64,000 bases of DNA from Botryllus schlosseri. Its lineage: Eukaryota. Numbering within the stretch: position 1 is the stretch's first letter; each line of letters opens with the position of its first letter. The position numbers and the translations under genes were made by a program. The notes under the pieces were generated by a model that was given only the letters and a program-made list of their open reading frames with translations, did no database searches and was not told the DNA's origin. Below are positions 1 to 64,000 of the stretch, one piece after another. The stretch covers positions 124,001 through 188,000 of the forward strand of contig CM119371.1 of assembly GCA_051294905.1 (NCBI GenBank), read 5' to 3'.

Positions 1-3000
1 TTACGAGTGTGAAAAGGATTTGCACGCCCTGTGCAGAGTATCGCGGTAGTGAACATATTTTTCGCGTGACGAAACACGATCGCTGTTTAAATGTTAATGC
101 ATGCATTTCGATTACCGAGTTGCTATACAATAGAGACGACTCTACATTAGATCATGATGTGTGCTTCGATTAAAACCGCAAGACCACATGAAAATCTATT
201 CGCACAACTCGATGATGTTGATATAGTGTTACTAAAATTAATTATTACGTATTTACACAACATAAAAATACCAATTCATGTCGTAGTAAGTAAGTTTCTT
301 GACCTCGTGCTTGATGAAAACGAATGGCGACAAGTATGCTGTTGTGTTTGAGTGAAAAATAATTATTTAGAGTAGTGACAGTTTGTGACCAACGAATGCA
401 AATTGATCATGATATTACAATATACACTTTCATCAACATAACGACTTGACACAGGAGAAACACTTTCACGTTTTTCAATAACTCGATTCTTGAAACTTGT
501 TACTTTTACGATGTATCGTTGGGGTGCAAACTATAACGACCATTTTGTATGATAGTATGTTTTAGTTGTATTGTTGTGAGGACAATCATATGATGACTCA
601 GCACTTTTCGCTAGCAAAGTAAATTGTTTTGTGTGTTAGATTTGTGGAAAGTAAGTCGAATACATATTTTTTTTTGTGGAAGTAACTGTATTATTGTGAT
701 ATCATTGGCAGGTCTCTCAAGCAGTGACCATGGTTTTGTTTTTGAAAGATGTATCGATATAATATTTTCTAAAAGTCAAACTCGGACGGTTATCATGACT
801 GTGTGGGACTTACGATAAACACCTTTGTTACAAGAACTATGATATTTCTGTAAGTATTATAGTTGTGTGTTGGATTATTTGAATATTTAGATGTGTGACC
901 ATTCGTGTAAAAAAGTTTGTAGAGTCTAAACAACCATTTGGTTTCGTAGTGTAAGGATATGAAGTAAAGTCGACTACTTTGTGTGATGTAAATATCCTTC
1001 GTACTTTTGTAAGAGTTGTGGGAGGGTGCTCATTCATACCCTACAAAGTAACTAGTTGATACAAACAAAATAATGAATGACCGCCAACACATTGAATTCA
1101 TAACCCAAGATTGTGAAAATTGTTTACTGTTAGACTAACATAATTCGTATCCAGCAAAACGATAGACACCAAAGGTTCGATGGGGTTTAAATCTAGATTG
1201 TATTAAGCGAAGTGATGAGTACCTCCAGTAATAAAATCGAAACGGCCAAAACAAATTTTCTGTGTCTTGGTTGTTGTAAATAACTATTTGGTATGATATT
1301 AGTTGAGTGTGTGACAATTCGTATCTGTCGAGGCTGAATGCTTAACCATATCGAAATGAATCCAGAGCACATGAAGTATACATTGGTCACAATAGAATCG
1401 ATGAGAATGTTAACCACGTAGAGTGTGTTTGTTTAAAAATCATTTCCAATGCGGCTACTTCGATCGGTATTAATTCCATGTCATACAAAAAATATGAAAC
1501 CATTGTACAGTTTCGTTTTACGAGAATATTGAGTAAAGTTGATTATTTTTTGTGTCACGAAAATATCTTGTGTTGATATTGCACACTGGTTTCGTTACCC
1601 AAGTGAGTGAAAATTGTTTTCTACTGGACAGATATGATTTGTATTTAGAAAAAACGACCCACACCGATAAAGCGACGTTGTATAATATCCACTGAGTGCG
1701 TGAAATTGCCTTACGATTTGATTTAGCGAGTTAATTGTTGGTGATTCAATCACATACAAGTATATGGTCTTTTAGTGACTGAGTATTGTGACGACATTTA
1801 CTTTGACAAATGGCAATGGGAAAATTTCCAATTTCTCTGCTCGTGTGTGTTGCACAAATAGTACTAGTATGCATTCAGTGAACATCATACAAATTGACAA
1901 CGACTTTCATTAGTTTGGTTAGATGATGACAATTATTCCGCAGGTTCAAATCGATATCACTACTATGAACAACAATACAAACACATTTTTCTAGATTTCA
2001 GTGTAGCACATACTTCGATTTTATTATTGTTATGAGTTTTGTATTAACCAAGGTCGGTTGAATAGGATCCATCCAGTAAAGATATTCAAAATTGTTTCTC
2101 TGTTGATCAAAGTCTTAGAGTGTAACCTCGTAATGTTTTACATTTCACACATTCGACAGAGAGTGTGAACAGAGTTTAACACGGATTAAACGACGCCGCC
2201 CGGAGTCCAAAGTGATTTACTCGTACTGCGTAAGATGAGTATGTTTCAATTCACCGTCACAGATTCTGACAATAAAGTATTACCCGGTTGTTAGCCAGCA
2301 AACGGAATTGTTGTTTCATCTTTAGTCTTGGTAACTTAAACGATTACATTTGTAAAGTATTTTCTGATATCCGCGATACCCAGAGTGATTTGTACCAAGG
2401 TGGAATGATTTGTCAATCAAGAACATTTCAGACACGTATAGTTTTACAACTCAATATGTTAATAGCCATGATAGTGAAAAGTTTGTTGCTGTCGTAATAA
2501 CCTTCACCACATCGGTGGGTCTAATTAACACAAATAAATTAGTAATCAAGTCATGATAGACCATTACAAAACCCCATATGTCAAATCGATGTGACAATCC
2601 TGGTAATTTTCGATATAACACCTACGTTCGATTGTAAGAAATGAATTCTCAACTACGATGGCCAGACTTTCAAATCTTGTATACTCAAACATGTTAGGTC
2701 AATCTCAAGGCGTCTGCATCGAGTAGTAATTACTTTTGTCTTACAAAATCTATCGAGTAGTAATTACTTTGTCTTGAAAAATAGTAACGACTTTTACAGT
2801 TGAACAAAAAAGACGAGTTGGTGGTATATGGCTAAAACCGAACTTGATATGTTTGTGGGTTGTAGTGATTACTTGCGTAGTCTTGTCTACTTTTCGTATG
2901 GACACTTTTTGCTTTGGTTCGGTGAGTTACAAACGGATTGGCTTGACAAGGTTTGTGTATTTTACTCTTTTGTTGATGGCAAGATGGTGAGATGTCGAGG

Positions 3001-3935
3001 CGTAATACTATTTCCGTACACTCAATTACAACAAAACATAACCCGCATTCAAATAAGCCGTAAGCTACAAGCGGATTTAAAACTTGATGCTGTTTTGTGG
3101 TTGACTCAAGTCAGTAGTCATGTTTGTGTTGATTTCGGGAATGATCATGACGAGTTGGTCGGGTAAATTAGGTAATGTGGTAGTAACTACGACCTTACCG
3201 AGTTGCTGACATTCAAATATCTTTTACGGATTTAATTGTGATAAATTATTTCTCAGTTATTGTTCAGACATTCAAATCTCGTATACTCAAAATATAATAT
3301 GTTCAAGTCGAATCGTGTATGCACCGATTAGTAAATACTTTGTCTTCAGAATAGTAACGAGCTTTACAATCGAATGAAAAAAAGAAAGACAGATCATACG
3401 AATACAACCAGGATGAATTAATTCAAATTTATGAGTTGTAGTGATATAATCAAGTAAGTGAAAACTAGATTTTTAACAATTGTTATTGTTGTGAATAATT
3501 CTTTTCAGTATGGTAAGATGTTAAAATATCTCTTTGACAAACGGAAAGCGGGGCCGTGAATAGAGTTGCAATGTTACATTACTTGTTTCAAATCAATGTG
3601 TGTATAATATCGAAACGGGCCTGTGGGAAAGTTGGTAGTCATGTTTGTCAATCCTATTTCAATTCACACTACGCCAAAGTCAAAATATTCGGTTTCGGAT
3701 TATCTCAATTTACCTCTAGAACATCTCGCGAATGGATTCCGACACCGTACTATAACTAGATCGCTATGTCTGATGCATTATCCTGTCAGCGACCGTAGGG
3801 TTTTACAATTATTTCACACGTTTTTGAATAAGCATCCACTTCGCAAAGGATTAGGGTTGGATCAGAAATAAGTGAGAATTTGTCGGTATTCGAATCACCG
3901 TCTGCGACGGTTCTGTTATTCGTTAATTATTAAAT

Positions 3936-4306
3936 CTAGACCAGATACCGAAGAAACCAACTAACGGAAAATTCGCTATCATCATTAATTACGACGAGTC
4001 GAGTTTGCCTAGGTCTCGCTGGGTGTGTGTATATACAGAGATGGCGATACTCATTTTCATGATTCACTAGGATTCGGACCACTAAAACCTCAGATAATCG
4101 AATTCCTGGAGCCGGATGAATTTTCTGTGACTGGGAAACAGTTACAGAGTAAAACTTCGGATGTGTGTGGAGATCATGCTATTGCATTCTTGATAAAAAG
4201 AGCTCAAGGGTTTTCAGCCGAGGAATACTTGGATAATTTTGGCGATGATCAAAAAGTGAATGATACGATTGTACGTGCTTTTGTGAAGAGTTTGATTTCA
4301 GAGTAA
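3936..4306 (+). pseudogene. Adenovirus-type cysteine protease (peptidase C5, Polinton PRO) pseudogene
   Basis: One frame reads LDQIPKKPTNGKFAIIINYDESSLPRSRWV. After a slip in GTGTGTGT (~4023-4030) it continues CIYRDGDTHFHDSLG...QLQSKTSDVCGDHAIAFL. This matches the Polinton PRO pattern IINxD..PGSHWV..FDSxG..QxQ...SxxCG. The catalytic His position reads Arg (CGC, 4017-4019). Confidence 0.8.
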
Positions 4307-4799
4307 TAAACGAATGTGTAAATGTGTATACTTGTGATTCTTGTTGCAACTGTGAACAGTGGACTATTCTGTAGGTGTGAAACAGCGAATAAGCCGAAAG
4401 TATTATTCAGGTAGCAATCAATAGCGAGGAAAGAGAACACGATCGGTCATTTGACACGACTAAACTACGACATCATATATCATAATTTACGATCAAACTA
4501 TTTCGCACTGAATGGAATAGTGTAATAAGCGATAGTAGCACACAGCTGCATGGGAAACAATTCACCGCGCAGGTCATTCGAAATATAGGTCGCACTGCTT
4601 AATCCTCGCAACAAGCCACGTTTCCGTCCGCGTGGTTATTGTTGGTGACTCGTACATATTCAACACCATGCGAGAGATACTCGAAAGTACGAATCATCGC
4701 CGCGTCCATAAGAATAACGATATATCATTGTCGTACTCGCCGTAATTTGGAATATACACATTACCTAAGGACCAATCACATGACTATTTACTTGATACA

Positions 4800-5075
4800 T
4801 ATTCAACACCGTGCCGCCGCGCCTATACCCACAACGTTAGTCAAATCATCTCTCCTGAAAGGTCACCATGTCACCGCGCCTATACCTGAAAAGGTAACCA
4901 TACCACCACGAGTTTTCACGGCACCGTGCCGCCGCGCGTATACCCGAAAAGGTAACCATGCGACCCCCGCCATAAGACACAATGGCACCGTGCCACCCCC
5001 GCCATAAGAGATAAGGGTCACCGTGCCACCCCCGGTTTCTCGGCACCGTGCCACCCCGCCCATAAGAACCCCATA
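4800..5075. repeat. GC-rich subterminal motif array of the first Polinton-like element
   Basis: Repeated cores GGCACCGTGCCACC / GGTAACCATGCGACC alternate with recurring spacers CCTATACCCGAAAA, CATAAGA, GAGTTTTCAC. Confidence 0.75.
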
Positions 5076-5389
5076 GCCCGTCACGACCGATCTACTTAAC
5101 TACTTACGAGTCGGATAGTGAGAGATGATTTTTTCGTGTACTGAAACTATGCGCCATGAAAGTCAATTTATCCAAGAGAATGTTCGTTCCGATTGACTTT
5201 TCCACTGTGGGAGTCTTGAAAACTAGATTGGTCATATAACAGCATATGAATCCTGTACTACAAAGCTAAGCAAGTTAGTGGAAATGGCTTGATCAGCCCA
5301 CAGCAACATAGCCTTACAGGACTGGGTGGTCACGTAGTCATTGTTGGTGCTCAAGCAGAAGTAATGTCATGCAATCTAGAGTACAAGTA

Positions 5390-5830
5390 TACCGTAATTT
5401 TCAAGGTATGATACGCCTCAACGTATGATACGCACCCTTAAAATGGCATGTAAATTCTGGGGAAAAGCCTGCACCCAGTTTATCGAAGTACTCCCCAGAG
5501 TAATTTCAAAAAATCAAGGTCAAAACAGAATGTTATGACGACAACACCATGCAATTTGAAACCAAGTACCTGAACATTAATTAAATGAGAAATTTCCTAC
5601 TGCCTCGTTGATATCACTCCAAAACTAAGAACAAAAGAAGCACATTTGAGCTGGATACTTTGTGATACGCAGATAAACAGTGACCTTGGATATATAAATA
5701 CCATCCTCAAGAAATTCCACAAATTTTACATGCCAATTATCAGACCGCTTCGGTGACCTGTATACACCCAAAATTATATCCTTTGAGAACCATTACTGGG
5801 GGAAAATTTGCGTTACATAGGATTACGATA
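5390..5830. mobile_element. Degenerate Tc1/mariner(pogo)-type non-autonomous element
   Basis: Starts TACCGTAATTTTCAAGGTATGATACGC with a repeated TATGATACGC; eroded end near GGGGGAAAATTTGCGTTACATAG. Right boundary approximate. Confidence 0.35.
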
Positions 5831-6699
5831 TGTCCTCATTTAGGAGCATTTGTCCCTTTTTCAAGATTTTCAAAATGTCCTGAGACACAGTAAATCAGCA
5901 GAAATAACGCCCACGCTGGCTATTTCGGGAGCTGAGCCAAAAACTTGACTTATTTTAATCAACCGACCGGGAGAAATTTCAAGTAATATGGTAACCCTAG
6001 CGCTACAGAAACTTGCAAATGTGAGTCTGTGATGATGGTATATATTACTATCTTCGTGCCTCGTGCTAATCGAACCGTTATTACGAATATAATATGATCT
6101 TTCAAAAAAATTAAGCAGACAGTCATTTTTATGTCATTTCTCCCGCGTGTAATGAGCTCAGAAGAGCTGATGCGCTGCAGCCTATGCATGCCACGACACC
6201 CGCTTTCGTATCAGACTTTTTTGTAGGTAATAAATACAGCGTACAAACAATAATTAGCCTACGGCTGGTATGAGGCAAAGTTATTGTTAAATATACGATT
6301 AGTGGTGGGTCATAGGTCAAACACGTTTTTGAATTTGCGTTGCAACAACAAAAGTTACGGAGCCACTGCACTCGAATTTCCTATTAGGTTTATTCGAATT
6401 ATTCCACGCCAGAACAAGTAACAATTATTCACTATTTTCATCCACACTGAAAATTGTTTCATCAACACAAATGCGTACCATCCGTCAGGTTGAAAGGCAC
6501 TGCGCTAGTTCATTAAATAGAGAAAATCATAAGTTGGTGATTTTTAATGGGACTCTGGGTCGCGTAAACTTCAACAGAACCACATATAACGAGTGTGATA
6601 TCAAAAAGGCACTAGAAACCGTCTAATTAAAATGAGCCTCTGATATTTGCTTTCAAGTTGCACACTTGGCTTAAAGGGGCACTGCACTCTACAGATGAT

Positions 6700-6970
6700 G
6701 TGGTCTGAAATTGAAAAGCATAACGAAAAAAAATATTTGGTCGCAGCCGTTTTCTTCAGAACGCCACCGTAATGGAGCTGCAATGTATTGAAATTTCCAG
6801 AAACACATCACGCTCCAGCAGGCACGCAGAGATCGAACTTTATATAGTTATCAGCCGATGTTATGAAGGAAATATGTCGTACAGGCAAAGGTGGTTTAGA
6901 TACAGCTTTCAACGGAAGATGTTCAATCAGAATATTTATGTCAAAATCGGGTCTACTGTATTCTATTTCT
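6700..6970 (+). repeat. Interspersed repeat; second copy at ~38170-38441
   Basis: Both loci share TTTTCTTCAGAACGCC...GAACTTTATATAGTT...ATGTTATGAAGGAAATATG...GGTGGTTTAGATA...TTTATGTCAAAAT. Confidence 0.8.
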
Positions 6971-7185
6971 GTCGTGTACGACATATTTCCTTTATAATAT
7001 CGGCTGACAACTATATAAAGTTCGATCTCTGCGTGACTATATTAGACTATATTAAATCAAAATTCAGCAACAGCACTATATTTAGGGGTATTAGATTTAT
7101 CATAGTTACATAATTTCACGGATATCATGTACATAAATAAACTCCAGTCATGTAGATAAGTATTTATCTAGAGATACTCAAATAA

Positions 7186-7657
7186 CGGGGCATCAAACCA
7201 CTAGGTGTCGCCAGACTTCTGGTGGTGGTAACCGCCATTGTTACGTATACGCGGTTGCCGTTATCAGAAACCTGTAGGTTACTTTCTCGATTGCGTAAGG
7301 GTATTTTATATGGAAATAATGGCTACAACATTCTACGTGGACCGTGAGCTCGCTATAAAATGAACTAAAACTTCGGAAAGCTTCTACGGAAGGAAATAAG
7401 GCCGATTTGATAACTAGGTGAGAATGTGAAATTGTCAACTAAATGTCGGCTACCCGCTCAGTACCAGAAGTTTTCGAAGTTTTAGTTCATTTTATAGCGA
7501 GCTCAGGGTCGACGTACAATATGTTGTAGCCATTATTTCCATATAAAATACCCTTACACAATCGAGAAGGTAACCTACAGGTTCCTACGGCAACCGCGTA
7601 CGAAACAACGGTGGTTACCACCAAAAGTCTGACGACACCTAGTGGTTTGATGGACCC
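7186..7657. mobile_element. Palindromic MITE with ~200-bp imperfect inverted arms
   Basis: CATCAAACCACTAGGTGTCG at 7191 is mirrored by CGACACCTAGTGGTTTGATG at 7633-7652; the inner arm GAGCTCGCTATAAAATGAACTAAAACTTCG is also mirrored. Confidence 0.8.
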
Positions 7658-7659
7658 TA

Positions 7660-8500
7660 TTCAATCAGTTTTACGTCACCACCTATTGTAAATTTGAAAT
7701 AATCAGTTGGAATACAATATTATTGATATATTTTGAATCGAAATTGATTTTTGTACGATTTTTGCCTGCAACCTATTTAGTGCAGTTTCTCGAAAGGTTC
7801 CAGCAATGGTCTGACATAATATGTTCAATGGTTCATCTCATCTGCTCTGGTATCTTTATATTGTTGTTCTGATGACTTGTTAGAACCTCCTAATGTGAAA
7901 TTGGAAACTTTCATCGGTATTCGAATATACCAGATACCAGATTTAAGCTTCTCGTTTGATAGGGTTACTAGGTAGGCTATACCCACTTTGCTGACTCAGT
8001 GGAAAATTATCCATTTACCAGTCAAAATAAATGAGACACATGTGAGTATTGTGGTTAAGCCTTTCATGAACAAATTTTATAGTTTATACTCCTCTTTAAT
8101 CTTGGTAGAATGACCAATTGATACAGGAGAAGATGAGTTTCTGTTTCTCAAAAGTACAATTTTTGGGCTTGAAAAACTGTTTTTTTGACAAAAAAATATT
8201 TCGCATCATGCCATGTTAATATTGATAGAAGGAGTGAGAATGACATGAGGGTTTTTCATAGTCAATTAGCCATTTATGTGCAGTATAAAATTAGAAAAAA
8301 CTACGATTTTCTTCCTACCAAGTGAAATATTCAAGGGTAAACACAGTACTTTTGGGCTTTTTTAGGGGTATAACTATATTCTGACAGAGACCCAATCTGA
8401 CAAAGCTAATGATATTCGTAATCAGCAACCTCAAAAACCCCCGAAACGGCTCTCAGCTGTTCTGCCTAAAAAAAAAATCATTTTGTTGACAAGTGTAATC
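7660..8500 (+). repeat. Degenerate interspersed repeat; related copy at ~13190-13660
   Basis: Both loci share AATCAGTTTTA..CCACCTATT..AAATAATCAGTTGGAA and TTCCTACCAAGTGAAATATTCAAGGGTAA blocks in the same order. Confidence 0.6.
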
Positions 8501-10417
8501 ACTCATTATGACGATATAAGTATATGGGAGACCCAAACGCTTGAGTATGTAGCCTACTTTTCATGTAACTACGAAACATAAGGCCGGCTCTTCACCACGT
8601 GATGATGATCTGGTATTTTTGAAAATACTTTATTTGGCTTTGTGACAATGTTGCAAGTTGATCACAGCTACACAGAAATGTCATTTACTCTAACGTGCAT
8701 AGCTTTGTACAGTATGTTTCGTATGTTGCGATATGACTAATCGAGGTTTCAGAAAATTGATGCAATTATAACTTTTTGATGGAACTGGGCGTAAAGTTTC
8801 ATTAGTCCAAAAAATCGTCTTTCTATACTTGACTGGAATCATTACAGTTACGGAACTTGATTCAGATTCGACTACCGGTACGCAAATCATTGTGCCTCGG
8901 TCCCATAGATAATATGGACCTCAATGTAAAACGATGCTGCGAGTGTGATCAAGTTTAACCTTGAGCCTTGATCAAGCCAGAGTAACGGATTGTTTGTGCC
9001 ATGAAAATAGATTTGGACTCCATCAAGTTTCATACTTTGCAGAAGTTTGGCTGATAACCTAGCGAAATATATCTTAGTAACTATCAATTTATCTTGAATG
9101 AATTACATACCATAAGTATAGTTTCCACGATATGGCATGATGAAAAACAAGCTTTTAATGATCATTCAACTGTGAAATTGAAGGGCTTTTTCAAGGCAAA
9201 TTTGAAATTGCGTCTGTAATTGGGCTACTGTGACCTTACAATCCTGTTCACTTTGTTATGGTATAAATATTGTTCTATTCTGTCATGTAAGTAAGAGATT
9301 AGGCCTAATAATTTTTCATGTTCGGCCCTAAATGTAGCTCGAGTTTGGGGTCATTGTCTACAGAAATCAGTCAAGTGTGACAATATTATAGGATTCTCGT
9401 TCTCATTTCTGTCTGCTTTGAAATTTTTGCCACCAATTGAAAGATTCGCCAACTATACTGATTAGCATCAATGTTATGAACTATCTCTGGACTCTCCCAG
9501 CTAATATTTCATTACGGTACTGTTCTTGAGTAGCAACAATGTTTTCTACCACCTTGACTCTGCCTGAAAATATTTTATTATTCTACTCGAGTGGCATTAT
9601 TGTCGGCACCTATCTCAACATGGGTGTCTACTCTATACATCCCCTACAATTATTATACCCTTTCTTACAGATAGCATGGAACTGCCCGAGATTTTATGCA
9701 ATTCAACGTTATATGAAGACCCAAACAGAAATCACCGCCGTGTCTCTCACAATGATAAAGGTACCGATTATTGCTACTCTAGTAGCATAGTTGGCGACAT
9801 TGGAAAAATAGAAACATTCATAAGAGGCCAGTAAAGAGATATTTCCGGCGCATACTGTGAGTGCTTGGTCTTAATGCTTGGTTGATCTCAGTTGTCAAGT
9901 CCAAAAAGAAACGCGAAATCAAGACATTTCCCGCTGCTATCGAAGGGCGGCTGGTGTTCATTCGAATCTGTCGATGGATGTTACGGAAGACGGTGGGCCA
10001 AGCCTTTCCATGAGTATGGACAGATTTTCTATGCCAACATATGTCTCACTGCATCAGTGGTTGACAGTCAGCTGCATTTTTGAATTACTAACCTAGAGCT
10101 AGTCACTTTTTAAACCTTGAAACTAGAACTAGAACTACAGTACTCAAAAAGCCAGTAGCTAGCAGACCCGGCTTGTCACTTGATAAAATATGTAGTCACA
10201 CAATTTACAGAATTGAGACATAGCTTTTTCCTGGTAACACATTCGATTTGAGTTGAAGTTCAGGCCATCTCCGGTGATGACATGCAAGCGACAATTATGA
10301 GCTGAATCGCATAGTGTACATTATCCTTTTTTAAGCTGTTTTGCGGATGGTTCGGTGTCGCGTTTTGCAAGGTGTAAATAATAAATACAATTAAATAGTA
10401 TATTCATATTGAAATGA

Positions 10418-10461
10418 ACCCGAATATTTTCGGCTGACACTCGTCAGGGGTAATCGTCAGC
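10418..10461 (-). ncRNA. Minimal hammerhead ribozyme (Penelope pLTR type), intact copy
   Basis: Minus strand reads GCTGAC GATT ACCC CTGACGA G TGTCAGC C GAAA ATAT TC GGGT. Core CUGANGA/GAAA, stem I ACCC/GGGT, palindromic AUAU loop III, UC cleavage site. Confidence 0.8.
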
Positions 10462-10611
10462 AACTAGTAGAGAATTGGAAAGAACATTGTATATCAACAA
10501 TCGTATCACAAAATATGACGTCACCAGCATGAAATTTCGAATGAGAGAGCGTTCAATGTACTATTTTTAGGTGATACACGAACTCCTTTTGTTGACAGAG
10601 TTTTGGTTGGT

Positions 10612-11239
10612 CATCAGCCGCGGCATGGAGAGGAAATTAACGCAATTCAACGCAGAAAAACGAACAGAGCCCACCGCACGAACAATAAAAGATGTTTATA
10701 TCCATCTACCTTGGATTGGCCCCATTTCCACCCGCTTTGAAAAACAATTGATTTCTGCTGTCGGTAAATGTTACGATACAGTCAAAACCAATGTGATTTT
10801 TACAACAACACAACTGCTCCCTTCAACACGCAAAGACGTGCTTCCTGCACTTCAACAAAGTAATGTAGTGTACGAATATAGGTGCCACTGTGATTGTGGC
10901 TACGTGGTAAGAACGTCAAGACGTCTGCAGGACCGCATAAACCAACATGTCCCCAGATTTATCAGAACACGTACGTCACACGATGTGAAAAGCTCACCCT
11001 TAACTCATCCACTTAAGATTGATGCTGATCGATCAAAGGCAATTAATTCTGCCATCGGCAAACATCTGTTGGATAATCCGATTTGTGCGAATAATTATCG
11101 AGACGACCGATTTCGAATCGTAGGTCGAGGCCGTTCACAATTCCATTTGTGTGCCTTGGAATCAACTTTTATCAAAATACACCAACCAAAACTCTGTCAA
11201 CAAAAGGAGTTCGTGTATCACCTAAAAATAGTACATTGG
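10612..11239 (+). pseudogene. Penelope linker plus GIY-YIG endonuclease fragment
   Basis: Reads LPWIG...VVYEYRCHCDCGYVVRTSRRLQDRINQH...SAIGKHL...LESTFIK..PKLCQQ. The native stop TGA is kept in the inverted copy but reads TGG at 11237-11239 here. Confidence 0.85.
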
Positions 11240-11330
11240 ACGCTCTCTCATTCGAAATTTCATGCTGGTGACGTCATATTTTGTGATACGATTGTTGATA
11301 TACAACGTTCTTTCCAATTCTCTACTAGTT

Positions 11331-11374
11331 GCTGACGATTACACCTGACGAGTGTCAGCCGAAAATATTCGGGT
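11331..11374 (+). ncRNA. Minimal hammerhead ribozyme, copy with a stem I mismatch
   Basis: ACAC CTGACGA GTGTCAGCC GAAA ATAT TC GGGT; ACAC replaces the ACCC of the inverted copy. Confidence 0.7.
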
Positions 11375-12479
11375 TCATTTCAATATGAATATACTATTTA
11401 ATTGTATATTGAAGTTCTGTACCTCCAAGAAGCTCTTCAAATAATAAATACCAATTTGGAATTGTAATTTTTTACTATAACGGCAATCGTATTGTAAGGA
11501 CAAGAAATAATAACGTGCAACAAATTGCTTAATAACAGCCCGAAAATGTATCATCATCAATTTTGTTGCCAAAATTTTCGAAGGTACCCTATCCATCAGC
11601 AATAATGGTAAATCTGTTCCCATGAGCTGAGAAAGGATAGATCTGTGATAGCCATATTAATATGTGCATCGTGCAACTACCAATTACCAAATAATTCATG
11701 CAGTCGCGGGGCGACCAGACAGTGTATCCCAATAGCTTTTCATAGCAATTATGCTATTAATTCCGGTGAGTAGTTAGCCTGTAAAGAGCGTTCTATTTCT
11801 ACAATTAGTAATTTATATATGCTCTTTGTATTTCTTAAAAAAAACAGTGATGGCACAGTCCGCGGTGCCGACCAGGTGAAACATTACGATTGTCCACAGG
11901 AATGTGGGACTCCGAGTGTACGCTAGAGAAGTTCTGAATGTTTGAAATTTAAGATTTGAAATGACAGTATTTTCGGTGGCCAGTTATAAAATAAATAATT
12001 GAAGAATTTCCTACCGTAAATACTTATTGTTAAATTTTGTGCAATATACACAAAGTCATTCTGTTGGCACTAACTAGGTTGACGGAATTTGGTAAAAGTC
12101 AACATCAAGGTACACAAACGATACAATAGACAGCGTCATCCGAAAATATTTTGGTTTATTTCCATATGAATATATTATTCATTGGTATACTGTCTCTTGA
12201 AGTACTCGTCATCCATTTCACTTTCCGAGAATGCGGCACCAACTCTCATCACAAATGCAACATAAAAATGCCGCATACTTACGGGATGAAACAGTCTCTG
12301 CTGGCGGCGGCGCTTGATAAAATTGGACAAAGCTTCTTCTGTAGACGTAAGTCGATGGTTAATGACTTTGTGTCAGACTTAAACAACCAGATAATTCTAA
12401 ATTAGACCAATTAAAGCAAGATGCTGGTAATCTAATGCCAATCTAATGTGTCTATGCTCTCATTTTAATAGTAATGTAA

Positions 12480-12730
12480 TTTGTGGAACTTTTCTATTAT
12501 TCTGATTCTGACCTAATTTCTGGTTTTCCAGTAAATGAAATAGGAGAACTGTATAGTACGAAACGAGCCAAGCTTGCTGTACAGACATCATTTGCTATTT
12601 TAGTGCCTATGAGAATGAACTTGCTTGTGTTGTTGGACTTCTTTCTGATCCGTAATTTAATTCAGTTTACAGTTTTTGCGAATTCATCGATTCTTATTCT
12701 AATTCTAATCTAATTTGGAAAAACATTGTA
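12480..12730 (+). repeat. Degenerate TCTAAT-rich interspersed repeat; related copy at ~16540-16800
   Basis: Both loci share GAGAACTGTATAGT..GAAACGAGCCAAGCTTG.T.TACAGACATCA. Confidence 0.6.
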
Positions 12731-15700
12731 CCGGTACTGTCATTCTAGTTCCAATAGAATTTTGTAAAACACTGTAGGTGTTATTTTATCTAATTTGGGA
12801 AAGCTGAATATTTTTAAGTACCGTATCTGTTAATTCACTAGTCAACACATGTTTTTCGGCAGACAAAGTAAAAGGGGTTTTGGGGGTTCTGAAGGGTACT
12901 GATTAGGCAGATGATGGGGCTAGTTTGACTAAAATCTCATATTTTCGCTGTATACATGCTAAGTAAAAAATTGGCTCAGTCGTGTTATAAAGTTCAGAAA
13001 TTCAATCTTCTTATTATTTTGATATGATGAAGACCGTTTTTATTCATAATACAACAACATAATTTTATTTCGTCGTACCGGTATTTGATTTATTATAATT
13101 GGAAACTTTCACGTATATCGTCATTTACATAAATAAACTTCAATCACGTATATAAGAATTTACCTAAACACTCCAATAACGTTGCATTAATTGAATCAGT
13201 TTTATCTCAACCACCTATTTTAAAATTCAAAATAATCAGTTGGAACATAATATTAATAACTTCTCTGAAAGCAAATTTGGTTCTGGTATTATTTTCGGTT
13301 GTAAGCAATTTAGTTAAGTTTTTCGAAAGGTTTAAGCTATAGTCTGCCATAATATGTTCGTCGCTTCTGGACTGATATCTTTCTTTTGTTGTTTTGAAGT
13401 ATTGGTGGAACCTTTTTCATTTCTAATCTCTCTAATCAAGTTAAAGATGTTTGAACAGAAAGTATAAAAGTAGAAAAATTTAAGATTTATTTCCTACCAA
13501 GTGAAATATTCAAGGGTAATTTTTAGGGGTAAAAATGTCTTCTTTTCTAGAGCAAATCTGGCAAAACTAATGTGATATTGGTAAAGAACAACCTTGAAAA
13601 CCCCAGAAACGACTCCTAGATGTTCTGTTCTTTTTCATTTTGTCGACAAATGTTATCGATATTGGGTTAAAGAGGAGAGGACATCGACAAAATCTGAGCA
13701 ACCGACTCCAAAATCGAGTGTATACGAAAATGTCAACCTCAAGACGACGCTGTCTCAAACGAAAACACCTGCCAAAGGCACCAATAGAAAGCTCGGTCCT
13801 ATCCGAAAATCTGCTATGGAAAATATCCCAGGTTCTGATTCTACCGAGCCACTGCCCAGATCCCGGAAACTGGCTCCACATTTCAAGTTCTCGTTGATCC
13901 AATTCTCATTCAGGTCACATGCTTCTGGTTTAAATTCAAGTAATAAATACCATGTTTCGACACTCTCAAGTTGTTTGAGTTGCTAAACTTTATTGCAAAC
14001 AGGTATAATAAGAAGTACTCCAACAACCAATCAACTATTTGAAAAAAGTTTATGATGCTATGCGAAGACAACACGCACTGCGTGAGGACAGCTGCGGTAC
14101 GGTCATCCGTTTACGATGATCGTGATTGGGCTGCTATGTCGATCTGGCCAGTCGTATCAATATCAATCACCACACTATCAATACCACTGCATTAAGGCGC
14201 CATGTTGTCGACTCGGCAGGCATTAGATCGTATCGGAGTGTGTTCGCGGGCGGATGCCTACTGAGCCATCCACCATCTTATGAAACTTGTCAAGCCCTGG
14301 GTGGAAACCAGTATGGCCCACCGGGGTCTGGACTTGCGTTATGACTGTGTCCAGCCACCCTACCCAAGAGAGTCAGACTACCACTAAGGGTCTCCTTCCA
14401 CAGCTATATTCTAGATCAGGGGTCACCAATGCAGTGCCCACGGGAACCAGTTAGCCCGCAAGGACCAAATCAATCGCCCGCGGGCCTGTTATAGAAATAG
14501 ATTGAGTAACAGCCCTTACCAATGACGCATTGTATGCATTCGCATACATCGTATCTCCATATCCCGATAACATAACGACAATGCGCGGTTCAAATAACTA
14601 ATTAATTTTTACTTCAAATCAATTCCACACATTTCATAACACGAAAACGCAGTCCAATACAACATAAAATCACGGAAATGAAGATACTTATTAGGAGTCA
14701 TTAACAATACTCTGGGTTATCATGGTTTGTGGATAATGTCAGTATAATTGCAAATTAGTCAAAATGGACAGTATGAGTAATTTATGGAATTTCAAGCAGC
14801 AAATCATAATATCTCAGTAAAAAGGGAATATTGAATCACATTCATAAGATTATGTGAAATTTTGATTGTTATGGATCGGCAATTTGCCTCTTTTTCAGTT
14901 AACTATGGTGTATTTAGACATTGAGAATCAATTAATCACACATCAATAACAAACGAGCACATCAAGAGGGATAAGCCAATTATATTATTCTTGAAGCATT
15001 TAGAAACACAAAGGTAGCAGAAAACTTGGTCACTGGTCATAGAAGCAAGAAAAATTGTAGGCTTGAAATACAGCGACCGTCATTCTACAGAATAATATTA
15101 ATGTCATGAAATATCATGGTAATGGAAGTTTTAAACTCGGTAAAGTTTACCTTTCAACACTCTCCTGAGTCAACTGTACTAAAGATATAGAGAAAGATTA
15201 CTAGATCATGATGGAACATGGAGAATCTTACATAATTGACATTACAATGGTTTTCATACACCACACTACATTTATTATCATTTTTTTTTAAGTATTAAGT
15301 TTATATCATAATCCATCACACAAAACGTTAAAACACTACACAGTACACACTTCACATTAAAGATTATACCAATTTTTTTCTTCATTTTTCCATATTTATG
15401 ATTTTTATGTAACTTCTATTATAATCAATTATTTTTAAGGTGTAAGACGATGGAATAAATTTATTTTATCCCGATATTCGATTCTACCTTGTGAATCAAT
15501 CATTATAATAGCAAAAAAATGAATAGGATGACGGCTTGAACTCTACTGTAGTAAAACCATCCGAGCATTCGTATCACAGTGAAACATTTATTTTCGGGAA
15601 TATTTAGGATCGACGTGACGTTTACGGTATTACCATTGTTTACGTCGAGTTGTGAATTATTTTTGCAACTGTTTTGGTTATCTAAGTGTACAATGAAATA

Positions 15701-17161
15701 TGCGCAATATAAACAGCATCGCGAAATTGCATCAATTAAACATGAAATAGACAGTTTAAATTATTAAATGAAACGCGGTAATTCTACACTCCAAATTTCA
15801 ATTTTGATGACGAGGAATTGTTGGCTCTTGTAAACGATTACCGATATTGCATCTGCCGTCTTCTTTCCGCCTCGCTGTAATATAAGTACCTCTGAATAAA
15901 TCGCTATCCTATCTAATCAATCACGTCTGCAAACTATTCGTACCATGAGCCGGAGATGGACTATTCACGCGGTTACATCATTACAGTGCACAAAATAGAA
16001 TTGGACTTTTTGTAAACGAACTAGGCTCACAGTCGGATAGATTTTAGGGATTTAATCTACAGGGGGATTGTGCATTTATATTTTGGCAATACGATTCTCA
16101 GGTATCTTGTGAACACAATTCAATATACGGTTACATATTTATTCAGTACTCCCATTTCATGAAAATAATCCTGCAGGAAACACATCGTATCCCAGGAAGC
16201 GGTATTGGCTGGGACGGTGTACTTGCTAGAGGACATTCTTGACAGTTTACATTTCAATTAGGGAAATTGCGGTGCAGGTAACAATGTCAAGCATCAATGA
16301 CACTTAAAAAGTAGCTCTACAGCTTGTTTGATAGAAATTATATTTTTATCACAACTAGGATCATCTCTACTAGTGGAAAATTCATCAAAACTTGGGACGT
16401 ACGTTTCTTCTTCAAGGTAGCCTAAAATAGGTGACGATAAGCGCACTACTATCATACTTAGATAATTGAACATTTCTAGTTTTCTAATTAGATTAATTAG
16501 GGCGAAATGCCGGCAATATAATTTGAATCTATTTTGTGAAATGATTCTCTGCTCTAATTCTAATCTAATTTGTGAAATTTTTATATGTTTCAATTTTAGT
16601 TCAAACCATATCTATGGTTTTCCTGTGAATGCTACTGAGAGAACTGTATAGTGTGAAACGAGCCAAGCTTGTTATACAGACATCATGCTTGTAAGAATAA
16701 ACCATGATTTGATAGTATCAGAACTGGATTAAAGGACCTAGTTTTTACGGATCCAAATCTAATTCCAATCTAATTTGGAAAAATGTGTAGCTATAACTAT
16801 AGTTTCAATGTATTTTGAAAAAAAGCGACGCGATAATTTTAATTCTACTATAATTTGGAAATCACTGTGTAGCGTCAATTCTAATTCTACTATATGTTAG
16901 AAAAGAAGTTGTAACTGTAATTCCAGTTCTAATCAAATTGCAAAAGCAGGAAATTTTCTGCATGACCGAGTATGACTGAAAATTAATCAGAAATCCTGTC
17001 GATTTGCGGCACAACTCTTGAGTACTTTTTTCAAGGCGATGGATGGGTACGGAAAATTTGTAAGTTGTCACTTGCGATGACCTGATAAAAGTATTCGACC
17101 CGTCCCAGTAATAAGATTTGAATTTCACATGCTCTAGTACTTTTTAAAGCTTCATTTACAC

Positions 17162-17484
17162 CAATGGTTCAACAACCTCTTTTTAGACACGCCCCCTTTA
17201 AGATAGTGGAAAATCTCGCGCACGCTTATCGTCATATCACGGAATCCAACCGGGATGCTCATGCTGGCAACTTTAACAGATTTACTGGTGGCGTGGAAGG
17301 ATATGACTGTTTATGAGGGAATTAAAAAATAAAAAATTCGGTCTATATATTGAGAAACACGTGTAACTTGGAGGTAAATCGCGCATAGCGGTAAATTTTT
17401 TTCAATTGACCGCTTCTTTGCGCCCCTCTTCAGATGCTTTCACATCCACCAAGGGGGGCGCGTCCCCCAGTTTGAGAACCATTG
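17162..17484. mobile_element. hAT-type MITE (323 bp)
   Basis: Ends CAATGGTTC...GAACCATTG; perfect 8-bp TSD ATTTACAC (17154-17161 and 17485-17492). Confidence 0.85.
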
Positions 17485-19392
17485 ATTTACACTATTGATA
17501 CATGCTCCCGATTAAAAAATGGACGGGACCACTCCAACTTCTGTTCGAGTTTAATCAATGAATATTTCGATAGTTTCTATAAAAATTATGCGACAACATA
17601 ATACGACCACTGACCGTATTTATTTCACATCAAGCAGCTTAACAATCTAGACGTATTAATTTTCGACCTATGTCGTGTCGACATATAAATTTTTCGAGTA
17701 TCTCATCAAATCTCTCGTTTTCTAAGATAACAAATATTTCTCCCAAGAAAATGATATCGGCTTGGTCTGATTAAAGCAAGTAATCATGCATTGAAGTGAC
17801 GCATTACTGCCGAAGATCAACTTTACTATTGCTCATTAGTGGAGATGGTCAGTAACCAAGTACTTCTACTTTTTCAAAGTACAAAAGTACGTGTCGCCCA
17901 CTTTCACTACTTACTGAAGCATTTACAATACTGATTACTTTTATTTCTACTTCACAATTTTCATTTTTTTAGCAAAACTAGGAATGATGTGATAAGTTTG
18001 TTGCGACTCGATCTAAAATGATGTATGACAACGCTGTTACATTATTGCAGGAAAAGCAAAGTTTTTTTTTATCAAAGATACATGTTGTGTACCGCGTGTC
18101 ATCGTTATGACGTAACTTTCCGACATCACAATAAATATTATTGTATAATAATTTGAATATTACACGGAGCGTGCCACAATATTTCTAGGATGCTGTTTGA
18201 AACCGGATGTGTATGAGAGTGGATCGACGATGTAAGGGAAGGATAAATCTCAACTCTCATTTTAGAGCGGTCAGACTTTGTATCATCAACTCACCTGTAA
18301 TAAAAATCCAAGTCGAGTCTCTGCCAGACATCTTTAAAATCGAAGGGGAAACGTAGCACTAAAATGAAAAAGAGTATACAGATACAAGATATTTGTTAGT
18401 AAACGATGTATGAATCATATGAATTGTGCTCTGTTGCTGAAACAATCATCTGGCTTGAAGATAGTTGATATAATATAGAATATAAAGAGAAGAATATATC
18501 GTAATTAGGCGTAATGAACCAGCGCTTGTCTACTATTTTAAATCCGGATCCTATTCCAGATGATCCATTCAAATCCAAGTACAAATCCCTATTTAATTTT
18601 GTATCGCGTCCATATCCAAGTCCAATCCGGTAATGGTGGAAACTTGATTAAAAAGTCGCATGAAAATTTAAACTTACGAAAATTTCATGTAAAAGTACAG
18701 ACGCATATACATCTTCGAATTAATCATAAATAAACATCAAAAACCAGTTACAAGAGACGCGTGACCTCAATACCATAGATATGCATAATCAAAATCGCTA
18801 TATTATTTGTTCTAGTTTCCGTTCGAAAGCGGTGGCTTTTGAAGGGAAGGTTGCTGCGGCCAAAATGTTTTTCACATTCTCCACTTTCATTTCATATAAT
18901 ATTATATTTAGAGCGCATTCTGGTTTTAATGTGTTATAGTTATGTCAGTGGGCAGTGAAATGAGAAATCACACCCAATATAATGCCGCGACAGTACAATG
19001 CATATAACATATATCTAATCCAATTAGATACGGGAATGAGTGAAAGTAACTCTTATCCATTTGTAAAATATTCCCTGCAATATGCAGCTAATTATTTACG
19101 TGTTGTCAATCGATTCAAATCACTAAATTTATATTCGATTTATATTCGCACCGGTTCCACGTTCTGTGAGATACTTTCACAGAACGAATATGAACTCGCA
19201 AATTCGTTTTCGTATCAAGGGTAAATCGAAAGAAGAAATCCCGAATGCTATTTCAAGACAAAACGATTTCGGAATTAATGCAATTTTGTTGAACCTAAAA
19301 TAATGCACAATGCACATGAATGATGAAATGGTTCGTATCAACGCCAACATAAAAAGTGGGATGCTGTATGACATAAAACCACGAATCCTGCA

Positions 19393-19975
19393 GATAGGTG
19401 GTCAGTAACGGAGTAACTCTACTTTATCAGACCACTCAAGTAGTGCTGTCCACTTACATCGCTTAATCAAGGGGTTGTCATTTTAGACTACTTCTGTTTC
19501 TACTTCTTGTCACAATTGTTAGTGAAAACTACTTACTTCATACAATATTGATTTTGAAAAGTATCAAGTTGTTCCTAGCTGTGTATTCGTCATCGTTTTC
19601 AGTGAAATTTTTATGGGAGGCGCCTTAAATATCCCATGTATCACGGTGACTGCATGAACATATTTTCAAAGATTCCACACAGTTGCAGTGTCATTTAGTC
19701 ATTTTGCATTAGCCGCGAAGTTATATCTTGCAATTTCGAAAGTAGATATCTCCTATAAACTGTTATAAACGTATGCGGCCCTTCGATCAAGTCTACTTTT
19801 TGACACTACTTATTTCACTACATTTCGGGCTGATACATTTTCTATTTCGACCTCAAGTCAATTTGTGATTTCTTGGAAATTGCTACTTCTGCTTGTAGCC
19901 TATATCAGCAGCAGCTTACGGCGCTATTTATCGTTCCACATGAGTCTTAACTTTCGACTACTTTGACCACCTCTA
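19393..19975. mobile_element. AGTA/TACT-rich MITE family; other copies at ~17840, ~37633-37854 and ~38053-38970
   Basis: Ends AGGTGGTCA...TGACCACCTCTA, with internal CTACTT/AGTAG repeats shared across the loci. Confidence 0.55.
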
Positions 19976-20275
19976 ATCATTCATGAACTCATTTTAGCAA
20001 CTCTCAGAACCAATTGGAGTGCGCTTGGTCACCAGATGTCGTAAATAAGCTGCATGAAGTAATAAATTTGTTCCATAGTTATAAAAGTATATGAAAGTGG
20101 TTTACAAGTATATTTGACTCATCGTCCCCTTATCAAGCTCGATATATCTTTATCACGCCCATAATGGAAGAAGTACTATCAGCAGCGAAGTAGTTGTGCT
20201 TTTCTGTAGTACTTATTATAATATACTTGTTAGTAGTATAGTCGATCGGTCGTGAGCGGCTAATTTTTTGCATTG

Positions 20276-20925
20276 GTTCTTATGGGTGCGGCGGTGAGGT
20301 GCCGCGAAAACTCGTGGTGGTGATGGCACCCTTTTACACCCCCTCTCGGCGGTGAGGTGCCATGTGTTCTTATGGATGCGGTGATGATGGCACCCTTTCG
20401 GGTATAGGCTGCGGCGGTGAGGTGCCGCGAAAACTCGTGGTGGTGATGGCACCCTTTCAGACCCCCTCTCGGCGGTGAGGTGCCATGTGTTCTTATGGAT
20501 GCGGTGATGATGACACCCTTTCGGGTATAGGCCGCGGTCGTGATTCGCCGTGAAAACTCGTGGTCGTGACTCGCCTTTTTTGCTATAGGCGGTGGCGGCG
20601 ATTCGCCTGTCGTGTATTCTTACGGGATCTGTGGTGATTCGCCATGTGTTCTTATGGGCGGGGTGGCGATTCGCCTGGAAACCCGGGGTGGCGATTCGCC
20701 TTTTTAGACCCCCCTCTGGGCCGCGATTCGCCATGTGTTCTTATGGGTGCGGTCGTGATTCGCCTTTTCGGGTATAGGCTGCGGTGGTGATTCGCCGTGA
20801 AAACCTGGGGTGGTGACTCGCCTTTTTTGCTATAGGCGGTGGCGGCGATTCGCCTGTCGTGTATTCTTACGGGATCTGTGGTGATTCGCCATGTGTTCTT
20901 ATGGATGCGGTCGTGATTCGCACTT
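20276..20925. repeat. GC/CpG-rich subterminal array, probably the original TIR; mirror at ~34280-34928
   Basis: About 25-bp units of a core (GGTGATTCGCC / GGCGATTCGCC / GGTGAGGTGCC / GATGGCACC) plus recurring spacers. A higher-order 123-bp duplication starts at 20287 and 20410. Confidence 0.85.
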
Positions 20926-23900
20926 TCAACCATCTCTCGCGTGGTGTTGAATAGTCACCAACAATAACCGCACAAACGGAAACGTGGCTTGCAAGAGGAT
21001 TAAGCAGTGCGACCTATATTTCGAATGACCTGCGCGCTGAATTGTTGCCCGTGCAGCTGTTTTGTGCTACTATCGTATCGATTATTACACTAATCCAGTC
21101 AGTGCGAAATAGTTTGCTAAATCTAGGAATCACTTCCAAGGTAATATTTTGGTAATTAGTTTACCGCAGAGCCGGCGTAGTCGGCGATTCGAATATCAAC
21201 AATAACCGCGTTCACAAACTAACACTTCAAAAATGTGTGAAATAGTTTGCAAAACCCCGCGATCTCTGACAAGACTCGGGTGACATGATAACGTTACAGG
21301 TATAGGCTGAGGTGGTGATTCGCCATGTGTTCTTATGGGTGCGCTCGCACGTCGTACTTTCAAGTATAGGTATCTCTCGCATGTCGTATTGGAAACTCGT
21401 GTTGGCTCGCTCACGCGGTGAAATTTTAGTAATCAGTTTGTCGCAGAACTTGATTTCACTCATAAGATTTAATAAGTAACGAATAACAGACCGCCAGTGT
21501 GGGTAACTTGAATAGCGACAAATTGTCACTTATTTCCGCTCTAAGCCTAATCCTTTGTGAAGTGAACGCTTATTCAAAATGTTGTGATATAATTTTAAAA
21601 TCCAACGACCACTCACCGGATAATGCTGCAGACATAGCACTCTCTCATGCCCGCTCACATGGTAATATTTCGGTAATTAGTTTGTCACAGAACCGTCGCA
21701 GACGGTGATTCAAAACCAGCAATTTGTCACTTGCCCGCGATCGCTATATGTTTTGACACTTCAGAAGAGTGGTTGACTTTAGTTGCGTGATACAAATCAT
21801 GAGAATATTCAATCAATGCGTCAATTTGTCAACTCGAAATGAAACTCACTACACAGTTCAAGTTGATTCGTATCTGAATGTGTTAATTCGGTACAATTCT
21901 AATTATTTTGAGAAATCTTTTCGTGATCTTTTGATTCGACTGCAACCTGAATATTACTGACACCGACTTTTAGCCACATCGAATTATTCGCACACTCCGC
22001 GCCGTCGTTTTCATAGCTATAGAATCAATACCAACTATAACTCTACAAGAATCAAGAATCACAAGTATGTGCATTATACAGTTATTGTCTTTATCAACAC
22101 GAAATCAAACTCTTAACAAAAACACGCAACTAATCATTTGGCAACTCTAGCATTACCAAAAAATTCCAGTATTGTTGATTGAAAATCCTTGAGTCATTAT
22201 TATCAAAAATGTTATAGTACCGCATCGGAATCCATTCGCGGGATGTACTAAAGGTAAATCCAGATAATCCAAAATGAAATATTTGGACTTTGACAAACAT
22301 GACTACCAACTTTGATCCAGTCACATTTCAAGATTACACTTTGAAACAATCCTTGAAACTTACAACTCTATTCACGACTGAGTTTTCCGTTTATCAGTTT
22401 CAGTAAATACTATCGCGATATTTTTATGTGTTACTACACACAATAGAATCAATCAATGAAATAGCACCTGTTGTAAATATTTCTAACTTGACAACCACTT
22501 ATGCATACCGCGATCGACTTGTGACGCGATGAGTTAAATCGGAATATTTCAATCTATTTTTTGAAACCTTGAACAAGCTATCAGGTGTTTTTTTTTGTAA
22601 TCGAGTGAACGGAAATAGTATTACGTCTAAACATTTTACCATCTTCCCATAAACAAAAGAGTAAAATACAAAAAACCTTGTCAAGTCAACCCGTTTGTAA
22701 CTTACCCAACCAAAGCAAAAAGTATCCTTATGAAAAGTAGACAAGACTACGCCAGTAATCACCACAATCCAAAATCCATAGCAAGTTCGGTTGTATTCAT
22801 AGTCCACCAACTCGTATTTTTATTCAACTGTAAAAGTCGTTACTACTCTGCAAGACAAAAAAAAATTACTATGTGGTATATTTTGTAAGACAAAAGTAAT
22901 TACTTCTCGGTGTCGGCGACTTGAGATTAACATATGTTTTGAGTATATGATATTTGAATGTCTGACCAACGTAATTGAGAACTCATTTCTTACAATCGAA
23001 CGATTGTGTTATATTCAAAGTTATCATGCTGTGAACATAAGGATTGACACATTGCTTTGACATATGAGATTTTGTAATAGTTGATCATTACTTTATTATT
23101 GAATTATTTGCGTTAATTAGACCCGGCATTGTGGTAAATGTTATGACAGCAACAAACTTTTCAGTACCAATGTTATTAACATATTAAGCTGTAAAACTAT
23201 GTGTGTCTGAAATGTTCTTGATAGGAAAATTACTCCACCTTGGTAAAAATCACTCTGCGTATCGCGGATATCAGAAAATATTTTCAGTAACAAAGACTAA
23301 AGATGAAACGACAATATCGGTATTATTACATTCAACAATCAGTACAATTATTAAAATCTATCGTTTGCGATAAACAACACTAAAGATGTAATAATTCCAG
23401 TATTCATACATTAAACCTCCGATACAAAATGCTTTATTATCCCGATTCCCAACGGGTAATTGAAACGACTAAGTGTAGAATCAGTATATCACAGTATCGT
23501 TACTATTGAATCCAACGATTTATCGTCGGAATTTGTGACAGAGAATTGAAACATATGCACTTTACAGAGTGTGAAAATATCACTTTGAGTATCGAGTACC
23601 GTTCGAAGCTAGCGATGAATTCTCAATCATTTCAGTAACTCCCCCCATTGTGCGTGCTAAATGTAAAATATCGCGAGGTTATACACTCTAAGACTTTGGT
23701 CATTACAAAAGTAAATTGTGATATGTTTGTTAGATGCATCCAATTCAGTTAGAAATGTCTGATGCACAACAATCGTAATATCAAAAAAGTACTTGCTACA
23801 CTGTTATTTGCTAAACGTGTTTTGCATTGTTGTTCATTTGTAGTATTGATTGAAATTGTTCTTGAACCCTCAAATAATAATTCCTGACATGAAACTAAGC

Positions 23901-23990
23901 CGCCGAAAGTCGTTACCATCACAAAGAAACAATTTGCACGATGTTTACTAAATGTGTCCTATAGTTAGGTGTACTGGAATTATTAGTAAA

Positions 23991-24016
23991 ACACACACAC
24001 ACACACACACACACAC
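23991..24016 (+). repeat. (AC)13 microsatellite; mirror (GT)14 at 31180-31207
   Basis: Read directly. Confidence 0.95.
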
Positions 24017-25753
24017 GATCAGAGAAATTGGAAATTTTTCCGTTGTCATTCGCTAAAGTAAATGTCATCACAATACTCTGTCACTAAAAGACGTTACTTG
24101 GACGTGCTTGAATTCTAGACATAGTTCTGATTTACCCAACACAAGACCCAAGGACAACCCTAGTTTCACCCAAACACAGATATCCAAAATATCACACACT
24201 TCGCTATTCCTAAAGCACAAACACCCGATACAAAATAATACTTATTGTGTTGTTGCGGCATCATCACTCAACAATATCACCCTCAATACAAATGATGTTT
24301 ATGTGTAACATGCTATTGATTTGAACCACACCCACCTGGCGGAAGAGGATTTACTCAATCTTTACAAAATGGATATTGACCAACATCACATCACCGGATT
24401 GTATCTGTTTCGCTGGTTACGAGTTATGTTAGTTTAACAGTAAACAAATTTCACCCTCTTGGATTATGAACTCAATGCGTTAGCGATCATTCAATATTTT
24501 GTTTGTGTCAACTAGTTACTCGGTATGTTACTCCACAACTCTTACAAAAGTACGAAGGATATTAACATCACACTAAGTAATTAACTTTACTCGATATTCT
24601 CGCATTACGAAACTAAAGAATGGTTGGTTAGACTCTACAAACTGTTTCGATATCATAAGACCTTTATTGTCTGAATGGGTGTTCCTGTGTCTTAAGAACC
24701 AAATAGTTCAACACAGCACTAGTACCAACAGAAACATCAGAGTTGTTTACACAAAAGTTTGTATGCGTGCAGTATGCGAATACCATGTGTAAGTCCAGCA
24801 CAATTGCAGTATCCATCCGAGTTTAGTCAACACAAATTTATTACAACGGAGCCACGTAAACTTTCGTGAAAGAAAAGCATACTCACTTCCAGAGGGTTAT
24901 GTCAACACCATAGCAGTAAATCAGCTACTCCAACAACAAAGTACATATGTTTCTAGCCACGATCCTTACATCTTTCACATAGATCAATCTACTTTGCTAA
25001 CGAAAAGTGCTGAGTCATCACATAATCACCCTCACAACAAAACAGCTAGTAGATATTATCACTCAAAATATTCCTGACCCTTTACACACCAGTGACAAAT
25101 CATACAACGAATATGTTTTGGGGGTCGAATTGTTGTTCAGTGTCAAGTCTACCTGTTGAAACGTACATTAAAACAACACAGTCACAATTCAATTAAAACC
25201 ACGAATCTATTTTCATTTCCTCGCAAACTGTCACATACAGAAAAATAAATTTTATTCTGCCAAAACATACTTGTAACCAATCGCTTTCATTAAACACACA
25301 ACACCATAAAAGTATTTACTTTCTACAACATAGACATTCCGATGTAGTCAAGAAATATTTTTATTAATCAAAATCATCGACTTCTGTTTACGGCGTTAGT
25401 GTGTGCATGTCATACATGTGGGATCCGTATTAAAATGGACACGACACGACTGAATGTAAGGGGGGTAGAAGTCTATCACATCGATTTACATGTGGTCTTC
25501 GCTACGGTTTCAAAAAACGAATCATCTCTTTTGCATTGATCGAGACCGAGCAAGTTAGTTAATGACCATGATTGTGTTTGTCATATGCGAATGATAGGGT
25601 TACTGTCAAATCTACATACAACAACCTTCTGGCACTCATAATAGCAATTTCATTCTCTCCCTTCGTAATTGTAGACTCACGACAAGTATATTGTACAGCT
25701 CGACAGCTACGTTTAACAACACCAACGACACAAAACATACGATACCTACGCAA

Positions 25754-26360
25754 GTAAAATTACCATTTTCACCTGGAGGTCAGTCGTTACCTGAGTAAAA
25801 ATACCATTATTCTTTGGAGATTTATCGTTTATTCAGAGTAACAATCCCCTTTTCACTTGGAAATATATTTTTGGCCTGAATAACAAACCCCTTTTCACTT
25901 GGAAATCTATTTTTGCCCTGGATAACAAACCTTTTTCACTTGGAAATATATTTTTTCTCTTGGTAACAAACCTTTTTCACTTGGAAATATATTTTTTCTC
26001 TGGGTAACAAACCTTTTTCACTTGTAAATATATTTTTTCTCTTGGTAATAAACCTTTTTCACTTGGAAATATATTTTTTCTCTTGGTAATAAACCTTTTT
26101 CACTTGGAAATATATTTTTTCTCTTGGTAACACACCTTTTTCACTAGGGAATATATTTTTTCTCTGGGTAACAAACCTTTTTCACTTGGGAATATATTTT
26201 TTCCCTGAGCAACAAACCATTTTCACTTGGTGGGTCGTCGTTGACCTTAGTAAAAATATCATTTTCCTTTGGAGATCCGGCGTTTACCAGTGTAACAATA
26301 CATTTTCTCTTGGTCATCTAACTTTTCCTAGAGTAACAAAAACCATTTTCATTTTGAAAT
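25754..26360. repeat. 41-42 bp minisatellite, about 14 units
   Basis: Central unit GTAACAAACCTTTTTCACTTGGAAATATATTTTTTCTCTTG; flanking units are more diverged. Confidence 0.9.
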
Positions 26361-27601
26361 CTGACAAACACACCTGACAATTTGGTATTTGTTGTATTGA
26401 CGATAGTTTGAAATAGATTACAACGAGCAGTGACGGAAATATACACGGACTACCGGTTTCAGAGTATACCTCCATCAGTCGTATCACAGCAATATCATCG
26501 GTTAACCTTATACAATATCCTCTTGTACACAGAAATGCATGTTTCGGAAAATTGGACAATAGACTTCGATAGCTCTGTGATGTCCAGGTTCACGCTTTGG
26601 ATTTTCCAGAGTCAAAATGTCTGAATAAAACACCTCCTCGATGATGGTTGGTATGTGGATAACGGTATTCGGAAAACGGTTGGATTTATGTCTCCCATCG
26701 CGATAACAACTCCAGGTCGAGTTTTCCTCCGCATGTTTACTATATTGTGTCTTTATTGGTCAATGTATGTCTCGACATTCAGTTTGAAATCGGAAACCCT
26801 GATAAAGTATGTAGCCGGATCCGGATATCAATTCTGAATCGATAAACCAATGAACAATATTCAAAGTAAACATGTTACATCCTGTGTTTCCACGAAAAAA
26901 TACCATCCAGACATACGTCGCGCTTGTTTACCCACAACAGTATACGCGTAAATGGAGGTGTGTGACATTGCATGCAATGTGTTGGTATACAAACATCGGG
27001 GAGTAAGCCTTCGATCCACAGACATTATCATAGCCGGTAGTTTTGATGTAGATCTAATGTCATCAAGCACACCCGATAACAATGTCATACCAATAAGCCA
27101 CATTGCAACGACTCTGAGTCAATCTGAAGCAGGACATACAGACACACAGACATGGAACCGTAACATGGGTTATTCGCACGACAGTGAAAGTGAACTGTAC
27201 AGTACATACCAATATTGTGATCACAGTCAAATATGCGAACCGTGCACAATCATATACCCAGGTTTTTGTTGGATATGTACGAAACCGATAAATCGATACA
27301 TTTCTTTTCCTTTGACGTCAACAATACAATCACCATTCCAATGTATTGCTCGAATGTGAGGTTCATCTGGTGTAAAATCCATGTCAAATAACACCAAAGT
27401 GTGCTTTCCGTGTTTTATTATTTCCACCGTCGCTTCTTGTCTGTGTCGTAACACTATGGTGCAGGGACTTGAAAAACGGTGGATTGTGAAACAGATTGAC
27501 ATGACCAACAGAATCGACGTCAATAGACTTGTGACGATGTCGTTTCAAAATGCTCCGATATGACGAGCGCAACCTCGATCTATTGTGGCGATGACCGTTT
27601 C

Positions 27602-27657
27602 GAAATGTTACCGGACGAACTGGACCCTTGAAATGTTACCGGACGAACTGGATCCTT
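27602..27657 (+). repeat. 28-bp tandem duplication at the centre of the palindromic element
   Basis: GAAATGTTACCGGACGAACTGGA(C/T)CCTT twice. Confidence 0.95.
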
Positions 27658-28835
27658 ACGATGGTGTGTTTTATGATTGTGTGTGAAATCACGAGGCAGT
27701 GTTTTATTGTGGTATACGATTGCAGTCTTCATTCCCACTGAAACACACCTTATTGGATCACAGTATCAGCCCGAGATTTGCAGAATCACTGTTCACGATA
27801 TTTATCTGGAGTCGTTATGTGGGAGTAGTGACATCCATGCATCGTGATTTAGTGAAAGACTGATCGCAATCATTTCGAGCACTCGTACTAGATCAAACGC
27901 TGTAGCCTCAGCAGAAAACTTCGGTGTCGACAACACGATTGATATTGACCGATGTATCCAATTGGTCTGGGTGGTCTGTCCGGAGATAGGGCCATAACTA
28001 TCTTGTAATGTTACAACACGATAACACCATCGAGTAAATCAGTGAACGGTGCCGAAATATCGATGTAATAGCGCGGACTCAGAGTCATCGCAATGTGGCT
28101 TATTGGTATGACATTGTTATCGGGTGTGCTTGATGACATTAGATCTACATCAAAACTACCGGCTATGATAATGTCTGTGGATCGAAGGCTTACTCCCCGA
28201 TGTTTGTATACCAACACATTGCATGCAATGTCACACACCTCCATTTACGCGTATACTGTTGTGGGTAAACAAGCGCGACGTATGTCTGGATGGTATTTTT
28301 TCGTGGAAACACAGGATGTAACATGTTTACTTTGAATATTGTTCATTGGTTTATCGATTCAGAATTGATATCCGGATCCGGCTACATACTTTATCAGGGT
28401 TTCCAATTTCAAACTGAATGTCGAGACATACATTGACCAATAAAGACACAATATAGTAAACATGCGGAGGAAAACTCGACCTGGAGTTGTTATCGCGATG
28501 GGAGACATAAATCCAACCGTTTTCCGAATACCGTTATCCACATACCAACCATCATCGAGGAGGTGTTTTATTCAGACATTTTGACTCTGGAAAATCCAAA
28601 GCGTGAACCTGGACATCACAGAGCTATCGAAGTCTATTGTCCAATTTTCCGAAACATGCATTTCTGTGTACAAGAGGATATTGTATAAGGTTAACCGATG
28701 ATATTGCTGTGATACGACTGATGGAGGTATACTCTGAAACCGGTAGTCCGTGTATATTTCCGTCACTGCTCGTTGTAATCTATTTCAAACTATCGTCAAT
28801 ACAACAAATACCAAATTGTCAGGTGTGTTTGTCAG

Positions 28836-29442
28836 ATTTCAAAATGAAAATGGTTTTTGTTACTCTAGGAAAAGTTAGATGACCAAGAGAAAATGTATTG
28901 TTACACTGGTAAACGCCGGATCTCCAAAGGAAAATGATATTTTTACTAAGGTCAACGACGACCCACCAAGTGAAAATGGTTTGTTGCTCAGGGAAAAAAT
29001 ATATTCCCAAGTGAAAAAGGTTTGTTACCCAGAGAAAAAATATATTCCCTAGTGAAAAAGGTTTGTTACCAAGAGAAAAAATATATTTCCAAGTGAAAAA
29101 GGTTTATTACCAAGAGAAAAAATATATTTCCAAGTGAAAAAGGTTTATTACCAAGAGAAAAAATATATTTACAAGTGAAAAAGGTTTGTTACCCAGAGAA
29201 AAAATATATTTCCAAGTGAAAAAGGTTTGTTACCAAGAGAAAAAATATATTTCCAAGTGAAAAAGGTTTGTTATCCAGGGCAAAAATAGATTTCCAAGTG
29301 AAAAGGGGTTTGTTATTCAGGCCAAAAATATATTTCCAAGTGAAAAGGGGATTGTTACTCTGAATAAACGATAAATCTCCAAAGAATAATGGTATTTTTA
29401 CTCAGGTAACGACTGACCTCCAGGTGAAAATGGTAATTTTAC
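28836..29442. repeat. Mirror copy of the 41-42 bp minisatellite
   Basis: CCAAGTGAAAAAGGTTTGTTACCAAGAGAAAAAATATATTT units. Confidence 0.9.
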
Positions 29443-31179
29443 TTGCGTAGGTATCGTATGTTTTGTGTCGTTGGTGTTGTTAAACGTAGCTGTCGAGCTG
29501 TACAATATACTTGTCGTGAGTCTACAATTACGAAGGAAGAGAATGAAATTGCTATTATGAGTGCCAGAAGGTTGTTGTATGTAGATTTGACAGTAACCCT
29601 ATCATTCGCATATGACAAACACAATCATGGTCATTAACTAACTTGCTCGGTCTCGATCAATGCAAAAGAGATGATTCGTTTTTTGAAACCGTAGCGAAGA
29701 CCACATGTAAATCGATGTGATAGACTTCTACCCCCCTTACATTCAGTCGTGTCGTGTCCATTTTAATACGGATCCCACATGTATGACATGCACACACTAA
29801 CGCCGTAAACAGAAGTCGATGATTTTGATTAATAAAAATATTTCTTGACTACATCGGAATGTCTATGTTGTAGAAAGTAAATACTTTTATGGTGTTGTGT
29901 GTTTAATGAAAGCGATTGGTTACAAGTATGTTTTGGCAGAATAAAATTTATTTTTCTGTATGTGACAGTTTGCGAGGAAATGAAAATAGATTCGTGGTTT
30001 TAATTGAATTGTGACTGTGTTGTTTTAATGTACGTTTCAACAGGTAGACTTGACACTGAACAACAATTCGACCCACAAAACATATTCGTTGTATGATTTG
30101 TCACTGGTGTGTAAAGGGTTAGGAATATTTTGAGTGATAATATCTACTAGCTGTTTTGTTGTGAGGGCGATTATGTGATGACTCAGCACTTTTCGTTAGC
30201 AAAGTAGATTGATCTATGTGAAAGATGTAAGGATCGTGGCTAGAAACATATGTACTTTGTTGTTGGAGTAGCTGATTTACTGCTATGGTGTTGACATAAC
30301 CCTCTGGAAGTGAGTATGCTTTTCTTTCACGAAAGTTTACGTGGCTCCGTTGTAATAAATTTGTGTTGACTAAACTCGGATGGATACTGCAATTGTGCTG
30401 GACTTACACATGGTATTCGCATACTGCACGCATACAAACTTTTGTGTAAACAACTCTGATGTTTCTGTTGGTACTAGTGCTGTGTTGAACTATTTGGTTC
30501 TTAAGACACAGGAACACCCATTCAGACAATAAAGGTCTTATGATATCGAAACAGTTTGTAGAGTCTAACCAACCATTCTTTAGTTTCGTAATGCGAGAAT
30601 ATCGAGTAAAGTTAATTACTTAGTGTGATGTTAATATCCTTCGTACTTTTGTAAGAGTTGTGGAGTAACATACCGAGTAACTAGTTGACACAAACAAAAT
30701 ATTGAATGATCGCTAACGCATTGAGTTCATAATCCAAGAGGGTGAAATTTGTTTACTGTTAAACTAACATAACTCGTAACCAGCGAAACAGATACAATCC
30801 GGTGATGTGATGTTGGTCAATATCCATTTTGTAAAGATTGAGTAAATCCTCTTCCGCCAGGTGGGTGTGGTTCAAATCAATAGCATGTTACACATAAACA
30901 TCATTTGTATTGAGGGTGATATTGTTGAGTGATGATGCCGCAACAACACAATAAGTATTATTTTGTATCGGGTGTTTGTGCTTTAGGAATAGCGAAGTGT
31001 GTGATATTTTGGATATCTGTGTTTGGGTGAAACTAGGGTTGTCCTTGGGTCTTGTGTTGGGTAAATCAGAACTATGTCTAGAATTCAAGCACGTCCAAGT
31101 AACGTCTTTTAGTGACAGAGTATTGTGATGACATTTACTTTAGCGAATGACAACGGAAAAATTTCCAATTTCTCTGATC

Positions 31180-31210
<31 letters not shown>

Positions 31211-32982
31211 ACTAATAATTCCAGTACACCTAACTATAGGACACATTTAGTAAACATCGTGCAAATTGTTTCTTTGTGATGGTAACGACTTTCGGCGGCT
31301 TAGTTTCATGTCAGGAATTATTATTTGAGGGTTCAAGAACAATTTCAATCAATACTACAAATGAACAACAATGCAAAACACGTTTAGCAAATAACAGTGT
31401 AGCAAGTACTTTTTTGATATTACGATTGTTGTGCATCAGACATTTCTAACTGAATTGGATGCATCTAACAAACATATCACAATTTACTTTTGTAATGACC
31501 AAAGTCTTAGAGTGTATAACCTCGCGATATTTTACATTTAGCACGCACAATGGGGGGAGTTACTGAAATGATTGAGAATTCATCGCTAGCTTCGAACGGT
31601 ACTCGATACTCAAAGTGATATTTTCACACTCTGTAAAGTGCATATGTTTCAATTCTCTGTCACAAATTCCGACGATAAATCGTTGGATTCAATAGTAACG
31701 ATACTGTGATATACTGATTCTACACTTAGTCGTTTCAATTACCCGTTGGGAATCGGGATAATAAAGCATTTTGTATCGGAGGTTTAATGTATGAATACTG
31801 GAATTATTACATCTTTAGTGTTGTTTATCGCAAACGATAGATTTTAATAATTGTACTGATTGTTGAATGTAATAATACCGATATTGTCGTTTCATCTTTA
31901 GTCTTTGTTACTGAAAATATTTTCTGATATCCGCGATACGCAGAGTGATTTTTACCAAGGTGGAGTAATTTTCCTATCAAGAACATTTCAGACACACATA
32001 GTTTTACAGCTTAATATGTTAATAACATTGGTACTGAAAAGTTTGTTGCTGTCATAACATTTACCACAATGCCGGGTCTAATTAACGCAAATAATTCAAT
32101 AATAAAGTAATGATCAACTATTACAAAATCTCATATGTCAAAGCAATGTGTCAATCCTTATGTTCACAGCATGATAACTTTGAATATAACACCATCGTTC
32201 GATTGTAAGAAATGAGTTCTCAATTACGTTGGTCAGACATTCAAATATCATATACTCAAAACATATGTTAATCTCAAGTCGCCGACACCGAGAAGTAATT
32301 ACTTTTGTCTTACAAAATATACCACATAGTAATTTTTTTTTGTCTTGCAGAGTAGTAACGACTTTTACAGTTGAATAAAAATACGAGTTGGTGGACTATG
32401 AATACAACCGAACTTGCTATGGATTTTGGATTGTGGTGATTACTGGCGTAGTCTTGTCTACTTTTCATAAGGATACTTTTTGCTTTGGTTGGGTAAGTTA
32501 CAAACGGGTTGACTTGACAAGGTTTTTTGTATTTTACTCTTTTGTTTATGGGAAGATGGTAAAATGTTGAGACGTAATACTATTTCCGTTCACTCGATTA
32601 CAAAAAAAAACACCTGATAGCTTGTTCAAGGTTTCAAAAAATAGATTGAAATATTCCGATTTAACTCATCGCGTCACAAGTCGATCGCGGTATGCATAAG
32701 TGGTTGTCAAGTTAGAAATATTTACAACAGGTGCTATTTCATTGATTGATTCTATTGTGTGTAGTAACACATAAAAATATCGCGATAGTATTTACTGAAA
32801 CTGATAAACGGAAAACTCAGTCGTGAATAGAGTTGTAAGTTTCAAGGATTGTTTCAAAGTGTAATCTTGAAATGTGACTGGATCAAAGTTGGTAGTCATG
32901 TTTGTCAAAGTCCAAATATTTCATTTTGGATTATCTGGATTTACCTTTAGTACATCCCGCGAATGGATTCCGATGCGGTACT

Positions 32983-33105
32983 ATAACATTTTTGATAATA
33001 ATGACTCAAGGATTTTCAATCAACAATACTGGAATTTTTTGGTAATGCTAGAGTTGCCAAATGATTAGTTGCGTGTTTTTGTTAAGAGTTTGATTTCGTG
33101 TTGAT
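32983..33105 (+). pseudogene. Eroded C-terminal remnant of the Polinton protease; mirror at ~22093-22215 on the minus strand
   Basis: ATAACATTTTTGATAATAATGACTCAAGGATTTTCA (ITFLIIMTQGFS) and CGTGTTTTTGTTAAGAGTTTGATTTC align to ~4181-4300 (IAFLIKRAQGFS...RAFVKSLIS). Confidence 0.65.
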
Positions 33106-35408
33106 AAAGACAATAACTGTATAATGCACATACTTGTGATTCTTGATTCTTGTAGAGTTATAGTTGGTATTGATTCTATAGCTATGAAAACGACGGCGCG
33201 GAGTGTGCGAATAATTCGATGTGGCTAAAAGTCGGTGTCAGTAATATTCAGGTTGCAGTCGAATCAAAAGATCACGAAAAGATTTCTCAAAATAATTAGA
33301 ATTGTACCGAATTAACACATTCAGATACGAATCAACTTGAACTGTGTAGTGAGTTTCATTTCGAGTTGACAAATTGACGCATTGATTGAATATTCTCATG
33401 ATTTGTATCACGCAACTAAAGTCAACCACTCTTCTGAAGTGTCAAAACATATAGCGATCGCGGGCAAGTGACAAATTGCTGGTTTTGAATCACCGTCTGC
33501 GACGGTTCTGTGACAAACTAATTACCGAAATATTACCATGTGAGCGGGCATGAGAGAGTGCTATGTCTGCAGCATTATCCGGTGAGTGGTCGTTGGATTT
33601 TAAAATTATATCACAACATTTTGAATAAGCGTTCACTTCACAAAGGATTAGGCTTAGAGCGGAAATAAGTGACAATTTGTCGCTATTCAAGTTACCCACA
33701 CTGGCGGTCTGTTATTCGTTACTTATTAAATCTTATGAGTGAAATCAAGTTCTGCGACAAACTGATTACTAAAATTTCACCGCGTGAGCGAGCCAACACG
33801 AGTTTCCAATACGACATGCGAGAGATACCTATACTTGAAAGTACGACGTGCGAGCGCACCCATAAGAACACATGGCGAATCACCACCTCAGCCTATACCT
33901 GTAACGTTATCATGTCACCCGAGTCATTATCTTGTCAGAGATCGCGGGGTTTTGCAAACTATTTCACACATTTTTGAAGTGTTAGTTTGTGAACGCGGTT
34001 ATTGTTGATATTCGAATCGCCGACTACGCCGGCTCTGCGGTAAACTAATTACCAAAATATTACCTTGGAAGTGATTCCTAGATTTAGCAAACTATTTCGC
34101 ACTGACTGGATTAGTGTAATAATCGATACGATAGTAGCACAAAACAGCTGCACGGGCAACAATTCAGCGCGCAGGTCATTCGAAATATAGGTCGCACTGC
34201 TTAATCCTCTTGCAAGCCACGTTTCCGTTTGTGCGGTTATTGTTGGTGACTATTCAACACCACGCGAGAGATGGTTGAAAGTGCGAATCACGACCGCATC
34301 CATAAGAACACATGGCGAATCACCACAGATCCCGTAAGAATACACGACAGGCGAATCGCCGCCACCGCCTATAGCAAAAAAGGCGAGTCACCACCCCAGG
34401 TTTTCACGGCGAATCACCACCGCAGCCTATACCCGAAAAGGCGAATCACGACCGCACCCATAAGAACACATGGCGAATCGCGGCCCAGAGGGGGGTCTAA
34501 AAAGGCGAATCGCCACCCCGGGTTTCCAGGCGAATCGCCACCCCGCCCATAAGAACACATGGCGAATCACCACAGATCCCGTAAGAATACACGACAGGCG
34601 AATCGCCGCCACCGCCTATAGCAAAAAAGGCGAGTCACGACCACGAGTTTTCACGGCGAATCACGACCGCGGCCTATACCCGAAAGGGTGTCATCATCAC
34701 CGCATCCATAAGAACACATGGCACCTCACCGCCGAGAGGGGGTCTGAAAGGGTGCCATCACCACCACGAGTTTTCGCGGCACCTCACCGCCGCAGCCTAT
34801 ACCCGAAAGGGTGCCATCATCACCGCATCCATAAGAACACATGGCACCTCACCGCCGAGAGGGGGTGTAAAAGGGTGCCATCACCACCACGAGTTTTCGC
34901 GGCACCTCACCGCCGCACCCATAAGAACCAATGCAAAAAATTAGCCGCTCACGACCGATCGACTATACTACTCTTGTTTCGCTTACTCAAGTAGTTTTGT
35001 TCGTATACGACATCTACCTCAACAATTTTTTTATTGGTAATACTAATTTTTGCATACTTGGCATTGTCTAGTAAATTTTGACGCACACTGACGATGCCTT
35101 GCTTCAGAATTAACACGTTAAGCTTACAAGCAGCAACGTGTGGGAGATCATGCCTGAATTTCGTACAACAATTAATCGTATTAAGTATGGGATATCGAAA
35201 TCCACTAAAATTCATAAATACCGTGCATTATCACATAACCCTGATAACGACATTATGTCATGCATATAACTAAAGCCTCATGATTTCTAGCATTAGTAAC
35301 GGATTGGACCTGTTCCGTGAATTGACCATTACATTCAAAGTGATCGCGCTCATGTAATATACCTAATTAGGCGTATCTAAGATACGATGCAACCAAACAA
35401 TGACTCAC

Positions 35409-35604
35409 AGTATAAAACTTCCAACTCAGTATCGAGATCATTTGCAATCTTCTGGACTTTCTTCAATTCGTTTCCTTTCAACATATCTTCTTCTTTGTAA
35501 TATTTCAATGTCAATTTCTTCAAATTTGAGTTGTTGACGAGAGACGAAATCTCATCGAGTGAAGGACGGCATCCTTTTCGGAAAATGCATCTGATATATT
35601 CGAT
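35409..35604 (-). CDS. Probable LRR-region exon of the NLR-like gene
   Basis: Acceptor TTTTCTCACCGCAG, donor GTGAGT, phase 0 start. Reads IEYIRCIFRKGCRPSLDEISSLVNNSNLKKLTLKYY...ELEVLY. Confidence 0.6.
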
Positions 35605-35704
35605 CTGCGGTGAGAAAATATTATCATTATTATTGTGTATTTCAATGATGCTTATTTTTGAACATTTCACCAGGGGCCATGATGCATTACAACATATTTT
35701 AGAC

Positions 35705-36839
35705 CAGGGGGTCAAACATACGGCCCGAGGGCCGCAACAGGCCTCCTGGGCGATTCTGAAAAACGGCTGTATTATCTGGCACATTTCCAACGAATGTTGA
35801 GATTTTTAGTACGGAACACTTCCATTCTCTCAAGCCAGGAAATGTCGAGCATGTTCATAGGCCACATTATAACCATCCGACCGTGGTGTTGAGGTTACAC
35901 TAGAGTCACCATCATCAACAAGTTACTGCCATTGAGACTAGTGTTACCATATGTTCTCTTTTTTGACTTTTTCGAACGTGTCCCCGGAGCACGCTCAAAT
36001 GACCTCTTTTTGAGAATTTGTCTCCTTATTTGGAAATTTCGGTTGAATGTATGTGAAAATTCAACCGAATGATTGGAAATAAGTACTGAAGTAACGGTCC
36101 GACGGGTCTTTCGGGAGTTGAGCCAGAATGATGACCTTTTTTTTACTCAACCAACCACAAAATTGGAATAAATTTGCCAATTTTTTAAAATTTCATTTCT
36201 GTATTGCAAGTCTGAATTTTTTTAAAGGTGTACTCTTTTTAGATTCCCAAAATATGGTCACCCTAATCGACACTCAATTCTGAGAAGGCGAAAATGTGCT
36301 CAGTGAGTTCACAGTTTCATTCATAAACGGACCACAAAGTAGTTATCTACAGAAGTGGATAATATAATTATGACATCAAAATATAATTTAAATATCTGTG
36401 GTTGCACTCCTTTTGCGCTTATGAGTCAACATCTCCTTGGCTGCCAGAGAAACCCGAATCAAGATGTGAAAATGATGAGCCAAATATCAACGTATTGTAC
36501 GCCTTGTATTCCTCACAACGCTTACCACAGGATTGTCAGATTCCAACTAAAACAAAGCAAGCATAGCAATTCGCCAACGTATATCGTCGGTCCGGCTATT
36601 CATCGTAATTTTGCCAATTCGGTTGTTTGCGAATAATAAAGGTATTGATGGAATAGAACCAGATGGCCGTGATATAACGTGATTAATATAATGCCTATAA
36701 GCTTTATAATAATGTATTCAAGTGAAAAACAAGGGCATCGATTTTAGTGGAATATTTTGAAATCATTTGACTGGTCCGGCCCGCGAGTGCTCAAAATGTT
36801 TGACTCTGTCCTGCGACGCCAGTTGAGTTTTACACACTG
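35705..36839. mobile_element. hAT (Charlie-like) non-autonomous element
   Basis: CAGGGGGTCAAACATACGGCCCGAGGGCC...GGCCCGCGA..GAGTTTTACACACTG; degenerate 8-bp TSD TTTTAGAC/CTTTAGAA. Confidence 0.7.
35939..36265. mobile_element. hAT-type MITE nested in the 35705-36839 element
   Basis: TAGTGTTACCATAT...ATATGGTCACCCTA; degenerate TSD ATTGAGAC/ATCGACAC. Confidence 0.55.
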
Positions 36840-37032
36840 CTTTAGAATAAAAAATTACCAGGAATCACGAACTCCGCAACTGCGGTGGATATGTCGGCCA
36901 TGGAATATAAGTTAATTCATGTGGAGGGGACTCGTACTGTGAGGAACTCAATAACTCAATGATAAACGTGCGATGGTTGGAGAAGAACGTTCAATATATC
37001 CAATGTAACTAATACTATATCATAAGTACTAC

Positions 37033-37200
37033 CTTCTTTTGCTGACAAGCTTCTAACGTCTTCCTGAATTCATCTGCTTTATCAACGTAAAACATGGCAT
37101 GGATATTGCCAAAAACGGGAATTGCTGTCCTGCGCTCCAAAATTCGGCTATAATCCTGGACAGGTATCAGGCCATTCACGGCAATATCCAGGAGATCCAA
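37033..37200 (-). CDS. LRR exon (168 bp, phase 0-0) of the NLR-like gene
   Basis: Acceptor CATTTTAG, donor GTAGTA. Reads LDLLDIAVNGLIPVQDYSRILE...LEACQQKK; 56 codons equals two 28-aa repeats. Confidence 0.65.
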
Positions 37201-37334
37201 CTAAAATGCGAAAACAGCTATTCCCAGACTTTAAGATAGCCGCCGAAGAGAGATGATTGGGTTCGAAGTCATATAAAATGATAGGTGAATAAAAACGCAT
37301 TAAAAATACTTTGGGAATAGAATCAGGATCGTAC

Positions 37335-37418
37335 TTGATACTTTTTCCAGCAAGTCTCAATCAACGACCAATCGATGTTTTCTTCTTCTTCCGTGCAATT
37401 GAGCAGGATCTTGCTTAT
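37335..37418 (-). CDS. 84-bp phase 0-0 exon of the NLR-like gene
   Basis: Acceptor TGTGTTCAG, donor GTACGA. Reads ISKILLNCTEEEENIDWSLIETCWKKYQ; a 134-bp GT-AG intron leads to the next exon. Confidence 0.55.
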
Positions 37419-39221
37419 CTGAACACAATATTGATTTCATTAGTTGATATGACGTAATTGTCTTGATGTTTTCTCATTTGAATAATTATTCATATTGGTA
37501 AAGTTCAATACTGATTCGTTAGAATTCTTTGGTTCTCCATAATGCATTTGCTACATCGGTTTCAGTCTCATTCCAGAGTTTGATATCTTTCAAAAATATA
37601 CTTCTATTCATTGTACAAACGTATCATATAGAAGGTGGTGGTCAAACCAGTCACCGTCGTTACTCAAGTAGAAGTGAAAGTAGCGATATACAATTAAGTA
37701 AAATATAATTATTGTAGGCATAGTTTCGCGTAAAAATGATAACTGCCTAATAGAAGTAGTCTGAAATCTTAGCTACTTGAGTATGTAGGACAAGTAGATA
37801 AATCTACCTGAAGTACTACGGCAAGTAGAAGTACTTCGTTATTGACCACCTCTAGATAAATGCTGTAAGGAACGCTGGATAGCGTATGTAGCGATGTCGC
37901 TTATGTTTACGCAAAGGTTGAATTTTACCCGAGCAGTAAAACATATACAGCATACCCTATTTTTAATATTATCTACCTGCTTTCGAAACCTAGATTTTGA
38001 GCAGACATTGTTGCTTTTCACCTCAAACTTCGCCAAGCTTGAGCGCACATTGCGAGATGATCAGTAGCAATCTGCTTCTACTTCTTCAAAGTATGTGGTT
38101 GATGTAACGATTTCACTTATGTAATTGATTCAAAATTATACCAGAAACATGTACTGCACTCTAAAAATGATATGGTCTCAAATTGAAGGGCGAAACAAAA
38201 ACAAAAATTTGGCTCCAGCCATTTTCTTCAGAACGCCGACGTATTGAAGCTGCAATTTAATGAAATTTCCGCAGGACCTTCACGCTTCAGCAGTCATGCA
38301 AAGTCCGAACTTTATATAGTTGTCAGCCAATGTTATGAAGGAAATATGCCGTACACGTCAAGGTGGTTTAGATAACGCGTTCAACGGAAGATGCTCAGTG
38401 AGGAGATTTATGTCAAAATTGGGCCCAGTGTATTCTATTTCTTCAGGACAGAAATAAATGATGCTCAACAATTTTCTTACGAATAAACAATATTGTATGC
38501 ATAAGAATAAGACATGATTCTAGACTACTTTCACGCAAAATTGCTTACTTTTCACGGAATGGATTTTGAGAGATAGAAAGTGGTTTTGTGTTACGTTTGT
38601 ATCACTGTGATACGTGAAACCGTCTCAAGAAATCGCAATAGACATCATGGTAACTGTTGAATCGAATTTCCAAGATTATACAAATTTGCAATAATAATCA
38701 TTTTTAGTTACTCGCAGAGACTCATCTTGTAATTTACAAAGTAACCGCTAGCGATAAATCACCAAACACTTACGAGCGATCGACCAAAACTACTTCCCGA
38801 AACTCAAGTACTTACAAAGGTACTTTTCCAACTTGTCACTTTCTACGTCCACTTGAAGTAGTTTTAACACATGGTGGACACATCTAATTCTACATATAAT
38901 TGCATATAAAATTAAAACGTTTCTCCTACTCCTTCACTATTATCAAGGCTGACTACTTTCACCACATCTACGTACAATCAAGACTCGACTGGCAATACTA
39001 GAGATGCAAGTAGAAGAGAAATTGAGAATGGAAGTTTTTGTCGAACAGTGAAGAGCGGATTTGATATTTCAAAATACAAATCCTCTTCAAATACAGAATT
39101 TATTTTGTCTTACCTCCAAGTTCAAATCCGATTATGGCTGAAATTTGTCCAAAAGTATCATGGAAATTGAACAATATCAGGAAATATTTTACAATAATAT
39201 TACAGGAAATGTATCTAATAC

Positions 39222-39371
39222 CTTCTTTAATTTACAATCAGATATCTTCCGCAAATCATCCTGCTCGGCCAACAATAGTTCGTCGAATTTCGAGAATTGT
39301 GCATCAAAAAGTATTCCAAAAAATGCAACTTCTGCTACGCGAATAACCCGGTCGAAAGATAGATTGGTATC
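39222..39371 (-). CDS. Probable 150-bp phase 0-0 exon of the NLR-like gene
   Basis: Acceptor TTTTATTTTCACAG, donor GTATTA. Reads DTNLSFDRVIRVAEVAFFGILF...LRKISDCKLKK and ends in KK like the 37033 exon. Confidence 0.5.
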
Positions 39372-40480
39372 CTGTGAAAATAAAATGTCAGTTACGTCAC
39401 AATCTGCACCAATAAGAAACACTCAGAGACACGATCATACATGAGCAGATTATTGTTAATCTACTGAAGGCTAGTGCGGGTGAAGCGATGGCTATGATGC
39501 TTGTCCGGTGGAAAATGCGATGTGAAAGAAACACAATCCTTATATTTTTGAAAGATGTAACCTAACATTTCGAATGGACTTGATAATCAAAGTACAGGGC
39601 CAACAATTTTTTATAAATTCATCATGTAAAAACTCTTCATTTATAAAATCAGCACAAGTTGTTAGCTTACTATTCTCAACAAAAGCATCTCGTCTTCATG
39701 ACGCTCATGATTACGTCATAATGTACATCCTGGCTACAGTACACCGCAAGGTCATCGTTGTACGTGCCTAGTGTAGCTGACAGCTTCGTACAGTAAAGTC
39801 AGTGAAATGAGCGAAACTTCATTCCAATCATTAGTATGGACTCGTTATCAAACTTGAATCATCTTGATATCAAACCTTGATGATGAAGTGCCCATCGACC
39901 ATTTCACCACTTATCTTGATGACATTTTCTTCGTTCTTCAATTCAAAAGGCCATCCATGTTGTCCTGCAGTCAGCTTGACAACCTGAATATTATCCAGAT
40001 GTGAAACTTGAGATTGTGCATTGTATCGATCATCCACCATCTTTCGTGACGTCATATCTTACATACAGTGACGACCGCAGCATCACAGATCATCATGTGC
40101 TGTACTTCATCGACACGGGTCACTGATTTTACTGACGTTTTGCCGGTGGCGGCATTTTGTGACTTAAGTGGCTCGATATGTCCAAACATACTCGTTTATA
40201 TGAGTTAAGAAGTATGATGGCGGAATCCGTAGTAAAAGTATGAGTATGGAGACGAACATATTTTGGGCAATATAGTTGACCTTTAATCAAATCGTAAGCA
40301 CCCGGAACCGTGTTACTGCATTGACACGAATTCATGAGCTAATTTTATCTTTTTAATCGTAGAGCGATAATTGACAGTTTCCTGTTGTGAGCATGCAAAT
40401 CAGAATTACTCCATGGACATCATAGTGAGTCCTATATTACAAGGGTAATAAAACAGTGCAGTCAAAAACGCTGTTATAAT

Positions 40481-40979
40481 TCGGGCTGGCCACGATGATT
40501 CGAGTGCTCAAATCTGAATCGAATATTAATTTTAATGATTCAAGTCGAGTAGTAAAAGTCGATTTTCTCAAGTACCGAAATTGTGCAAAAATTGACAAAA
40601 ATTGTAGTTTTGACAATATTTTTCACTTTTGAAGCCTTGAAATCACGATTGGTCGCATAGCAGCAAATCAAACATATGGTACAAAGCTACGAACGTTACT
40701 GGAATAACATATTTTCAAAGTCATGATCATCGCCCAAAATTGCCACAGACTTCAATGAAATTGGTATGTTCGAAAAAATACCGAAGTATCTTCATTGTGA
40801 TGCATAACAACAGGCATTATATTATTTAAGGTGACATAGAAGGTACATAATTAAACTTTTACATATTACATTCTGTTATGATGTCATATCCAGTAATACT
40901 GGAATAGTCGACTTGACTTAAAAGCTTTATATGTGATTTAGAATCGAACCACTCAGATACTCGATTTTTCCCAGCCCTA
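40481..40979. mobile_element. hAT-type MITE (499 bp)
   Basis: TCGGGCTGG...CCAGCCCTA; perfect 8-bp TSD GTTATAAT (40473-40480 and 40980-40987). Confidence 0.8.
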
Positions 40980-41484
40980 GTTATAATCAGGAAGTAATTT
41001 CGCTATGTAATGTCAAAATCATTGTGTTGGCCTGAAAGTCAGATGCGCACTTTGTTGGTCAGGAGTAGTAATATTCTGTTGCACACTTATTCATGTCAAC
41101 ATGCACACTCCTGAATTTTGACGATGCTGACAATGTTACTATTTATTTACGCAGTGCATTTCGTAGGGGCGCGTTTGATTACGAAAATGTGCCATAATTT
41201 TTCAAAAATATTGATGAACAATTCGATCATTGCCAGACTGACTGGTATCGATCACACCAATATCAAATCTCATCACATTGCATTCATTTTATCCATGGTC
41301 AATGTAGTAGAAAGTTGATATTTGTTGATGAGGTCGTGACATTAGCTCAGCGCTCTTATTTATGCCAATACTTTACATAATCCGCCATTTCACCAAATTC
41401 GATTACATAGCTCGATATTAATGACACAATGCGGTTATTAAAACATCATATCAGTGGGTAAATACTCTACGGCTTCGGGATGAG

Positions 41485-42335
41485 TAGTACTGGTAAAAAA
41501 ATTCTTCAGAATTAACTGGCTATATGATAAAATTGTTAGGTTGGTTGAAAAACGCTGTAAACCAAATTTGGCTTCAAGTCCAACCAGTAGAAGCAAGATT
41601 CTTGCTGTAAAAAGTTTTGAAATTATAATTTAAAAAAATTCAAAGTTTTTCTTTCAACCGCATAAAATTGTTAGTTAATCAGTAGTGATGATGCATACCA
41701 AATTTGGCTCAATTCCAACCGCTAAGAGCAAACTTATTGCCACAGTAAAATTTTCAATTCCGTGATTTTATAGGAAATAATTATAGCTTTCAATACAACA
41801 TCCATTGTAGTACAATATTTAAACTCAGTAAAGGGCACAGTAAAGGGATTTAAATGGATTTAGAATCAAAACCAAATCTGTTCAACTCCCTTCAGTGTGC
41901 CGTTAACTCTTGAAAGAGGCAACAAAAAGTCTTAGAGTTCAATAAATATTCTGCAACAATGGATTTTGTATTGAAAGCTATATTCACGTTCTGTACCACG
42001 AATAAGCTATTTGAGTAAATGTTTAAAGAGTTAGCTACCGTAAAATTATTTTATTCGAGTCCAAATTTTTTCTACCGCAATAACTTCGCTTCTAGTGGTT
42101 GGAATTGAGCCACATTTGGCGTGCATCGTCTCTACTGACAGCCCAACAATTTTACGTTGTTGAGAGAAAAATTTTAAAATTTAAATTTTTAATGATAAAT
42201 CCAAAATTTTCTACTGCAAGAAAATCGCTTCTACTGGTTGCAATTGACCTAAAGTTGGCGTGCAGCGTTGTTTTCGCCAGCACAACAATTTTATAACACA
42301 GCCAAAGAATTCTGAAGGTTTTTTGAACAGCCCTA
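41485..42335. mobile_element. Older foldback MITE related to 60182-60847
   Basis: Imperfect palindrome with TTCAGAATT / AATTCTGAA near the ends and CCAAATTTGGCTCAATTCCAACC motifs shared with the 60-kb element; right end AACAGCCCTA. Confidence 0.65.
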
Positions 42336-43982
42336 ATGCAGAGAATGTATGTATAATGCTTTCTATGACTATGGCGTCACCAATCATGTGCGATTGTCAC
42401 GTCACAAGTCTCCGCATACCCACATAAAATTATAGTGCCTTGTTAGTACACAACTAAATCATAGAATCGATCTCACTTCCCAATCCAATTTTCCAGATAG
42501 CGATTCAATCCGACGATGTCCGAGAAGTGAACGCAGTGCTGTTGCTGAGAAATTATTGTAACACGAATTCACTTCCTTCACCTGGAATGATGAATGAAAT
42601 ATGAATACAATGCCTGCCAATATCATGTTAAACAACCGTAGCTTTGCACAGACTTATTCAGGGCATATTTTGGAAGCTGAGTATGTTCAACATCATTGCG
42701 ATCCCCATAATAAAGGCAAACGATCCTACGTTTAGCGCCACGGTCTTTTACTAATCCATTCAAACAGCTTCAATCAATTCTAGGAACACACCGTACTCTA
42801 TAATTGAGATTACGATTTGATTAAAGTGAATGATGGCTAATTTTATTCACTTTCGCTTTCATTTTTGCGAGCGAGGCGGCCACAGTAGGATCAACTGTAA
42901 TTTGTAATTGAGCTGCATGTAATTAATTATATTTTTTCATGTTATTTTAATTGTCGTTGAAGCATTTCTATTCTGTGTAATTGTAATTGTAATTTGATAA
43001 AAATTTACTAATTACAATTTCAATTGCATTGTTATTGAAACCTGACAATCACAACATAAAATAAGTAGCCCATTAACATGGGTGTTCTATGCGTACCTCG
43101 TTAACTAATGCAGTCATACTAAACTGTTTCCCATAGGTCAACTTCAGCTCTAACAGAAAACTTGGTGAATTACAATATAGGCTATTGAACCAAATCTTAC
43201 TATTTCATAAATGGACGAAAAGCAAATAAACTCTTCTGTAACCTGTGCTCAACCATTTCCTACACCACGGTCAGTGTTTTTTTAAATCTCTTTCCAGTAC
43301 TGAGGCTTGCTGCAGCAATTGCAAAAAGAAATTCAAGTTTTCAACCAAGACTTCATCACGCTAGATCACACATTTGTAGAGATGTTATCCCAGTCTTATC
43401 TCCTATCTTAGCTTAATTTACTGGGGCCAGAACCTTTCCGCATCCTAATGTTCATCAAATGCAGTCGAACAGTTTTGAGCAAGTGAAAATGTAACTGCAA
43501 ACCAAGATTTTGTAATTGGTAGTTATCAGGAGCTTCTTTACTTTGCAGTTATTTTAATTTTACACACCTTATCGGTATCATCCTTATTGCCTTACCAATT
43601 ACATTTCATTCACCTTACTCAGCTCTCTGTATTCGTTTGAGTACATTTCATTGACTGTCTTGTATCCTATTCGCTATTAGTCGTTGCCAGTCGCTCGAAC
43701 TTTTGATTGTTAGTAGTCGCTTATAAAAATTTATTTTTTTGTATTTCTCAGAGCTCATGATTAGGAATAGTTCGAATACGTTCATGTTATTTTTCTAATT
43801 AAAGGGTATTCTACGTACTGTACTACGAATCATGAATGAAACATGAATAACTTAAGATTTTCGCTAAATACGTCGCTACAGTTATCAAAAAGCACCTCTC
43901 TACCGAATCAGTCAGACTTTTACCAGTAGTTGCAATTATAATTGTACTTACTTACATGTTTAACAGTAATTGTAATTGTAGT

Positions 43983-44534
43983 CAGGGTTCTAAGACTCGA
44001 GTCACGATTTCCTGATGACTCGACTTGACTCGGGCCATTTTCGCAAAATTCTGAAATGATTCGACTCAACTCGAGTCAATCTGTGGATTGACTCAACTTG
44101 AAATCGAGTCATTACGCATGACTCGAACCGAGTCATATGACTCGAGACTCAGACGGCCAAGATCGACATTTCATTGTAATTTCAAAGAATAGTAAAGTGA
44201 CCATACAATCGTGATTTTGTCTATGGGTACTGGTAACTTGAAAATGCGACCAGAAACTGCTTCAAGTGAGGAAAATTAATATATTATGAATGTGAACCAT
44301 TCGATATCAACAAATTGGGGTATAATAAATGGGTTACCAAGACTTTAACTGGAAGCTGAGCCGTCAACACAATGACTTGGACTCGAGTCATAATGCCATG
44401 ACTCGGACTCCACCCTCTGATCACTGACCTGGACTCGGTGGTGAGTTGAAAATGACTCGACTTGACTCGAGTCAAAACTATGAAAATGAGATTAACTTGT
44501 TACTCGGAGCCTTTGTGACTAGGTTACAACCCTG
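43983..44534. mobile_element. hAT-type MITE with GACTCGAGTC arrays, nested in a GTAATT-rich older repeat (~42880-44647)
   Basis: CAGGGTT...AACCCTG; TSD ATTGTAGT/ATCGTAGT (7 of 8 match). Confidence 0.75.
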
Positions 44535-45598
44535 ATCGTAGTTGTAATTTGATATTTTTAGCATGGAGTAATTTTAATAATAATGTAATCAAACATGTAA
44601 TAAAGTAATTGTACTTGAATTGAATTAATGTAATTGATCCAACTCTGGAGGTTGCCCTATATTTAAATTAATACACAGTGTAGGCCTAGTAAAGAAAAAA
44701 TTTCAGTAGCAATAATCTGCTATTATTGTTTATGTTTATTTGGAAAAGATTTTGAGCGTACATCAAGCCTTCGAAATTGCGGACTTGGAGCCATATATTA
44801 GAATTTCCTTCTGGACACAACTTTAACAGTGAAGTTCCGAACATGTCCGGGAAAATCCGGACGTATGGCAATCCGAATGTATACCTCAATCCACAATCGT
44901 GGCAATACAAGTCTCATATTCGAAATAACTTGGAAATTCGGAAAACATCTCTGCGCACTTTTTTCAAAAAAAACAATGTTATTGTGATGCAACGATGCGC
45001 TCAGAAAATATCCACACAGCACTGTGATGATCGAAATAAGTGGTGTCGAAGAAAACAAATGTTGTGTAATATTCATGGGCCAAATTATACCCACTCAAGT
45101 GGCGAAATGTGCGCATAGTTTACAGGTTTATGTAAATGTATCGCCAAGTAGTTCTCCATAGAAGCGAAAACGCAATGCAAAACTGTTATATTCAGGTCAC
45201 ACGGAGAATAAAATGTGACACAAATATAGTTCTGATATATTTTTTTGCAGCGCTATGTCAGTTTTGGGTAAACCGGTCCCTGGCACCCAGAAATGGGTTT
45301 GAATATTGTTGAACCAAATTCCAACGTCACCATTTATCTATCTTATTCCTCACAACGTATAGTCACTACAGTTTTCACGACTCCGACTCCATCGCGGGAA
45401 AATTAGTCAAACTCCGACTCTGACTTCACAGCCCTGGTTACAACCCTGTCATAATCCCGACTCAAATTACCCCATGTTCCATGTTATTTTATTTCGATTA
45501 TAGACATAGAATACAACGAACCTAGGCTAACCACGACGAACAGATGAACACTAAACAGCTTTCAAGGTAACCGCAATTTATATACATCCCATAGTTTT

Positions 45599-45642
45599 AG
45601 TAGAAGTAGTAGTAGTAGTAGAAGTAGTAGTAGAAGTAGTAG
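45599..45642 (+). repeat. Imperfect (AGT)n microsatellite
   Basis: Read directly. Confidence 0.9.
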
Positions 45643-46442
45643 TTTTAGATTGAAATATTTAATTACAAATTCCCAGCAACTTTTCGCCGTCCGTATATTT
45701 CTCCCGCGGCCCTTCAAATGCCAAGGTCTGCTCTAAGATACTGTAATCTATAAGCTTTGGGGGAACCCATAATTTTCAGTCAGTCACAACAACTAAACCA
45801 AACCCAGTACACAATCAGCACACATTTATTACATTACTTGCATTGTGCGTCCGGTTAGTTGTGCTTTAGCTAGTTGCGAATTTTAAAAGGTCATTTGTTC
45901 TCGTTGGTGTTGCATTTAAAACAAACGGGGTTTTAAAAAACATTGTCTAAAACATGTTTTAAACAGTGTTGTAAACAGAAGTCGTTAGAAATAAAATTGT
46001 GTAAAGTTATGCCATAGGTGCGTGAATAGTTTCCAAAAAACATTGTATGAGCCAAAGAACAATTACGACCCAATACAGCCGACGTATATCGATATTGTAT
46101 GGCTGGAACTCTAAAAATAGGCGGGTCAACAGTAATAGCACTTATATTTCGACAGAGGAACTATATTCATCCTATATTTTCAATTGTCGATGCCAATCCA
46201 TTATGACGTCACAAATGAATATTCGTGAAGTCGTCACTTGAAATAAAATAAAAAACATGCTTTAAACTAGGGCTTTGTTTAAATCATGTTAGTTTTAAAT
46301 TGATTTTTGTTTTAAATGGAGCACTAGTTTTAGTTATAGTTCTAGTTGTAGGTTTTGAAAGTGAGAATTTATAACGAATTTTTTTTAAACTTCAAAAATG
46401 ATTATTGCTTTCACAACTACATTCATTGCAGTAAAGAATTTA

Positions 46443-46490
46443 TTAACTCGAAGACTTTTCCTGTGCCCCTTATCGAGAGTTAACGGCACA
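46443..46490 (-). ncRNA. Variant hammerhead-like motif, mutated copy
   Basis: Mirror of 51481-51528, but with GGCACAG-GAAA, which loses the G10.1-C11.1 pair. Confidence 0.5.
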
Positions 46491-46672
46491 ATAATAAGCA
46501 TACAGAGAGAGATTCAAACGAAAACCAAATTGGCAAAGTATGACGTAATAATACAATAAAAAATTAACGCTAGGCAAAGTCAGCTGTACCGGTAGTCATA
46601 GCAAGAGAAGAGAGAAAATCAAATTATACTATAATACACGGAAGACAACACACAGACAATTAGCGGTATATA

Positions 46673-49600
46673 TTAATGGGAAATTTTGAGATTATATAGA
46701 AACTCATTCTGCCTACATAAATCCGGATTGGTCAATTTTATTAAGGTTGACTCCAAGACAGACAGATGGAAGGCAGATCTGCATCTAGCAATCACAGTGA
46801 ACATACTGTCATTGTAATGACTGGCACACACCGGGTAGTTCATTAAATGTTGACCAATTGCAGAGTTGAACGCTGAGACCTGGTCATAGGAATTAGAGTC
46901 AACCGCTTCCTTACACCGACGAACAAGTGCAGATCGATCGATAGGTTTGTTTGCTGACCTAATTGATTTAGGCACATGTTGGTTCACTCGTTCTGCCAAC
47001 CGCAAAGATGTGCGACCCACATACCGACTATCACAGTGGCATTGGAATTTATATACAATATTACTTGTTTGTAAAGCAGGGAGCACATCCTTGCGAGTTT
47101 GTGGCATGAGCGGCCTAGTCATGAACACCACTCGGGTATTTAGCATAAAATAGCACGATTGCACTGATGACCGAATTTGATTAGAAAAGCCGACTGACAC
47201 TGACCCAAGCCAAGAGAGATGTATGTATACTAGGGTTGTCTAGATTTGGGCACTTTTTTTGAAATCTTGTTTTGCGTAATTGCACATGATAGTTTAGTGC
47301 ATAAAAACACCTCCAAAAGCGATTTTGGTCATTTTCATCGCGATCTTCCTTGCGCGCAAAGCACCCAAAGACCCACGGGCGAATTCTCCTTACTACCGAC
47401 GATTCACCGTTCCTGGCTTGTAGCTTTTGTCAAGTTTGCGGCCGAGTAGAGCTGGGAAATATCAGGTTGAATTATCTTTTTGACGATTGAACATACTTAC
47501 ATTCCTATACATTCCAAATGTGGTTCACCTTCCCGTATTTGGCATAGTTAGCCGCATGGTAGGCCTATGTATGAACGAATACAGGCATTTTCAGCTTGAC
47601 TCAGTCAATGTGAATCAAAGACATATCGTATATGAATGCAATTTCATATTTATAGTAGCTCCAATTCACCTAATCCGCATCAGGTTTGCAGTATTTAATG
47701 CGTCTGAAGGAATGTTGCCCCCCCCCCCCCCCCGAACACAAAAACTCAGGCCTGTAACGTCCAAGACGTTGTCACAGTAGCGAATACAGCCAAAATGCCT
47801 AGGTAGGCTACATTGTGCAAATGTCAAAAGCTCACGATGCTAGGCTTCTTCTCAAAAGATCATTGTAGTTGAGTCTAAATGGGGGTCCTGATCCTCAACT
47901 AACAATGCATTCTGTCAGAAAACGTCCTCGGTGTTCTTACGGAAACAGAAACAATAATCTCAATACGTAGTTGTGAGCACATACCAAAGTGGGGGACGAC
48001 AATGACTAATATGCCATTTTGTTAGTAGTGTTAAAGTCGTTAATGACGCTGCTGAACGAGGAGTTTAACTCAACACCGACTTTTGCTTCGATCATCACAG
48101 ATGAAGAGCGCCAAAAGAAAAGTCTGCTGCAAGTTGTTGAGCTACATTATCAGAAGTATGACAACTTCAATAAACCAACATTGAAATCCTATAAGCCTGC
48201 CTTAGACTAGAGCCCGTTGTTATCCACTTTTTGTTTTACGCTTACCCAATTCTCAATGTGCTTTAATGATAATAACTGTCTTTTCATCCTTCACAATTGT
48301 CTCAAGTCACGTAAATGGTCGGCCTACTATGTCCGGATTTGTGTTTAGCCTTATTCTGCTTTTCAAGTCTGATAAGGCAAATTTCCTTACAATAAATCAT
48401 CAAGTTTCAGAAACATTGTCTGTGCCAGATTTTTTTTTAATTCAGTCGTAAGCACATACCATAGTGGGTGACGACAATGACCAATATGTATTGAGATTAT
48501 TGTTTCTATTCCCGTAAGAACACCGTGGACGTTTTCTTACAGAATGCGTTGGTAGTTGAGGATCAGGACCCCCATTTAGATTTAACTGTCATGATATTTT
48601 GAGAAGAAGCCTAGTGTCGTCAGCTTTTGACATTTGTACAATGTAGCTAGTATTCCGGCCGTATTCGTTACTGTGACAACGCCTTGGACAGTACAGGCCT
48701 GAGTTTTTGTGTTAGGAGGTGGGGGGGGGTCAACATTCCTTCAGACGCATTAAATACTGAAAACTTGATGCGGATTAGGTGAATTGGAGCTACTATAAAG
48801 ATGAAATTACATTCATACACAATATGTCTTTAATTAACATTTACCAAGTTAAAACAAGCTGAAAATGCCTGTATTCGTTCAAACATAGGCCTACCACGCG
48901 GCAACCTATGTCAAATACGGGAAGGTGAACCACATTTGGAATGTAAGTATGTTCAATCGTCAAAAATATAATTCAACCTGATATTTCCCAGGTCTACTCA
49001 GCCGTTTTCTACCGCAATCTTCACAAAAGCTACAAACCAGGAATGGTGAATCGTCGGTAGTAAGGAGAATTGGCCCGTGGGTCTTTGGGGGCTTTGCGCG
49101 CAAGGAAGATCGCGATGAAAATGACCAAAATCGCTTTTAGAAGTGTTTTTATGCACTAAACTATCATTTGGAATTACGCAAAACAATATTCCAAAAAAAA
49201 TGCCTAAATCTGAACAACCCTAATGTATACAGGGCATTTGTCTGGTCCATGAATTCGCGCCTGTTTGAATTGCGACATTTTCTTTGTGATGGCAGATTCA
49301 ATTACGTAGTCTGGATATCCATTGTCAATCAACATGGATTTGATTTTATCAATCTGTGCCACGAGCCGAACATCAGAGCATATTATTAGCGCACGGTGAA
49401 CTAATGACGAAATCAAATTTAATTTCCGTTGTTTAGGGCGAAATGAGTCCCAGCGAATATAGTGACCGGTAAACGTTGGTTTCCTATATACTGAAGTAAT
49501 GAAACCGAGGTTGCTCTTTTCCACCAATACGTCGAGAAAGGCGAGTGAGCTGCCAGACTCTTTTTCGATAGTGAAGTTTAGCGACTCGTGCAAGTTGTTT

Positions 49601-49791
49601 AGAGAAGCTAAGAAAACATTGCAATCGTCTTCACTGTCGAAAATTGCGAATGTGTCATCAACATATCTAACATACATGCGCGGTTTGATTACATTTAAGA
49701 AAAGTTTGCTTTCTTGGAAATCAACAAATATATTTGCCAAACTAGGCCCAAGGGGTGACCCCATTGCCAAACCATCTATTTGGAGATACAT
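46673..49791 (-). pseudogene. Inverted partial Penelope RT-EN ORF split by a nested hAT element
   Basis: 49791-49223 reads MYLQIDGLAMGSPL..YVDDTF..DKCPVY; 47222-46673 holds the GIY-YIG part. Nearly identical to the plus copy. Confidence 0.9.
47231..49222. mobile_element. Non-autonomous hAT-type foldback element (1,992 bp, ~735-bp imperfect TIRs)
   Basis: TAGGGTTGT...ACAACCCTA; perfect 8-bp TSD ATGTATAC (47223-47230 and 49223-49230). The empty site is present in the sister Penelope copy at ~50738. Confidence 0.92.
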
Positions 49792-51295
49792 GTATGGACT
49801 GCCGAAAGTTCATAAGAGCACCGCACCGCTTCGCCCGATATTATCGATGGTCGGCTCTGCGCAACATTGTTTGGCCAAATGGCTGAATACGGTAATCGAA
49901 CCTGTGCGTAAACTCTACTCTTCAAATTGCGTTATTGATTCATTCACCTTTGTTGACAACATCAGAAACTTTGATATAAATACCTCGAACTCATTCCTTA
50001 GCTCCTTTGATATCACCAGTCTCTTTACTAATGTCCCCTTGAGTGAAACATTCAATATCTGTGCCGATGCGCTGTATAATAATAGCTCATTACATCCACC
50101 TCCTTTTCCGCGGAATGTCTTCATTGAGCTACTTGAAACTGCCACCCGTTCGGTTGAATTTAGCTTCAACAACAACATGTATCTCCAAATAGATGGTTTG
50201 GCAATGGCGTCACCCCTTGGGCCTAGTTTGGCAAATATATTTGTTGGTTTCCAAGAAAGCAAACTTTTCTTAAATGTAATCAAACCGCGCATGTATGTTA
50301 GATATGTTGATGACACATTCGCAATTTTCGACAGTGAAGACGATTGCAATGTTTTCTTAGCTTCTCTAAACAACTTGCACGAGTCGCTAAACTTCACTAT
50401 CGAAAAAGAGTCTGACGGCTCACTCTCCTTTCTCGACGTAATGGTGGAAAAGAGCAACCTCGGTTTCATTACTTCAGTATATAGGAAACCAACGTTTACC
50501 GGTCACTATATTCGCTGGGACTCATTTTGCCCTAAACAACGGAAATTAAATTTGATTTCGTCATTAGTTCACCATGCGCTAATGATATGCTCTGATGTTC
50601 GGCTCGTGGCAGAGATTGATAAATTCAAATCCATGTTGATTGACAATGGATATCCAGACTACGTAATTGAATCTGCCATCACAAAGAAAATGTCGCAATT
50701 CAAACAGCCGCGAATTCATGGACCAGACAAATGCCCTGTATACATACATCTCCCTTGGCTTGGGTCAGTGTCAGTCGGCTTTTCTAATCAAATTCGGTCA
50801 TCAGTTCAATCGTGCTATTTTATGCTAAATACCCGAGTGGTGTTCATGACTAGGCCGCTCATGCCACAAACTCGCAAGCATGTGCTCCCTGCTTTACAAA
50901 CAAGTAATATTGTATATAAATTCCAATGCCACTGTGATAGTCGGTATGTGGGTCGCACATCTTTGCGGTTGGCTGAACGAGTGAACCAACATGTGCCTAA
51001 ATCAATTAGGTCAGTAAACAAACCTATCGATCGATCTGCACTTGTTCGTCGGTGTAAGGAAGCGGTTGACTCTAATTCCTATGACCAGGTCTCAGCGTTC
51101 AACTCTGCAATTGGTCAACATTTAATGAACTACCCGGTGTGTGCCAGTCATTACAATGACAGTATGTTCACTGTGATTGCTAGATGCAGATCTGCCTTCC
51201 ATCTGTCTGTCGTGGAGTCAACCTTAATAAAATTGACCAATCCGGATTTATGTAGGCAGAAAGAGTTTCTATATAATCTCAAAATTTCCCATTAA
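49790..51295 (+). CDS. 5'-truncated Penelope-like reverse transcriptase plus GIY-YIG endonuclease ORF
   Basis: Motifs YGLPKVHK..PLRPI, SFDITSLFTNVP, QIDGLAMASPL (the sister copy has MGSP), RYVDDTF, FLDV, VYRKPT, VYKFQCHCDSRYVGRT, SAIGQH. Confidence 0.93.
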   Translation: MYGLPKVHKSTAPLRPILSMVGSAQHCLAKWLNTVIEPVRKLYSSNCVIDSFTFVDNIRNFDINTSNSFLSSFDITSLFTNVPLSETFNICADALYNNSSLHPPPFPRNVFIELLETATRSVEFSFNNNMYLQIDGLAMASPLGPSLANIFVGFQESKLFLNVIKPRMYVRYVDDTFAIFDSEDDCNVFLASLNNLHESLNFTIEKESDGSLSFLDVMVEKSNLGFITSVYRKPTFTGHYIRWDSFCPKQRKLNLISSLVHHALMICSDVRLVAEIDKFKSMLIDNGYPDYVIESAITKKMSQFKQPRIHGPDKCPVYIHLPWLGSVSVGFSNQIRSSVQSCYFMLNTRVVFMTRPLMPQTRKHVLPALQTSNIVYKFQCHCDSRYVGRTSLRLAERVNQHVPKSIRSVNKPIDRSALVRRCKEAVDSNSYDQVSAFNSAIGQHLMNYPVCASHYNDSMFTVIARCRSAFHLSVVESTLIKLTNPDLCRQKEFLYNLKISH

Positions 51296-51480
51296 TATAT
51301 ACCGCTAATTGTCTGTGTGTTGTCTTCCGTGTATTATAGTATAATTTGATTTTCTCTCTTCTCTTGCTATGACTACCGGTACAGCTGACTTTGCCTAGCG
51401 TTAATTTTTTATTATTGTATTATTACGTCATACTTTGTCAATTTGGTTTTCGTTTGAATCTCTCTCTGTATGCTTATTAT

Positions 51481-51528
51481 TGTGCCGTTAACTCTCGATA
51501 AGGGGCACACGAAAAGTCTTCGAGTTAA
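51481..51528 (+). ncRNA. Minimal hammerhead ribozyme with variant core (UCGAUAA)
   Basis: TGTGCC G TTAACTC TCGATAA G GGGCACA C GAAA AGTCT TC GAGTTAA. 7-bp stem I, GAAA, UC site, in the pLTR position. Confidence 0.65.
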
Positions 51529-52649
51529 TAAATTCTTTACTGCAATGAATGTAGTTGTGAAAGCAATACTCAAGTTTAGTACCGCCAACCATATTTTCAA
51601 AAAATGATTATATTGGTATTATCTGTCGATTCTCATTAATGACAAGATCTTGATCCAGCCTTCAAAGCAATATGTCGTCGAAAGCGAACTACGGTTAGAT
51701 ATTGATTGCCTGCATGACCGCAATTTGATTTGTCAAATATACAAACTTCACATCGAACTCGATTTAGATTATTGATCGTTTGCTATAGACTAGACGTATT
51801 TTGCGTATAATTTCAAAATTTGGCGAATCTCTCGCGGCACCCATGCGAGACATGAATGACACAAAAGTGTGCCGTAGCACTCCGGTTGTACACCACTGCC
51901 CTAGTCGTTCGTTTACTCTTTCAATCCAAACAACTAGGTCGTCTAAATTCATCTGTTGCAATTGTTATGCGACGTGGGCCTGCATTCTGGATCATAAATT
52001 CGCTGCTGTGTACGACGTTATTAGTTCCTGCACATTCAGAAAACAATCTGGCAACCAGGTTTTGGGATGATCTTCCCCTAATAGCTGGGCTGTAATGACA
52101 GAGTCATTTTTCGACTCGAGTCACGATCAAGCAAATGTGCGGTCTACTAGCGTCATATATTGCGCACAATTTTCCATTTTTTGCCACCCAGCAATTAAAT
52201 TACCGGTAAGTCAATCGTCATACACGCGATCGTTGATTGACTCTGGATTAGATTTTTTGAGATAGCAGCGGATGTCTATGCTAATCAAGTATTTAGAGAA
52301 TCTAAACTTCGAGGTACGGCATTACCTTCAGCCATCGCTTTCGGTCCGTGATATTGATGATAATACTCCTGATATAGGCTATTCATATACCACGTATGTT
52401 CATTGAGCAGGTTGCTACTATATCGCTCCCATCGAATATGATTTTGAAAATTGCTATCTTTCCCGCAATAGGCCTAAGCGACGTGAAATGATGACACCGA
52501 AGCGATTGCCACGAACAGTGCATCGCCGCGAAAAGATATGAATATTGCACCATATCTGAAGAGGATAGACTTCACAATGACATGAATTCCAGTTTAACAT
52601 ATAATATAGTTTTCCTGCGAAAGGAATCATTTGAAAAAGTATGACTCAC

Positions 52650-52963
52650 TTGTATTCTATTTTCCAGACACCTTGCAATGATGCCCAGCAGCTCGTCGTC
52701 GATACTGCAGCTGTTTAAATTCAAAGAACCAAGGCTTTGATTCCTTGCTACAAGCGATCCAACGATGTGAGCTTGATCGCGATTCAATGAGACCCAAGAT
52801 GCGTCGATGACGGAAAGATCTTTCATAAAACTGTCGTCGCCCGATTCGTAGATTGATGTATATAGTTCCATGCGAACGTCTCCGGAGAATACTCCAGTCT
52901 TCTTCTGTAGTCGCGAGCGGATCGACCGAGCAAGATTTTGTCGCTTCTGTGTTTGATCCGAGA
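52650..52963 (-). CDS. Exon following the NACHT exon, containing the first LRR
   Basis: Acceptor TTGACAG is phase-compatible with the upstream exon (G|TC = Val); donor GTGAGT. Reads LVARNQSLGSLNLNSCSIDDELLGIIARCLE. Confidence 0.8.
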
Positions 52964-53576
52964 CTGTCAAGCAATGCACAATGTCGTTGTATTCTTAATT
53001 ATTCTTGCTTTACCGTTTACTTAACAATTGAATAATTCACGCGACTGTGAGCCAGGGTTCAGATAGAGTCATTGAACTCTAATGTCTAGTTCACAATAAC
53101 AAGAGCATTTCATGCGCATCAATATCGCATGTTCGACTAAGATCGGCTCCAGAATTCATACCTAAGTGTTGGGGGTTTATTTAGGCTCACCCTCCAGAAG
53201 CTGTATCTTTCAAAAAGCTTAGAAGTAGGCCCTGCTACAAGTCGGCGGATGCGAAATCAAAAATGCAAAAAATCGGCCTGGTGTAAATGACACCTTTAGT
53301 CGACAGACACCATAAATACCCAAAACAAACTATGTCACATATAGTGATTATCGATAGACCCTGGTAGCGCCCACGTCCAATAATCTGCGAACTTATGAAG
53401 ATTTTGGATGTATAAGTTTTATTTGACGACTGAATGTAAATACTTTTTTACCAGCCGTGTATGAATTTAAGATCTTTCGACTATTTCACCCCTTCCATTG
53501 TGACAATACCATAAGCGACCCATAATAATCAATCTGTGCTACGGCTGAATAGCCGCGGAAAACCATGATTACTCAC

Positions 53577-55016
53577 CGCTGTGAAGATCGCTAGTAGATT
53601 TCATGTAAACGATGCCTGTAACGAATCTTCGAACTACGGACCATCGTTTCTCATGTAGATGTTGGCCATCAAAGCGAGAGAACATTTCGAGCTCCATTTC
53701 CGAGATAAAACTAGCCGCCAGAAATTCTTGCATGCTTTGATGACAGAAGAAGAATGTGAAGTCGCCTTCCATCAAGTGACGGCTGAGGATGTTGTTGCCA
53801 GGCACTTTCGTCATCAAATCCTGCACTTCGTCAGCGGATATTTCAAACCGATCCAAATCTGCTTTGTAGAACACGACTCGTCCCTCTTTCATGCCTTCAA
53901 ACGCCATTGCCTTCAATTTGTTGATAATCGAGAGGATTTGCTTACGGTTCCGGATGTTTTCCACACTCCTTAAGACTAACAGGACCCTGCTGTACAGTTC
54001 TGTCACGGTAGACGGAGGAGGTCTATCTGGATCAATTGCCATCACCACTGCTATCAAAATCAGGAAAACCGGGACCGATACTAGTTGTAATAATCGTGGT
54101 GACATGATTTCAATCTTCTCCCAGAGATGCTTCCCGTTGTCACAGAGAAGACACGTGAACAGTTTATAAGCATCTTGTGGAGTGAGACCATTGAGTGTGA
54201 TTATTTCTTCAGGGCGTGCTTCCGCCGGTAATTCGGATACTTTGAATTCACGTGATGAGACGATGATCTTGACGTGACGAAGGATGTTGCGGGATAAGAT
54301 ATTGTACATGATGGTCGCAGAGTTCGCTTCCTGATACGGTTTTATATTTCGAAGGCTACACTCCTCAAAATCCCACTTCATTTGATCAAGCCCGTCAAAA
54401 ATGATAACTGCATCACTTTGATTCTCGACCAGCCATTCGAAAGCTTCATCTTCTTCAGATGTATTTTTGAAGAGGCCGTCGAATAGAAACTTGGAGGGTT
54501 TGATTCCGTTCACTTCTACCATGTTCTTCAATTCAATGTAATGTATAATTATTCGTTTGTGTTCATCCTTTTCATTCACAGAGTAAGTTCTAAGGGCTCT
54601 TCGAGCAATTCTACGCATAAGAGTAGTTTTTCCCGATCCTGCAGAGGCAACGATAGCAGTGTAACCAACTTTACCGTCTGGAGGTAATTTCTCAGAGTTC
54701 AACATCGATCTCATTATCTCTTCCATTGTTATCAGTTTCCCATCTTGGTCGGATCGATTGTAAAACCCGAATTCCTCTGTCAACTGACTTTGAAAATATT
54801 CTCTTTTAGATCCAAGAACAGTTTCGTCAGTTGAAGAACTTTTTTCGGGTAAACGGCCTTTGTAGTAGTCATCGACATCGACTTTCTTCATCTGCGGGAA
54901 AACCTCGAAGTCAGGCTCGTGAAAAAATTCATTCTTGAAGTCTTCACGAATTCCACTTGCCGCTTCTTGGCGAGTATTGTCGTTTATGAGCTCTATCAAT
55001 TTCTTGTAATTAAAGC
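53577..55016 (-). CDS. NACHT NTPase exon (1,440 bp) of an NLR-like protein
   Basis: Walker A IVASAGSGKTT, Walker B IIFDGLDQ, sensor IIVSSR, VPVFL, winged-helix FCHQSMQEFLAA. Acceptor CTTTTCTGCAG, donor GTGAGT. Confidence 0.92.
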
Positions 55017-56023
55017 CTGCAGAAAAGAGAGCTGAAATTAGCAAATATATCAAAACTGCCTGTAACTGCAGAAATTTCAGGCCTAATCTGGGTACACGAC
55101 GTAGCACTGTCAGCTGTCTTCGCTCCGGTTGAAACTCAAACGTACGCGTCTTCTTGGGTCAAGTACGGTTTTTAATGATCCAAATTCCCAGCGATTATAC
55201 AACTGGCATCATCAAGAAAAGTACGCAATGCATGAATAATTTCCCAAAAAGAGTCAAACAGCATAGCGATAAACCCCTGCCCCTAAAACAATTCAAATAA
55301 CACCCCCCTAGGTCTGCAAACTTGAGCCAAGGAATTGCGGAAAAAATCATTCTTGGGGACTGTAACAAATTCAATGGCCTGAATAAGGTGAGCCAATGAA
55401 AATGTAATTTTCGGCGGTCTCGCATTGGCGTCCGTGAAATGGAATCTCGAATTTAAACGACACAATTACTTGAGTGATCTATTCACATATTGTTACTACA
55501 CGGTCGTGCTTGGCAGGGGTAATTGAACTTCTTATACGTGTAAGCCATTGTGTCACAGATAACACAGTGACATGCAGCTAACGCATTATATAGCTCTTTG
55601 GCATGCAAAAAGAGAATAGAACCATACTAGAAATAATTTGAAGCATGTTTTCAAATCATTCCTTTACATTTTGACGCAATATTTGATAAAAAATTGCAGT
55701 AAAAAGAAAAATAGTGAAAAGTTGCAAAAAGTTGCACTATAAAATCCCTCCAAGCAGCTTGAAACATCACTGTACATACATTCTGAGATCTAGGAAGCTG
55801 TAAAAGAGTTGCACAAACTTACCCTACTGGTTACCTTTGGTCTGGTCTTTAGAGCGGCCAAAAAAGATATGTGTAACTCCTTAATTGGGAAATGAATGCA
55901 AAAAGTTTGGGAACCCCTGACCTACAGAAGATATGAAGGTCATAGCAAAAATACATTATTATTGCTGATCAATATGTTGCCAGCACCAATTCCAGTAAAG
56001 ATATGGTGATTATGGGTACGAAG

Positions 56024-57002
56024 CAGTGTTGGGATCAAGTCACTACCTTCGAGTCACGAGTCATTTCGAGTCATTGCACATTTTGACTCGAGTCAAGTCA
56101 AGTCAATCGATTTTCGAAGGTGACTCGAGTCAAGTCAAGTCACTCGATTTTTGGAGGTGACTCGAGTCAAGTCGAGTCAAGTCAAGTCAAGTCACGAGTC
56201 AAGTCACATTTCAAGTCAAGTTCGATTTTCGGAGTATGAAGTATGATTACATCATTGCATTTTGTAAGCTGTCTGAATCACAGATTGAGTGGTCAGGTAA
56301 TTGATTCTGCTCCGATGAACGAATGTAGAGTTAAATATACACGAAATATGGCACTGTATCGCTCACATAAACGTAGAACTGTTGAACTACCTAAGTAATT
56401 GCATATACTCAGTTTATAGTTGCCAGCCTTAATAGCCAATAGAGAAACGAATTGATAAGATGCAATGCATTACCCATTTTTACATATTGATATGATACAC
56501 TTCGAATCTGCGGCAGTGGTTAAGGAGTGTATAAACTATATTCGATTCCAATTTCGATAAAACAAGAGGTTTGGGTAAGGTAAGAACGGAGAACAGAAAT
56601 ATAAATTTTCTATTAAATCACTTTACTACTAGTTTTCGACAAAGTAAGCTGTAAGCTTTGATCAATTCGTTTGTGGTCAATTTATTTGTGAGAGAACAAT
56701 GGAGGCTCAGTAAAACGCACGATTATTGAATGATGGGTCTCTCTCACGGGTTGCATCAGTGTTTCGCGAACAATCCGAACATATGCAAGATACAGTGATT
56801 TCCATCGACATTGATTACTTGATGACTTGAAATTGACTCGTGAATTTTGCACCGAGTCACGAGTCAATCCATATTTCTGATACGCCGAGTCAAGTCAAGT
56901 CAAGTCATTTTAGCGAAGTGACTCGAGTCAAGTCAAGTCATACGAAAAAAGTGACTCGAGTCTGACTCGAGTCAAGTCATGACTCGAGTCATCCCAACAC
57001 TG
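56024..57002. mobile_element. hAT-type MITE (979 bp) with (A/G)AGTC pentamer arrays
   Basis: 12-bp TIR CAGTGTTGGGAT/ATCCCAACACTG; perfect 8-bp TSD GTACGAAG. Confidence 0.92.
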
Positions 57003-58619
57003 GTACGAAGTAATATTCATAGCCCGATTTCGTTAGAGCTTTTGGTCATATTGATTGTTACTGGGTGATTCTATATCAAATCAACCATTTAGTAGTCTCC
57101 CAATCATGAAGTTCAATTACTTTAATATTGAATGCTTGAGATGGTGCTGGTCATAAAACAGCCCAGCAAACACAAAACCGTAAAAGGATCATCCGGGATC
57201 ATCTCGATTAGGTTCTGATTTTCTAAGTGTCGAGGGAATGTCTAAAATACGTAGTAGGATGGTCTTGTGGTTATATTCAATCAGAATAAATTCATACTCG
57301 GTGTTGTTCCATCTCATGCATTAGGCTTCGTTATATCCGGTAGTTAACCTAATAATGCAAATTTTCTATCTCTCGCGGGTACGACTAAAATACGTAGAAA
57401 GGATGACTTTGTCGGTACATTCAATCACGATGAATTCTATCCGGTTTTGTTCGATCTCATGCGGTAGCTTCGTTCTATCCATTAGAAAACAATGTTCTCC
57501 CTTCGTTTTATTGCGTGAGGATGTCACCGGTGTTGTATATTCGTGTTGTTGCTCTAAGGTCGAATAGTTTTGTTTTCCTCTGATATATATGATCTTCATT
57601 ATATATATATTCGCTCTTTCGGTAATCTCGCATGTTCAACGAGTATGGTTAATAGTTTTATTCAGAGAATAACTAAATAAGTGATATGTTGTACGTTTAG
57701 GAATATGATTATCGATGCGTGACTTCTAGAATATTTCTGCGATTCAAATTTTACGTCATCGCGCCATACAAAGATTTGAAGCGCAACAGGTCGCAGCCAG
57801 GCATAGTTCGCTCTTTCTGTATGGTAAATGCCGTAAATATATAGGAATTGTGACTGACTGAGGTAGCGGGTTAAAGGTATATATGCAGTAGCATATAGCT
57901 TATGGGGTATTTCGAATTGCCTGTAGTATATGACGCCTAGAGCTGTTTGACTTTCTGCAAAACAGGTGTAGACAACTATAGAAAAGTTTCAGCTTTTCCA
58001 GGTTAGAATTAGAGCTAAACCGTTTTTCCGAATTAGATTACAATTATATTGCTGGCATTTCGCTCTAATTTAGTGAAATTAGACCACTATAATTCGCTTC
58101 AAACATCTGAATTACCGGTACCTATACCTACGGTATATCATAATATTTATGCTTGAATTTTCAAGGTATATAAGTCATATAGATACATTCCTGTAAAACA
58201 CTGATTCATGATTTTATAGAATTGGTGCAAGAATGGAAATTTTCAACTTGATGTTGATTAATGGAGCAAAATTTGATATTTGAGTGCAATTATACCTCGA
58301 ATCCAGTGACAAGATTATTAATCGTTGAAACCAAACGCAGCTTGATTATGTTGGCCAGAGAATTTGGCTAGCCAGACCATATTGATGGAATATGGTCACA
58401 GTGAGATAATATTTTGGGCTATTTTACATGAACTTTCCAACATTTGATTTGATATGTCCACTAAAACAGTTGTTATTCTGCTTTCGAATAAGACCTTAAT
58501 TGCTGGTTTCAATGGTAACTGTGTTTGTCAAAGGCTGCAAAGGTAATTTCTTTTCCTTGTTAGATGTTTATTTGTTTGTTTGTGGTGTTCATGGTGGTGG
58601 TTCGACTACACTGGTCATT

Positions 58620-59740
58620 TTACACCAGGCCGGTTCTTATTATTATTATTCCGTATCTGCCCGATTACCAGTGAACTCGGCACTTGGTGAATTCGGCCGC
58701 ACAAACTCGGCACTTGGTGAATTCGGCCGTGGTAGATCTCGTAGCGGTACCGGTCACCATGATTGGTTACTGGAATGTTTGCCGGTGAACTTGGCACTTT
58801 GAGTGGTTGTCAATGTTGTACGGCGGTCAGGGCATGCGTAGATCACACAGTCACGGCGTGATTAGATCACAGATTGCGTAATTGCGGGAAATAACGCGAC
58901 GCTCTTCACTTGGTGAACTCGGCCCTTGGAGGAATTGGCACTAGAACACCTTCGCATTAGAAATGCATTTAGTATGAATGAACAGTATCAAAAAGGAAAT
59001 TTAAACGTGTCGTGGCTCGTGGTAGATCTCGTAATCTTGGGATCCTTCAACCGTGTTATCGATACACCCTAATCCCAGAGTGGAATCGTCTCTCCAAAGG
59101 CAAAAAATAATTTATTTTGACGTGATCATGCGAAACATTTGTTGATGAGGAACACTGGCTTGTCGTGATCGATAAACGAAGAAGCGCCGCTTGATGTTCC
59201 ACAGTTTTGATCTCACATACAACGCCAAGATCCATCTTCTCAAAACTTACACGACACAGGCCCGTGACTCACGCCATCGATTCCAAGCAGACCGCGCGTG
59301 ATCGGTATATGAGCGCTGTGTTATTTCCCGTGGCTACGCAATCCGTGATCTAATCACGCCGTGACTGCGCGATCTACGGATGCCCTGAACTCCTTACAAG
59401 ATTGACGAATCACTTGATAATACTATTATTAGTTTGATAATTCATATTAATAGCTGTAAATACACTTCATTTCAAAATTTCCCGAGGGCCGAATTCACCA
59501 AGTGCCGAGTTTGTGGGGCCGAATTCACCAAGTGCTGGGTGCATCGGCAACCATCTGCCCACTTACAGCACGGCCCACTCCTAGGCTTTTTAAGACATGG
59601 CTATGCGAATCAGATGGCGAGGAGGAGCCTAGATAAACGGCCAACATTCGGTAGGAATTATGGAGTCGACGTGTCACGCTCGAACCCGCAATTCATTGGT
59701 GTTTAGCTATAATGGAACGCACCACTACGTTTCCTCGCCA
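58620..59740 (-). mobile_element. Probable tRNA-derived SINE interrupted by a DNA transposon
   Basis: Minus-strand head GGCGAGGAAACGTAGTGGT (A-box-like) and GCGGGTTCGAGC (B-box-like) at 59740-59675; (AAT)n tract near 58638-58650 on the far side of the insertion. Confidence 0.45.
58663..59552. mobile_element. Non-autonomous TIR element with tandem subterminal motifs (MULE- or Merlin-like)
   Basis: Tandem CTCGGCACTTGGTGAATTCGGCC mirrored at both ends, plus inner inverted blocks; 8-bp TSD ATCTGCCC (58655-58662 and 59553-59560). Confidence 0.75.
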
Positions 59741-60181
59741 TACCTTGTAAAATGAGACCGTAGCATTTGGCATTTCGTGTGGCAATTGACTTTTGTGTGG
59801 AAAATTGTGTTCGTTTTAGAACTTATCCGAAACTTTTATTCCGCCATAGATTGTATATGATAAAACAATATCGGAATTGATCCTAGAAGAATTCCAAAGC
59901 AACTCACCACAAAGGAGGATTTAAAGAAGTTTGATGGAAAATTGAATGAAAGCAAAAGCCTTTGCAAGAGATGTGGTATGTTGAATCTGTTTTGGTATTT
60001 TTAAATAGGCCTACTTTGTTGTGCCGATAGCAGACAGTATATATAAACGTAAGATGTGGAAGCTATCAAGGTGTTTTTAGAAATTCAGTCAGTCAAGTGG
60101 ACGATCGTATTGCTTGGATTATATTTAGGCTTATTTTAGCATCTTTGAGATGCAACTCTAAACGTGGACGGTCATGAACAG

Positions 60182-60847
60182 TAGGGCTCTTCAAAAATGA
60201 CTTTTTTTCTCAAATCGTACTGGCTACTTGATAAAATTGTTAGGTTACCTAATTTAAGCCTACAAACAAAATATGGTTCAAATCCAGCCAGTATCCGCTT
60301 TGCTACAAGAGAAGAAAGTTCCTATTTATTATATAAAAATGAATAATAAAAAATTTGAAGATTTTCTGTTAACCCCATGAAAGTGTTGGGCTGTCTATAG
60401 AAACGATGCTCACCAAATTTGGTTCAATTCCAACCAGTGGAAGCGGAGTTATTGCTGTCGAAAAATTTGGATTTTAATAAAATAGTACTTACGGTGAGCA
60501 CAACTTTAATAAGTAAACAAAGAATAGGTCACCGTAAATACTATTTTATTCAAATCCAAATTTTTCGACGGCAATATCTCCGCTTCCACTGGTTGGAATT
60601 GAACCAAATTTGGTGAGCATCGTTTCTATAGACAGCCTAACACTTTCATGGGGTGAACAGAAAATTTTCAAATTTTTATTACCTATTTATTTTTATATAA
60701 TAAATAGAAACTTTCTTCTCCTGTAGCAAAGCGGTTACTGGCTGGAATTGAACCAAATTTTGTGTTTAGGCTTAAATTAGGTAACCTAACAATATTATCA
60801 AGTAGCCAAAACGATTTGAGAAAAAAAGTCATATTTTAAGAGCCCTA
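60182..60847. mobile_element. Near-perfect 666-bp foldback MITE with hAT-like TAGGG ends
   Basis: TAGGGCTCTT...AAGAGCCCTA; arms pair almost to the centre (~60515); TSD eroded (ATGAACAG/ATGTCCAT). Confidence 0.85.
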
Positions 60848-63800
60848 ATGTCCATGTGAGAGAAACGTTTTAGGGTAGGCCTACTCATATGTCTCGCAGC
60901 GTTCTCTACATAATTGTCAATTGCGATACAAACTGTTTGCTTGTATTGGTGAAGCCATCCAACTTCGAATTGTAAAATGTTGGGAGTCTTGATATCAAAT
61001 TTTTGAAAGGTGCACTTTGAGAAGATTTCGGAATCTGTCAAATTATACAAAAATTTAGCAAATTCTTTGACATATTTCATCTATTTGGGACTCGATCAAC
61101 GTAAAAGAATTGGTAATCATTTTATACAATGTATTGTATTTGTAGTTGAAGTATAGTAATAATTCTTATGGTTACCGCACTTGTAACGATTCACGGCCAT
61201 AACTGGAATAATTAGAATGATGTAACTTTCAAATTGTCATGCATTTTGCAACCACATTGTTCTCAATTTTCAAGGTGCTGACCATTCGTGGAAGAATCAC
61301 CCACCGGGAATTCACGATCCGTAAACGCGGCCGACTGTTTCTCTCCTCAAGCGGAAGCGACAGAGAAGAGGAACGAAGAGAAAAAAGGAGCAGAAATAGC
61401 AAGAGTGTGACAAGTCGCGTCCGTTCGCTTTAATGCGTATTTCCATCCGCGAAGTAGTAGGTGGGAAAACTAATGGGCGTTTGGTTAGGGCTTATATAAG
61501 GTTGACTCCAGCGCTGTATTTGCTTAATGTTGCTATGAAATAGGGGTGGTGTCATTTGGTATCAATATTGACTATTGAAAGACCATTTGTTAGTGGTCAT
61601 GGATTTGTTCGGCCAGTATGCAGTAATTTCTGATGGTCACTTCCCGGGCTTCTGTTCTCTAACCCCTCATGATTGTTATTCTGCTTCTAGTAAGACTGTC
61701 GATTCTAATGTTTAATCGTATCATTTGTCGGAGGTTTCGCTCGCTTTATTTACAACGTTTTGCTCTCTGCTAGGTCAATTACTGGCTGAGTATCACTACA
61801 GCCTAAGAAACTGCACTAATTCTCATTTTAATGTCTTGCTGGTTATCTTGCTGTCAATTCTAATAATTTATTAATGTCTATACCAGTGCCGCCACTCAAA
61901 TGTTTTGTTCTCTGTACACAATATTGTTAGGTCTTCAGCTTTCCAGGCAGAGTATCATTCCACTTTCTAGACTTGAGTATATATCTCTCCAACTAGCTGC
62001 CAAATAACTGATTCATTTGGATTGTTGAATTGATCATTTTGGACAGAATGTGAAGAAATTTTAGTCAAGAATTCTTTTTGTGTTAGTGGCTGTTTTTAAA
62101 GAGTGCTGAAGTAGTCATCGTTGATCTTGATAATCAAGTAGCAGTGACGATTGAAGTCAGTTCTCTAGTCATATAATTTTAAAAAATATAATAATAAAAC
62201 TTGAAAACTTGAGTGGAAATAGTTCAGAATCGAATCCATTTTAGTAAGTATGGGCGAAAAAAATGTAGGAGTCATTCGTTAGTCGCTACCTCTGCCATTT
62301 TCGCAGTACGAATGTCTTAGCTATTAATCATCATTTTCATTTTATTTCTGCAGGGTGTTGAGAAAAAAGGCCGCATGCTGGTTATTTAACTGGCTCATCA
62401 GAAGATGAAACCTGATGATAAGGACTGTTTTCACTTTCTTTCTAAAGACATTCGTTCGTTTGTTCGTTTTATTTTTTACAACGGCATTATTGCCAATTCG
62501 TTTGAAATTAAATTATCACAAATGTGATTAATATGTAGTAAATAATGTGGTGTGTGTACGCAGCCGTGATCAGGTTAAGCCCATAGTGGTAGAAAACAGG
62601 TTATTATATCAGGATCTTCTTCTTCTAACGTAGGATCTACATTCTACTCACCATGTTTAAAGGCTGTAGCATCTGCATAATATTTACATTATTGAAGGAC
62701 ATGGAAAAGACGTTGAATTGAGTCGACACAAAATCCCCCTTTCTACGACCTGCCGAGATCTAATATCTACTATATCGGCTCGGCTTTTCTACATCTTTGG
62801 TCTGTACTGTGTTTGCTGGGAGCTTAGTCAGATCACCTCGTCTAAAGATACAATGGATGAACCTCTTGAACCGGACAATAAAATGAGCTCAAGGGTAGAA
62901 CCTGCTTAGAATACAACAATTCTCAAAAACAAGTCAACAACGTTAAATCCGAATCTTGTTGGTGTAATTCTGTCTACAGAAATATTGCATACCGGTGCGC
63001 TAGTTTCAAGAAAAACAAATTGTCTACTTTTGCCTACGATACATAACTGTCGCAACTTTAAAATTCCAATACATATTTAATGATATCTCATTTGCTTAGC
63101 ATTCAGTGTTACCATTTATAGCTTTCATGTGACACGGTTAATGAAAATTTGAAAGTTGACAAAAATAGGAAGGATACTCCTGTGATTTCCATGAGCAATG
63201 ACTTCAAACATGAGTTACATGCTCGTTCCGGAACACAAATAACACTAATAACTTGAAAGATATGTCTATGATATATGTTTATTCACGGGTCTCCATCGAG
63301 TTCCGCGTCTCAATTAGTTTTTTTGGATGTGGCAGTTACGTCTTACATACCACTACTCGAAGTGCTATACTGTGACGCGTGCTATTCTCTCCTTATAGAG
63401 AGTGTCGCAGAGTCCAAAAGGTTGAGAACTATACTGATATAAAAGTCCGGTTGTTAAAATTATTCGCACCAGTCATTGTCCTCAATTAGGCTACTCGACT
63501 GCGAATTCTTAGAAATTACTGCTATTGGCATATTTTCGATTTAGGGCCTGCGATGTTACTTCCCAATCTAATGCTGGCTTGGCGTTTGAACTTTATTTCT
63601 CTGTCGCTCTCTCCTGACCAACCTCACTACTCCGCAAAAACATTTCTGTTGCTACGTGGCTGTTACTGAAAAAAGCTATACCGACCCGGTCGAAGACTAG
63701 TCTCTGTAAGTGGTAAGTGGAACAGCGTTTCTATCGAATATTTTTCCAAGGAAACAGGGGAAACGGGAGTTTTTACTGTTGTTGTTACCGTCACGGTAGC

Positions 63801-64000
63801 TCGAGTTATTGCATTATGACGTAACGCTCTTCACAAAGAGTTTAACGTTAGGTCACGAGAGAGTGATGCGGCGACCATTCATTGCGTATAAAAAATAAAT
63901 ATAGTGATTGTGGGAAGGAGTGACGACTGAATTCAAATGCCCGATTGATATTCATCCGCGATAGATTTTGGTGTTGAGATGAGAATGATTAGAATTAGGA

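Follow-up and report, generated by a model that had tools for sequence, protein, structure and literature searches.

The first 5,104 nucleotides of the window, a 64,000-nt stretch of Botryllus schlosseri DNA, are the visible outer part of a Maverick/Polinton-derived element on the plus strand (element B, 1-5104). This element was recognized by its colinearity with an arm of a palindromic relative about 15 kb away (element A, 20232-34972) and by contig depth, and it extends beyond the window start. Element B has a Maverick-type right end, is of Polinton descent, is highly abundant and forms a real junction with low-copy host DNA. We propose, with a probability of roughly 0.7, that B is an integrated non-autonomous, helper-dependent Maverick/Polinton derivative, which belongs to the family of A but to another subfamily, and that genes were lost at different times in the two. 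Element A is a palindrome: its arms of 6,897 columns are 99.74% identical (10 mismatches), the spacer is 955 nt, the ends are of the (AGT)2//(ACT)2 type, and a 6-bp target duplication (CTTGTT) is found on both sides.

According to PMC8097293, Mavericks/Polintons carry the end motif (AGT)2//(ACT)2 or (AG)3//(CT)3. The terminal motif of B (5081-5104, minus strand) is of the former type and starts with AGTAGT on the minus strand; in B, it was found at the right end only, as ACTACT at 5099-5104. The initial annotation stated that B and A share this motif, and 21 of the 24 terminal bases are indeed those of A's ends. When up to six mismatches were allowed, the terminal 24 nt occurred elsewhere in the 64 kb at A's two ends only. 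The 6 bp after the right end, TACGAG (5105-5110, plus strand), were also confirmed and are a candidate right copy of a 6-bp target duplication, for which no partner was seen in the window. TACGAG is also present at 2-7. We took this as chance and not as the left flank of B because AGTAGT does not follow it, it is one of six plus-strand occurrences, and it lies inside high-depth family sequence.

The contig evidence was obtained from public sequencing runs; four of the 24 listed were used for alignment to the window. In one of them, X16, reads piled up over 4401-4800, which may reflect transcription. The junction at 5104 was confirmed by a 368-nt contig from run X1, which covers 5075-5442 with no differences (depth 8.87). 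In this run, the summed contig depth per bin across 1-5000 was 38,698-445,968, as against 211 and 281 in two flank bins; the difference of two to three orders of magnitude is not a copy number. Because the depth in the first bin on B was 128,321, the repeat carries on past position 1. The high copy number of the family is seen from the 70,532 X1 contigs aligned to 1-6000 (this figure is not a count of copies), the similarity of which ranged from above 99% to below 90%. Given this range and an A-B distance of about 0.25 (Jukes-Cantor), the earlier view that the sequence is a family with deep divergence, and not a one-off, holds. No Rfam family was found in 1-6000, and a scan with the terminal pattern gave no match in viral contigs or in metagenome contigs.

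Colinearity of B with the right arm of A, as described in the initial annotation, was verified by eight same-strand blocks; mirror matches were found on A's left arm too. The blocks (B/A) are 493-1164/30078-30794, 1744-1850/31083-31187, 1956-2145/31348-31539, 2307-3036/31883-32608, 3535-3756/32802-32987, 4179-4343/32981-33145, 4494-4714/34088-34308 and 4886-5104/34744-34972. In 20 local shuffles, there was no match at E < 1e-3. With standard scoring, 2,913 of the 5,104 nt of B (57%) aligned at a weighted identity of 75%; with lenient scoring, 3,650 nt (72%) aligned at 71%. Among 2,924 ungapped columns, 2,300 were equal. The identity of 75-85% estimated earlier by eye therefore applies to the better blocks only, the range per block being 64-87%. 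B tracks A from the terminus inward to about 1.6 kb short of A's spacer, which places it by arm homology in the A-type palindromic satellite family.

The arm body common to A (B 135-3755, plus strand; A 29730-32986), delimited by nhmmer and blastn blocks, is non-coding and contains no recognized gene. The distances between pairs of A-B mismatches left remainders of 0, 1 and 2 on division by three in 965, 906 and 970 cases (980, 882 and 980 expected in the absence of codon structure). Of the 71 A-B indels, 16 had a length divisible by three. Outside the protease described below, the A-B differences thus have no codon pattern and the divergence is of the non-coding type.

Local rearrangements had been reported as well, and these were observed. 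Two old internal duplications (500-600 nt) are present in B on the plus strand and are single in A. In one (941-1665, detected by self-scan), 941-1170 resembles 1510-1665 at 71-73%, and both 929-1036 and 1498-1554 align to A from 30571 onward; in the other (2631-3381), 2631-2811 resembles 3235-3381 at 72-81%. In the pairwise alignment, 429 nt kept in B (3756-4184, plus strand) are deleted at the same place in A. This segment comprises module Y (3758-3937, plus strand, 180 nt) and most of a protease gene, and module Y adjoins the protease remnant in place of its first 20-25 codons. Module Y occurs once in B, before the protease; A has, further out, one full copy (33555-33733, 80%) and three partial copies (33466, 33925 and 34002). 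The A-type deletion joint recurs in other copies, as loose ends at 3756 in at least three contigs of run X5 and at least three of run X20, and these contigs matched A in 29 of 30 letters by eye.

The protease gene changes one part of the earlier description. B had been called gene-less and equally lacking in open reading frames; however, it contains a broken adenain-type cysteine protease gene (Polinton PRO; 3918-4306, plus strand). The start is missing and the frame is broken at about 4025-4040. The C-terminal 97 codons are open (4013-4303), correspond to the C-terminal two thirds of the Polinton protease and are followed by a stop that overlaps AATAAA; the N-terminal piece lies in another frame. 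The remnant covers profile positions 21-159 of 175, lacks the catalytic-His motif and is 52% identical to an intact relative, P0002. Thus, B possesses a broken remnant and not an intact adenain-type protease.

When the protease piece was used alone, nothing was found among longer proteins (by word-indexed search), Pfam families or PHROGs, and one match with E = 0.22 was obtained among solved structures. The identification is therefore based not on direct family searches but on other evidence. The Atlas assigned the frame to Preplasmiviricota (0.96). The relatives search gave 196 proteins at E <= 0.001, and 122 of the 151 retrieved were stand-alone proteins of 130-200 aa. Peptidase_C5 or C48 was matched by 12 of 17 relatives at E <= 0.1 and by five of 17 at the curated cut-off, and the profile of the relatives matched adenain at 1.9e-8. 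In tblastn, P0002 matched 3936-4040 (43%) and 4016-4303 (50.5%) with a joint E value of 1.4e-31. The predicted model of P0002 (pLDDT 95.4) best matched the adenain of Terrapene adintovirus (TM 0.91, E 2.1e-14), and the next match was seven orders of magnitude weaker. P0002 had no cluster mate but itself at 90% clustering.

A protease tail was also found in the right arm of A (32983-33098, plus strand; mirror 22215-22100). It has about 40 codons, is frameshifted and contains one stop (tblastn with P0001, E 0.027; DNA block 4179-4343/32981-33145, E 2e-9). The tail is at the same arm position as in B, and 122 of 157 columns are equal (78%), which is the average distance. Therefore, the protease segment was present in the common ancestor of A and B. 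Strictly speaking, the two elements are not free of Polinton core genes, and the remnant supports the Polinton lineage more strongly than could be shown in the initial annotation. The label Polinton for these giant palindromes otherwise depends on an end motif and a footprint of 6 bp each. Because a core-gene fossil lies at a fixed place in B's arm and its tail in A, the arms are shown to derive from the genome of a Polinton, as opposed to foreign DNA that has borrowed Polinton ends.

A comparison of inactivating mutations shared by A and B had been suggested, and none could be shown in the sole recognizable gene. The protease deletion, frameshifts and stop of A are absent from B, and the breaks of B lie within the part deleted in A. 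Since no shared inactivating lesion could be shown, descent of the two from one ancestor that already lacked genes is not established. In the shared tail, all three to six frame-breaking indels are on A's side; they were assigned to A because the alignment of B with P0001 is free of gaps. Neutral decay would give 4.3-5.3 breaks over 368 nt if B is allotted half of the A-B distance, and one was seen (P 0.03-0.07); this good preservation counts against our main proposal. A shorter B branch eases this tension (P 0.14-0.36).

No other gene was recognized. There are only two frames of at least 100 aa in 1-5102. One has 134 codons (4603-5007) and lies within GC-rich repeats. The other has 120 codons (2804-3166, plus strand) and is probably a chance frame: a frame this long occurred in 38 of 300 shuffles (0.127), it has no Atlas match and no homologue, and stops interrupt it in A. 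In six frames, no Pfam family was found in the arm body (135-3755) and no PHROG scored below E 0.08, and PolB, rve integrase, packaging ATPase and major or minor capsid genes were not found in 1-5102. These scans are weak negatives because they also missed the protease. An intact core gene is absent from the visible 1-5102, although decayed copies could escape the scans, and no working core gene was found in the visible part of B. In a period-3 scan of 41 windows, z reached 3.4 over the protease, and two windows that overlap each other at 1801-2160 gave 3.1; the scan is weak because five coding controls reached only -0.2 to 2.4. A helper element was not seen: viral and metagenome contigs were scanned by pattern and by protein, with no relevant match. 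The protein-led locus search with P0002 yielded nothing, and two loci from protein-led searches were rejected: the ORFs of L001 identify it as an unrelated tailed phage, and L002 has no similarity to the window.

Vertebrate Mavericks are 12.7-24.6 kb long and have eight genes (Barreat and Katzourakis 2021, PMC8097293). The end motif and an adenovirus-like protease gene are common to these elements and ours, as are A's 6-bp duplication and its length of 14.7 kb, which is inside that range (PMC8097293). In contrast, the visible 5.1 kb of B has no polymerase, integrase, ATPase or capsid gene, and its broken protease is 0.8 kb from the end and points outward, whereas most vertebrate Mavericks are described as having the protease at the inner end of a module, pointing to the centre (PMC8097293). 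Furthermore, A's inverted arms are 6.9 kb as compared with 46-1,447 bp in vertebrate Mavericks (PMC8097293). Adintoviruses were found by use of adenain as a marker gene, and animal genomes commonly contain endogenous copies in a degraded state (Starrett et al. 2021, PMC8502044). The predicted fold of P0002 is like an adintovirus adenain; however, the defining feature of adintoviruses is an array of large ORFs that includes PolB, integrase and ATPase (PMC8502044), none of which was found in B. In the literature searched, which included few subscription papers, we found no description of Polintons that are palindromic over the whole element. The non-autonomous Polintons in Repbase keep the termini, are without genes and rely on a complete partner; they arose by internal deletion, their two inner parts differ from each other, their terminal repeats are of the ordinary kind, and they are not known to be whole-element palindromes.

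The founder of the family may have arisen when one parent end was copied back on itself. Copies would then keep only cis signals, namely the terminal origin and integrase site and the subterminal repeats, and the polymerase and integrase of complete Mavericks would copy and insert B-type elements. From this founder model, B would probably be palindromic as A is, and its centre is predicted some 2 kb before position 1. A, and probably B, may work like the snap-back defective genomes of AAV, in which a linear viral end is copied back and which depend on a helper (PMC8235507). However, AAV is a parvovirus with hairpin priming, and its snap-back genomes are short-lived and do not integrate by an integrase (PMC8235507); in contrast, A and B are germ-line insertions, A with a target duplication and B with a candidate copy of one, and are about 25% diverged. 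Gene loss was probably staggered: the A branch would have deleted most of the protease and handed the deletion to further copies, and the B branch would have kept the gene readable longer. Because the A-type deletion joint recurs in X5 and X20 contigs, the broken structure itself has multiplied. B is probably older than A. The 25% difference between members, as against 99.7% identity between the arms within A, indicates that this form has long been spreading, whereas the symmetry of each copy is set up at about the time of insertion, which bears on Maverick replication.

Alternatively, B might come from an ordinary Polinton that is not palindromic and belongs to the parent lineage of A's arm; it would be the right end of that element, decayed or in part deleted, with core genes upstream and accessory or long-decayed DNA in 1-3755. 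This would fit with the core gene that B retains and A lost and with the shared-tail indels all being on A's side, and degraded fossils make up 96% of the Maverick loci in vertebrates (PMC8097293). However, at least 5.1 kb from the end contains one broken gene only, in a class of 12.7-24.6 kb elements with eight genes, B follows A to about 1.6 kb from A's spacer, and B has, along its full length, the depth expected for a very abundant family; we regard this origin as unlikely. We are similarly doubtful that B, although non-autonomous, is not a clean palindrome, being one-armed, truncated, recombinant or a mosaic which regained the protease late by recombination with a complete helper. In favour of this, the protease segment has survived better than would be predicted from the arm divergence, it lacks its start and abuts module Y, A-B conservation is uneven (73-90% by block), as would be the case in mosaics, and many alternative joints occur in the contigs (among 15 of 89 listed). 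The protease tail at the same arm place in A, at average distance, argues against late acquisition.

It is very improbable that B belongs to a foldback transposon from a different superfamily (the Rehavkus/MULE type, which has a SUMO-type protease domain) and that its Maverick-like end is due to chance. Peptidase_C48 was matched by some relatives (five of 17), but most relatives are stand-alone proteins of the size given above, and the structure of P0002 best matches an adintovirus adenain. The target duplication of Rehavkus/MULE foldback elements is 9 bp. A fusion of MULE transposase with a SUMO-type protease and a longer target duplication were not seen; the relatives are stand-alone and adenain-type, and A has a 6-bp duplication and (AGT)2//(ACT)2 ends as in PMC8097293. 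This origin is largely refuted already.

Returning to the helper-dependent derivative, we consider a stronger version tentative and rather unlikely: the palindromes would be a long-lived Maverick satellite lineage, and in the B branch selection would have maintained the virion-maturation protease well beyond the split from A. If so, the satellites carried one capsid-pathway gene per arm and joined or interfered with helper-particle assembly, much as snap-back genomes tune their parent virus. Nested copies and staggered loss would then be a datable series from a complete virus end to a gene-free palindrome.

The conserved blocks near the end, namely the terminal 24 nt, 4494-4714 and the subterminal repeats, point to cis signals. 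The best-conserved subterminal block (4494-4714, plus strand; identical to A in 191 of 213 ungapped columns) is a candidate cis element. Identities differ among the A-B blocks (chi-square 56, 6 df), which were picked after the fact. The GC-rich modular subterminal repeats (4706-5080, plus strand) include three short motif classes in common with the terminal 1.3 kb of A. CCATAAGA was absent from B 1-4599 and from the flank (5105-20231), and there are four copies in B 4600-5104 and seven in A 33700-34972. In the same region of B, a tandem unit of 32 nt is present at 4951-5034.

B (1-5104), the right end of a Maverick/Polinton-derived element that runs off the start of the window, was compared with A, the palindrome of the same family at 20232-34972, 15.1 kb downstream. 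As the initial annotation had claimed, B is colinear with the right arm of A on the same strand, with one exception in order (module Y, a 180-nt module at 3758-3937), and matches the left arm in mirror orientation. The alignment gave 75.1% weighted identity over 2,913 of the 5,104 nt with standard scoring and 70.6% over 3,650 nt with lenient scoring; 20 local shuffles gave no match at E<1e-3. Ungapped identity in seven blocks was 2,300/2,924, and the Jukes-Cantor distance in the six blocks outside the protease was 0.25. The proposed common terminal motif was also found: B ends with ACTACT at 5104, and 21 of its 24 terminal bases are identical to those of A. Within six mismatches, the only other matches to this terminus in the whole window were the two ends of A (AGTAGT and ACTACT, with CTTGTT flanking both sides). 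TACGAG directly follows the end of B (5105-5110). The TACGAG at 2-7 is not followed by the terminal motif and was judged to be a chance occurrence. The arms of A are 99.74% alike over 6,897 aligned columns (10 mismatches and 2 gaps) and are separated by a 955-nt spacer. Two frames lie in or across this spacer, one of 105 codons (27227-27544, minus strand) and one of 135 codons (26952-27359, plus strand); the latter has a weak RING-like match (E 0.004, below the cut-off). The local rearrangements between B and A are real and comprise a deletion, a displaced module and duplications. The region 3756-4184 of B is absent from A. Module Y occurs once in B, where it precedes the protease remnant; A has a full copy and three partial ones, all nearer the end of the arm. 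Two 500-600-nt duplications in B (71-81% alike) are both single in A.

The description as gene-less and equally without open reading frames did not hold for B, because it contains a broken Polinton protease gene with an open frame at 4013-4303. Compared with the Atlas, this frame gave 0.96 to Preplasmiviricota clusters, and 0.93 and 0.91 to adenovirus-endoprotease clusters. It has 196 relatives at E<=0.001, the best of which are P0001 (81 aa, 65%) and the intact P0002 (151 aa, 52%). Peptidase_C5 or C48 matches at E<=0.1 were obtained for 12 of 17 relatives scanned, with five passing the curated cut-off; P0001 and P0002 gave no match in that scan. A profile built from 29 relatives matched the solved structures of ASFV S273R (1.5e-12) and adenain (1.9e-8). 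For the predicted structure of P0002 (pLDDT 95.4), the top match was Terrapene adintovirus adenain (TM 0.91, E 2.1e-14) and the top PDB match was human adenovirus proteinase (E 2.6e-7). The gene in B is broken: 3936-4040 corresponds to residues 26-59 of P0002 in one frame, and 4016-4303 to residues 51-147 in a different frame. The first 20-25 codons are absent where module Y adjoins, and so is the catalytic-His motif. B retains the Gln and Cys columns that are invariant across the family. In both arms of A, only the last ~40 codons are present, frameshifted and with a stop. Used on its own as a query, the protease piece of B went undetected in Pfam, PHROGs, the solved structures and the word-indexed search. 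The scans of B for further genes recognised none, but they are weak because they failed to detect the protease as well. A period-3 signal at 1801-2160 (z 3.1 in two overlapping windows, no recognisable frame) may mark either another gene in decay or a stretch rich in trinucleotides.

By remainder of three, the distances between A-B mismatch pairs came to 965/906/970, where 980/882/980 would be expected without codon structure; a codon pattern is therefore absent. Of 71 indels, 16 were multiples of three. These values indicate that, over most of its length, the arm diverged in the manner of non-coding DNA. No inactivating mutation common to A and B could be shown. The protease tail common to both contains three to six frame-breaking indels, depending on gap cost, and all of these were assigned to A because B aligns with P0001 gap-free; the breaks of B itself sit in the part deleted from A. 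If half of the A-B distance lies on the branch of B, the 368-nt remnant should carry 4.3-5.3 breaks; one was observed (P 0.03-0.07). For a share of one third or one quarter, P is 0.14-0.36. This hints, without proving, that the protease was constrained on the branch of B during some of that period. Conservation along the arm is uneven (73-90% by block, chi-square 56, 6 df), and the best-kept blocks are 4494-4714 and 2307-3036. This unevenness could come from cis constraint or from exchange between subfamilies.

Part of 1-5400 was present in 21 of the 24 public sequencing runs listed, and contigs of four runs (X1, X5, X16 and X20) were compared with 1-6000. In X1, 70,532 contigs were placed on this region: 17,443 at 99% identity or more, 25,076 at 95-99%, 22,098 at 90-95% and 5,915 below 90%. 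The summed depth in X1 was 38,698-445,968 in bins from 1 to 5000, compared with 211 and 281 in two bins of the flank; bin 5401-5600 was raised to 7,469 by a host repeat. Summed contig depth does not measure copy number, and X1 is possibly the source sample itself. A 368-nt X1 contig crosses 5075-5442 with zero differences (depth 8.87). Therefore, the joint between B and its flank is not an assembly artefact. The A-type deletion joint at 3756 appeared as loose ends in at least three contigs each of X5 and X20, with 29 of 30 letters as in A (by eye). Thus, an already broken structure was multiplied, which is the behaviour of a non-autonomous family. In the His-motif stretch, 98-100% of the depth differs from B in at least two places in all four runs, so the motif was lost only in B or in a small branch. 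Just upstream, at least 10 X1 contigs carry another indel; thus, copies of the family were broken in different ways. Among the matches listed, a 341-nt X5 contig covers 4030-4370 gap-free with 11 differences. In X16, contigs pile up at 4401-4800, 3001-3200 and 1-200 to 10-25 times most of B, relative to X1; the highest of these bins coincide in part with the best-conserved block, and the pile-up may reflect transcription or a library effect. In X5 and X20, which carry other organism labels, pieces almost identical to B occur at elevated depth (994-1159 with 0 differences and 2161-2443 with 2 are examples); they may come from a close relative, from a mixed sample or from the same host under a different label.

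The depth of the first bin in X1 (128,321) shows that the repeat continues upstream of the window. Projected by the B-A offset, the arm start of A falls ~1.5 kb before position 1 and the centre of A ~2 kb before it, and the predicted mirror arm of B would lie ~4 to 9 kb upstream of the window. Viral and metagenome contigs, scanned with patterns and proteins, yielded nothing relevant. The 41-bp tandem arrays at 25804-26295 and 28884-29375 lie towards the inner side of each arm of A; their counterpart in B is expected just upstream of the window.

We consider that B is probably a helper-dependent derivative of a Maverick/Polinton (probability about 0.68). The data show that the family descends from a Polinton genome and is abundant, that a broken structure has spread within it and that genes were lost at different times. 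It is unlikely that B is simply the decayed end of an ordinary Polinton. Equally unlikely is a one-armed or mosaic member of the family. Membership of another foldback superfamily is very improbable. In the helper-dependent reading, copy-back of one end would give a molecule with two working ends whose own genes become dispensable, and symmetric copying would produce the near-identical arms of A. In Polintons, the protein-primed polymerase initiates at the terminal motif, and insertion by the integrase creates a 6-bp duplication (PMC8097293, PMC6431247).

In its working, B may be likened to a Maverick satellite of the snap-back or deletion kind (snap-back genomes: PMC8235507). In contrast to autonomous Mavericks (PMC8097293, PMC8502044, PMC6431247), B has no intact protease, and its visible part yielded no further core gene; therefore, it was not classed with them. 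To the picture of the palindromic family, B adds a fossilised protease and a measurement of how far members have diverged. Non-autonomous Polintons are present in Repbase. No description of whole-element palindromic Polintons was found in the literature covered, most subscription papers being outside its scope.

Other features were observed in the window. A Penelope-like retroelement at 46394-51577 has several inverted duplicate pieces (89-99% alike) and a 609-codon frame (49466-51295) with an RVT_1 match, whose C-terminal part we take to resemble GIY-YIG. A shorter related piece lies at 10385-11407; its frame (10571-11335, 254 codons) resembles the C-terminal part of the Penelope-like frame and sits between 227-nt inverted arms that are 99% alike. 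On the minus strand, a 529-codon frame at 53569-55158 with NACHT and NOD2 winged-helix matches is a putative exon of an NLR-like host gene. The class of the element, together with the Penelope-like and NACHT frames, points to an animal host. A small foldback at 60173-60856 (arms of 173 and 149 nt, 91-95% alike) is related to 42064-42321.

Follow-up and report, generated by a model that had tools for sequence, protein, structure and literature searches.

A 14.7-kb gene-less palindrome with Maverick/Polinton-type ends in Botryllus schlosseri, a candidate element integrated in trans

How can a palindrome of 14,741 bp without any intact gene come to lie in a tunicate chromosome, flanked on both sides by a perfect short target site duplication (TSD)? 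The question is raised by a locus of Botryllus schlosseri, situated in a stretch of 64,000 nucleotides (assembly GCA_051294905.1, contig CM119371.1, positions 124,001 to 188,000 of the forward strand) which was analysed as a whole and is referred to as the window. All coordinates are those of the window.

Architecture of the palindromic element

The palindromic element occupies positions 20232-34972, and its features are collected in Table 1. Comparison of the two arms gave 10 mismatches and two indels (6 bp and 2 bp), corresponding to 99.74% identity; together the arms occupy 93.5% of the element. A sequence-only reading of this DNA had described two near-identical inverted arms of 6.9 kb covering about 94% of the element, separated by a 955-bp spacer, and the present measurements agree with it on both points. 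The indels include a difference in microsatellite length. GC content was 52.5% over the outermost 1 kb of the arm and 36% in the remainder. Two of the 10 arm mismatches are clustered within 14 bp at the inner edge (P = 2e-4 for two or more).

The element begins with AGTAGT and ends with ACTACT, both of which represent one and the same (AGT)2 terminus. The hexanucleotide CTTGTT abuts the element on the left and on the right with a perfect match of 6/6 positions, for which the chance probability is 1/4096. The duplication is exactly 6 bp long, the adjoining bases being different in the two flanks. These ends and the perfect 6-bp TSD, also noticed earlier, are thus present as described. With its identical termini and the large share of the arms, the element is a near-complete palindrome of one end, which is the form of snap-back-type molecules.

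Table 1. Positions of the palindromic element's features, the related copy and the junction ORFs in the window
Feature	Position	Strand	Evidence or remark
TSD, left copy, CTTGTT	20226-20231	.	flank comparison
TSD, right copy, CTTGTT	34973-34978	.	flank comparison
Left terminus, (AGT)2 plus 18-nt end sequence common to the diverged copy (5081-5104)	20232-20255	+	3 window matches against none in 100 shuffles
Right terminus, reverse complement of the left, last bases (ACT)2	34949-34972	-	
Left arm, 6,889 bp, non-coding	20232-27120	+	
Right arm, 6,897 bp, inverted left arm	28076-34972	-	10 mismatches, 6-bp and 2-bp indels
Loop (spacer), 955 bp, asymmetric, 43% GC, no internal symmetry, repeated in host genome	27121-28075	.	
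Subterminal GC-rich tandem repeats, units of ~123 bp	20287-20848	+	mirror 34283-34917
42-nt block, candidate cis-acting site	20995-21036	+	identical at 4566-4607 in diverged copy, surroundings 65-83%; mirror 34168-34209
Tandem array in arm, 41 bp x 9.5	25838-26230	+	mirror 28966-29358
Inner edge of left arm, 11-bp near-palindromic end 27110-27120, arm mismatches 27107 and 27109 just before	27107-27120	+	partner 28076-28089
Chance ORF, 77 aa, across right arm-loop junction, junction probe	28014-28244	-	outside protein P0020 matches across
Chance ORF, 135 aa, across left arm-loop junction	26952-27356	+	outside protein P0021 matches across
Second family copy, diverged, non-coding	278-5104	-	64-83% identity in patches; AGTAGT terminus at 5104; runs off window start

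Coding content and a diverged copy of the family

No intact gene was found in the element, as had been stated before. The longest stop-to-stop ORFs, of 174 and 176 aa, are located inside the GC-rich terminal tandem repeats. Six-frame Pfam searches of arm and loop (20232-28078, stops as X) gave no family at E<=1, and those of the diverged copy (1-5204) gave none at E<=0.1. Traces of pPolB, rve integrase, packaging ATPase, protease and capsid, the domains of an autonomous Maverick/Polinton, were all absent from the element, from the diverged copy and from the other ORFs of at least 90 aa in the window, 33 in number. As some Maverick capsid proteins may have no model in Pfam, a remnant in an advanced state of decay may have escaped these searches. 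Over the entire window, scanning for Rfam families and tRNAs produced no matches, and a RING-finger match to a junction ORF scored 17 bits against a cut-off of 27 and was discarded as noise.

The diverged copy is colinear with arm positions 1-5100 (5.1 kb). Its 24-nt-pattern terminus begins exactly at AGTAGT, which supports the element boundary independently. No paralogous empty site was found within the window. Codon periodicity was absent in all five blocks common to the arm and the diverged copy, and frame-breaking indels were many. Judged from this comparison, the arm content appears to have been non-coding already in a much more diverged copy of the family. The sequence-only reading had reported a protease remnant in both arms and a heavy coding decay common to them. 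With no Pfam family, no long ORF and no codon periodicity, any coding ancestry is traceless in the Pfam and codon-phase tests; the protease or any other coding remnant was therefore rejected, and the "heavy coding decay" has lost its basis as well. The same emptiness bears out another part of that reading, namely that an integrase was needed in trans: the element encodes nothing, and its integration therefore needs a factor supplied from elsewhere.

Repetition in public runs and junctions in an outside assembly

High repetition of the family was evident in public runs of the host as well as of two related organisms. The contigs of public runs that were placed on 8.9 kb at 95% or above numbered 110,834 in X1, 6,444 in X4, 5,967 in X6 and 577 in X10, which is from another organism. 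Summed word depth, which is not to be equated with copy number, was 433-1,304 in the flank, 83k-446k in the arm and 57k-99k in the loop for X1, and 0.5-9 in the flank and 573-57,864 in the arm for X6. The ratio of arm to loop depth was about 2.5 (X1), 2.8 (X4), 4.4 (X10) and 0.65 (X6); the runs disagree, and here too depth is not copy number, so that the ratio was discarded as a test of whether the palindromic form prevails in the family. Scans with a degenerate 24-nt terminus and a 29-nt conserved block gave no matches in metagenome contigs and none in viral contigs.

In 15 of the 33 arm rows listed, both arms carry a common letter that differs from 94-100% of the X1 depth, and the two arms are each other's closest relatives. 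The arm mismatches among the rows listed are 25028, 25076 and 25121, where the minority letter is that of the left arm, and these left-arm-specific letters occur in X1 contigs. Several of the letters common to both arms were seen in X1 only, at a depth of 67-308, which is about the level of one locus. Letters private to the present copy were absent from X4, X6 and X10, and one X6 contig tracks the left flank and stops matching exactly at the insertion point, 161 of its letters being unaligned. The missing letters and the contig stop together are a hint of a young, polymorphic insertion. Among the contigs listed, which are mostly ~85-270 nt long, none bridges a flank-arm or an arm-loop boundary, and the palindrome of this locus is therefore without read-level confirmation.

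Two database proteins, P0020 and P0021, were the only ones with words in common with the chance ORFs across the arm-loop junctions. P0020, from a contig of 5,531 bp, crosses the right junction and agrees past it at 19 of 21 residues, and P0021, from a contig of 696 bp, crosses the left junction. Compared to the window, both show the same in-frame deletion of 5 residues. The arm sequence adjoining the loop ends amounts to ~170 nt in each of them and not to full arms. Both junctions are found in an outside copy that differs by indels, and the fold-back is therefore not private to the present assembly and is probably inherited. Instead of a second insertion, the two proteins could represent the present locus as it occurs in a different individual or species. 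Two further proteins of the exhaustive search, P0022 and P0023, were chance matches, one being a bacterial Ig-repeat protein and the other unrelated.

These junctions also bear on two points of the earlier reading. Its worry about a unique copy without palindromic relatives is eased by P0020 and P0021, and its picture of a propagating gene-less lineage fits with the outside copy that carries the junctions and with the high repetition in the public runs. Priming of the fold-back at a pre-existing imperfect microhomology, as the two mismatches by the 11-bp inner edge might indicate, was weakened as an explanation, since both outside ORFs have the right-arm state at that codon, so that the left-arm letter at 27109 seems to have changed later.

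Relation to Mavericks and origin of the palindrome

Among vertebrate Mavericks, the end type described as most frequent combines (AGT)2//(ACT)2 ends with a perfect 6-bp TSD, and the intact elements are given as 12.7-24.6 kb long with terminal inverted repeats (TIRs) of 46-1,447 bp (PMC8097293). The present element has the same 6-nt end motif, a perfect 6-bp TSD and TIRs, and its 14.7 kb lie inside this range; it differs from the elements described there in lacking the defining genes and in having inverted repeats of 6.9 kb (93.5%). The earlier assignment of ends and TSD to the Polinton type is thus matched by the published end type. A terminal tandem repeat of 1-3 bp has been tied to protein-primed synthesis (PMC4196379). 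The sole tie of the element to Mavericks is the 6-nt end motif and the TSD length, and within the window neither a helper Maverick with matching ends nor a helper Maverick gene was found. Polintons have been reported in Ciona, and a literature search combining Polinton/Maverick with Ciona, tunicate or ascidian gave nothing useful among the entries listed. Because of the Maverick-hallmark ends and the 6-bp TSD, a non-autonomous element integrated in trans is considered the best reading. It is held to be rather probable that the locus represents a true insertion, the inserted element being gene-less and non-autonomous and belonging to an abundant repeat family with Maverick/Polinton-type ends.

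A kinship with foldback-type cut-and-paste DNA transposons, mobilised by another DDE transposase and resembling Mavericks in AGTAGT and 6-bp TSD by coincidence, is quite unlikely. In Foldback (FB) and other long-TIR DNA transposons the arms constitute most of the element, tandem repeats are found near the ends and coding capacity is lacking, all of which is also true of the wholly non-coding element with its terminal GC-rich tandem repeats. Very high copy numbers are moreover unusual for Mavericks, the present family apparently being far more abundant than is usual for them, and no Maverick gene is found nearby in the window. However, the TSD is 9 bp in classical Foldback and 7 bp in Galileo, against 6 bp here, the end motif is also different from that of Foldback, and the present arms consist mostly of unique sequence and not of repeat arrays. 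The total length inside the Maverick range and the exact (AGT)2//(ACT)2 ends with a 6-bp TSD, a signature published for Mavericks (PMC8097293), likewise speak against such a kinship.

That the palindrome was made by the assembly, either as a fold-back chimera or by a false join of different high-copy repeat copies, is highly improbable. Misassembly is invited by such a repeated family, and none of the short contigs listed spans the structure, but the same hexanucleotide would not be expected on both flanks, the arms differ at 10 sites and in two indels including the microsatellite, the loop is asymmetric, the left-arm letters at 25028, 25076 and 25121 recur in X1 contigs, and an independent assembly has both arm-loop junctions. 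A further rival reading is an origin of the palindrome in place. The clean TSD had been taken to show that the palindrome existed before integration; the TSD itself stands, whereas the proof is less than complete, since an inverted repeat that expands in place, with homologous return inside the original TIR, also keeps the TSD. A short-TIR member of the family would then have inserted with its TSD, and a later replication or repair error would have copied its left part in inverted orientation, so that the palindrome itself never transposed. For such a route the template would have to be switched at the inner junction and homology would have to lead the copying back into the original right TIR, by which the right part is replaced and the ends and TSD are kept, and it explains these two features equally well. 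The arm-common letters found at one-locus depth in X1 would fit mutations acquired before the duplication, and the mismatches by the inner edge are what would be expected of an older palindrome in which gene conversion between the arms weakens toward its edge. The route nevertheless demands two precise switches instead of one, and P0020 and P0021, with both junctions and indels, would have to stem from a second palindromic copy or from this locus in a genome that has diverged. The hints of a young, polymorphic insertion also leave little time for two stages, and an origin in place is regarded as quite unlikely.

For the non-autonomous element integrated in trans, the fold-back would have arisen once, in an ancestor of the family or subfamily, when a one-ended copy of ~7.8 kb (arm and loop) turned back on itself. 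The result would be two "left" ends, both still valid substrates, and the palindromic form could then have spread, each copy being integrated as a single unit by a trans-supplied Maverick-type (retroviral-like, rve) integrase. Protein-primed strand-displacement replication, as proposed for Mavericks, would be the most economical way of both making and keeping the palindrome. A stalled nascent strand would snap back and copy itself, and in later rounds the displaced self-complementary strand would form a 6.9-kb panhandle, in which the arms could be corrected against each other. The arm mismatch of 0.15% would in that case mainly date a young and probably polymorphic insertion. A snap-back origin, helper interference (DI) and a packaging-size constraint are hypothetical. 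More tentatively, and with a rather low probability, the family may preserve in the germline the trace of a Maverick virus satellite that is naturally "gutless". It would be gene-less and copied by the protein-primed polymerase of a helper, and its 14.7-kb inverted dimer would fit the helper capsid. Every round would re-match the arms via the 6.9-kb panhandle, the helper integrase would carry out the integration, and the satellite would have outnumbered its helper, with hundreds of copies or more in a tunicate genome.

Gene-less, helper-dependent adenovirus vectors of less than ~27 kb are reported to rearrange, a 15-kb vector being packaged as direct and inverted dimers; as would apply to the element considered here, a linear, gene-less, protein-primed replicon reaches a packageable size by doubling (PMC4189039). 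These inverted dimers are a close precedent, although they are unintegrated laboratory products and the present element is known, from sequence alone, as a chromosomal insertion. Snap-back defective viral genomes, such as those of AAV, are likewise described as symmetric palindromes formed by reverse-complementary copying of nearly the whole molecule (PMC13506859; bioRxiv 10.1101/2020.10.20.346957). Unlike these, the present element has no parent that was found, and its arm content is seemingly non-coding in the diverged copy already. The Polintons described from Pieris have TIRs of ~2 kb that contain the hexon and adenain genes, so an inward growth of the TIRs does not prevent Mavericks from transposing; in contrast to the present element, those Polintons retain a complete complement of genes and an extensive unique central part (bioRxiv 10.1101/2025.02.07.637071).

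A literature search combining Maverick/Polinton with non-autonomous and palindromic found no description of such an element among the titles and abstracts listed. The term "non-autonomous Polinton" occurred in a single paper of the literature searched, and related phrases led to no relevant one. New here are the high repetition of the family in the host and two related organisms and the presence of both junctions in an outside copy. To our knowledge, the replication of Mavericks has never been observed, and the protein-primed panhandle model is based on their gene content and short terminal repeats. Testable predictions for this model would follow from a family that has Maverick ends and no genes and in which inverted repeat makes up 94% of the molecule. 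Within any copy the two arms should resemble each other more closely than different copies do, the divergence of the arms should date insertions as LTR divergence does, and the lengths of the copies should gather around a packageable value. The family would also add to the few documented instances of trans-mobilisation on a large scale by a Maverick integrase. With their many copies, near-perfect inverted repeats of 6.9 kb are likely to be places of frequent misassembly and of genome instability in the host.

Structure, ends and coding content of the insertion

The element is a non-autonomous, almost fully palindromic Maverick-type variant in an abundant gene-less family. End-to-end alignment of its two inverted arms gave 99.74% identity, the differences being 10 mismatches, a 6-bp indel and 2 bp within an (AC)n run. 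Together the arms account for 93.5% of the element; the spacer between them is without internal symmetry. The first bases of the element are AGTAGT, the last are ACTACT, and CTTGTT directly abuts it on both sides. Because the bases adjoining the duplication differ, the TSD is exactly 6 bp. These ends, a perfect 6-bp TSD, two near-identical 6.9-kb inverted arms covering ~94% of the element and a 955-bp spacer had all been described in the sequence-only reading, whose structural observation was correct.

Coordinates of the element, its diverged relative and the junction probes within the window
Feature	Position	Strand	Size or remark
Element	20232-34972		14,741 bp
Left arm	20232-27120		6,889 bp
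Right (inverted) arm	28076-34972		6,897 bp
Spacer (loop) between the arms	27121-28075		955 bp
Second family copy	278-5104	minus	64-83% identity in patches
42-nt identical block	20995-21036, 34168-34209, 4566-4607		the two element arms and the second copy
Right-junction probe	28014-28244	minus	77 aa: 56 arm residues, then 21 from the right end of the loop
Left-junction probe	26952-27356	plus	135 aa: same arm residues, then the left end of the loop

No long ORF was found in the element; its longest stop-to-stop frames (174 and 176 aa) lie inside GC-rich terminal tandem repeats. A Pfam search in six frames of the left arm and spacer, with stops read as X, returned no family at E<=1, and no match to polymerase, integrase, ATPase, protease or capsid was found in the element or in 33 other window ORFs of at least 90 aa. 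The earlier statement that no intact gene is present agrees with these results, but the protease remnant reported alongside it was not reproduced.

Vertebrate Mavericks are reported by Barreat & Katzourakis (2021, PMC8097293) to have conserved 6-nt end motifs, most commonly 5'-(AGT)2//(ACT)2-3' with a perfect 6-bp TSD, and intact copies are given there as 12.7-24.6 kb long with TIRs of 46-1,447 bp. Elsewhere, Mavericks are put at 13-25 kb, their TIRs at 100-1,500 bp and their TSDs at 5-8 bp (PMC10748475). The element is like a Maverick in end motif, TSD and size, whereas none of the Maverick genes was found in it. It is best classed as a non-autonomous element with Maverick-type ends, an assignment made from the ends and the TSD alone; on these same two features, the Polinton/Maverick type proposed earlier was well founded. 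A terminal tandem repeat of 1-3 bp has been tied to protein-primed synthesis (PMC4196379), and Polintons with genes inside TIRs grown to ~2 kb are described in bioRxiv 10.1101/2025.02.07.637071. The latter are a precedent for inward growth of the repeat, of which the element is an extreme case.

Family copies and their abundance

A second, much more diverged copy in the window is colinear with the arm over the outermost 5.1 kb and extends past the window start. Its outer end, at 5104, coincides exactly with the element boundary and has the AGTAGT terminus in common with it, but the flanking 6-mer differs from that of the element. A 24-nt terminus pattern had three matches in the window (both element ends and the second copy) and none in 100 shuffles. 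Judged from sequence, the element is a member of a family and not a singleton.

Six-frame Pfam analysis of the second copy gave 0 families. In the five blocks common to arm and second copy, no codon phase has an excess of substitutions and the gaps mostly break the frame; the coding decay suggested by the earlier reading left no sign in this comparison. Since the diverged copy is also non-coding, with even codon phases, the arm content was already non-coding when the two family lineages split. The two copies agree at every position of the 42-nt block, ~760 bp in from the end, in surroundings that are 65-83% alike, and the block is a candidate cis-acting site for binding, origin or packaging.

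Parts of the window stretch were present in 20 public runs from 10 studies, mostly of one organism, with two other organisms represented too. Contigs of four runs (X1, X4 and X6, and X10 of another organism) were placed on 19232-28110, leaving out the second arm. At >=95% identity, 110,834 contigs were placed for X1, 6,444 for X4, 5,967 for X6 and 577 for X10; none of their reads or contigs bridged any boundary at the element locus. By the count of distinct contigs, similar copies number dozens at the least and probably hundreds or more. Summed word depth, which is not copy number, was about a hundred to several thousand times higher in the element than in the left flank, with flank and arm values of 433-1,304 and 83k-446k in X1, 736-1,688 and 54k-391k in X4, 0.5-9 and 573-57,864 in X6, and 0-1.9 and 68-977 in X10. 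The spacer is repeated as well, at summed depths (again not copy number) of 57k-99k in X1 and 45k-64k in X4.

Junctions, arms and origin of the palindrome

Chance ORFs crossing the arm-loop junctions were used as probes. Only two proteins in a 5.8-billion-sequence database, P0020 and P0021, share words with them; two extra matches from an exhaustive protein search were due to chance. P0020 (87 aa, 5,531-bp contig) crosses the right junction and is identical at 19 of the 21 residues past it, and P0021 (111 aa, 696-bp contig) crosses the left. Compared to the window, the two have a common 5-residue deletion and further changes, and they reach only ~170 nt of arm either side of the loop. Since they cross the junctions and differ from the window, the arm is joined to both loop ends in a copy other than that of this assembly, and the fold-back architecture is probably inherited. 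If they stem from a second insertion, the palindrome would transpose; if they come from this very locus in a diverged genome, it would be old, with arms kept alike by conversion.

Of the 33 arm positions listed, 15 have in the window a letter that 94-100% of X1 depth does not share. As none of these coincides with the 10 arm mismatches, both arms share the minority letter there. At 25028, 25076 and 25121, the arm-mismatch positions among those listed, the common letter is found in the right arm and the minority one in the left, where changes later than the duplication seem to have occurred. By their letters, the two arms are sisters. Two mismatches lie beside the 11-bp near-palindromic inner edge of the left arm, a clustering (P ~2e-4) that may reflect weaker arm-to-arm correction there. 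The idea that they mark an older imperfect microhomology was weakened, as P0020 and P0021 carry the right-arm state.

Several private letters of the element copy were seen in X1 only, at depths of 67-308, and were absent in X4, X6 and X10. A 267-nt X6 contig matches the left flank (20127-20231) exactly up to the insertion point, leaving 161 letters that match nothing in the placed stretch 19232-28110, which excludes the right flank. This contig could represent an empty allele of the site, or else a paralogue. Together with the private X1 letters it hints at a young and polymorphic insertion, the right flank lying outside the placed stretch.

A single integration was shown to have put a gene-less molecule, both ends of which are the same "left" end, inside one 6-bp duplication. 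The integrase would have been supplied in trans by a Maverick; no helper was found among the 33 other window ORFs, which gave no Maverick gene match. The palindrome would have formed once, from a one-ended piece of ~7.8 kb (arm and loop), and then spread. Protein-primed strand-displacement replication could provide a one-step route, in which synthesis begun at the end stalls and the nascent strand folds back to serve as its own template, yielding a self-complementary strand. The next round would make this strand double-stranded, as an inverted dimer on which two origins are valid. Whenever a strand was displaced in later rounds, it would fold into a panhandle of 6.9 kb, allowing correction of one arm against the other. 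Such correction would explain near-identical arms without great youth. Gene-less helper-dependent adenovirus vectors, the closest experimental parallel, are reported to rearrange below ~27 kb, and a 15-kb vector to be packaged as direct and inverted dimers (PMC4189039). In this light the packaging-size constraint suggested in the earlier reading is a reasonable idea, with one copy measured.

The TSD is clean, as claimed earlier, but this alone is no proof that the palindrome was there before integration. The same picture, with its TSD, would arise in place if copying switched template at the inner junction and then returned by homology inside the right TIR of the original element. Such an origin is considered unlikely in view of the junction ORFs outside the assembly and the hints of a polymorphic insertion. 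Descent from an unrelated foldback-type cut-and-paste family, which would account for both the high copy number and the missing genes, is also improbable, since coincidence would then have to account for a 6-bp TSD together with an end motif exactly that of Mavericks. An assembly artefact is barely credible: the TSD copies match, the arms differ from each other, the loop is asymmetric, and the independent junction ORFs argue strongly against it.

Other features of the window

Penelope-like retroelement pieces occupy 46399-51572 in a nested inverted layout, with outer arms 98% alike and two inner palindromes 87% and 98% alike. One open frame among them (49466-51295, 609 aa) matches a reverse transcriptase; its C-terminal part resembles a GIY-YIG nuclease, a candidate reading with no Pfam match. 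A 254-aa open frame at 10571-11335 resembles this C-terminal part, and both its ends are overlapped by a 227-bp inverted repeat (10385-10611 and 11181-11407, 98.7% alike). A 290-bp direct repeat (6681-6970 and 38153-38442, 82% alike), distant from the element on either side, is probably another dispersed repeat family. On the minus strand, a 529-aa open frame (53569-55158) has NACHT and NOD2 winged-helix domains. Its best named relatives are NLR-like proteins of the ascidian Styela clava (33-38% identity), from which the animal host is probably a tunicate as well. Relatives without names reach 50-53%.

Follow-up and report, generated by a model that had tools for sequence, protein, structure and literature searches.

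The 64,000-nt window, the whole stretch of Botryllus schlosseri DNA analysed here, contains a 14,741-bp insertion (positions 20232–34972) that we interpret, with a probability of roughly 60%, as a helper-dependent satellite of Mavericks (Polintons): an inverted dimer that belongs to a large family and whose arms are reset during mobilisation. This interpretation draws on the palindromic architecture of the insertion, on its many relatives in the same genome, on gene-bearing Mavericks that share its ends, on a conserved open reading frame (ORF) in its core and on the near identity of its two arms.

Architecture and coding content of the insertion

The insertion begins with AGTAGT, ends with ACTACT and is flanked on both sides by a perfect 6-bp target site duplication (TSD), CTTGTT, as an earlier note on this DNA had read. 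Its inverted arms (6,889 and 6,897 bp) are 99.739% identical, with 10 mismatches and 2 gap openings, occupy 93.5% of the element and enclose a unique centre of 955 bp (Table 1), which agrees with the near-identical 6.9-kb arms, the coverage of about 94% and the 955-bp spacer given in that note. Tandem arrays of approximately 0.56 and 0.39 kb account for about 1 kb of each 6.9-kb arm. A chance origin is excluded, because a 6.9-kb inverted repeat cannot arise at random. The probability of a random 6-bp flank match is 1/4096 per element, and the flanks matched perfectly in nine of ten further whole elements and with one mismatch in the tenth. The clean TSD supports the conclusion, already drawn in the earlier note, that the element was palindromic before integration.

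Table 1 Features of the palindromic element and its flanks (window coordinates)
Feature	Position	Strand	Remarks
TSD left copy, CTTGTT	20226..20231		flank of element
Left arm, 6,889 bp, non-coding	20232..27120	+	inverted repeat; 0 Pfam families; no helper-ORF tblastn match
Helper-type terminus, begins with reiterated AGTAGT	20232..20674	+	mirrored at right end; 98.9–99.1% identity to ends of gene-bearing Maverick C7
Subterminal tandem repeats, period ~123 bp, sub-repeats 58–65 bp	20287..20848		mirror at 34283–34917
41-bp tandem array, 9.5 copies	25838..26230		mirror at 28966–29358
Inner end of left arm; family conservation highest here and in the core	26482..27120	+	identity averaged over 5 other copies of the subfamily
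Unique 955-bp core	27121..28075		between arms; same boundaries in other copies
91-codon ORF, conserved	27230..27502	-	stop TGA at 27227–27229
Right arm, 6,897 bp, reverse complement of left arm	28076..34972	-	inverted repeat
TSD right copy, CTTGTT	34973..34978		flank of element

The palindrome was read from the assembly, the public DNA runs being kept as short unitigs that break within the repeat, and one related copy with a 100-N gap (C2:3706474–3726514) looks misassembled, which could point to an assembly fold-back artefact produced, for example, by chimeric long reads. We nevertheless regard such an artefact as extremely improbable: the arms differ at 10 sites and by 2 indels, both flanks are unique and carry the perfect TSD, seven loci on other contigs (six of the same family and one of a second family) are palindromic with their own 6-bp TSDs, and a 63-nt unitig from a run that may be the source sample (X1) spans the left junction without a difference.

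A Pfam search of arm and core by six-frame read-through, with X at stops, returned no family at E ≤ 0.1, and none of 19 ORFs from two gene-bearing relatives matched the element in tblastn at E ≤ 0.01. By these searches the element lacks pPolB (the 1,295-aa and 1,219-aa pPolB ORFs gave no tblastn match), the rve integrase (six-frame Pfam and tblastn with helper ORFs), and the double-jelly-roll capsid protein, packaging ATPase and protease (six-frame Pfam and tblastn). The element is without polymerase and integrase and would therefore need a helper, a point on which the earlier note is supported. The protease remnant that it had placed in both arms was not recovered by Pfam or by tblastn with helper ORFs, and instead of the heavy coding decay said to be shared by the arms, no coding remnant is detectable in them. 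A weak RING-finger match in the frame 26952–27359 (E 0.0048) lay under the Pfam cut-off and was taken as noise, and Rfam returned no family. The element contains 18 stop-to-stop frames of at least 80 aa, the longest being 174 aa, so that the description 'no intact gene' holds for long ORFs and fails for the core, in which a 91-codon ORF is conserved.

A family of palindromes and its gene-bearing relatives

A 28-mer taken from the core at position 27435 had 462 matches (210 + 252) in the 495-Mb genome, and a terminal 28-mer was found at 72 + 63 places; the controls had none. Six other palindromic copies were fetched whole and shared this architecture, each with a 6-bp duplication of its own. 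The earlier note had said that its reading would be weakened by a lack of other palindromic members and of a matching helper; both are present in this genome. The seven fully read palindromic copies, including the one in the window, each carry their own 6-bp TSD (one with a single mismatch) and are 13,578–14,741 bp long, with arms of approximately 6.4–6.9 kb and a core of approximately 0.9 kb. Seven terminus pairs of 13.6–14.7 kb besides the one in the window were fetched whole, of which six are these palindromes and the seventh carries pPolB, and 7 of 39 terminus pairs were shorter than 13 kb, a count made by pairing termini of which TSDs were not part. Inverted arms were present at all nine other central loci, with one arm partly lost at two of them. 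Reading end to end, or nearly so, covered 11 elements: 10 further whole ones, and a type-B copy except for approximately 0.3 kb in its left arm and 3 kb in its right. Most terminus pairs below 13 kb or above 15 kb lie outside this sample.

The core and arm boundaries are common to hundreds of copies that have diverged to 82–99% identity. Between pairs of copies, 38–85% of the half-element could be aligned, at 77–84% identity, and the mean identity of the window element to five other subfamily copies was 0.85–0.96 at the inner end of the arm and 0.28–0.75 across most of the arm. With at least 462 core motifs, a family of approximately 460 copies of 14 kb would make up approximately 1.3% of the genome. 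Judged by their flanks, the copies are many independent insertions with their own TSDs, as for non-autonomous elements mobilised in trans. The related 20-kb copy C2:3706474–3726514 has its 100-N gap among four alternating, 100%-identical segments, a pattern that resembles an assembly problem.

A copy of a second palindromic family is 16,232 bp long and has AGTAGT ends, the TSD CTCCAT and 8,094-bp arms around a 44-bp loop; the arms showed no difference across the 4,891 bp compared. Adjacent pairs of the ORF of this second family were inverted in 48 of 52 cases.

The same 28-bp terminus as in the palindromic element is found in a gene-bearing Maverick of 20,892 bp (C7), so that the autonomous Polinton with matching ends sought by the earlier note exists in this genome. 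C7 encodes pPolB (PF03175), an integrase with rve and chromo domains, and a double-jelly-roll capsid protein whose structural model (pLDDT 87) matched the capsid proteins of iridovirus, PBCV-1, Sputnik and mavirus in Foldseek (E 1e-17 to 1e-13); its ATPase is a weak match, under the Pfam cut-offs. After subtraction of a nested 4,576-bp insertion C7 measures 16,316 bp, the only helper length measured, and its terminal inverted repeats (TIRs) are approximately 1.15 kb long, against 6.9 kb in the palindromic element. The terminal 55 bp of the element are 100% identical, and bases 1–443 98.9–99.1% identical, to both C7 ends, whereas the six other palindromic copies reach only 69–93% identity to these ends, over parts of them. 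The comparison shows an exchange of ends between satellite and helper. Dozens of open pPolB and integrase genes are available in the genome as helpers: 30 of 36 scored pPolB loci are without a stop, and 93 of 147 scored integrase loci are at least 91% identical, with an open 359-aa frame in most.

Past approximately 0.86 kb (~861 bp) the arms have no homology to C7, and they are collinear with the non-coding half of a chimeric copy (C15) that joins helper and arm sequence. Only the terminal ~0.86 kb of the arms is common to the gene-bearing Maverick, so that the arms may not be a copy of a parental Polinton, as had been supposed. A lone defective-interfering genome that arose when a parental Polinton end snapped back a single time, and that then integrated once, fits the palindromic architecture and the clean TSD. 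This origin, which the earlier note had favoured, is highly improbable given arms with no homology to C7 past 0.86 kb and a palindrome that has been inherited, with the same core and arm boundaries, by approximately 460 copies at 82–99% identity.

We also considered a host-domesticated locus at which transcribed inverted repeats would yield dsRNA that silences Mavericks. Transcribed arms would form a perfect hairpin, and they contain the terminal 0.44–0.86 kb of the helper; yet most of the arm is without helper homology, the existence of TSD-flanked copies in the hundreds, together with a recent burst, points to a mobile parasite, and of the 64 reads of a raw RNA run (X23) that were placed on the element, 62 fitted only partially. 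We consider this explanation very improbable.

The 91-codon ORF of the core

The frame of the core ORF was open in 14 of 14 copies compared, and 146 of 150 scored genome loci were free of stops. Its pooled pN/pS was 0.36, against 0.97–1.22 for four control frames; variable sites were distributed 18/16/32 over the three codon positions, and no indel fell within the ORF, against 15 across the remaining 679 bp of the core. A homologue, 67% identical over 91 aa without gaps, sits in both arms of the second family, and neither gene-bearing copy examined was found to carry the ORF. By these substitution patterns the core ORF evolves under purifying selection, and it encodes a predicted 91-aa protein without a known family, apparently the only gene of the satellites. 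There was no TATA or poly(A) signal around the ORF, and a sliding-window pN/pS along the centre was too noisy to show more genes.

Pfam returned no family for the 91-aa predicted protein, and the best score in the ESM Atlas was 0.86, at low recognition. An AlphaFold model was all-beta with a pLDDT of 77.8, and four other models scored 37–58. The similarity of this model to an alpha-crystallin/CS-type beta-sandwich (best Foldseek E 0.012; best VIA-align Z 5.3) was too weak for the fold to be named, and a match to the WD40 protein P0176 (E 2.6e-5 as a sum over 7 repeats) was dismissed as spurious.

Arm identity, replication and known systems

Arm-to-arm substitution divergence was 0.03–0.48% in seven copies and was spread evenly along the arms, the outer halves having 45 substitutions and the inner ones 42, so that the gradient expected under more frequent re-synthesis of the outer arm was not seen in these copies. 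In 9 of 12 elements the two arms grouped as sisters; the remaining three form a near-identical burst. In comparisons with three relatives, 58, 37 and 44 sites had symmetric patterns and 12, 13 and 9 sites single-arm patterns, and arm-specific shared sites numbered 0. These comparisons show that the arms of each copy evolve in concert while the family is deeply diverged. The earlier picture of a gene-less lineage that was propagating, or of arms being homogenised, therefore stands as regards the missing virus genes and the concerted arms, and has to be amended for the 91-codon ORF.

In-place gene conversion between the arms would equally yield concerted evolution. An ordinary non-autonomous foldback transposon, cut or copied by Maverick integrase alone, with no protein-primed replication or packaging and with its arms kept alike by such conversion, is therefore an unlikely reading but one to be taken seriously. 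Integrase alone suffices for the shared ends and the TSDs, and concerted evolution is silent on where homogenisation occurs; moreover, all copies of the satellite seen here are integrated ones. However, in the two copies with the highest divergence (0.42% and 0.48%) the arm differences are even along the arm, with no converted tracts, damaged copies remain asymmetric (those at two of nine central loci that have partly lost an arm), and big replacements between subfamilies are always symmetric. In addition, symmetry centres of several sizes (44, 332, 595 and ~900–955 bp) are explained more easily by recurrent re-dimerisation.

For the helper-dependent satellite that we favour, a helper integrase would insert the element, and the protein-primed polymerase of the helper would copy it starting at the AGTAGT ends. 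The arms would be made identical in the mobile phase and drift slowly after integration, much as LTRs do. A displaced single strand may fold back, one arm then being repaired or re-synthesised from the other; alternatively, recombination among replicating copies may homogenise them. Most of the arm may be length filler that keeps the satellite near helper size for packaging, which we propose by analogy and which the earlier note had hinted at: satellite lengths of 13,578–14,741 and 16,232 bp compare with 16,316 bp for one helper (83–99%).

These elements may even be true satellite viruses of animal Mavericks whose genomes have become integrated, a reading that we offer tentatively, as a possibility rather than an expectation. 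They would be protein-primed, capsid-packaged inverted dimers remade from a fold-back (hairpin) intermediate in each replication round, with arms as filler that holds their length at ~83–100% of that of the helper, and the 91-aa protein, present in at least two otherwise unrelated palindromic families, would be a factor for exploiting the helper. To our knowledge, the replication and movement of Mavericks/Polintons have never been demonstrated experimentally, and the protein-primed single-strand 'racket' model of Mavericks is still a proposal. If the satellite-virus reading is true, the sequence identity of the arms at insertion would reveal for the first time how Mavericks replicate. The several hundred non-autonomous copies, with halves probably identical at insertion, ends exchanged with helpers and palindromes re-formed at varied centres, offer a natural record of the replication intermediate. 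One would expect monomeric or hairpin molecules, arms that diverge in proportion to the age of the insertion, and particles that contain satellite DNA. The family also shows that Mavericks, as adenoviruses and giant viruses do, can carry genetic parasites. A literature search, with subscription journals and Repbase/Dfam outside its scope, found no description of such elements.

The element resembles Polintons/Mavericks in its AG...CT ends, 6-bp TSD and long TIRs, with termini 99% identical over 443 bp to those of C7, and departs from them in that the defining genes are absent and its 'TIRs' make up 93.5% of its length. Very long inverted arms, near-end tandem repeats and low coding capacity are shared with the foldback (FB) transposons of Drosophila and with Tetris. 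FB transposons have 9-bp TSDs and arms that consist mainly of tandem repeats, whereas the element has a 6-bp TSD, Maverick ends and only ~1 kb of tandem arrays in each 6.9-kb arm. Arm-to-arm conversion keeps the two arms alike in Y-chromosome palindromes and in the inverted repeats of plastids and herpesviruses, and there, as in the satellite, the arms are >99.5% identical despite lineage divergence; those palindromes, however, are single loci or whole genomes, whereas the satellite pattern holds for each independently inserted copy.

For pGKL1, a linear killer plasmid of yeast, Kikuchi et al. reportedly described palindromic 'hairpin' derivatives in 1985. These derivatives are likewise palindromic deletion forms of a protein-primed linear replicon and are maintained by a helper, but unlike the satellite they are cytoplasmic and unintegrated. 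Incomplete adenovirus particles with long inverted ends are said to have been found by Daniell in 1976. A snap-back or copy-back defective viral genome is defined as highly symmetric, palindromic and helper-dependent (PMC13506859). Such genomes share with the satellite the palindromic duplication of one genome end; they are transient by-products, whereas the satellite forms a long-lived family with its own conserved gene and with arms that, past ~0.86 kb, have no homology to the C7 helper.

In helper-dependent adenoviruses, genomes undergo rearrangement when they are shorter than ~75% of the wild-type length, and a vector of 15 kb was packaged as direct and inverted dimers (PMC4189039); tail-to-tail adenovirus dimers arise in replication (PMC2518115). 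Gutted adenoviruses are protein-primed linear replicons with terminal repeats, no virus genes and dependence on a helper, and the satellite is alike in these respects, in part presumptively. Gutted adenoviruses are, however, laboratory constructs and unintegrated, whereas the satellites are natural, heritable, integrated in the germ line and long diversified, and are candidates for packaging.

A palindromic family with a shared core

The palindromic insertion in the window is bordered on both sides by CTTGTT, a 6-bp target-site duplication (TSD), and consists of two inverted arms that are 99.739% identical end to end (10 mismatches plus indels of 6 and 2 bp) and are separated by a unique 955-bp core. 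In the ends, TSD, inverted arms and spacer, the earlier note is borne out. The arms contain a subterminal tandem repeat with a period of ~123 bp, a 41-bp unit repeated 9.5 times and a stretch of (AC)13, and the longest stop-to-stop frame in the element is 174 aa. The protease remnant that had been reported in both arms is unsupported, because a six-frame read-through of arm plus core (X at stops) returned no Pfam family at E ≤ 0.1 and none of 19 ORFs from two gene-bearing relatives had a tblastn match in the element. The window also contains an NLR-type host gene and a reverse-transcriptase element that carries inverted repeats of its own. The NACHT domain of the host gene, and distant protein matches bearing the names of marine invertebrates, suggest that the host is an animal.

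Features of the window (window coordinates)
Feature	Position	Strand	Details
Palindromic element	20232-34972		14,741 bp; starts AGTAGT, ends ACTACT
Left arm	20232-27120		6,889 bp
Conserved ORF in core	27502-27230	minus	91 codons, stop TGA; open in 14/14 copies
Right arm	28076-34972		6,897 bp; reverse complement of left arm
Reverse-transcriptase (RT) element	46546-51422		own inverted repeats
Inverted repeat of RT element	46546-47230 / 50738-51422		685 nt, 99%
Inverted repeat of RT element	49223-49793 / 50175-50745		571 nt, 98%
RVT_1 match of RT element, frame	49466-51295	plus	
RVT_1 match of RT element, frame	49204-49809	minus	
NLR-type host gene	53569-55158	minus	529-aa open frame; NACHT and NOD2 winged-helix domains

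In the 495.5-Mb assembly (219 contigs), in which the window occupies C1:124001-188000, the core had near full-length matches of 82–99% identity at 40 of 40 scored loci (of 1,055 first-look candidates), and a core 28-mer conserved in 14 copies occurred 210 + 252 = 462 times with at most 3 mismatches (reversed control, 0). Inverted arm sequence lay on both sides of the core at all nine other central loci, one arm being partly gone at two of them. The terminal 28-mer occurred 72 + 63 times (control, 0); among 100 places listed, it formed 39 plus/minus neighbour pairs, 19 of them at 13–15 kb, 7 shorter and 13 longer. Ten further elements were retrieved whole; with the second-family element described below, 11 were covered over all or nearly all of their length. 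Six of the ten are palindromes of 13,578–14,711 bp (arms 6,391–6,887 bp, centres 332–937 bp), one is a 20-kb palindromic element with an assembly gap, one is a 21-kb element with an off-centre palindrome and two bear genes; the TSD is a perfect 6 bp in nine, each different, and has one mismatch in the tenth. The genome-wide search of the termini proposed in the earlier note thus yielded further palindromic copies with TSDs of their own. Insertions of this satellite (the palindromic elements that share the core) are independent and TSD-flanked, and the element is non-autonomous. Among core-sharing copies the arm/core boundaries fall at the same points, which shows that the window-type palindrome had a single origin and was then inherited; the element belongs to a family and is not an accident.

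A further core copy with an intact 91-codon ORF (C1:108324-108596) lies ~16 kb upstream of the window on the same contig (C1:107794-108705, 88% identical). A 20,041-bp element at C2:3706474-3726514 (TSD TCAAGG) has four 100%-identical segments of 2.8–3.0 kb in alternating orientation around a 100-N gap, a layout that reflects a double palindrome or else a fault in the assembly. A literature search found no description of a palindromic family with Maverick ends, curated repeat libraries lying outside its reach.

The 91-codon gene and a second palindromic family

Conservation within the family is highest in the core and the inner 640 bp of the arm (identity 0.77–0.96; most of the arm, 0.28–0.75). 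The core contains a conserved minus-strand ORF, contrary to the earlier view that the element has no intact gene. Of 12 copies, ten have an ORF of 91 codons and two have one of 93; the ORF is stop-free at 146 of 150 scored loci in the genome. Its pooled pN/pS is 0.36, compared with 0.97–1.22 for four control frames; the antisense frame with the same wobble positions has 0.38 but contains 14 stops. Variable sites at codon positions 1, 2 and 3 number 18, 16 and 32, and the ORF has no internal indel and two in-frame ones at its margins, whereas the remaining 679 bp of the core have 15, of which 13 are out of frame. These patterns show one conserved gene under purifying selection. Neither of the two gene-bearing copies has it, nor does one palindromic copy whose centre is different and measures 332 bp, and attempts to assign a family, fold and function to the 91-aa protein gave nothing assignable.

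Among 1.84 billion representative proteins, a profile search returned one real relative, also of 91 aa and 67% identical without gaps, which we found at 100% identity in the same genome. This second-type ORF has 124 matches of at least 93% identity, 104 of which form 52 adjacent pairs within 20 kb; 4 of the pairs are direct, and the 48 inverted ones comprise 31 divergent and 17 convergent pairs. One such element, C3:16026871-16043102 (16,232 bp), has AGTAGT...ACTACT ends, a CTCCAT TSD and 8,094-bp arms, each with one ORF copy, on either side of a 44-bp loop that (CG)4 borders; across 4,891 bp compared, the arms are identical. In the sequence read from this element, which lacks ~0.3 kb of its left arm and 3 kb of its right, we detected no homology to the window's element beyond the ORF and no helper-gene remnant, and the two palindromic families therefore appear to have only the 91-aa gene in common. 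Its terminal 28-mer occurs 11 + 12 times in the genome. The symmetry centres of 44, 332, 595 and ~900–955 bp indicate that palindromes arose repeatedly among elements with Maverick-type ends. At C14:25139165-25176620, a second-family terminus pair (25146064-25161149) is nested inside a 37-kb first-family terminus pair.

Helper Mavericks and exchange of ends

Helpers for the satellite, that is, gene-bearing Mavericks (Polintons), exist in the genome. One has the matching ends that the earlier note had suggested looking for: C7:2049107-2069998 (20,892 bp, TSD AATGGG, TIRs of ~1.15 kb) shares its 28-bp terminus with the window's element and encodes a 1,295-aa pPolB (PF03175) and an rve integrase whose core is separated from its chromodomain by a nested 4,576-bp insertion (element positions 5899-10474, 205-bp inverted ends), without which the Maverick measures 16,316 bp. 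A 215-aa ORF has weak ATPase matches below the Pfam cut-offs (AAA_14, E 4.7e-5; Pox_A32, E 0.0047), only a borderline RNA_helicase match exceeding its cut-off (21.6 versus 21.5 bits). A 432-aa protein has a predicted double jelly roll (model pLDDT 87.3), with Foldseek matches at E 1e-17 to 1e-13 to capsid proteins of iridovirus, PBCV-1, Sputnik and mavirus. Genome-wide, pPolB is without stops at 30 of 36 scored loci (of 389 first-look candidates), its closest counterpart in a public protein collection being just 42% identical, and 93 of 147 scored integrase loci are at least 91% identical, most of them having a 359-aa frame without stops. The integrase also occurs in at least two other classes, one of ~66% identity with an open frame of 384 aa and one of ~55% with 339 aa. 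These, together with further classes of the 91-aa ORF (85–90% and 77–79% identical to the second type), suggest that the genome hosts several helper/satellite lineages.

Homology between the satellite arm and the C7 Maverick is limited to the first ~861 bp. The window's element is 100% identical to both C7 ends over the terminal 55 bp and 98.9–99.1% over bases 1-443, where the other six palindromic copies match only partially, at 69–93%; the inner arms are homologous among palindromic copies and absent from C7. This distribution indicates that a helper lineage and this satellite lineage exchanged ends, symmetrically on both sides of the element. A second kind of mosaic, C15:3043945-3057957 (14,013 bp), carries on one side a pPolB whose protein is 96% identical to that of C7; this side ends 23 codons into the ATPase-like ORF, where ~4.9 kb collinear with the satellite arm take over. 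The pPolB of this chimera is of a class whose match to the query starts only at residue ~158, a pattern also seen at 10 of the 36 scored loci.

Concerted evolution of the arms and genome length

Within each of seven copies, the arms differ at 0.03–0.48% of sites, which are evenly distributed along the arm, whereas between copies just 38–85% of the half-element is alignable, at 77–84% identity, and each large difference is found in both arms of its copy. A tree built on the inner 760 bp joins an element's own two arms as sisters for 9 of 12 elements, the remaining three being a near-identical recent burst at three loci. Against the closest, second and third relatives, 58, 37 and 44 sites were symmetric (both arms of one copy differing from both arms of the other), 12, 13 and 9 were changed in one arm only, none was arm-specific in both copies and 2, 0 and 1 were of other types, indicating that changes are copied from one arm to the other; the satellite arms thus evolve in concert. 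In-place conversion between the arms may maintain their identity; however, differences are scattered evenly in the oldest-looking copies, and copies that have been damaged remain asymmetric, which favours resetting of the arms while the element is mobile, followed by clock-like decay after insertion. The seven copies showed no outer-to-inner gradient of arm differences (45 in outer halves, 42 in inner halves).

The likely mechanism can be inferred from the established behaviour of protein-primed replicons. The reiterated AGTAGT terminus is presumably the type of terminal repeat used for jumping-back initiation, and displaced single strands of a palindromic genome would fold into full-length hairpins. 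In adenovirus, pairing of inverted ends lets one end be repaired from the other. Relative to the one helper measured, dimer length is 83–90% in the first family and 99.5% in the second, which, together with the poor conservation of most arm sequence, would fit a role of the arms as length filler but is not proof of it. The closest documented analogue of the palindromic satellites is helper-dependent adenovirus DNA: such genomes rearrange when shorter than ~75% of wild-type length, vectors of 15 kb enter virions as dimers, both direct and inverted, and stable virions require ~90% of the wild-type length (PMC4189039); tail-to-tail dimers form in the course of replication (PMC2518115).
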